Positions 1 to 64,000 of a stretch of DNA of 64,000 nucleotides are shown piece by piece (the stretch's first letter is position 1; every line of letters begins with the position of its first letter). A program made the translations under genes and the position numbers. Origin of the DNA: Sphaerodactylus townsendi (taxonomy: Eukaryota); contig NC_059429.1 of the NCBI RefSeq assembly GCF_021028975.2, positions 71,920,001-71,984,000 on the forward strand. Direction: 5' to 3'. A model generated the notes under the pieces. That model was not told the origin of the DNA. It saw only the letters and a program-made list of their open reading frames with translations, and did not search any database.

Positions 1-521
1 TAACTTAAATTATTTACAGTCTATTATATAACTGTTATTTTATGTTGTTCACCGCCCAGAGCACTTCGGGGGTTGGGCGGTCTATAAGATTGAGAAATAA
101 ATAAAATAAATAAAATAAATAAAATAGTATTCCAACCATCAGAGATTTAAGAGCTACCATGTGTTCTTTCACTGTAATATTTCAACTTACATACAATTCT
201 CAGTCCAGTACAGGAGGATGCCACTGATTTGCTATTAGTAAAGCAAAGCCTCCCTTTTAATTCAAGCACAGTCAATCTCCTGCTACTCAGAGTTGCATGT
301 GAAAACTTCTTAACACCTTTACACTCACCTCTCCCCCAAAAAGAAAAAGATATTGAAAGAAATTCACTCCAATAGAAAGGGAAACTACATTTACTGGAAT
401 AGCATGACAACAGACTAAATAGACCCAACTAATTTGTTTCCAACATACCTTACCTGAGTTCTTTCTTTCAGAAGAGGTGATCAGAGCCCACTCTGAGACC
501 TCTGTACCATTCCCAACTCAC

Positions 522-713
522 CTTCTGCTTGAACTTCAACACCACCCTTTCCATCTGCTTCTGACTTCTGTCTCGCCACTGCCTGGCCTCTTCCATCTTC
601 CTCTGGACACCTCTGTGCACTACCCATTTCCAAATCGCCACAGCTGCCACCAGGCCACAGGCAAGGGCTACAAAAGTTTGTAACCCATTCTCAAGCAGCA
701 TGCCCCTCAGCAT
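522..713 (-). CDS. Exon 1 of a tandem FAAH-like (amidase / VDHAP-like) paralog; rest of gene lies outside the window
   Basis: Encodes MLRGMLLENGLQTFVALACGLVAAVAIWKWVVHRGVQRKMEEARQWRDRSQKQMERVVLKFKQK followed by a GTGAGT donor (521-516). It has a TM helix plus the 'RKMEEAR..RDR...QME....FKQ' motif shared with FAAH exon 1 at 25056-25226. Start is ATG 713 or ATG 701. Confidence 0.85.
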
Positions 714-1328
714 CTCCAGGTTCGTGGCAAAAATTCTTTGCCTGGTTGTCTTTCTCACATGGGTCAGTGTTATATAATGATATATGGCATCTGGTGCTAT
801 AATGATATGCTGCAGAGCTATTCCAGATCAGGTATAGGGTTTCAAACTGCAGCCCAACACTCCTCCCAAGACATCTCAGAACCTGAACCTCATGTTACAT
901 AGCTAAGGGGCTTTTTTTCTTCTTAACATCAAATGGCCATAATATCTCCACTCTCCCCCACCCCCGTCCCAAACATAACTTGGCCACATGGAAATAAAAA
1001 TGAATAAATGAAGGACAATTTTTAAACATACATTTATATTTTACATTGCACCAATTATTCACAAACAGAATAAAGTCCATTTCATAATTTTTTAAAGGCT
1101 ACAGTTTAGAAAATGGTAACATGTTCTTTGAACTGTATGGAAATATTTTAAATGAATAAAAAATGCCTGTCTCTAAAAATCTAATCTAATTAGGGTTACA
1201 AGAGCACCTTTTAGGACTTTGAATAGTGGCCAAGGAGAAAGAGGAATGCAGAGGCAGAACCTAAACAAACAGGTGCCCTGTCAAATTGAAGTTCACCAGC
1301 AAGCTTGGGAAACTATATTAGTCCCATG

Positions 1329-1524
1329 NNNNNNNNNNNNNNNNNNNNNNNNNNNNNNNNNNNNNNNNNNNNNNNNNNNNNNNNNNNNNNNNNNNNNNNN
1401 NNNNNNNNNNNNNNNNNNNNNNNNNNNNNNNNNNNNNNNNNNNNNNNNNNNNNNNNNNNNNNNNNNNNNNNNNNNNNNNNNNNNNNNNNNNNNNNNNNNN
1501 NNNNNNNNNNNNNNNNNNNNNNNN
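1329..1524. other. Assembly gap (N run)
   Basis: Run of N. Confidence 1.
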
Positions 1525-1782
1525 TCCACTCCACTCAGAATTAGATTCTTTAGTGTGCGGACGAAGCAGGCAATCACTCCCTGCCTCAGCATTTGGGGCT
1601 GTGTCAGACAGCAGCTGCAGTTGCATAGACTGCAAGGACCCTTTGTCAGAAGCATTCACAAAGGGACAAGTGACCATGGGACCACTGATGCACTTTCACT
1701 GTTCATGAGGCAACGATGTTCTTAAACCATTTGATCAAAGACAGCACCAAATTCCAGAGGCCTGTTTTATGCAACATCACAT

Positions 1783-4700
1783 TCAACACTTCCTTTGTTT
1801 TTCTTGGGTCAGCTTCTCCACCTCTTTCATGAACCGGAGGCACAGCTCATCCTGCCAGGGCAAAGCCACACACTGGACAGCCACAGGGAGTCCTATTGCT
1901 CCTGCTGCTGCCTGCAAGGAGAGAACAGGGGGAGAGGAATTTTTCATAACAAGTGGCAAACAAGGTTGCCAGCAAGTGTCATTGCCAAGAAGGTTGGGCG
2001 ATATACCTTCTTTAAAGTCCTGTCCCATATATCATCGTAGTGGCCTCTGAGAGTTTTCAAATCCTCCTCATCTTTCGCTGTCACTGTCGTGACCGGCACA
2101 ACTCCAGCAGGGAAGTCCAGGAAGTTATATAAGATCGTGTAACTTGCCCCCACTGTGCAGATATAAAAAAGAGACACACACCCCCCACACACAATGCAAT
2201 AAGCATAATTTTAAAAAGGAAAAATTGGGGAATCTGATTATTCCTGCACTGTATTTGCAGCAGGCAGTTTCATAAGGCAAATCTCATGACCCATCACTAC
2301 AAACCCTAGAAGACAAACTGTTACCCTGTTTTTAGAAAATAGATAACTGTAGATAAACAAAGAAATACAGTGCCACAATGAACACTTATATTAAAGGGTA
2401 TTATTGCAGTTCTAAGACTGATTCTTTTTTTGCTGCTGGAATTTACAACAGGAATTAGCTGCTCCTAGGAGGAAAAGAACTATTCATTCATTTATTTTAT
2501 TATGTTTCTATACCACCCCTCTCCTTTTGGGCTCAGAGCAGTTTCCAACTGACCATACAATATTATTTAATGTACGATAAATATGATGCAATCAACAATT
2601 TAAGACCACACAATTTCTACACAAATCCTGTTGGCGATAACATATCCAAATTCAATAAGAACTAAGGATCAGAGAGGGTCAGAGAAGGGGGGAGGCCTAA
2701 GATAGTAACCTTCGCCACCTCATCTATATGCCTTGGAACAGCTGTCTTACAGACCCTGCATCAAATCCCACAGGGCCCAGGTCTCACTAGACCAGGGGTA
2801 GGGAACCTGCGGCTCGAGAGCCGCATGCGGCTCTTCTGCCCTTGTACTGTGGCTCCACGAGCCGAGCCGCCGGCTTCATCCTTGCCCGCCCTGCAGGCAG
2901 TGGGGTGGGCGCATCCATGCGCTTCTCAGAATGAGTGGAGTAAAAGGTAAAAAAAACCCCCTATATATATAGTGTTATTTTTATTTTAAATGTCAAAAAT
3001 TATTTGCGGCTCCAAGTGTTTTCTTTTCCCATGGAAAACGGGTCCAAATGGCTCTTTGAGTGTTAAAGGTTCCCTACCCCTGCACTAGACAAAGCGTTCT
3101 ACCAGGTTGGAGCCAGGGCTGAAAAGGCCCTGGCCCTGGTCAAGGCATGTTGGACTTCCCCTGGACTAGAGACCACAAGTAGATTCTTGATTGAGGATCA
3201 AAGTATCCTTCAAGGGACAGAACAAAAGAGATGGTCCTGTAAATACACTGGCCCCAGGCTGTTTAGGGCCTTGTACATTAGAATGAAAACCTGGGACCTA
3301 ACCTGGTACTCCACCTGGAGCCAGTGTAGCTGGCAGAGCACAGGATGGATATGTGCCTGCCACGAGGTTCCAGTAAGGACCCTCACTGCTGCATTTGGGA
3401 GCAGTTGGAGTTTCCAGAGCAGGTCCCAAGGTAGCCTTGAATAAAGCAAGTTACAGTAATCTCATGCTCCTTTAAATTCACTCTACACTTTCCAATGTGC
3501 AATGAGAGCTTTATTTCATGATTGCTCTTAGAAGCTGCCAAGCAGAGGATTATGTAGGTTATGTAGGATTTTAATTATGTACAACAGTGTTAAGCTGATT
3601 TTAAAGTTTTATATTTAACTTTTTATGCCAATAATGGTAACAATGATGATGATGATGAATATGCTTGAAAGAAGTTTCTCTGCTGTGACTTTCCATAAGA
3701 TCAGAAGAACTGAATAGGAAGCCACTTAACAAATGTCATGACTACCCTGCGGCACACCCATAACATTGAAGGGATTATTAGTAACACCACAGCACCTGCA
3801 CCATGGAAGCAGCCATTGAGTCCATTTAAGAAACAAGAGAAAGTTTGAATTGATGGTGTTTATGTTATGCTTCGCTCTCACCAGAAGAGTCAGAGCAGTG
3901 GTCCTCAACCTTCCTAATGCCGCGATTCTTTAATACAGTTCCTCATGTTGCGGTGACCCTAACATTTATCCATTTTACAGATGGAGAACACTGATGCAAA
4001 GAGTCTTAGGCGACCCTTATGAAAGGGTCGTTCGACCCCCAAAGGGGTCCCGACCCCCAGGTTGAGAACCGCTGAGTTAGAGAGTTATGAATGCTTCAAA
4101 GTGAAAGCTGGGATGGGAGAATGTTTCTTCCAAACCAAACTGCACTTTTCCCACTGACAAAACAATCTCAAACTCACTGATGAATTACATGTTATTAGCC
4201 TGGTTGGCTGGGATGGGTCAAGGAGAGAACAGCAGAGACTCCATCACAGTTGATGAAAAGGGAGCTGAGTCAGCTACATTCATAGCAAGTCTCAGGGAAA
4301 AGTTATCAAGAAATTCTATTAATAGTTACACCTCTGAACCATTAGAGAAAGAACCTTATTCTGGGCCCTTTGTGGCTATTTGTGTCAAGCCAGGAAGGCC
4401 TGGTTATTTAGATATAGGATGCAAAAAAATGCTCTCTGTGGGAGGGTGTCGTTCTGACCACCTTGAAAGAGGAGATCATTCGATTCCTCCTGACAAAGGT
4501 ATTCCTGGATCCCAGTAACCCCAAGCAAATACTCTCCAGTGGCCAATGTTCCATTTTTGAGCAAACTGTTTCAGCGGTGACTGTGCAGCTTCAAGGAGGA
4601 GATGGATTATCTAAAACTCAGGTCTGAACCCAGGCCTAGTTTGTGACAGAAAGGGCCTTGGTTGCCCTGACTGATGACCTTTACTGGGAGACTGATGGGG

Positions 4701-7700
4701 AAATTAATCCATGTTGATTCTTCTGCAGTGTTCAGTGCCAGCAGTCATGGTATCCTTCTGGAGAGGCTGGCTGAGTTGGGAGTGGGAGCTACCCTAATTT
4801 GGTGGTTTCACTATTATTTGACCAATCATTTCCAGAAAACATTCCCAGGGACTGCTGCTCAACCCCATGGCATTTATGCTACAGGGTCCAAAAGGATACC
4901 ATCTTATCCTCCATGCTGAATCCTCTAGGAGACATAATCAGGGGTTTTGGAGTAAGGCGCCTCCAACATGCAGATGACACCCAGCTCCTTATCAGATAAG
5001 TTAGGTGGGTCTGCCTGGAGATTTTTTATTTATTTTTGGATTTATATCCCACCCAATCCCCGAAGGGCTCTAGGCAGGTTACAATAAGCTTCGAACATGA
5101 AAATATGGCTCTCAGCTCAAACTGGCTGAACACATCATTAACAACCAGCGACCCATGCTGGGAAATGATACTCTTCTCACAGTCAATGGGAGGCAAACCT
5201 TTTCTTGCCCAAAGACAATCTCCAACTGGGGCCTGCAACATGGGGCTGCCTTTGAAAACAGTTTGGAAATTTCAGCTCATCCAAAATGGCCAGGCTATTG
5301 TTGGGGGTGGGGGGGTGGGGGTACAGGGCCCATATCACCCCTGTACTGAAAGATCTGCGCTGGCTGCACATTTGTTTCAAGGCAAATTTCAAAGTTCTGG
5401 TTCTTATCTTCAGAGTCCTAAATGGCTTGCAGCCAGGGTACCGGAAGGACTGCCTCCTCTTCCCATATTGTCCAGTCTGTCTGTTAAGATCTGCCGTAAA
5501 GGCCCCGTCCTGAGCACGCTACCTTTAGAGGTAATGTGGGTGGCAACCAGAAACAGACCTTTTTAGTAATGGCAGCTTGTTTGTGGAATGCCCTTCCCCT
5601 TGAGACTCACCTGGCATCGGCATTGCTCTCTTTTAGGCCAAAATGTTTCTATTCACTCAGGTTTTTAATGAAGGGGTAACATTTTTAATCTGGAAATTTA
5701 TTTTAAGTTGTCTGAGGTTTGTTTTTATAGTCCATATTTTTATGCTGGGCTTTTCCTGAAGCTGGCTTTTAATTGAAATTTTAATATTTAATTTATTACT
5801 TTTATTAATAGTAAGATTCCTGGAGAGGTGGCATGAAACTTTTCTTAATGCTATGGAAGTTCTCTAGTGGACACCAATGGCTTCTGCCAGTTCAATTTCC
5901 TCTTAAGTACGGTACCTGATATTTTCCCTGGAAACCCAATCTTAAAAGCTGGACCCAGGGCAGGACAAAGCACCACATCCAAATTGAGCCTCTTCCATTC
6001 AGCAATGAATTCATGGCAGTATTCCTAAAACAAGAAAGCACAGGACAAGTATTCTTCAGCACATCAGGCAGCAAGCAGGAATGTTACTAGGACAAGCATC
6101 ATAGTTCCTCTCCCACGACAATGAAGAAAATGAGATTTACCATAGCCAATAGATTGAGCAAGCGCATAAAATAAAGACTCCCCAAGAAGTCACAATCTAG
6201 AAGGCAAAGATCAGTAGTAAGAATGTAATGCAGAGTTTAATAGGGAGGGGGCGCTCCCCCCCCAAACACACACACAAGCAGGGTAGGGGAGAGGTGGAGA
6301 AGTCAAACTCTGATGACAAAAATTCAGAGAGTTTGATGCAGTTCATGTTTTAATTAAATAGAACATAAGAACTAGCCTGCTGGATCAGACCAGAGTCCAT
6401 CTAGTCCAGCTCTCTGAAACTCGCAGTGGCCCACCGGGTGCCTTTGGGAGCTCACATGCAGGAGGTGAAAGCAATGGCCTTCTGCTGCTGCTGCTCCTGA
6501 GCACCTGGTCTGCTAAGGCATTTGCAATCTGAGATCAAGGAGGATCAAGATTGGTAGCCATAGATCGACTTCTCCTCCATAAATCTGTCCAAGCCCTTTT
6601 TAAAGCTATCCAGGTTAGTGGCCATCAACACCTCCTGTGGCAGCATATTCCAAACACCAATCACACATTGCGTGAAGAAGTGTTTCCTTTTATTAGTCCT
6701 AATTCTTCCCCCCAGCATTTTCAATAAATGCCCCCTGGTTCTAGTATTGTGAGAAAGAGAGAAAAATTTCTCTCTGTCAATATTTTCTACCCCGTGCATA
6801 ATTTTATAGACTTCAATTATATCCCCCCTCAGACGTCTCCTCTCCAAACTAAAGAGTCCCAAACGCTGCAGCCTCTCCTCATAAGGAAGGTGCTCCAATC
6901 CTTCAATCATCCTCATTGCCCTTCTCTGCGCTTTTTCTATCTCTTCGATATCCTTTTTGAGATGTGGCAACCAGAACACAGTACTTTTTGAGATGTGGCA
7001 ACCAGAACACAGTACTCCAAGTGTGGTCATACCATGGCTTTATATAAGGGCATGACAATCCTTGCAGTTTTGTTATCAATTCATTTCCTAATTATCCCCA
7101 GCATAGAGTTTGCCTTTTTCACAGCTGCCATGCATTGAGTTGACATTCCCATGGACGCCCAAATCCCTTTCCTGGTCTGTGACTGATGATGCTATGAGCC
7201 AATCACTAGATATCTTCGTATTATACTTTTGAACAAACAGATTAGAGTGTTCTTAGTTGTGCCTGGAACATCTGTTGTCCGATACTGGTGAAGATTATAG
7301 TAGCATTTCCACTATGCTTTACAAAACATTACCTAGCAAAGAAACCATTTTCAAAAATTACCTCAACTTCAGTATGAAGTTTCCAAAGCTGATTGACAGA
7401 CCTGAAATATCAATGAATAGAAAATAATGAAAAGGTCATTACGGCAGAATTACTGCTTTCCTACTTATATTTGTAGTTGGAATGGAGTTACTGAAGCATG
7501 TTCACAAGTCAGCATTTGCAAAGTTGTGGGAACTGAGCTAATGCAGCATCACTTGTTAACTCTCCTGTGTACAAATTCCACCTTTGCCCCCACTGATTCC
7601 CTCTTGCAAATACCACACCCGCATTGGCCTTCCACTGGACCAGGGATCCCAGGTTTCTCTTCAGCCTTCACCAAAAAGAGTTATGATGGGATTCAGGTGC

Positions 7701-10700
7701 CAGATTGAGCACAAACTATGCTCGAACATTGCTTATTTAAGATCACATCATGAAGGCTGGCAGCCTGCCCCACTGCTTCCCTTTCTGCACTCTCCTCTCT
7801 CAAGTTCAGGTAGATTTTGATATGATTATACTTTCAAAACAAGCAACTTTGCCACATGCATTCTATTGCAGTAAAACTGCACAAAGGCTTCCACCGCATG
7901 CCTGCCTGACATCTGGAACTATCTCAGGCATTAGTAGAATGAAACAACACCACAAAATAATTCCGGTTATTCTCTCTAGTCCTGGACATGCTCATTTACA
8001 TCTCCTGCTACTGCAGTCAAAAAGGACCATGCAGGGAACTGGCTGGTGGAACTATGATTGCTTTCCAACTTGCTACATCTAACTGAAAGATATGTATCCA
8101 ATGCAGGATATAGAATTCTAAGAATTATGCCTTTAAGTCTGCAGCACATCTTACTTCTCCTTCATGCTCCTCAGGGATTTTGACATACGAGGACTCTAAG
8201 GAAACAAAAGGAATTTAAACTGAAAATCAAAGTCTGCAAATTTTTAAGTTTAAATAGGAACATACCTGCTGGAACAGGCATTGCATGTTTCTCTCCCTAA
8301 GACCCCAAATCACCAGTAATTTACCCTGGTACAGTTATGCTGATACAGTTTACTACAACTAATGGCACACTATTCACACCTAATTGATCAGCATAACAAG
8401 GAGGTGTAGAATTTTGCCTTGAAATTGGAGCCAAAGATTTTCAGGAATCCATAGGCATAGAAGCCCATTTTTCTCAGGCTAAATCGTGCCCAAACCATGG
8501 GTTAAAGGATTTGCTCCCACTCAAACCCTGCGAACAGGAGCCTGGAATAAATGCCAGAAATGATCAGAAGTAATCTGCATATTATCTTAGAGAATAAGAA
8601 CACAAGTAGGTAAGAGAATAGCAGAAACTTTGATTGGAAAGCCATGTGCAATGCTTTAAGATGCTAGAGGCTCTTTTGGCAGGATGTAATAGTTCATGTA
8701 GTTTGCTAAATAACAAAAGGAACATACTCCTGCAAACTTCTCTGACCACGGCAGGTAGTTGAATATCCCTCCTGACAAACTAAGGTAGCACAAAGAGGTA
8801 ATTTTGCTATAATTATGCTGGATAGCTTTAAGTTTCCTTGATTTCCATGTGAATTTAAGCTAATTCATGGGTGGGTCCTACTGAAAACAATATCTGAGAA
8901 TAAAAATTCACAAGAGACATGAATTTTCCTCTGCTGCCGCTAAAGAAAGCAGTCAGATAAATTTGCAAGATATTTGGCATTTTATTTTATTTTAAAAACA
9001 AACAAAAAGGAGCACAGTTAGTCATGGTGGGGAAATCAAAACTGGATTTCCAGCCAGGTGTGCCTGAGGTTAGGCAGCAAAGAGTGGGGGAAGACAAATT
9101 CCTTGCCCCAACCTTATTTGCAGCCAAGGCACATACTCCTCGAGAGTAGTTCAACTATGCCCAGATCAAACAACACAAACACACCTTGCACTCCTCAACA
9201 ATCCAGAGATTCTTTAACTGAGCACATGTAGCTGCTTTGTCCACTGGTCCATTTAGCCCATTATGGTCGGCTCTGGCTCCAGAGTCTTAATTAGAGGGTG
9301 TCTCTTCCATCACAGTTGCATCATAGATCCTTTAGCCAAACCTGGGACATTCTGTATGTCAAACATGTGCTCTAACACTGAGCCATAATTGTGCAGAAGC
9401 ACACTGCACCTCCCTCTCCCTTCAAAATGTTCAAGTATTGTTAACAGGTATTCAAAAAAGATCCTATTCTATCATAGTATTTGCCAATTTGACATTGGCA
9501 GAGTTCTATCTTGAAGCACACAACACTTGTCCTCAAGCACACTTAAAGGAAACTCCTGGCACAATTACTGAGAGGACGCCTTGGCTGCTGACTAGCAGTC
9601 TCCCTTCCAGATCTAAGCAAGATGAAGCAAGCGCCTGGTTCAGCCTTGAGCAATGACCTGCCAATCCTGCAAGCCTACGCTGCTGCCTTGTTAGTCTCTC
9701 ACCACCCAGCCACCTCCTTGCTTTCACCATGAGTGAATTGCACAGTTTTGCCACTGCAGTTTCCAAACAATCATGCCAAGCTTTGCATTTTTATATAGCA
9801 CTTTTACATAACACCTTTAAATGAGAAAAAAGCCTTATTCTTTCCTGTTCAATTCAAGTGATTTCAGACAGGAAATTGATTTTCTCTTGGATTTAGCAGC
9901 TTTTTAAAAATGACTAGAGCCCCTTTGAGATGAGGAAGCAAGTTACTGACATGTATCAGTGACATCTCTTATAATCATTAAGGGGGCTGCACACTGGAAT
10001 TGTTTCCATTTTAACAGAACTCCTCTCTCAAAAAGGGTCAGCACAACTTTGTAGACATAACAACCACTGGTTGCTCTTATTCCAGAAAAAACACAATGAA
10101 AGCAAGTCTTACTATTGCTCTGACGATCCAGGATAGGAAGCTTTTCAACCAACCAGGTAACTTTACCATAAGCAGAAACTCCTTTATATTGGGATCCGCA
10201 GACTCCCCTTGGCTGAAAGATAACAAGCCAAGATCAGTACGTTTCACAGTGCCAGTTATGTTCTTAATCCTTGTGCCTTCCCCTCCCCCTTGAAGATAAC
10301 ATAAAACATCACAAAGCTGTCCTCCAGAAAGTATAGATCCCTATTGTCATCCCACACATCCAGATCTTGTTCCAAACAGTGGCCAGCCAGAAGCTTCTAA
10401 GAAACCCACAAACAGTGTACCATAAGGGTATACTGTTGCATCCTATGGACCTTTTTGCCAAAGGAACACCAGAATCTTGCACAAAACTCCTAACAAGGAA
10501 ACAACAAAAGTTTCATGCAATTCAATTTGGTTTGCAGCAGCACAAGTCAATGTTCTGTCCTCCTACTTAAGCTAATTCACAAGCTTACTGTTGTCAGTTC
10601 AATGGTTTTCCAGAACTGGAAGGCTCAGGACTTTGATCACTTGTATTACCACCATGCTAAAGTTAATAGAAAACTTAAGCAATAAGGAAAGAAGAGGCAT

Positions 10701-13700
10701 GTTTCTTTGCCTATAAAAAGAGCCAAATATCAAGTCTTCTTCTCTTATTTACACACACAAACCACATACAGAGTTTAAAGACTTACAAGCTTTCTAGAAA
10801 GGTAGTACCACCATCAGCAAACAATCCCGCTGGCACAAGGGTGCTCATAACATGTTCTATGTTTAAGGGCTTGAAGGGCACCAACTAAAAAAGGAATTTA
10901 AAAAATATCAGAATTTGTGTCATGCTCATGACCTATGAGAACACAGTTGAACTAGCCACAAATAGCTTTATTTATGATTTAAGGAAGCAAAGAAGCCAAG
11001 GCACATGCTAGAGGGGAAAATCACTAAACCTCAGATGATGCAGAACTCTTTTTTCAGATAGGCAGTTATGAAGAACATCTTTTCTTGGTTACAGTGACTG
11101 TCCTGCCCTTCTTTCCATCACTCAAACTCTGCTCCATTCCTGAGAGGAACAGGGAAACGGTTAAAAAGACAAACCATGTGACGCACCGTGTGGCCAGCCT
11201 TCTCCAGGAGGTGCTTGGTTTCCAGAACAGCCCGCTTCATGGAAGGGCTTGGCACTGTAAACGAATCAGTGGTATAGTATCCTATTCGGAGGGGTTGAGA
11301 GCTGGAATACACCTAGAACAATAAAAGATGGGAAAAGAACACTTTGGACATACTTCCCCCCCAACAGCATTAATCACAGTGGGCTCTTGAAAAACAAAAA
11401 CAATAAATCAAAGTCCATGTAACCTTCCAATTACGACAAGTGACATAAAAGTGACTTTAGAATGTATTTTGAGTCACTCAGACACCCTCCCTACAGCAAA
11501 TGCATCTGTGTAAAACTACCTGTAACAATAGCAAATTAATCTTTAAGCACCCTTCTACCAACTTGGCTGGCTGATGGAAAAGAATGTGGATACAGTGTCA
11601 GCGCTTCTCAATTACATTAGCACGAAGGTACTCTTGTCTTCTAGTCTTAGTTGATGCAGCTACACAGACCCATGCATTTGTAGACTCAAAAGCTGACTTG
11701 CATTATAGGAAAAAGAAAGAGATGGACTCTTCTTTAAAAAGGACCATGCATTCCCACTCCTGTACTGCATGAAAGCATCCCCTTTGCCAGATGCCACTAC
11801 GGCAAGGTGGATTACCTGCTCTTTAGAAGTAACATTGAAAGTAACTGCCATGGAGTAAAAGCTCCATGTAAGAAGCCAGTAGGGGTGACCAAGGATCATT
11901 GGAGAGGACTGCTTCATTCAAAGGACACTATACGAAACCACAAGTATACTGCAGATCTGTTCCCCCTCCTGAGTTGCCTCAATAACTCACAGCTGGAAAA
12001 TGATATGATATCTCTGTATTAGCATTCCCCCTTCCCCAGCTGTTGTTCGCAGAGAAATGAGAATGCAAAAATGTCTCATCCGAGGACACACAGGAGGGAA
12101 CTGGGCCAAAGCAGCACTCACAGGTGTAGTTTGTCTGAGCTGGATATCTGTATACAAACTGATGTGTGAAAATAAATCCTCTCAAGACCAGGATCCAAGG
12201 ATGTGCTGCACCCCGCAACTCCAGCTGCTGTTTTAAATAGGCTGCTGGTGTTTTATGGTGCTTACAAGTGATATCACTGGGTGAATGCTCTTTCATTCTC
12301 AGTTCAACAAGTCTTGATGCGGTGGTCATGAGGGGAGGTTAAAAATATAGAGGGCATTTATTCTTGAATATCCCTCACAGAGTCACCCAGTGCAATTTGC
12401 TTTTGGCTATGGAAAGCCTACTACTTTAAGAGGATACTGAGAGAATTCACTAATTGTTCCTTATTTCCATACCTTCCATGAGCAAGAAAAAAGTCTTGTT
12501 TTTGCCCCAAAGCTATACTCCGCCCCCACCCCAGTCTCTCACCTTCTCATTGAAGGGAAGAGGAGCAACTGTGGGGTCCAGCTGGAACATTTGGTCACAC
12601 AGGATGGCTCTTATGCACAGAACAAGACCATCAACATCCCTGGCCATTGGTCCTACTCCTGGACTAGCTGGAGGGAAAAAGGGGAACAATAGAGGCCTTG
12701 ACAGTAGGATCAGTCGCACCACACATGCATTTCTGGGAACAAAGTGAGATGGACATGTTTATCACAATCCCAGAAAACAAATCATTAGCCTGTGTTAAAA
12801 GTATTTCTGTTTTTCTTTTGTTGTATTTTATATTGTTTATTTTAATTATTTTATAATCTGTCTCTTGTAGCCTTTTGTGAAGTTGAAAAATAGAATTTAA
12901 AGCTCAAATGCACCTAAAAAGAATTTACCCCAAAAGAATATGGCCCTAGGTGTAAACAGTTCCCCCTTAAAAAAAAGATTATACCCGAAAGGTTTTTTAT
13001 GACCATACATGACTATAACTTGCATGCAAACGTAAGATGAACTCTTTTTCTGGACTGCACGTGTGAGATAAAACTGTAAGGTAAGCAGGGTAATAACTAA
13101 ACTTATAATGCTCAGGAAGAACTAGCTCCCAATCTTACCCCCCACCCATTATTAATTGTCTTGCTATCCAAGGCTCTTTATACCATCTTCCCTGACTGAA
13201 CTGCTTATTTTAAAATAATTCAATTTAAAGCTTTTGTATACAACAGGATATCCCCATCGATGCCATTCTGTGCTCTTTGGAGAAACAAGGAAGATAAATT
13301 AGACAGATAAACCTAAATGGATTCTGCCTAGAATCCATCAAGGTAAGCAGTTACAGACCAAGAGTGCTACCCTGCCACATTCATCCCTTATCAACCCCAA
13401 CTACATGAAAACAAATGATATCCCTCACCTGATTTTTGCCCACGGATGCTGGGTACAATTCCTCTTTTGCTATGAAAGACCAAAAATAAAGAAACATTTA
13501 GCAAAAATCCTCAGGTTTCCAGGTTTCAACACCAATGCTTAGGGTAAGATTTAAAGGGTCTAACATGACACAGTACCTGATTCTGTTGCCTGTGGCTTTG
13601 AATCCACAAATTCCACAGAAAGCAGCTGGAATGCGAATGCTCCCTCCTACATCTGTGCCAATGCCGAGGATAGAGCCTCCACTTTTAATAAGGGAAGCTT

Positions 13701-16700
13701 CCCCTCCCGAAGAACCACCAGGGGTTTTCGTGTGATCCATAGGATGCACCGTCTGCCCAAAGATCAGATTGCTGCAGTCATAGCTGAAATGGGAGAGTGA
13801 ACACAACCAAAGATCAGTCAGGACTACTTCATGTCCTTTAGACCCCTAGATAGGAGACTTACCTACCCAACCCTACCCATGCTGTGCTGCCAGAGGTCTG
13901 ATCATGTGTCGCCTTCAAACACTATGCACTAATTCTCTTTTTAGCATTAAGGGCTGTGAGGGAACAGAAACGGGAAAAAAGCATGCTATTATTCCTAGAA
14001 AGCCACCCAACACTTTCCAATTACTTCTTGGTTAACCTGGAAGTAGTTAAACACAGGGTGTGCTGGGGTTTGGTCTGAACTCCATTTTCAATGCTCAAAC
14101 AGCCCTGAAACATGTGCAGAGTGCCACTTGCCTCGGTACTGTGTAATTAACCATAATCTCTCTCAAATTAAGGGAAACAACTGCCAGGCCACCTCAGTTT
14201 TCATCATTCCTGGGGAATCTCTTACTTAGAAATTGGAAGCTATTAAGGGCATAGCAGGAATTTTTCCATCCCCCTAAGATGGAGTTACTATTGTAACTTG
14301 CTCTACGCAGGCCTTCCCTTGCACCTGATCCGTAAATTGAAGCTGGTCCAACATGTGGCGGCTTGTCTGCTCACAGGGGGTGCCTTTAGAGATCATATTT
14401 CACTTGTGTTGAGCTGCCTGCATTGGCTCCCAGTTGAATTCTGAATCATTTTCAAGGTGTTGGTGCTAACCTTTAAGGCCTTACGTGGCCTGGGACCCTT
14501 GTGCCTCCAGGACCATCTTACTCCACATGTCCCAGTTTGGCCTCTGCATTTGGCAGAGGCTAATTTGCTGGTGGTCTACGGCCCCTCAATGATGTGGCTG
14601 GCCTCCACCTAGGCCAGGACCTTTATGGCCCTGGCCCCTGCCTGGTGGAACTCTCTTCCTCCAGCTGTCCGAGCCCTGCGAGATTTTGGTGAGTTCCGCA
14701 GGGCCTGTAAGACCAAGTTTTCCACCAGGCTTTTGGAGAGGCCGGCCGCTTATGTGGCTCCTCCCCGCCCCCTTGGTGGTCTTTATAACATCTGTTGGAC
14801 CTACCATTCCCCTCTTGGGAGGGTTTTAGCTGTCGGATGCCATATATTATATATATTGCATACTAGAACACTGTATGCTGTACATTTTAACAGGTTTTAT
14901 CTATTTAATTTTAATAGAGCCTATATATACCTTATTTATAGTTATATTTTGTTTATGTCTTAAACTGTGCTCTATGTGTTATTTAAAATGTTGTACACTG
15001 CCCAGAGCCCTTTGGGNNNNNNNNNNNNNNNNNNNNNNNNNNNNNNNNNNNNNNNNNNNNNNNNNNNNNNNNNNNNNNNNNNNNNNNNNNNNNNNNNNNN
15101 NNNNNNNNNNNNNNNNNNNNNNNNNNNNNNNNNNNNNNNNNNNNNNNNNNNNNNNNNNNNNNNNNNNNNNNNNNNNNNNNNNNNNNNNNNNNNNNNNNNN
15201 GTTAAAAATATTTGTCCTCTGACAAAAATGGAGAAATTGTGTGTGTATATGTGTGAAGTGCCATCAAGTCACGGCCTACTTATAGCGATCCTGTAGAGGA
15301 TGGAGAATTAAAGTGCACGTGCAATTTTAATAAGTGACTAGTGCTCTTATGAAAAGATTTAAAAACATACATGACATAATCAACATTTACAAAGACTCGA
15401 ATACACAACGAAAGAACTGGTGGCAATTTACCAATTAGAAAAAGGTTGCGTTTAAGCACAAATGGGACATCTCCTGACCAGTGGTGGGATTTAGCAAGTT
15501 CGTACCACTTCGGCAGAACTGGTTGTTAAAATGGTGCTTGTAAACAACCAGTTGTTAATGTATTGTCGAAGGCTTTCACGGCCGGAATCACTTGGGTGCT
15601 GTGTGGTTTCCGGGCTGTATGGCCATGTTCTAGCAGCATTCTCTCCTGACGTTTCGCCTGCATCTGTGGCTGGCATCTTCAGAGGATCTGATGTTGGGAA
15701 AGCAAGTGGAGTATATATCTGTTGGAGTGTCCAGGGTGGGTGGGGAAACCTCGTCTGTGAGTAACAAAGGCGGCAACCAAAGGGTGTGCTAAAAGATGAC
15801 AGGGAGATTGCAGAAAAGCTGAATGAATTCTTTGCATCTGTCTTCACCCAAGAGGAGGTGAGGAAAATTCCTGCACCTGAACCAAGCTTCTTAGGAGGCG
15901 AATCCGAGGAACTAACGAAGATAGTGGTAGACAAGGAAGAAGTTCTGGCAGCCATTGATAAACTAAATGCTACCAAATCCCCTGGCCCAGATTGCATTCA
16001 TCCAAGAGTTCTTAAAGAGCTCAAGCATGAAATTGCTGATGTTCTCACTTTAATATGCAACTTATCCTTGAAATCAGGCTCCATCCCTGAAGACTGGAAG
16101 ATGGCCAATGTCACACCAATCTTTAAGAAAGGAACTAGGGGGGACCCAGGAAATTACAGGCCAGTCAGTTTGACATCTGTTCCTGGTAAATTAGTAGAAT
16201 CTGTCATTAAAGATAAAATTATAAAACATGTACAAAAGCAAGACCTGCTGAGAAAGAGTCAGCATGGCTTTTGCAGAGGCAAATCCTGTCTTACAAACTT
16301 ACTAGAGTTCTTTGAGGATGTAAACAGGCATGTGGATAAGGGGGAACCAGTGGACATTGTCTACTTGGATTTCCAAAAGGCTTTTGACAAAGTTCCTCAC
16401 CAGAGACTATTGAGAAAACTCAGCAATGAAGGAATAAGAGGGGAAGTCCTCCTATGGATTAAAAACTGGTTGAGAAACAGGAAGCAAAGAGTGGGTGTAA
16501 ATGAGAAATTCTCACAATGGAGAGATGTAGGGAGTGGTGTCCCCCAAGGATCCGTATTGGGACCAGTGCTCTTTAACCTATTCATAAATGACCTGGAAGT
16601 AGGGGTGGGTAGCGTGGTGGCCAAATTTGCAGATGATACCAAATTATGTAGGGTGGTGAGAACCACAAAGGATTGTGAGGAGCTCCAAGCGGACCTTGAT

Positions 16701-19700
16701 AAATTAGGTGAGTGGGCTAAGAAATGGCAAATGCAGTTCAATGTAGCAAAATGCAAAGTGATGCACATAGGGGCAAAAAATCCAAACTTCACATACACGC
16801 TACAGGGGTCAGTGCTATCAGTCACAGACCAGGAAAGGGATTTGGGCGTCTTAGTTGATAGTTCCATGGGAATGTCAACTCAATGCATGGCAGCTGTGAA
16901 AAAGGCAAACTCTATGATGGGGATAATTAGAAAAGGAATTGATAATAAAACTGCAAAGATTGTCATGCCCTTATATAAAGCCGTGGTGCAACCGCACTTG
17001 GAGTACTGTGTTCAGTTCTGGTTGCCACATCTCAAAAAGGATATTGTAGAAAAAGTGCAGAGAAGGGCAACGAGGATGATTGAGGGACTGGAGCACCTTC
17101 CTTATGAGGAAAGGCTGCAGCGTTTGGGACTCTTTAGTTTGGAGAGGAGACGTCTGAGGGGGGATATGATTGAAGTCTATAAAATTATGCATGGGGTAGA
17201 AAATGTTGACAGAGAGAAATTTTTCTCTCTTTCTCACAATACTAGAACCAGGGGGCATTCATTGAAAATGCTGGGGGGAAGAATTAGAACTAATAAAAGG
17301 AAACACTTCTTCACGCAACGTGTGATTGGTGTTTGGAATATGCTGCCACAGGAGGTGGTGATGGCCACTAACCTGGATAGCTTTAAAAGGGGCTTGAACA
17401 GATTTATGGAGGAGAAGTCGATTTATGGCTACCAATCTTGATCCTCTTGATCTGAGATTGCAAATGCCTTAACAATCCAGGTGCTCGGGAGCAACAGCCG
17501 CAGAAGGCCATTGCTTTCACATCCTACATGTGAACTCCCAAAGGCACCTGGTGGGCCACTGCGAGTAGCAGAGAGCTGGACTAGATGGACTCTGGTCTGA
17601 TCCAGCTGGCTTGTTCTTATGTTCTTAACCAGGTCAATAGTTGAGGGCATCTGAATAGAAGTATGAGTAACAATGAAGACTATAGCCTGGGAGTAACCCT
17701 GTAGATAGCAAGGTCACTGGTGGGAGCATCTGAATAGAAGTATCCTGGCCTTTGTTTCTTTTGTCTATGGTCATCCTGTGTTTGTGTGGAGCTGGTTTGA
17801 CACAGTCTTGACCCTAGTATTTTTCAACACTGGCAGCCAAGTTCTGTTCATTTTCATAGTTTCTTCCTTCCTGTTAAAATTGTCCATGTGCTTATGGATT
17901 TCAATTGCTTCTCTGTGTAGTCTGACGTAGTGGCTTTCAGAGTGGTCCAGAATTTCTGTTTTTTCAAATAATATTCTATGTCCAGGTTGGTTTATCATGT
18001 GTTCTGCTATTGCTGATTTTTCTGGCTGAAATAGTCTGCAGTGCCTTTCGTGTTCTTTGATACGTGTCTGTGCGCTGCGTTTGGTGGTTCCTATGTAGAC
18101 TTGTCCACAGCTGCATGGTATGCGATAGACTCCTGCAGTAGCTAAAGGATCCCTCTTATCCTTTGCTGAACGTAGCATCTGTTGAATTTTCCTAGTGGGT
18201 CTGTAGATTGTTTGTAGGTTGTGCTTCTTCATCAGTTTTCCTATGCGATCAGTGGTTCCCTTGATGTATGGTAAGAACACCTTCCCTCTAGATGGCTCTT
18301 TATCTTCATGTGGCTTGTTCTTGGTCTTGCAGCCCTTCTGATTTCTGTATTAGAGTAACCATTAGCCTGTAGAGCCCTGTTTAGGTGATTCAATTCATCT
18401 TGTAGGAGGTGAGGTTCACAGATTCTGTTTGCGCGATGTACCAAAGTTTTTATGGTGCTCCTTTTTTGCCCTGGATGGTGATTGGAGTTTTTGTGTAGAT
18501 ATCTGTCTGTGTGAGTAGGTTTTCTGTATACTGTGTGTCCCAATTGCTGGTTTGGTTTGCGGATGACTAAAACATCTAAAAATGGCAGTTTTCCTTCATT
18601 TTCTTTCTCCATAGTAAATTGGATGTTTGGGTGGATCTTGTTGATATGGTCCAGGAACGTGTTTAGTTCTTCTTCTCCGTGGCTCCATATGGTGAATGTG
18701 TCATCCACATAACGGAACCATATGGTGGGCTTTTTTGGTGCTGTTTTCAGGGCTTGTTTCTCAAAATGTTCCATATAAAAATTAGCTATTACAGGGCTAA
18801 GAGGGCTACCCATGGCTACCCCATCTTTCTGTTCATAGTATTCATTATCCCACTGGAAGTAGCTGGTAGTGAGACAATGTTGAAACAGGGCTGTGATGTC
18901 TTTTGGGAATTTCTGGTTAATGAGTGTCATGGTGTCTGCTATGGGGACCTTGGTGAATAGGGACACCACATCAAAACTGATCAGTTTGTCATTGGGGTTG
19001 AGTTTGAGTTTGCTGATTTTTTCAATGAAGTGAGTTGAGTCCTTAATGTAATGTGTAGTAAGTCCAATATGGATTTGCAGTTGTGTGGCCAGAAACTGTG
19101 CCAAATCATATGTAGGAGATCCAATTGCACTCACAATAGGTCTGAGTGGAGTGGAGTCCTTGTGGATTTTTGGGAGTCCATAGAGTCTAGGAGGGTGAGC
19201 TTCAGATTTGCAGAGACGTTTGCGAATGATTGGATCAATTGAGGAGTTTTTAATCAAGGTGTTGGTTTTCCTGGTGATTTTGTTGGTTGGGTCCTGTTTT
19301 AACTTTTTGTATGTTGTGGGGTCCAAAAGTTGTCTGATTTTTTCTTTGTATTGGTCTGTTTCCATGATAACCATGGCATTACCTTTAACTGCTGGTAGAA
19401 TAATGATTTCTGAATCAGAATTGAGATCTTTGATGGCTTTTCTTTCTTTCCTTGTTATGTTACTGGAGGGAAGTTTTGCCTTTCTCAGAATCCTTGCTGT
19501 TTCCCCTCTTACTTTGCTTCTTCCTCAGGGAGATGATAAATCGCTGATTCCACATTAGCGATGATGTTTTCCACTGGAATTCTGGTGGTGGTAACAGCAA
19601 AATTGCCTCCTTTTGCTAAGATGGATACTTCAGCCTCAGAGAGTTGCCTCTCAGAATTCCAGTGGAAAACATCATCGCATAAACCAACATAAACCAACCT

Positions 19701-22700
19701 GGACATAGAATATTATTTGAAAAAACAGAAATTCTGGACCACTCTGAAAGCCACTACGTCAGACTACACAGAGAAGCAATTGAAATCCATAAGCACATGG
19801 ACAATTTTAACAGGAAGGAAGAAACTATGAAAATGAACAGAACTTGGCTGCCAGTGTTGAAAAATACTAGGGTCAAGACTGTGCCAAACCAGCTCCACAC
19901 AAACACAGGATGACCATAGACAAAAGAAACAAAGGCCAGGATACTTCTATTCAGATGCTCCCACCAGTGACCTTGCTATCTACAGTGACCTTGCTATCTC
20001 CCAGGCTATAGTCTTCATTGTTACTCATACTTCTATTCAGATGCCCTCAACTATTGACCTGGTTGCCGCCTTTGTTACTCACAGACAAGGTTTCCCCACC
20101 CACCCTGGACACTCCAACAGATATATACTCCACTTGCTTTCCCAACATCAGATCCTCTGAAGATGCCAGCCACAGATGCAGGCGAAACGTCAGGAGAGAA
20201 TGCTGCTAGAACACGGCCATACAGCCCGGAAACCACACAGCACCCAACCAGTTGTTAAATTATTTGAATCCCACTACCGGAACCGGTTGTAAATTATTTG
20301 AATCCCACCACTGCTCCCAACCTTTAAGGGCAATTATTCCCTTTGAAGAGCATAAGAGTATAAGTACCACACACGTGATTAATAGGTTGAAAAAAATCTC
20401 ATTGTTGTAAGACTTAGATAGCTAATAATAGCTAATAATAATAGATAGTTGGCTTAGATAATCGTAAATAGTCTGCTGTAAAAATTGCTTTCATGGGTCC
20501 AACCAGTTTGAGAATCACGGTTTGAGAATTATGTTTTTGTGACAACTTCTTCAGTTGTGAACTGTAACTCCTGCTTACAACTTACAAGGTATAATTTCTG
20601 TTTTACTTCCGCACTACCTCCTTTGCAGCCTGTTGCTGAATTAACAGTGCTGAATTAACAGAGCAAGTTTCATGTTTAGGAAAGAAGGGCTAAACTAAAC
20701 CAATCTCATGATGCCTAAAGATAGCTAATGAAGACAAATGTCCACACATGTAGTATAGCAAAAAAAGTTACAGGCTTACTTCAGCAAAGACTGAGGAACG
20801 TTAGTTTTGACAAATGGAATTGCTCCCTGTTGTTTTAACACCTGAACTACCACAGCATCTGCTGTTGCTGGTTTATGGAGACGCTTCACCAAACCCAGTG
20901 TGGAGTCATGGCCCTGGAGAGTGGCATAAAGAGAAATTGAACTTTCATAAAAAAACATTTCTTGCTGGGAAAATATATTCCAAACTATCAGCATATGCAA
21001 GTTTCCTCAAGAGGGCAAACAGTGACTCCCCTGAGACATTTCCTATCCAGACAATGATATGGGAGGAGTCTTAAATCCTGTTTCCAAGTGCCCTGTGATC
21101 CTAATCTGAATTGGGCCTATGCAAATCTGGGAACAAAGTTTCAAGCACAAGTCTGATTGACAGGAGCTGTGGAAAAGTCAGGGACATTGTTATGTATTAA
21201 GTAGCTCATGGCACAATGCCAGTTCTACCCTCCCCCCATCATTCCTACATTATTAAAAGCAGATTTCCCTCAGGGATTTTTATGAAAACTTGTTAATATA
21301 TAGCTTACATTGTTCAAATTTCTTTGGTATAGTCCAGACAAGGTTACTTTAAAAGTGAGAGAAAAGAATTGAAGCTGGAGAAAATAATACTTCTCACCTA
21401 TTTACCTATCACTTTTTTTACCCATCCTTCTTCCAGAGTTATAATTAGCATATGCTACAACCAGTTACCAATTTGTAATTGGTTGACTGACTGAACTCAA
21501 AGGGTGCTCATTAATAGCCCATCTTCATCCTGGAGAGAAGTGACTAGTGGGGTGCCACAGGGTTCTGTCCTGGGCTCAGTGCTATTCAATATTTTTATCA
21601 ATGACTTGGATGATGGAATAGAGGGCATGCTAATCCAATTGACAGATAACACCAAATTAGGAAGGGTAGCTAATACCCCCGAGTTCAGAGTCAGAATTGA
21701 AAGTGAACTGGACAGATTAGAGAGCTGGGCCAAAACAAAGAAAATTAATTTCAACAGAGATAAATGTAAGATACTACACTTAGGCAGAAAAAAATGAAAT
21801 GCACAGATATAGGATGGGTGACACCTTGCTTGACAATACTATATCATGCGAAAGGGATCTGGGAGTCTTAGTAGCCCACAAACTGAACGTGAGTCAGCAG
21901 TAAGATGCGGCAACCAAGAAAGCCAATGCGATTTTGGGCAGTATCAATAGGAGAATAGTGTCAAGATCAAGGGATGTAATTGTACCTCTCAATTCAGCAT
22001 TGGTTAGACCTCACCTGGAATATTGTGTACAGTTCTGGGCACTGCAATTCAAGAAGGATATTGACAAGCTGGAATGGGTCCAGAGGAGGGCAACCAAAAT
22101 GGTAAAAGGTGTGGAATCCATGCCCTACAAGGAGAGACTTAGGGAGCTAGGTATGTTTAGTTTGGTGAAGAGAAGTTTAAGAGGTGACATGATAGCCATA
22201 TTTAGATATTTGAAGGGATGTCATGTTGGTAAAGGAGCAAGCTTGTTTTCTGCTGCTCCAGAGACTAGGACCATGATTAATGGGTTCAAGGTGAAGGAAA
22301 AGAGATTCCACATAAACATCCAGAAAAACTTCCTGACGGTAAGGGCTGTTTGACAGTGCAATGCACTACTTCAGGGTGTGGTGGAGTCTCCTTCTTTGGA
22401 GGTTTTTAAAGACAGGCTCAATGGCCATCTGTCAGGTGTGCTTTGATAGTGTGCTCCTGCATTGGTCGGCTTGACTTGATGGCCCTTGGGGTCTCTTCCA
22501 ACTCTATGATTCTATGTAGATTTCCCCCTTTTTATTGTATCCTCACAACCACTCTATGAGGCAGCTTAGGCTAAGAATTGGAATTCTATCACCGCTGACT
22601 TGTGATCTAAGAATAATATCTGACAAGAATTATTTAAAAACTACCAGGAAAGATGCATACCCAACTACTGGTTTGCTACAGGAATATCCTGTACTTCATT

Positions 22701-25226
22701 CTATGAGGAACTTTAATGTACCTTGCAGTCAATGGAATCCTTTATGCTGACGGGAACCCCATAGAGCAAGCCTTTCTTCCCCTGGCTTTTCAGATGCAGA
22801 AGCTGGGATTCACTATTCTCCAGATAATCAGTCACACAGTTGATCTCTCTAGTCACATCCAGGGCCTAGGAAAAGCAGGAAAAGGCAAAATTCAGTTCAG
22901 AGCCATAATTTCCACCATCACAACACACACACGAACAGAATGAGGTTTGCTTTGCAAAAGCAGACAGTTTTCACTCCACAAATAAGCTTTGGACTATTCC
23001 AAATAATAAATCCCATGATTCTGAAAACTGGTCTTAAGGAGTACCCAGTCCAAAATCTGTAAAGTGTGTTTTGCTATGAACAGAAAAATAAGTCATCCGT
23101 TTGCAAGGAACAGTCTCCAGAATTTAGGGTATATGATTTGGGAAAATTCAACCTTTATTTTGGAATGTAGACCTGTTTAAATATCATCTGCATTTTTAGT
23201 TGGAGAACAAGGAACCATCAACTGCAACCAGGGAACTGGAAACCACCTGCAGTTTTATCAGTCTAAATCAGATTTGGTGATAAAGAAACTAGTTCTCACC
23301 TTGTCCATGTAAGTGCATAAGACAGTCTCAGGTGAGAGTGAGCCATCCCTGAGATTTCCACACAACTGAGGCAGGGTGAAAGCCAGTATCGGTGCTGGTT
23401 GGTGGCTGGGATTCTGAAGAAGAAATTTGCAATGGTTTACAGTGGTTGCTCCCACACTTTCCCACACAGAATTAAATAGAGAGATGTTTCAACAGAGCAG
23501 GAAGAGAACACCATGGTAGCTGATCTCCTCATGCAAACAGATGTGATTCAATGGAAAGAGCACTTGTTCTTGCTCCAAATGACACTTGCATTGTAAAACA
23601 TATGATTTAAACGGGGCTGTAAATCTTGTATTTATGAGATATGGTATTTAGAACTGGACACAGAAGCAACATGAGTAGAGTGAAGAGTGTTTTAAGTGGT
23701 GGCTATCAGCCTGATCTTTGACCTGGAAGATCCTCAGATCCTTCCTTGGAAATGAGTTAACCAGATAGTCTTTGCCAGCTCAAACAGTCAGTTCATTATC
23801 TGTAAAATGCCAATAGGAGAAACTTTTTTTGGAAGGATTACTGGGTAGTCAAATGAGATGGGGATTGCTAAATGTTTCATACACCAATAATAACCTATCT
23901 GAATAACGGATTCTCTGAAGTGCCAGTTTCACTCTGCAACAGCACTTTTCTACTTTTTGTATATTGCTGACCTTCTGAAAGCATCAATACCTCTAATGTT
24001 TTAATCTGCAGCTAAGCCACATTTGGAACAGTGATATGAATAAGCCCTGCGATTTTCTGTGTAGACCTCAAGCCCCTCACTCATATCAACTCCTGTGCTC
24101 TGTCCAAAAGTGAAGAATGGTTCATCCACGAAAGTCCACAGTGTCAGTCCTAAAACTTTATTATTTGTTGCTTTACTAAAAATATGTATATCTCATCCTT
24201 CCTCATGGGTCAGTCAAGAGTACTGTCACGCAAAGAAGGCAGTCTCCACTTTAGTTGAGAGGGAATTAGATGGAGGCAGAGAGTGACATGGGGTAACTGG
24301 GATCTATAACCTATGTATACCAGGATAGTTTTGGGTGGAATCTCTCAAATGAGCAGGCAGTTGTAAAATTGAGATTTGTTTTATTACATCATCATCATGA
24401 AAAACATGAGAAGATCACTAAATACCACAATTTGAAAATCAAGATTCAGCGACTATGGCACGAACTAGCTGAGGTGATCCCAGGGGTACTCAGCACCCTG
24501 GGTGCCATTCCGAAAACACTATGGTGGCACTTGAAATGTCTTCAAATCGACAAAATCAACCTCAGTCACATTCGAAAGGCAGCCCTGCTGGAATCCACAT
24601 GAATGCTACACCGTTACAACATCCTAGGCCTCTGGGTGAGGATAGAATTGGAATTAAACGTTAATAACAGGGGCAGCATAAGCAACATTTATTTGTTGGA
24701 AAACCACAGTATGTAAAGAATTAACCTACTGATTATAGATTGTAGGACAACATCCTATAAGGATAACTTTCAGTAGTTGCAGTGTCTCCCATCAATGCAA
24801 TGATAAAAGCACTCCTGTCGAAATCCTCCTAAGTTTGCAAGGAGCCCTCCCCAGACTTGGATGCGTCCACTTTCATCACAGAATCTAGCTGCATTCGTCC
24901 GAGGGAAAAAGGATTCAGATAACTCCGATCCACTGGCTGTGGTAAAGAGCAAACGCGTCTGGCTCTGCGCCTTGAGGGAGGTCTGGAATTCCTCAGGCAA
25001 TGATCCGTAACATCTTCACAGAAAATAGCCCTCTCCACCCGCACCCGCACGTTACCTGCTGCTTGAAGTTTCCAGCAGCCTTTTCCATTTGTTGCAGCGC
25101 GCGATCCCGCCTCCACCTCGCCTCCTGCATCTTCCTTTGGCCGGTCCTCCTCCTGCGCCAATTCAGGAGCAGGATCGTGACAGCACAGCAGCATAAAAAA
25201 GCGGAGACCAGGCTGGGATTCATCAT
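1783..25226 (-). CDS. FAAH: Fatty-acid amide hydrolase 1 (FAAH / VDHAP-like amidase), 15 coding exons, 574 aa
   Basis: Exons: 25056-25226, 23300-23413, 22722-22865, 20780-20913, 13577-13783, 13429-13469, 12543-12667, 11187-11312, 10787-10884, 10113-10212, 8155-8195, 7362-7401, 5916-6024, 2007-2152, 1783-1911. All GT-AG, phases consistent, 1725 nt total. Amidase signature: GVPVSIKD (catalytic Lys), TPGGSSGGE and GTDVGGSIRIPAAFCG (two catalytic Ser), C-terminal GLPVAVQCVALPWQDELCLRFMKEVE. Position next to NSUN4 on the same strand matches FAAH synteny. Orthology versus VDHAP-like paralogs is not proven. Confidence 0.93.
2700..3460 (-). mobile_element. L2-clade LINE 3' fragment (interrupted by a hAT MITE)
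   Basis: Translation HIHPVLCQLHWLQVEYQVRSQVFILMYKALNSLGPVYLQDHL is typical of the L2 ORF2 C-terminus. Boundaries approximate. Confidence 0.7.
2793..3082. mobile_element. hAT-type MITE
   Basis: 16-bp TIRs CAGGGGTAGGGAACCT / AGGTTCCCTACCCCTG; perfect 8-bp TSD CACTAGAC (2785-2792, 3083-3090). Confidence 0.92.
3896..4074 (-). mobile_element. SPIN/URR1-like hAT MITE
   Basis: TIRs CAGTGGTCCTCAACCT / AGGTTGAGAACCGCTG; TSD AGTCAGAG/AGTTAGAG. The terminal segments (CCTAATGCCGCG..TTTAATACAGTTCCTCATGTTG and GGGTCGTTCGACCCCCAAAGGGGTC) match my recollection of SPIN non-autonomous (URR1) elements. Confidence 0.85.
4500..5670 (+). mobile_element. Decayed L2-like LINE (RT and 3' portion)
   Basis: Broken RT motifs (VDSSAVF..SHGILLERL, LQHADDTQL) and the L2 C-terminal motif HITPVLKDLRWLHICFKANFKVLVLIFRVLNGLQP. 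Boundaries approximate. Confidence 0.7.
6361..7187 (-). mobile_element. CR1 LINE 3' fragment, same family as 15780-17626
   Basis: ORF2 C-terminus (YEERLQRLGLFSLERRRLRGD) and CR1 3' end ...GTTCTTATGTTC. Contains an internal 31-bp tandem duplication at ~6953-7014. Confidence 0.95.
14280..14750 (+). mobile_element. L2-clade LINE 3' fragment
   Basis: L2 signature sequence (TATTGTAAC..CTCTACGCAGGCCTTCCCTTG; CTGCATTGGCTCCCAGTTGAATT; 'LAPAWWNSLP...FRRACKT'). Confidence 0.75.
15017..15200. other. Assembly gap (N run)
   Basis: Run of N. Confidence 1.
15644..15686 (-). ncRNA. Minimal type-I hammerhead ribozyme (Penelope-associated)
   Basis: Minus strand reads UCCU-CUGAAGA-U-GCCAGCCACAGAUGCAGGC-GAAA-CG-UC-AGGA: core CUGANGA / GAAA / UH, stem I UCCU:AGGA, stem II GCC:GGC, palindromic ACGU stem III. 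Confidence 0.8.
15780..17626 (+). mobile_element. Young 5'-truncated CR1 LINE inserted in the Penelope 3' UTR
   Basis: Uninterrupted 551-codon ORF2 part (GNYRPVSLTS, YLDFQKAFD, GVPQGSVLGP, KFADD); 3' end TTCTTATGTTCTT; AACCA target duplication (15775-15779, 17627-17631). Confidence 0.97.
20153..20195 (+). ncRNA. Minimal type-I hammerhead ribozyme (copy in the inverted pseudo-LTR)
   Basis: TCCT CTGAAGA T GCCAGCCACAGATGCAGGC GAAA CG TC AGGA; predicted cleavage after C20191. Identical to the reverse complement of 15644-15686. Confidence 0.8.
21470..22516 (+). mobile_element. Older CR1 LINE 3' fragment (different subfamily)
   Basis: SGVPQGSVLG and LVRPHLEYCVQFW motifs with stops and frameshifts; 3' end CTCTTCCAACTCTATGATTCTATG. 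Confidence 0.93.
24392..24650 (+). mobile_element. R4/Dong-like non-LTR retrotransposon 3' fragment
   Basis: EKITKYHNLKIKIQRLWH..AEVIPGVLSTLGAIPK..IRKAALLEST resembles the restriction-like endonuclease C-terminus of R4/Dong elements. Confidence 0.7.
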
Positions 25227-25229
25227 CAC

Positions 25230-25470
25230 GCTCTCGGGTAGCCAGGCTGCAATCTCACCTTCTTCAGCCGACGCCGCGAATAGAGCAGCTTCTGTCCTCA
25301 GCAAGGGCCGGTACAGGCACCCAGATGAACCGCCCCTGCAAATCCGGATTGGATTTTCAATACATTTGTGCGCCGGAAGTTGAGCAATTGCGTCTCTCTG
25401 AACCTCTGTTACCAGTTGAAGTAGTTTGATCGAATGCTGAAAACTTCACCAGAATTAGATGCACGCTCGC
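25230..25470 (-). promoter_or_regulatory. CpG-rich promoter / 5' UTR of FAAH
   Basis: CpG-dense (24890-25470) with a GC box CCGCCC (~25331), CCAAT as ATTGG (~25348) and an ETS site CCGGAAGT (25373-25380). Confidence 0.6.
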
Positions 25471-25516
25471 TGATCAGTCCACTTTACAGACTTCATTCAA
25501 ACGCTGGGGCTTTCTG

Positions 25517-25886
25517 TGGGATGTACTAAAACGGATGACAAAATTGCCCTTTGGAAACAATGGGAAAGGCCCATTTGAAATAATGGGGATCAGGAATACC
25601 AATTGACTTGCAGAGACTCAATTGAAATACACTACAGCACAGAAAAGGTGGCAAAGAAAATGTGGAATGGATTTCAACAAAGGTCTCTGGACCCATATGG
25701 ACTACAGTTACTGACACTGGAATGACAGCCCCCACAGTAGTGTGGTAGCTCCTGGGAACAGAACGTGCACTCTGGTACTGGAATGACAAGTCCCACAACG
25801 GAATGATCCCCATTATTTCAAATGGGCCTTCCAGCCTCCCCCATTGTTTCTCAAGGGCAATCCTGTCATTCCTTTTAGTACATCCT
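25517..25886. mobile_element. hAT-type MITE with long (~75-bp) TIRs
   Basis: GGATGTACTAAAACGGATGAC..GGCCCATTTGAAATAATGGGGATCA is mirrored by TGATCCCCATTATTTCAAATGGGCC..TTTTAGTACATCC; 8-bp TSD GCTTTCTG/GCTTTTTG. Confidence 0.8.
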
Positions 25887-27261
25887 GCTTTTTGCTGTTA
25901 TTACTAGCTAGAGATTGAAACACAACAAAGTGTATATGACAGTGTGCATGATGGGAAAGAGATCCAAAATTTACAAATTTTGGGGAGTGGAGAAGAAACC
26001 CAGATGACAAAGGCCAGATGTGTTTTAGGGAAAGTACTTAATATAATGGGGTTGAGTATCATTTTTTTTAACATAGGACCTGTTTTGGAAAATAAGACAT
26101 AAGCATAAATATGGCATGACAGCACTGATAATTAATATAAAATTACCCTTATCAGGAGAGAGCAACGTATAAATTAATAATTAAATTAATAATTAAATTA
26201 ATTTATTGGGCTTTTAGACCACTCTCCCATTATGACAGGCTCAGAGCACTTAACATCACTATTATGTATGTCAATAAAATATATAGATCACCTTACAAAA
26301 CAGAACAATTAAACAATAAAAACCTGGCACCTTAAAATACAGTATCCCATGAGATGGAACAATTTAAGTTATACTTTTTTTCAGAGTCCTTACAAACATG
26401 TTAACATTTAGGATCCTTGACTCATAACTTTTTTTTTCAACCTTTGGAGCATGTTTACACCTCAGCTGGCAGACACCTGGGTCATAAATAAGTTTAACAA
26501 TTAACTCTTTTGGAACAGAGTGGATATACTGTCACTATCCTACTACTGAGTTCACTGGTTGACCTTAGGACCATCGCTTGCATGCTAACCTATCTCACAA
26601 GGTCCTGGTGAAGACAAAACAGATGGAAGAGAATCATATACACCGTTTTCCCCAAAGGCTGGATAAAAATCAAATAAAACAGAGTGCGAAAATCCACTGG
26701 CATGTCATTATTTCTGGATTGTTACGCGGATAAGGATTCTTATATGAACAACTTGACATAGGTATGTTCCCTGACAGACACTGCGATCAGTGAGTAACAA
26801 TTTACTGGTGATCTCTGGCCTGAAATATGTTCAGTTAGCCTTGGCAAGGGCATTTTTGGCCCTGACCACTACCTGAGGGAACACTTTGTCGAGCAAGACC
26901 TGGGTCTTGTGGAACCTGATGAAATTCTACAGGGCCTGCAAGACAGCTGTTTCACCAGCCTGCTACAGTTGTACCATCCAAATGGCCTTCCTCTTCCCCT
27001 CCCCTCTGCTGTTCATATTGTCAAGGTTATTCAATGTATTATTTTAATGTAAATTGATTTTATTCATCATCTGGGGATTTAATTGGTTGTATATTTATGG
27101 TTTTATTCTTTATGGTTGTATCTTGGTTGGATGCCACCTGGAGTCCATAAAGGGAAGGGTGGCATATAGATCCAACGAAATAACAATAATTTTCCTACAT
27201 ACACAATTTGATATCAAGGGGCTTATGTGAATTCCTAGCGTTGTAGGATTTGATATTTAAA

Positions 27262-27960
27262 CCAGCATGGTGGTGGTTAACAGCAGTGAACTCTAATCTT
27301 TCTTGAGAACTGAGTTTGCTTTACCACTTCTCTGCATGTGTAGAGGACTCTAGTATGGAGAACCTGTCCGCAGATATAAAGCAGTTACCCAGAGTAGACA
27401 AGCTGAGCTTGTAGTCCACCTGCACACACTGCAGCCTCTCTCTCCTTTCAGGAAGAAGAAAAACTCCACACAAGATGTCTTTCCACAAGGAAGGCTTTTA
27501 TCATATAGTTGTAATATGTACAGAGCTACATACACAGATATGGAAGTCAAACAAAGTGCTTCGCCAAACAAGTTTCCCAAAAGAACAGATACACTGTACA
27601 GTGCAAATACTTTTATACATTGATGAACTAATCACATTAAAGGCCATCTGGAACTGGTTTGATCCAGTCTAGCTGTCATTTGACTCCTTTTTCTGACTCT
27701 TACTTCTGCTGCCTAGGAGATGATCTACTGTTGATAGTACATGTCATGACAGAACCAGGTTTGGTTCCCTACTCCTACACATGAAGACTTCTGGGTGACT
27801 TGGGCTATTCACAGCTCTCTCAGAACTCTCTCAGTCCCACCTACCTTACTACCTTACAAGGTATCTGTTGTGGGGATAAGAAGGGAAGGTAATTGTAAGT
27901 CGCTTTGAGACTCCTTACGCTAGAGAAAAAGGGGTATAAAAGCCAACTCTTCTTCTTCTA
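27262..27960 (+). mobile_element. Squamate tRNA-derived SINE pieces (Squam3-like): head 27262-27350, body/tail ~27750-27960
   Basis: A-box/B-box-like head (TGGTGGTGGTTAA..CTCTAATCT..GAGAACTG); body GGGTGACTTGGGC..CTCTCTCAG..; tail GGGTATAAAA..(TCT)n. Confidence 0.65.
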
Positions 27961-29030
27961 GGCCAATCCAATCCTAACCAGGATTTTATATCCACGTTAG
28001 TTGTAAGGGTGATTTAAAAACTCTAATTGGTAGGATGGATCTAAGGAGCTATAGTCCAAATGCAGTAACATAATAATTTCTGCTACACAACTGAACCCTG
28101 GAATTTCAGATTATGTGCAATGCTGGTTTATTTCTATCACCATCTCTGAACGTTGTCCCATGCTCTTTCCCAACTCTATTCAGTTACATTATATCTAGAA
28201 CTTGTGAACAAATAAGGACACTTCCTGCTGCATCTGATGTAGTCTTTTCTACTCAACGAATGACCTTGATTTGATCAGGTCCTTTTGAGATGTGAACCTA
28301 AAGAACTAGTTACCCTCTGATATCTGACCCTGCAGATCTCATGCAGACAATAAAAACTTTCCCCCCCTAAACTGGCATTTAAAAGATAACAATAATGGTC
28401 TTGTTATGTTGGTTTGAGGATAGAAGACTCCACAGAGCATGTAGTCTGCCAGGTTCAGCTTGAGAAGTAGCTGACAGGCATGTGGCAAATGCATGTATCA
28501 CACCGTCTCTGCTTCAACTCAACATTGTCAGAAATCGGCTGATTTTACAGCATGCCAAGGCATATGTTTTTCTTCCCCAGCCCCTTCCCCACCCTTTGAC
28601 TTAATATCTGGTCTAAAGGACAGCTCAATCCATGGAAAAATATGAAGAAAAGCACAAAAAGTTAATATTTCTGTTAACATTTTTTATTCAGTGGTTTCTG
28701 GGAAATATGAGGAGCAACTTCCCAGAACTTTGCCTATGCAGGTAATCCACATGACAGAAGTAATGTATAAATACCTCTAATGGGTGTAGGGCAGCATTCA
28801 TAGGCATGTGACTTAGATGGATCTTCCAGGCAGTGGCACAAAAATGTTGTTTCCCAAGGCACGGACTGTCGATGCACAGATGTTTTTGGCAACCAATCAC
28901 AGGTCATGAGAAACATGCAAAGCTGAAGGCGCAGTCACTTCAAGAAAGATGGTTGTGCCGTTTTGGAAATTCAATAATCAAATGACAAACGTCAGAAGCA
29001 AAGCTCCTTCCATAGACTACTCTGTCTATT

Positions 29031-36921
<7,891 letters not shown>

Positions 36922-37190
36922 GGCCAACGCCGGCAAAAGTCCCGCCCCGAGATGCCTGGGAATCGTTCACAGGCAACAGTCCGGAAATTTCGTTGGCAGG
37001 AAGTTTCTATCGAGTCGATTCCCCCTCCCCCACATTTGTGTTAAAGGAGCCGTTAGAAGAAGTCACGCCAGGCAAAACTGGGCTGTTACCACCGGTTCTA
37101 CTCTGAGAGTAACGCAGACCCCACGGGGGAGCGAAATGGAAGCAGTTCAGCGCCTCCGGCTGTGATTGCTCGAACTGCCTCCGAAGTTCA
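36922..37190 (-). promoter_or_regulatory. NSUN4 CpG-rich promoter
   Basis: CpG-dense; ETS-like CCGGAAAT and CAGGAAGT; GC box CCCGCCCC just upstream of the ATG. Confidence 0.55.
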
Positions 37191-38323
37191 CAGCTCTGCT
37201 ACACTTACAAGTGTTCTCAATAGAATTTCAGTACCATTAAACGACCCACATAAAAAAATTAAAGTCTCAGTACCGCTTTAAAACACCAGCAACAACGAAT
37301 CAGGCAAAATATTTTTTCACTGATTAAAAAAAATTAAAAGTCTCCAGAGATATTCCCACAATATTGGAGCTGTAACAGAAAAGGCCCTTCTTTCTCATAG
37401 CAGCCAATATTGCTTCTACTTAAAAGATGGAATACAAAGGAAGGGCTTGTTGGTTGATCCTAAAGATCTTTAAAAGATTTAGGGAGGTGCACCTGGGTTT
37501 TTCTCCAAATGGTGAATCATTGAAAACAAAGAATGCTCATTTATTTATAAAATGTACATCCTCCTTTTCAGCACATTTCAGAGTATCACACAATTATAAT
37601 TTTAATAGTTAAGTACAGATCACTAAAATCCAGGACAGAGAATCAACAAAATGTCTACACCAAAGAAACGCTCTAGGGAAAACTGATTCATGTACATGGT
37701 AACTGCCAAACACTTAATTAAAAGAATACTATATGAACACTTGCCAGGAGAGAAGCAGGAAGGCAACAATGGATGGCTATTCCAAAACTCCTGTAGCTCA
37801 AGCTGAAGGAATACGCCTAGAAAGTTCATTATAAAGGAGCCGAAAGACAGGCATGTCTGCTTCAGAAGGTGGAGAAACGTGTCTTCTTCCCCCCACCTTC
37901 ACAGGATATGTTTCTTGAGATGTACCAACAAGGACAGAGACCGTATCACATTGTGAACATATTACTTTCAAGACAGGAAGTTAAAACTTGTATGTGATAA
38001 AATTGATTAGAATGCAAAGAACATTGGGCACTAGTTGCAGTAGTTTTGTATATGTTTAATAGTAGAACATGGTGTAATAATTCAAACATTTTACATGAAA
38101 TATGTTTAACATGTAAAGCCACAGAAATACTGCTAGCCTTGCATCTTCCACAGAATATAGCAAAATCCAGGTTGCAACTGCTGAATAGTTAGTTACAGCT
38201 GATGGATGTGTTAGTCACAACTGTCAAGTTTCAAGCCACAGATGTAAAGTAGCATGTTTATTCAGAAATGCTCAGGATTTCATCAGGAATGCAGGAGGGG
38301 AGCAGTTCAGCTCATAGGAACAT

Positions 38324-41300
38324 TTATTTCAACTTGCTGAAGAGTTTGTGAGCCACCTGGAAAACAAGATGAAGAAAACATTAAATAAAATTGTATTCAG
38401 CAGTTTGTTTAGCAAATGTATCTCTCTTCTATTTTTACGGAATCATCTTAGGGACCAACAACATTTTCCAGGATACAAGTTTTAATGAATAACAAAGTGA
38501 GCTTTAACCCAGAAAAACTTGTACTGTGAAAAAATTCATTGGTTCCAAAGGTGCTAATGGACTTTTTTTTTTTACAACAGACTAATATACCGGTAGCTAC
38601 AGACTAATGTAGCTACCCATTAGAAACTATCTGCTATCTTTGGGGTCCAATGGCATTCTTGCAACCACACTCTAACCCACTTATACTTTAGAAATACTGT
38701 TACACACATTTGTATGTTAAGTTGATAATGTGAGAGGGTCTTACTCCTTGGAGATCTTCAGGAGGCACTTCAAGATCTGCTTGTTTGCCAGAGCTATTGA
38801 GGGGATTTGAATAGCAGGCATTTTTTAAAGGATTTGGGACTTGTTATTTCATCTTTGGTTTTGACTGGGGATGATTTAACTATTTTGTAATCCACCTTGA
38901 GCCAAGAAGAAAGGCAGGATATAAGATGCAATGGCAAAACCAGTTTCTGAACAAGTCCAGTGCTTGAAAGTCTCCCCCTTCCCCTGAACATTTGAAGCTA
39001 ATTGCACTTCTACACTCACCCTCAAAGCTAGTATAGCAAACCAGATTTGAAGCTAATTTGCAATCCTGGTTGAAACAGATAATGCAAACCATTGCTGGCC
39101 ATTTCAGGTGTAACAGCAAAATTACTATATTGGAAGTCACTAATAAATTCCAAAAGAAATGAAAAGGCAATGTGGAAGCACAAGGGTCATTCACGTAGTG
39201 CTGAACTATCGATTGGCTTTATACTATTTGTTTAGAAAAACGGTGTTTAGAAAAACTACGGCTGGTGAGTTTGACAAATACAGAATTAATCTTACATACT
39301 CAATAATTCTTCCTAACTCACAGCATATCAACATTATATTCTTCATGAAAACATGAGTATCCAGAATCTATAACTGCTATTTATAAGTTGTGTCTTAACA
39401 ATGAAAAATAGAGTTCCACTTGAACCACAAAGAAGCCTCAGATTAATCACAACTATTACTAGTCACTGTTCCAGCAATCTTACACAGTGGTCTCTAGCGT
39501 GCAGGAAGTCAAAGAGCTCCTCTGTACACTGCTCTTCTGTATGAGATCTTGATGACACTCGAGCATCACACTGATCTAGAATTTCCCGAAACTTCACACA
39601 TTTTTCTATTTGCTCACATTGCTCCCTGATTGTAGTTAATGGGTCCTGTAAGAAAAACAAATGTATAATAGGAAAAACAGTTAATGGAAGTGGGTTGCTT
39701 CTTACTGCAGATTCAAATATATCCCAACATGATTAAAATTAATGGACTCTAGATAGTCATTAAAATCTTTCCCGTTGTTCCAAAGTTATCCATTATCACA
39801 TTTTGAGGTTATTACCACAAGCAGGATAGCTTAAGAGTATTTTCTCAGAACAAAAATGAAGAGACCTTAGATTTGAAAATAACCCTGTGAATCATTAAGA
39901 TCTTTCTTGGGATGCGGCACTTACATGCAGTGGTAGGATTCAAATAATTTAACAACTGGTTCCGGTGATGGGAATTCAAATAATTTAACAACTAATTGTT
40001 TACAAGCACCATTTTAACAACTGGTTCTGCCGAAGTGGTGCGAACCTGCTGAATCGCACCACTGTTTACATGTTACTTGCAAGTCAAGCATGATCCACCT
40101 CTGTCTAAGCCGTTAAAATAATATTTTGCAAATGAATAAAGTTGCCCACAGAACCAAGCTGTGGTGTTCTGGATGTATTTCTAAAATGCATTAACCAAAA
40201 AAAAGTGTATAAAGCTACAACAGTACAGCCCTCATGACTCCTTGGTATTTTAGGGCACAGTTGATCAAAATTGATCCCAGTTTATCCTAATCACTCCCCC
40301 CCTCCAATACATACCCACATTCTTGTGGGTTTTCAAAATCCAAATGAGACATTGTATGGAACAACAGGATTTTAAAGATGCCAGTTGTAAACCTAAGAAC
40401 TATTTGTCCAACATTATTTTAATTAAAAGCCACATACCACAAGCTCTTCTTCCTCCTCCTCCTCCTCCTCCTAGACAAAGAGACACAGAGATCAATATGA
40501 ACTCAAAAATTCTCAGACATATGCATAAAGTGGGTACATTAGGTTATAGCAAAATTAACCACAATTTGTTATTTTATTTTTCCAACAACATAGTAGATAA
40601 CTATTCCCCAACATGTAGTTTTGTATTAGTAAGATAGTTTATGATTTATTCCTAAATTATTGTTTATGATTAATAATAATAATAATAATCTAAAGTGACT
40701 TTCAAATTGATAAATAGTACGTTGGGTGATGAAGGTGATAAGTGGTCCATCAGGCCATTAACAGGGCAATCCTAAACACTTATTCCAGTCTAAGCCCTCT
40801 GAAATCAATGGGATCAAACTGGGGTAACTGTGTTTAGGATTGCACTATAAATTATTGACTGTTGATGGTATGTCATCTTCTTAATACCAGTACCCCAAAA
40901 CTATCTCACTTGAATCTTGCAATAGTTTTAAGAACAGGATGAGTGAAAAAGAGCCATGAAAGAATAAGACTGCGATAGAGACTCTGGAAAAATGGAGAAA
41001 CAGACAACACAGATCTTAATTTGAGAGCATACAACTAGCATAACGAAATATGGATAAACCAACGGAAAGCATTAAATGGAAAGTATGTGAAAACCAACTT
41101 AACATGGGATCGGATAACCAGATTTAGCAAGCATGCAGCTAGGGACACTTGATAATTGCAAAGATGGAAAATAAAAAGGAATGGGAGAAAGGACAATGAG
41201 CATCCACTACCCATGCTCAGGATTTCTAGCAAGAGAATTAGGACTATCTGTGCCCCATGAGGACTTGGGAGAGATCTCCTTTCCACTCTCTGTCCTACTT

Positions 41301-41852
41301 GCTTTTTCTCTTTCTCTCTGTCCCACCCCCACTTCTTCCGTTTCTGTCCTTTGCTCAGACTTACCAAGTCGTCAATCAGAATTGAATTGACATAAGGAAA
41401 ACAAAAAGAAAATGGAAATCGGCCATTACTTAAGGCAAGCGCACATCCTTTCCATGCAGAAGGCTTTCCTAAACTCAATCCTTAAAAGAAGCCTCAAACT
41501 GCCGGATTTAAGGCTGCCCTTTCTCTGCTTGAGACAATGCTTAGTATCCCGACTGGGCTAGAGGCAGCTATGGCCACATCCCTTGGCTGATCGTTGTGGA
41601 AGAAGACTCCATTTCTCAGGCGTGCGTGGCTACTGACAGACGCTAAAAACAGGGGGGACAAGACAAGAGAGAAACCCAACAAAAAGGTGGGAAACCTGAC
41701 TGGCCTACAGGGGGTGATGGGAGGGGAGACTGAGTCTGAAGCACAAAAACATCGCCCAGGATAATGGTACAGATCCTGCTCCGTCTGCTACATCGGCGCA
41801 CCTCAGGATCCCCACTCAGGCCCTCCAGCGCCTTCTCATCATTCAACCCCAT
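38324..41852 (-). CDS. UQCRH: Cytochrome b-c1 complex subunit 6 (hinge protein), 4 exons, 92 aa
   Basis: Exons 41802-41852 ([17 protein letters not shown]), 40438-40470 (E9LV), 39484-39645 ([16 protein letters not shown]...[15 protein letters not shown]), 38324-38356 ([10 protein letters not shown]). Confidence 0.98.
39928..40064. mobile_element. hAT-type MITE (intact sister of the split MITE at 15479-20313)
   Basis: TIRs CAGTGGTAGGATTCA / TGAATCGCACCACTG; TSD CTTACATG/TTTACATG; internal TTTAACAACTGGTT repeats. Confidence 0.88.
40761..40847. repeat. Short (~85-bp) hairpin MITE; related decayed copies near 30078-30160 and 51259-51352
   Basis: GCAATCCTAAACAC...GTGTTTAGGATTGC inverted termini around a GAAATCAATGGG centre. 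Confidence 0.6.
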
Positions 41853-42190
41853 CTCGAAGCGCCTTCCTCAACCCCGGCTCAGCAGCACCAGAAGGACGCG
41901 CGAGGGTCACCGGAAATCCCGCCCCTTCTCTGTAGCCCTTCTGAAATAGCATGACGTTCCGATTGACCTTCCCAAGATGGCCACTGTGCCGTTTGTACGC
42001 GGAAGACGTCATTCTGCGCTTGAAGGGTATTCGACATATTACGACCCTACCAGTATGGCTGCCCGTCCCAACCAAAGGGCGTCCGATCAGAATAATTGCT
42101 GGTGCTCAGTGGGACTGCAACAAACATCCGCATAGCGGTCCCCAAGTGGCGTTTGCTGCTCTGCGTAAATAGATTTATCACCTTATTGGT
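41853..42190. promoter_or_regulatory. Bidirectional CpG-island promoter UQCRH / LRRC41
   Basis: Head-to-head ATGs 338 bp apart; CpG-rich; YY1-like AAGATGGCC (41974-41982), ETS CGGAAG (~42000), CRE-like TGACGT (41952) and GACGTCA (42006). Confidence 0.8.
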
Positions 42191-45100
42191 ATGGAAACTA
42201 AGGATGGCGAGAACGTTACTGACCGGAATCCTCCCAGCCTGTTTGACCTAAGTGCAGCGGTGGTCACCTCTATCATGGGGCTCGTGGAGAGGGAAGTGTG
42301 GGGTAAGGAGTGGACGATCGTGTGATAAACGAGAAATGTGTATTTTTACTAGGAATGAGATGAGTCATAAGGGAGGATGCTTGTGGCAGGACAAGATGAG
42401 ACTGCAGGATGACTAGACTGAAGGGCAAGACTTGGATCAGATTGTATGTATTGAGTATGCTTAATAGCCTAATACATATTAACTTCTTCATGACAAACTG
42501 TATTATAATGAACATCCAGGAAGAATCTGGGAGGGGCAACATATCAAGGATTCACATGTAAATAGGTGGACCAGAAAGTTGTGACTGTAAGTACCCTTAG
42601 TCAGTGGGGGAACAGAGAGGGTGTGGTGAATTGGGAAGGAGGGAATAAACGTCCTATAGATATACTATACTGTACAATTAACCAGTACATGAGACAGGCA
42701 CTGCTAAGGTGGTATGCGCCATGAGGAAACATCCATAGCAAAGACAGTCCTGTACCTTGAACCTGGTGGATGCCACCCACGTGGCAGACCCAAAAAACGA
42801 TGGATGGACACAATTAAGATCTTACCCCAGACGACACCTTTGGAAGAGACAGTTACAAAACTGACCCTGCACGTGCAGGAAACCAGTCTGGAAAGAAGAA
42901 GATATACTGTTTCGGCTGAGGCTGCCCATGTGGGGATGGCTTCCCTTTTTTTGCAAATAAAGCTACTTAAAACCCTCTTCTGTTGGCTTGATATTTGGTG
43001 AAGAAATATTGGGCACCACAGTATCATACTGGGAGGGAACCCTGATTTTTCTTTGCACTGGGGTCCAACAGGCACTTATTCTGCATATTCTGAAGTGACT
43101 GTTAGGAATCAGAGATTGGTGTTAGAGCTTCCTACAATCACCATGACAGTAAAGAGCACCATTGCCTCCCAGTGTCATTGGGCTACCAACCACCACATGG
43201 GGTGGAGATCTCTGGGAATTACAGCTGATCTTCAGAATACAAAGAACTGTTTCCTTGGTTACCAGTGACACATCCTTACATGATTCAAGAATAATTGCTA
43301 GCTACTTCATGGTTAAATGTAGGTTTATTATTTGGGTGTTGGACTAGCAATGGGGAGATGGGAATTGAGGACAGGAAACATGCTTTCTCCCATAACAGGA
43401 GCTTTCATGTTATTCAAATGTATTGAGGTTTTTTTGGAAGGAGTAAGCCTACAAATCCCTACTGTAAATGCTGATTTTTCATAGTGTTAGAGGGAGGTTT
43501 CTAAGGAATTATCATATAACCAACCACAACAGGGCATGTTTGGGTGATTCTTTGCCTACAGGACATTGCTGTCATTCTTTTCATAATTTTGAAGAATCAG
43601 AACTGCTGGGACTGTGATATTCACAATTATCTGAGTCTTCCAACAACTTTTAGTGTTGGTGTTTGAAAATTACAAGTAACCATAAGCTTTCCCCAGTGGG
43701 ACTACAAGTGGTTTGGAGGTGCGGCAGAGAAAGGACTAAATGGCTCCCCTTATCTTGTTGCAGGTCCCCAGCATCTAGAAACAATGTAGTGGGTTAACAG
43801 ATCATGAAAGACATGTTCCCAAGATAACACTAGCATCAACTGGTTCACTTGTGTACACATCACATACAAGTTCACAGCTCCTGGCTTCCTCTTCTTTGTC
43901 CCAATATACATGTCACATTGGAGAACAATCCTGAACTCACTTTGAAGTGAGTGAGATCTGTTATATCTGTGGGACTTCTTTCTGAGAAAAATATATTTGA
44001 AATTGGGCTTCAAATCTGATTTCAGGATGGAGGTGATATAATTAATTCTCTTGCATAATTTGATAGAACAATTTTTTAACCTGTGTGTGAAGCATTGTTT
44101 AAACATGCCACATGTTACCTATTTATCTAAAACTGACCTCTCTCTAACTGAAAAAGTTTGCATTCATTTCTCTCCACATAAGCACTTCCGGGTCCTATAC
44201 TCCAGGGCATCTTGCCTATGCTTAACGTCTACTACCTGGAGCGAATTGAGGAGACTGCTGTGCAAAAAGGTTAGTTTCCTTACAAGTAAGGGCCAGGGAT
44301 ACCAAAATATTTGTGTTTTCTGCTATTCTAGGAAACTAGTCATACATTTTAAAAACTTTGTTTCTTCACTGTTCTGCATAATACAGATCATTCCTTTTGT
44401 GATCTAATATAAAACTTAATTTGCCATCAAAAATTTTTGGTTTTGTCAAAAGACAATTTTTTTAAAAAAGTAATCCTCTGTGCAAGCATGGAGTTATTAT
44501 TGACCCTTGGGGTGATGTCATATAGCAATATTTACTAGGCTGACTATGTTTATGGGGTAAAAGATTTGATGCACTGGATTACAGGGTTTTTCATTGTGGC
44601 TAAGGATCAAAACTGTTTGTGTGCGGGCATATTTTTAAAATACCCTTAACTGCATTCAGTTGTGTCTCAGATGGCAGGAGTTAGCAACGTAATTGTTGTT
44701 AAATTGCTGCATCTCATACGCCAGAATGATTAAGCACAAAACAGCAAGGTATATCTGAAGAGCCACTGGAGCAGTTCATAGAATGTTTGGAAACACAGAC
44801 TGAAATTCCTTTTTGTGCACTGGATTTAGATGGTCAACTTAGTTCAAAGGCTATGCCATTGACATGACCTCCTTAGACAAGAGGAGGGTCACACCATTCC
44901 ATAGTTAAAAAGATAAGCCAATATTTTTCAACTTCACTGTTCAATTTAAATTTGAAGAACTTTCAGAGTGAGAATATAATTTTTATTCCTTTTAAAATGG
45001 GTGCCTGTTGCTTTAAATATTTTGCTCATTCCCTCAGGATTGTCAACTCAACCTATATGGTGCAAGCTCTGGTGCGACATCATGAAAACAAGACCATCCA

Positions 45101-48100
45101 GGTTTGAGGTAAATTACATGAAGAAGCTAGATTTCCTATCTTTGTGGCTGATTTAATTTTTGATCTCTCCCAGTTGTGGTAATTTTTTGTACCATTTTCA
45201 CTGGTAATTGCTGTCCTGGATAGAGAGATGGTACTGAATTATGTGCACTTTCTTTCCATTCTAAGTGCGAAAACTGTTATTCTGACGGGCAGTTAAAAAA
45301 AATTGTCCCTCCCGATCAAGAGCAACATTGCTCATTATTTTTCGTTGTACTGAGTGTCCCCAGTCAAGGAATTCAGTGAACGCCTGTAGCCCATCCTTGA
45401 ATACCTTTTTTATTTAGTTGTATGCGCACATGCTTGGGAGAATGTTCCATTGGACTAAGAGAAACTTACTTATGAAGATAAATAATACCTGGGCACCAGG
45501 GCACTGAAACTGTTTATGTTTTATTTCTCTGCAGAGCATCAAGTGCTGGAGGAAGAAGTTCCTTGAATGTTTCTTCTCAAATGTGCTGCGTGGGACCTTG
45601 GATGTATCTTCAGACCAGCGCCTGAAAGATCCTTGCTTTTCGCCTTTGCTGTATACTTCACAGCATGTTACCCAACTTACTATCTACAACATGCTTGAAG
45701 GAGTAGCAAAGCTGATGGCCAAAGAAAACCAGGGGGTTCTAGAAAACTTGGTTGTCTCACTCAGGTCCCTGACATTCTGTCACTTGCTCTCTTCCAGTCA
45801 GTCTACTAGACAACAGCTGAGTTTGCTTCTTCATTACCTAATTCATCATGGGGCTGTGAGCCACATATCAATGAACTCTTGGCCTAATCCTGACTCCTCA
45901 CTTTTAGTTCTTATTCTGAAAATGAGTGCTGGGATTTGGCACCCAGGAAAAGCACTTGTAAACCAAGCAGGCCTTTGCCATCTGTGCAGGGAGACACCTG
46001 TTGATCAGAGCCAAAAGTTAGACCAAGAGCATGAACCTCATTTGGGCTCAAACCAACTATTGCAGAGATTAACAGCTGGCCAACATAGTGACAAAGATCT
46101 GAGAAATGAGAAACTGTCACCCAGCATGCCACCAGGCTTTGAAAATGCTGTGGAGCTGGCCAGAGCCGGTAGTGAAACTCTGAATGTCTTAGTGGACTAT
46201 CACTTGAGTAGCAATCCTTCACGAAGCAAGATGCAGCACAGAACAAGTTCAGAGAGTTATGCTGGAAAAGAATCTGTTAGACTTCCTCCAGCAAAACTAT
46301 CTGAAGATGGCTCTCTTTTAGATGAACATCAAAAGAGGGGAAAGGGTGCAATAAAACGGAAGTTCAGCTGCCTTCAGAAGACCAGCAAAGGCACAAGAGA
46401 CTCGGAAGATCTTTATGACTTTGTTTTTTCTGTTTCAAGGGAAGAAGAGGAGAAAACATTGCTCAGCAAAAGAACAAACTTGAAGGAGGGAAGGACTTTT
46501 GTTAACTATTCTTCTTGCCCCACAGAAGCCAGCACTACTGATTTGGTATACACAGATAGACCTGTTGGGACCACTTCCATGAAAGCACCAAGCCATTTCC
46601 GAAGCGTGTCCACTCTGGAAATTGTTTCCATTCGTCTAAACCAGAATACGTGCCAGATGCTGGGAAATCTGCTCAGCTCTTGGGTGTCTTTAGAAAAGCT
46701 TGTTCTGTCTTTGAATGGTGAGTAATAAACCACACATTTCATATCAGGCTTGATCGCAGTTTGTTTTACTCTAAAGGAAGTTTTAAAAGCATTAGCTGGC
46801 ATCTGAGCTTTAGATAGACAAAATGTACTGTATATACTCATGTATAAGTTGAGTTTTTCAGCACATTTTTTTGTGCTGAAAAAGCCCCCCTCGACTTATA
46901 CGCGAGTCAGCTGTATTTTAAAAAATATTTTAGGGTTTTTACTTTGTCGGCCGCCAGGGGGTGCAGTTTTTAGGCTAGTGGCACCAAAATTTCAGAATAT
47001 CATCAGGTGACACTCCTGATGATACTACCCAAGTTTGATAAAGTTTGGTTCAAGGGGTCCAAAGTTATGGACCCCCAAAGGGGGTGCCCCATTCCCCATT
47101 GTTTCCAATGGGAGCTAATAGTAGATGGGGCTACATTTTGAGGGTCCATAACTTTGGACCTCCTGAACCAAACTTCACCAAACCTGGGTGGTATCATCAG
47201 GATGGTCTCCTAAAGATACTCTGAAATGTTGGTACTGCTAACGTAAACATTCCTCCCCTGACCAAAAATCCAGTTTTGAAGGATTTTAACTCTTGTGTTT
47301 TAGCTTGGTTGCTGGTTGAGCTAAGGTTTTTGTACTTTTAAAGTTATTGTTGAGACCATATTGTTTTTGTTTACTCCCTTTTCCACTTACAGAGCTAGTT
47401 TACCGTTTTTCTTTGGAATAAATATTCAAAAACATTTAACCTACTGATGCCTCAATTAATGTAATTATATTGGTATCTATTTTTATTTTTGAAATTTACC
47501 AGTAGCTGCTGCATTTCCCACCCTTGACTTATACGCGAGTCAATAAGTTTTCCCAGTTTTTTGTGGTAAAATTAGGTGCCTTGACTTATATGCGGGTCGA
47601 CTTATACACGAGTATATACAGTATATCCCAAATAGGGTGCTTGTAAACAAGATTGTTTGTAAAAAAAAATTGCAAGCACCCTATTTGGAATAGAAATTTT
47701 TCTTGGAGAGGCAGCAGACATTTACACCTTCTAAAATAAATCATGGGAAACCTTATTGAATCCATACTTCCAAATGCAATCCTAAAATCATATATGATCA
47801 TTGAAGTTATAAGCAAATAATTTACTGTGTTTGTACTTTCCAAGTTTACTTCTTTAAAATGTTATTCCAGAATTAGGTCCCAATATCTTCAGCATCCTTT
47901 CTGGGCTCCGGGCTCTTTCTCGCCAGAGTGACTATCATCTCCGTGTGGTGCACATCAGTGACATGCTCTCCCATGTGCCCTGCATGAATCTTGTTTGCTC
48001 TATTTTGAGTGCCGTTCCATTGCTTCAGGTGCTTTTGGTCAGTTTTGATCTCAAAACTCTGGTGGATTGCAGCAGGCCAGAAGAGAACCCAGGCTCATCA

Positions 48101-51100
48101 TCTTTAGAAGATGAAATTCCAGGTATATCATAACACATTTTGAACTTAACATTGTATTGTGTAGGTTTTTTTCCTTTGAATATGGAAGGGAATGTCCAGG
48201 TGTCAGTGATGTGGACATGTTCCTTTTTTCATTTGGAAACTTGTTCATATGCTTTCATTTGATCTTGTGATTATTTCATAGTTTTAATGGCCTCTGAGTG
48301 CCTTCAAATATTGCTCATGCTACTGGTCATCTTTGGAACAAAGTTACAGGAGGTTATATTAGAAATCGACCTCTAGGATGTTAGGCCTTGCATTATAATT
48401 GGTTGTGTTTAATCTTTTTGATGTAGAAAAGTCCAGATAATCTTTCTAGTAATAGCTTGCTACGTGGCTTGAAACTCCTTGCTTTTATAGGGCTTGTTCA
48501 CTGCCACAGGCTCTGGTATGACTTTTTTGAGTCCTACTACTAGTCTTTCTTTTTTTATAGCTTGCTATATTCACAGCATTAGAGCAGGTTTCCTGAAGGA
48601 CCACCTACTCCCATATAAATCTGCCCATTTATTAAGATAATCTGGGGTGGATTATCTCTCCATCTCACCAGTTCATTTGGTTGGTACTCAAGAGAGCTTT
48701 CTTGGTGGTGGCACCTAGAGTCTTCCTTGGTGTCCTCCTATCATAAGGTGAAGAAGTTTTATTTTGGACAGCCTTTAACATTTAGATCAAACAATTGCTA
48801 TCTTAGCAAGTAGCAGCTAAGGTTTTTTAAGTTAATTTTTGTGATTTTGATATTTTTAAATAACATTCTGTATTGGATTACATTGGGTATTATTGTTGGT
48901 TATTGGTGGATTGTATTGAATTCTATAAGGTGCCTTTTAATATGGAAAATGGAAAGGCAGTGTATAAATAGCAAAATTAGTTATACTTGGAAATGAATAT
49001 GAGGCCATTGCAGCTTCTGTGGACTGAATGAAGGAAGGTATGTGAAAATAAATATATTTATTTATTAGAAGTATTTATACACTGCCTTTCCATTGTCCAT
49101 ATTAAAGCCAGCTTATGAATTCAATAAATTCTGCTTTTTTCTTTGGTAACTGTCAACCAGAGAGCCATCTGGAACATCTTGAGATAAGATTTCCCAGGGA
49201 GCCTCTTCCAACAAGCCTCTTGATACCTGTACTGAAAGCTTCAAGATCTCTCCAGAGTCTCTCTCTAGACAGCGCTACAATATCTTGTCCCCAAGAGGTT
49301 GAGCTTCTCCTTCATGCACTGAAAGGTATTGTGGAAGGTTTGCCTGTCTGTGCTTATCAGCAACGTGGGTAGATGTTGTTGCGGGAGGTGCTAGCATCTT
49401 CAGACCCATCCAAATGGCCACACAGAATTATTTACTGTGTGGATCTACACAGATAGTAGTATATTTGCACAATGGGAGAAAACTCCCAAGCTTTTTCTGT
49501 AAAATCTTGCTTGTCTTGCAGAATATAGCCCAGTCCTGAAGAGACTGAGATTTCATGACATTAATCTTTCTCACCACTCAAAAGATGTCCTCCTCCTACT
49601 GCAGGACCCTATCCTTCAAGGTATGACTGATTCACACCCAGCTCTTGTCTGTCCTCTTACACTGTGGCTCTTCTTGATGAGTCAGAGAAGATGAGATTTA
49701 GTGGAAGGTGAATGGAAAGCCGCTCCATGCATGAGAAGTATGGAAAAACAGTACACAGCTTTTAATGGGGCAGAAAAGGGTTCTTATTCTTTGGAGTTTT
49801 CAGTGAAACTAATTAGTATGGCAGAACATAGAAAAGTATCATTTATTAATTTGAGAGTCTTTTCCTTGTAACAGAAATCACCTTTTCTTTCTGTCGGCTG
49901 TTTGAAAACTGTTCTATGGAATTTCTGTCTGAAATAATAAATGTTGTGAAGAAGAACTCATCTTTGAAGATCCTCAGGCTCCCAGGAAATAGACTGGGTA
50001 TGTAAGGCAAAATACAACAGCTGTCCCTGAATACTTTCTCTCTACTCAGTTAGTGGGGAGGGGTCTTAAATTCTGTTACAAATGTTGGCACTCCTGGTAT
50101 GTTTTGACTGCAGTGTTCTGTTTTTCAAGCCAAGTGACATGTATGATGACTTTCAGCTGAGCTACTTTGAGCTTTCCTTCTTGAATCAATAGGCTTTTGC
50201 TGAGGTCTGTGTTTTCAGCAGGCCAACCTTCCTGGCTTTACTCCTACATTCTATCTTTTTTCCCCAGTGAACAGATTCAGGCCAATGCAGAGGGCGCAGG
50301 AATCCTGCTTTTCCAGAGATTCAGCCACTCAGTAATTTCCTACATTAAATTTCTAATAGCTTGCTTTGCTATGCAAGCCTGCTATTAGTTCCTTTAGACT
50401 ATACATAATGTGGAATTCGGAAGCGAGATCTATAAAGAATGGAAACATTCTTACCAGACATTTCAAATAGCAACTCATTACTTTTTTGAGTTTGTCATCT
50501 CTGTCAAATTTGCCAGCCCTGGGAGTACTTATTTCTGCTGTCATTACTTTCTTCTCCAACCTGCTAATATTCCTAGTTTGCACTTAAATTGTAATTCTCC
50601 CATTGTTAGGAAATCACAGGCTGGCTGCACTGGCTGATATTTTTTCAGAAGATTCATCTGCTTCCATTTGTCATCTGGATGTCAGGTGTGTTATTTTATT
50701 TAACATGTTTATTTACCTTTCTGACAATTACAGTTTAAAATTTGAAAAGATAAATAGTAAAAACTGCTCAATTTTTGCTTGTTTTTTTCAAGCGCTATGA
50801 CCTTTCTATCTTGGATATCCCTTCCCCAAGGAAGGTGGGGAAAGAATGCTTCATACACTTTCTCTCAGGCCCTTGATAAAATAGAGATTACTTTGCTAGG
50901 GGGTGCTTATGTCTTGTCTTAGTTGCATTAGGTATCCAATTGCCTAGGCCAGGGGTAGGGAACCTGCGGCTCTCCAGATGTTCAGGAACTACAATTCCCA
51001 TCAGCCTCTGTCAGCATGGCCAATTGGCCATGCTGGTAGGGGCTGATGGGAATTGTAGTTCCTGAACATCTGGAGAGCCGCAGGTTCCCTACCCCTGGCC

Positions 51101-52640
51101 TAGGAATTGTCAGTTATGGAGTTGGCAGTATTCTTAGCCTAACAAGTTCTTTTTTCCATTTCCTCCTTGTATCATAAAGATGTGAGTTGGAAAGTGATAG
51201 CTGAAGTAGCTCTAAAAAGCTAATTACTTTAATGACATATAACAGTAAGCTAGAATCACAGCACAATTCCAGGTAGTTACTTCATTCAAAACTCACTGAA
51301 ATATGTGGGTTTAGAGTGCATAGTTGTGGGTTTAGGGGTTTAGATTGCACTTTCAGATAGCCTTGTTGCTCATATAGTGGTAATGGCAGTCATTCATTCC
51401 CATACGTTCAATACATCTTAACATTTATCCAAGCTAATTATGATAGGATCAGTAAGCAAGACATTTTCCATGTGCAATACATTCATAATTGGTAATAACT
51501 TGTCATCTGAATCTACTCAGCAGCTTCTAGAATCAAAGAGCCACTGCTTGTGGCACTGGTATTGGCAGCAGTATTCTCTCAAACCTAGTTGTACAATCTG
51601 CAATTATTTTCCAGATTTGTAGGAAAATTTTAAAGAAACTTCATAGCCATAATGTCACATACCTGTGCTGTAGAACCATGTTATTCTATTCATAAAGTAA
51701 GCAATGCAGCAATGAGTATAATTTTCTATGCATCAGTTGTTTTCAGTCATGTAGTTTCTTCAACTGTCAAACCAGTCTTCATCTACTCAAAGAAAGAATA
51801 TGCCAGCTTACAGTCATGAACGGGTTAACTTCACTGTAAATGTTCTGGTATCAAGGGAGGCTTGGTTCCCCCATATAGCTCACCTTCCTATGTGTCCTTT
51901 ATGGCAAAACTGAGGCGAACATTCTGCAGCCTTGGGACCGAAGTATATTTCATGCATTTCTCCTAGAGGCTGCAAGAATATTAAAATCTGCCAGGAATAT
52001 GCAGGTAAGGTGGTTTCTTGATTTCAGGAGACTTCCCATCCATTATATATTCAAACTTGTTTTGTTAGTTTATTATTATTATTACTATTTATTATTTATT
52101 AAACTTATATACCACCCTCCCCCGGAGAGCTCAGTTTAAGATCTCTTAGGGAAGTTAGTCACTCAGTGTTATTCCTCTCCCCCCCCCCCCCATTTTCTGT
52201 GAACTTTAAGGGTAACCCTATTGAGGTTACAGCAGGGAGGTACAACATCTGACTTGCCTTTTCATTCTTAAGTTCACTGTGTTGCCTTTCTTACTGTTGG
52301 CCAGGGTTAGAGAGGACCTCTTCAGCACATTCTAAGGATCCACAATAGGTGAGAAGTGCTCTGAGCTTAATCTAAAAAGCTATGGCCCCATCTTCTTTTC
52401 TACAGCTCCAACTGCATCAGACCTGATGGGCTCCTGGAGTTTGCCAAGAAGCTGGAGAGATACATCGCCCCACGTAGAGAACAGGTCAAGTTCACCAAGC
52501 TTTGCCTCTCTCAAAATTGGCTGGACCAAGATGCTGCAATGACTCAAGAGGCTCTTCAGCAGCTCAGAGCCATATGTAGTGTGGTCAGTGACACATGGGA
52601 CTCCTCTCAAGCATTTGCTGACTATGTTGGCATGATGTAA
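42191..52640 (+). CDS. LRRC41: Leucine-rich repeat-containing protein 41 (MUF1; Elongin BC-box protein), 10 exons, 800 aa
   Basis: Exons 42191-42302, 44183-44269, 45038-45108, 45535-46717, 47871-48122, 49161-49325, 49522-49620, 49875-49997, 50610-50685, 52406-52640 (2403 nt, GT-AG). BC-box [42 protein letters not shown], LRRs ([29 protein letters not shown]), C-terminus [11 protein letters not shown]. Confidence 0.96.
42700..42890 (+). mobile_element. RTE-clade LINE 3' fragment
   Basis: '[19 protein letters not shown]' is the RTE C-terminal motif. Confidence 0.6.
46828..47621. mobile_element. Tc1/mariner (Tc2-like) non-autonomous element with an internal palindrome
   Basis: TIRs CTGTATATACTCATGTATAAG / CTTATACACGAGTATATACAG; TA TSDs (46826-27, 47622-23); subterminal GACTTATACGCG repeats. 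Confidence 0.85.
50950..51097. mobile_element. Palindromic hAT MITE (148 bp)
   Basis: Near-perfect hairpin; same TIR as 2793-3082; TSD GCCTAGGC/GCCTAGGA. Confidence 0.92.
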
Positions 52641-52664
52641 CAAGTGTGCAGGGTGCTCTTTTGT

Positions 52665-52670
52665 AATAAA
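52665..52670 (+). terminator. Candidate LRRC41 polyadenylation signal AATAAA
   Basis: 24 nt after the stop codon, followed by T/GT-rich sequence. Confidence 0.6.
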
Positions 52671-53731
52671 ATTTTATTTTGCCTTTTTAAGTATGTCTTC
52701 AAAATTTTATTTGATTCTGCTGTCCCTGTTTTTTAGGCAGTTACATCCGTAACTGCCATTATTCAATATTAGTGGAGGGAAGTATTAAGATTTAATAGAA
52801 TTATCCTAATTGTGTATGCTGTTTTAAACTTAGGATCTGCACATGCTAAAGAATGAGGTGGCAGAGTGGATAGTGACCCTTCAGATGAGCATTGTAACCA
52901 TTGCAAATTCAACCCTCAGTCACTTGGGAGCAGACCTGACTCTCCCTCTCCCTACATACACCAGAGTTCTATTTACAGCAGTCTGACAGAAAATTCCCTG
53001 GTCTTCTGAAATGACAGTGAACATTATACTGCATTTTATTGCAAGCCAGCTATCACCAGAAGATCAAACCTAACTTCCTAGTAATTTAATAGCTATAAAT
53101 ATTAACTTTTGCTTAGGGACCTAGTTTATTCTAACTGTTCAATCAACAAAAGACTGTTAAACCATCAGTTGGTTAAGGATGAATTTCTCCTAATAATAAA
53201 CCTCTGTTTCGCTTTGAGACGGCATACTAATACAAGAGCTATTTATTTTGTTGCAGCCTAGGACACGTTTTAAGTTTGATTTTAAATGAACTGCACTTAT
53301 TCTTTCAAAAAGAAAGCAATTCAGTTTTAATAATTTAACATCCTTTTAAAAATCCAGAAAAGGCAGCTTTTTAAGTATGTCTTCAAAATAAAGATAATTA
53401 ATCCTTCCCCCACAAGCAATATATATTCCACAAGAACATTAGAAAAGATATTCATGATTTGTCTTATCTTTCCCACATGAGCAGGTTTCATTAATATAAA
53501 CTCTAGCATTCAAGATACCGCAATAAATAACCAAATCAAGTGTCTCCCTGCATTTGGAATATGAAGCTTTTTTTCAGTGTAACACATTTCCCTACAGCTC
53601 TGCAAGTGGGTAAAAACACATTTGCCTGGATCATGCCTACAAAATATTCCATTGACCTTGCATTCTGCCTTATCCAACATGCCAACTCTCAGCAATAGAA
53701 CAAACAGTATACTTCTTTCTTTCCTGTACAC

Positions 53732-54065
53732 AGCTGCATTCAGCCCTCACATGTCACCATATTAAAGAAAAATAAATGTTGTGCATAACTGGTTTTGCTA
53801 GACTTGTACTTTGTCAATTCCGTGTGATATTGTGAACTGTGGTTAAACACAACATAAACACATGTGGTTTAATCATTTAGTTCCTCAATCAGCATTCTGG
53901 GTCTCGATTAAACCTTGGTTGAGGATCGTAAACCACAGCTGTGCACATAATAGTTCATGAGTCAGTGGCCAATTGCAGTTTTTAGTTCAAGAAAGGGAAA
54001 CAGGAGCCCCTGCAAGTCTGCCAACAAGCTGAGTTTATGGTTACATGTGACATTTGAATGCAGCT
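53732..54065. mobile_element. Decayed MITE with ~29-bp TIRs (possibly PIF/Harbinger-like)
   Basis: AGCTGCATTCA....TCACATGTCACCAT mirrored by ATGGTTACATGTGA....TGAATGCAGCT; internal AACCAC/GTGGTT motifs. Confidence 0.5.
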
Positions 54066-54597
54066 AAGGGGAAAAAATGGAAATCTAAGTATGGGCTGTT
54101 ACTTTGATCTATAGACTTTCTCATAATAGGTTAGGATACACAATGAAGCAGTAGGCTGCCCAGAAAAATACAGTGACATGACAGCAAATGAGATCTGTTA
54201 AGATTTGTCACTTCTATTCTTCTCTGAAAGTTCCAGTACAAGTAATTCTTCAAAGCCATCTTGCCTAACAAAATAAGGAGTGCCTATTGATTGCCTCTGA
54301 ACTATTTCTACCTTTGGCTTCTTCCTTTCCAAAAACACACAGATACCATGATAAGAACGACACAAGCTTCCCTTCCAGAAACAATCGTTATAGGGTTTTT
54401 TAAATGAGTTTTGTTAAACATATGATTTTCCAATGCTCTTCATCAGCATAGTCTAAATACGTGAGAAACTTTCTATTACGTTACAGTGTGTGGGAGTTGC
54501 CTCAATGCTCTCAGTCAACAGCCATAGAGGTGTCAATGTTCTGCTTTCACAGAAGTGAAACAGCTTGAATTTCAGAAGGATTAGTCCAAACCAACAG

Positions 54598-62919
<8,322 letters not shown>

Positions 62920-63444
62920 CTGATGTGAAAAGACAGCACTTATCAGGCTGTGATTACTGAACTACTAATATAAAGCTACAGCTGGATCATATGAATTATT
63001 TAGACCGAAAGGCATTGCAATTATAAACTGCTCACATTTTCAAAAGCTACTGAACTCTCTTGTTTCCAAATCAGAACTAACAGTAGCTTAAGTTTCCTTG
63101 ACTTCAGTGGAATTTAGAAGATGAATAATATGCTAGCCTGAAAAACCCCCAGAGATGTTACCTGTCCTGTCCTCGTTGCTTCCATTACCTACCATCCGTT
63201 ACATTTCCTGAAGTGCATGCAAACTTTCATAATGGCAGTCAGAGCTGAAATACCAGCCCCATTTTGCCAAGAAAGCTTTTTGGATAACCTTGAAACAGTC
63301 AATCTTTTTGGCTTAACCTATTTCCCAGGATTGTTGCAAAGATAAAATGCTGAACAGAAGAATGAAACAAGATGCCTTGGGTCCCCAGTGAGAAGAAAGG
63401 TGAGTATACTGGTAATTATTCACCTTATGGTGAATTATTGCAAT

Positions 63445-63606
63445 ATTGCCCCCTCATCCATTTTATCTACACAACAACCCTGTGAGGGAGGTAAGGCCGA
63501 GTGTGACTGGCTCAAGGTCACTCTGCAAGCTTCCGTGGCAGAGTGGAGATTTGAACCTGAGTTTCTTAGATCATGGTCTAACACTCTAACCAATACTACA
63601 CACTGA
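63445..63606 (-). mobile_element. tRNA-derived SINE (MIR/Squam-like)
   Basis: Minus strand: CAGTGTGTAGTATTGGTTAGAGTGTTAGAC..CTCAGGTTCAAATCTC..GTGACCTTGAGCCAGTCAC..CTCACAGGGTTGTTGTG. Confidence 0.7.
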
Positions 63607-63775
63607 CCCACCATTAAATAAATGAATAGATAAATGATTCAAGTAAAAGCATCTATTTATTTATCTTGTTAATGCACAACTAATTGTGATAAGTGTACAT
63701 AGAATAATTTTAAATATATTTGCTTTTTTGTCTAAGTGAGCAGGATGCCAGAGCTGCTAATTCAAACATATTCCA

Positions 63776-63984
63776 TATTGTCGAAGGCTTTCACGGCCAG
63801 AATCACTGGGGTGCTGTGTGGTTTCCAGGCTGTATGGCCATGTTCTAGCAGCATTCTCTCCTGACATTTCGCCTGCATCTGTTGCTGGCATCCTCTGAAG
63901 ATGCCAGGCACACATGCAGGCAAAACGTCAGGAAAGAATGCTGCTAGAACACAGCCATACAGCCCAGAAAACACACAGCACCCC
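63776..63984. mobile_element. Palindromic mini-Penelope (two inverted 3' ends) with mutated hammerhead
   Basis: Left arm matches 15561-15677 and right arm matches 20152-20245; flanked by the direct repeat CATATTCCATATT (63767-63779, 63984-63996). Confidence 0.88.
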
Positions 63985-64000
63985 ATATTCCATATTTCTA

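Follow-up and report, generated by a model that had tools for sequence, protein, structure and literature searches.

A FAAH-like gene and the insertion in its fourth intron

The window (64,000 nucleotides of Sphaerodactylus townsendi contig NC_059429.1) carries on its minus strand a FAAH-like gene of 574 codons, with 15 coding exons, no internal stop and GT-AG splice sites throughout. The catalytic Lys and two Ser motifs of an amidase are found in the translation (the identity of these motifs, and the human FAAH exon sizes, being as commonly described), and the gene adjoins an RsmB/NSUN-type methyltransferase exon, much as human FAAH adjoins NSUN4. The name FAAH given in the initial annotation holds in that the gene is FAAH-like and intact, and needs qualifying in that the locus carries a tandem row of amidase paralogues, at least four in number, to which this gene belongs. 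Intron 4 measures 6,996 nt and holds two hammerhead motifs, one sense and one antisense to the minus-strand gene, as had been annotated.

The motifs form the two ends of a single, dead Penelope-like retrotransposon insertion of Poseidon type and are not a device of the FAAH-like gene (Table 1). The insertion spans 15559-20245 between copies of a 13-bp target duplication and consists of a 5'-truncated copy and an inverted 5'-truncated arm, split later by a CR1 LINE. Because the halves of a host repeat flank 15559-20245, the element is placed inside another repeat, empty-site copies of which (C5:71885331-71885467 and 71884610-71884742) contain the target duplication only once. In the main copy a reverse transcriptase is followed by a C-terminal GIY-YIG endonuclease, the frame being broken into three. 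A PDB search of the reverse transcriptase piece gave weak retron and group II intron matches only, a Pfam scan of the endonuclease piece (17771-18349) returned no family, and no extra Zn-finger-like motif was seen by eye in the linker between them. The LINE, which we take to belong to the CR1 family, is flanked by a 5-bp duplication (15775-15779 and 17627-17631), and the right arm is unbroken across the matching site. Over ~555 nt, 4 substitutions and one 7-nt indel separate the right arm from the left, with the flanks of the motif kept as well as the motif itself. The predicted promoter of the right pseudo-LTR was called against the core-promoter consensus.

Table 1. Features of the insertion and the adjoining exons (window coordinates; ORF positions refer to the element)
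Feature	Position	Strand	Details
FAAH-like exon 5, 207 nt	13577..13783	-	50/70 residues identical to rodent-type FAAH1 chain (hand count), E 4e-29
Host repeat, left half (MITE-like; label provisional)	15477..15558	.	uninterrupted copies join it to 20246-20313
Left target-site duplication, 13 bp	15546..15558	.	identical to 20246-20258; last 2 bases common with element end
Tail of left arm, ORF +86 to +118	15559..15591	-	right arm without tail
Left pseudo-LTR, outer part	15592..15779	-	99% complementary to 20060-20247
Minimal hammerhead motif, sense in host pre-mRNA	15644..15686	-	predicted cut between 15648 and 15647; element ATG 15676
CR1-type LINE, 5'-truncated, later insertion into left pseudo-LTR	15780..17626	+	558-aa open frame, RVT_1 E 1.3e-33
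Main Penelope copy body, 5'-truncated and frameshifted	17632..19651	-	RVT_1 E 1.1e-12
GIY-YIG endonuclease piece	17771-18349	-	GIY-YIG motif in translation; GIY-YIG clusters, score 0.97
Reverse transcriptase piece	18241-19524	-	RVT_1 match
N-terminal piece	19509-19651	-	one of three frames of broken ORF
Inversion junction	19652..19688	+	27-bp inverted copy of 19558-19584, then 10-bp duplication
Inverted 5'-truncated arm (endonuclease end, 3' UTR, pseudo-LTR)	19689..20245	+	ends at ORF +83/85; tail absent
Predicted core promoter of pseudo-LTR	20122..20154	+	TATA-like box at -28; initiator-like site, A at 20150 (ORF -13)
Minimal hammerhead motif, antisense in host pre-mRNA	20153..20195	+	element ATG 20163; predicted to be cut after 20191
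Host repeat, right half, with right target-site duplication (20246-20258)	20246..20313	.	
FAAH-like exon 4, 134 nt	20780..20913	-	

The 43-nt motif is confirmed in the sequence and is identical at its two sites, an identity that follows from the youth of the insertion (few differences separate the arms). It comprises the core CUGAAGA, an extra U before stem II, GAAA, a GUC triplet, a 4-bp stem I and the palindrome ACGU as stem III, and thus contains the conserved core, stems I and II, extra base and palindromic stem III of minimal hammerheads. Both copies sit in pseudo-LTRs of the Penelope-like element, and together these features bear out the earlier assignment to the minimal type-I hammerheads of this class. 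Folded by itself the 43-mer is predicted to favour a non-hammerhead structure (-9.9 vs -7.6 kcal/mol for the constrained hammerhead fold), with the hammerhead making up ~0.5% of the ensemble and a folding z of -0.45 that is not separable from shuffled sequences. An Rfam search run over the window gave 9 matches at E<=10, none of them a hammerhead.

Family copies and their 5' ends

The exact 43-mer occurs 8,991 times genome-wide (4,479 + 4,512) against 0 for a reversed control, and an exact 29-mer downstream of it occurs 15,161 times. Layouts were scored in the 79 insertions holding the first 100 of these 15,161 matches, a sample from one 7.6-Mb end of contig C1 that is not random and in which some groups take in older neighbouring arms: 52 are tail-out inverted, 25 single and 2 tandem. 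A tailed arm is paired with an untailed one in 34 of 40 two-arm cases, and both arms reach the 5' edge of the motif in 29 of the sampled insertions. The tail-out inverted pair is the normal product of the element's mode of insertion, and the layout has already been described for the class. Thousands of introns in the genome probably hold the same pair, so FAAH regulation should not be inferred from the locus.

The two motifs are very probably the hammerheads native to a single dead insertion of the tail-out inverted type, one in each of its pseudo-LTRs; the insertion likely formed as both nicked target strands primed reverse transcription, with the sense motif predicted to be inactive in the FAAH-like pre-mRNA. 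This reading is supported by the target duplication, the broken RT/GIY-YIG frame, the inverted arm, the one-sided tail, the later CR1 and the thousands of sister copies. The element protein would have nicked the two target strands 13 bp apart, one cDNA starting at ORF +118 and running for ~2.1 kb and the other starting at +83/85 and running for ~0.56 kb, and short template switches would have joined the two. Snap-back of one cDNA could be an alternative source of the short palindromes.

The 5' ends of family copies cluster at two places. Among 124 sampled arms 31 start at -13 or -12, and a spliced 5' leader was rejected as the source of the -12 peak because no upstream exon is common to five single copies that begin at -12/-13. 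Family-wide, the pseudo-LTR promoter would start the RNA three bases before the hammerhead, leaving most copies with arms of 100-130 nt. The second cluster lies at the predicted cut site (+30): of 100 rows with 5' ends in a nine-base window, 40 start at this base. Both arms end there in 13 of the 40, and single copies with a clean flanking duplication (e.g. L126) start at the same base, suggesting that a few percent of templates would have cleaved themselves to yield arms starting at +30.

The +30 excess probably preserves a relic of the ribozyme having cut in vivo. A reverse-transcriptase stop or a joining bias at stem I is a possible though tentative alternative, to which the paired +30 ends and the clean single copies are opposed. 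Joins through the complement of stem I make up 8 of the 40 rows, in favour of the alternative; the peak persists after removal of microhomology rows (32 of 91, with 7 and 5 at the neighbouring +29 and +31). An apparent peak also stands in the upstream control window (44 of 100 rows at +22), of which 14 remain once rows due to CpG decay, to a single recurring microhomology join or to small indels are set aside, whereas the downstream control window is flat (8-15 per base). The alternative also draws on an older sister family whose near-identical motif shows no +30 peak (9 at +30 and 12 at +29, of 100 rows). This family has mostly a GUU triplet, and GUU is a weaker cleavage triplet, although the argument is post hoc. 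In the green anole no RNA-seq reads were found at the cut site, according to the portion of the study available (Frangieh et al., 2024; PMC11167929), which is in keeping with a stop or joining bias.

The chances appear evenly balanced that these ends record germline cleavage by the ribozyme. Among young Poseidon arms a few percent start right after GUC, a third of those with both arms there, as would be expected if two RNAs in a dimer of the element's protein cut together as a double hammerhead before copying. The principal 5' end, which precedes the motif by three bases, would then be the transcription start, so that the ribozyme would cap the mRNA, and the cut, by removing the start codon, could turn the RNA from a message into a template. 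No published report of a genomic cleavage footprint was found in a search that did not reach subscription papers or bioRxiv supplements, and the available portion of PMC11167929 reports no genomic 5'-end peak at +30 or -12/-13. While the FAAH-like locus itself is of small importance, the family-level result bears on whether the minimal Penelope hammerhead cuts in vivo, and counting the starts of genomic copies makes such cutting testable by subfamily and cleavage triplet in any copy-rich genome.

Fate of the sense motif in the pre-mRNA

In the transcription unit the sense motif occurs only once, as does the antisense motif. The antisense partner proposed in the initial annotation is present upstream; it is, however, not a 43-nt element but a 188-nt arm (15592-15779 with 20060-20247, 99%) accompanied by an inner arm of 376 columns (97%). 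Pairing over the 188 nt is predicted to yield a net -314 kcal/mol. With neither a dimer partner nor freedom from this arm, the sense motif is probably silent in the FAAH-like pre-mRNA. The antisense arm would be made first and pair over its 188 nt, leaving the intron as a long duplex rather than cut, and this order of transcription is predicted to keep the brake permanently on. The arms lie 4.3 kb apart, so that some time may elapse before they pair, and the element protein or a partner strand may be supplied in trans.

A search of sequencing runs gave no RNA data set of the organism that contains the stretch. RNA reads from a related species over 19690-25400 reach a depth of ~800-1,250 in the pseudo-LTR bin, in both orientations and from all genome copies, falling to <=1.3 in the exon bins and to 0 in bins of unique intron sequence. 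These reads show no pile-up of starts or ends at 20150 or 20191, which is uninformative either way since fragmented libraries hide ends. A 60-nt skip at 20060-20121 is also present in DNA contigs and was rejected as splicing.

Intronic inverted repeats are known to undergo editing, and as long double-stranded RNA the pair could have incidental effects on the gene, through A-to-I editing or retarded splicing of intron 4, in which ribozyme chemistry plays no part. The predicted duplexes of 188 and ~370 bp (-409 and -701 kcal/mol), ending 1.8 kb from the exon 5 acceptor, are consistent with such an effect, but no exon or splice site falls within the hairpin and we consider the effect unlikely.

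That the FAAH-like pre-mRNA has in the sense hammerhead a functional, built-in site of self-cleavage regulated by the antisense arm, as initially annotated, is unsupported and highly improbable: although the core is intact and identical in both copies, the gene is intact with canonical splice sites and the family's motif may cleave in vivo, the identity is explained by youth and shared by all 8,991 copies, the pair is the normal product of a young and dead insertion in the majority layout of its family, no same-strand partner exists in cis, a 188-nt duplex is predicted, and the exon-5 regions of four paralogues show no sign of a common element at the insertion site. A non-LTR retrozyme, which consists of tandem head-to-tail short repeats without coding sequence (10.64898/2026.07.22.740005, as far as its available text goes), was rejected, the locus being inverted and carrying reverse transcriptase and endonuclease. 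A domesticated intronic ribozyme, expected to be single-copy and conserved beyond its flanks, is likewise disfavoured in view of the thousands of identical copies and the equally kept flanks.

Comparison with known systems

The conserved intronic hammerheads of amniotes (e.g. in the RECK intron) are single-copy and conserved and have a full stem III. The sense motif resembles them in lying in a vertebrate intron in the orientation of the gene, but it is the end of a young multi-thousand-copy transposon and has an antisense twin.

The minimal hammerheads of metazoan Penelope-like elements, as described in the available portion of Cervera and De la Pena (2014; PMC4209133), share with the motif the type I form, a short stem I, an extra base before stem II, a G-C first pair of stem II, a palindromic stem III and thousands of copies per genome. 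Opposite-strand pairs are known there, with reptiles named, at 100-700 bp apart, whereas the motifs at the FAAH-like locus are 4.5 kb apart because of the longer copy and the CR1. In that study a minimal motif on its own gave no cleavage in vitro, and its authors state that there was no in vivo evidence. The endonuclease-bearing elements of Craig et al. (2021; PMC8557442, in part) likewise have an inverted 5'-truncated copy beside the 5' end, flanking inverted repeats and a 30-40 bp tail at a single end; the insertion at 15559-20245 differs in lacking an upstream tandem pLTR, and therefore a promoter ahead of the copy's frame.

Poseidon_Ac of the green anole, in the portion of PMC11167929 available, agrees with the element in the ATG at the start of stem II, the cut 26 nt after the start codon, the ends at ~+83/85 and +118 bounding the tail, and the order of reverse transcriptase and GIY-YIG. 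Its protein cuts and extends both strands in vitro and was required for cleavage of the anole motif, and its reverse transcription starts at +111-118, in agreement with the tail at 15559-15591. Compared with Poseidon_Ac the copy at 15559-20245 is truncated, frameshifted and split by CR1. By hand count 77 of 91 nt (85%) are identical to the anole Poseidon RNA drawn in Fig. S1 of PMC11167929, and Poseidon, rather than Neptune, is the candidate clade.

A Penelope insertion in a FAAH-like gene

The two motif copies lie, as the initial annotation had it, on opposite strands of the fourth intron of a minus-strand FAAH-like gene and are identical 43-mers belonging to one insertion with a 13-bp duplication at its ends (Table). 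The receiving site is a short repeat, abundant in related-species RNA reads, of which copies without the insertion were found nearby. The main Penelope copy (minus strand) comprises broken N-terminal, RT and GIY-YIG pieces, the last followed by a pseudo-LTR containing the motif and then by a 33-nt tail (a one-sided extension). Between the two pseudo-LTR-bearing ends, or arms, there are 4 substitutions and a single indel of 7 nt, and the left pseudo-LTR is interrupted by a later LINE, which we take to be of CR1 type, with a 5-bp duplication.

The 15-exon gene model, assembled from paralogue matches and human exon sizes, has 574 codons, no internal stops and GT-AG at every intron, and its exon 5 matches solved FAAH1 chains (E 4e-29, 50/70 residues by hand count). 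It is placed after an RsmB/NSUN-type exon, in a gene order resembling human RAD54L-LRRC41-NSUN4-FAAH, and within a minus-strand tandem cluster of at least 4 FAAH-like amidase genes (contig C5, 71.83-71.95 Mb). Opposed CR1 3' ends (96% over 400 nt; 89% over 842 columns overall) enclose exons 5-12 (778 nt), a sequence arrangement that could favour a back-spliced circle of these exons.

Table. Features located in the window
Feature	Position (strand)	Remarks
Motif copy	20153-20195 (+)	
Motif copy	15644-15686 (-)	
Intron 4, FAAH-like gene	20779-13784 (-)	contains both motifs
Insertion	15559-20245	
Inverted arm	19689-20245	copy of last 0.56 kb; tail absent
Receiving repeat	15477-15558 / 20246-20313	further copy at 39927-40064
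CR1 3' end, intron 4	16817-17625 (+)	
CR1 3' end, intron 12	6360-7187 (-)	
Next FAAH-like paralogue, exon 1	719-519	
RsmB/NSUN-type methyltransferase and helicase C-terminal domain exons	29034-29321 (-), 56884-57105 (-)	
Open frame	45508-46722 (+)	405 aa; without Pfam match
Second, shorter tail-out palindrome	63776-63983	same family; both motifs damaged
Old decayed single copy	36002-36107	end of a related pseudo-LTR at 72% identity, with a disrupted core
Fold-back	50943-51104	81 bp, near-perfect; dispersed MITE-like repeat; weak mir-5408 match (51.8 bits vs cut-off 90)

Layout and origin of family insertions

A motif-downstream probe had 15,161 matches, of which the first 100 were sampled together with 43-mer loci; every sampled locus lies in the initial 7.6 Mb of contig C1. 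Among 79 insertions 52 were tail-out (inverted arms, tails outward), 2 were tandem and 25 single; for long singles, a partner arm could lie outside the sampled flank. A tailed arm was paired with an untailed one in 34 of 40 two-arm cases, and two arms extended to the 5' edge of the motif in 29 groups, some groups containing older neighbouring arms. Poseidon arms at L011, L143, L146, L150 and L162 adjoin simple repeats that are long and rich in G or C, perhaps through junction slippage or assembly artefact.

Earlier reports describe the inverted layout for the Penelope-like class (PMC8557442) and opposite-strand motif pairs (PMC4209133). For Poseidon_Ac (PAc), the green anole element, nicking and extension of both target strands are reported in vitro, with two internal start sites (PMC11167929). 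By such a route two nicks would prime two cDNAs, at +118 and at +83/85 (relative to the element ATG), whose joining would yield the main copy and inverted arm as a unit.

Where family copies begin

In 124 arms of at least 88% identity from the C1 sample, 51 start at -17 to -10, including 31 at -13 or -12. A transcription start there would accord with the pseudo-LTR sequence, in which, judged by the consensus sequences, position -28 carries a TATA-like box and position -13 the A of an initiator-like site. A second peak, seen in searches for copy starts, falls at +30, the first base past the predicted cut; in the C1 sample, unbiased as to start site, only 2/124 arms start there and 2/124 at +29, so that self-cleaved templates would be a small minority.

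When a pattern search demanded that the three bases preceding the start be foreign to the element, +30 had 132 matches, compared with 50 at +26, 51 at +38 and 43 at +34, the last consisting to roughly one half of small deletions. Inspection of 20 +30 loci found 15 clean 5' ends, 3 stem I-complement joins and 2 internal variants. Among 100 of 319 matches listed for +26 to +34, a hand tally omitting one internal variant gave 3, 3, 16, 7, 40, 5, 10, 11 and 4 starts; a scripted count limited to the first 30 loci placed 9 starts at +30, 6 at +29, 5 at +28 and 5 at +33. The partner arm likewise ended at +30 in 13 of the 40 listed +30 rows, and 8 of the 40 were microhomology joins, without which +30 accounts for 32/91 (P ~1e-9 vs uniform, counting rows from two arms of one insertion, which are not independent).

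Joining biases do create local peaks: upstream (+14 to +22, 100 of 180 matches listed), 44 apparent starts at +22 resolved into CpG decay (13), one recurring microhomology join (11), small indels (6) and clean starts (14). The downstream control (+38 to +46) was flat, at 8-15 per base among 100 of 272 matches listed. In a sister family that is older and whose motif is nearly identical, though its triplet is mostly GUU, there was no +30 peak among 100 of 275 matches listed (4, 16, 11, 12, 9, 11, 20, 7 and 10 across +26 to +34). We lean towards in vivo cleavage as the cause of the +30 peak; the published literature searched yielded no genomic 5'-end footprint at the cut site.

The sister family (L001, L037, L038, L064, L078, L110, L130, L163 and related-species RNA reads) keeps 39-43 nt of motif nearly unchanged between different flanks, with the outer stem I pair mostly mismatched. 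Since the motif overlaps the first codons, this conservation is not purely RNA-level.

The motif in the transcript and its anole counterpart

The 43-mer has the minimal hammerhead layout previously proposed and 8,991 exact matches genome-wide (reversed control, 0). An Rfam scan of the window returned 9 matches at E<=10 with hammerhead absent among them. Folded alone, the 43-mer is predicted to prefer a non-hammerhead structure (-9.9 vs -7.6 kcal/mol), the hammerhead occupying ~0.5% of the ensemble.

The FAAH-like transcription unit does carry one sense and one antisense motif. The antisense arm would be transcribed first and then pair over 188 nt (predicted duplex, net -314 kcal/mol), and single minimal motifs are described as uncleaved in vitro (PMC4209133); the sense motif is therefore probably silent in the pre-mRNA. 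The antisense 'brake' is probably a by-product of insertion. Of the initial interpretation, the minimal hammerheads and their sense/antisense placement in intron 4 are supported, and a working self-cleavage site under a regulatory brake is not. The intron 4 locus itself is ordinary and the family-level result modest.

By sequence the element is close to anole Poseidon, with 77/91 nt identical to its RNA (hand count; Fig. S1, PMC11167929). According to that report the PAc motif cleaved only with PAc protein. The present element also agrees with it in the positions of the ATG, the cut site and the ends.
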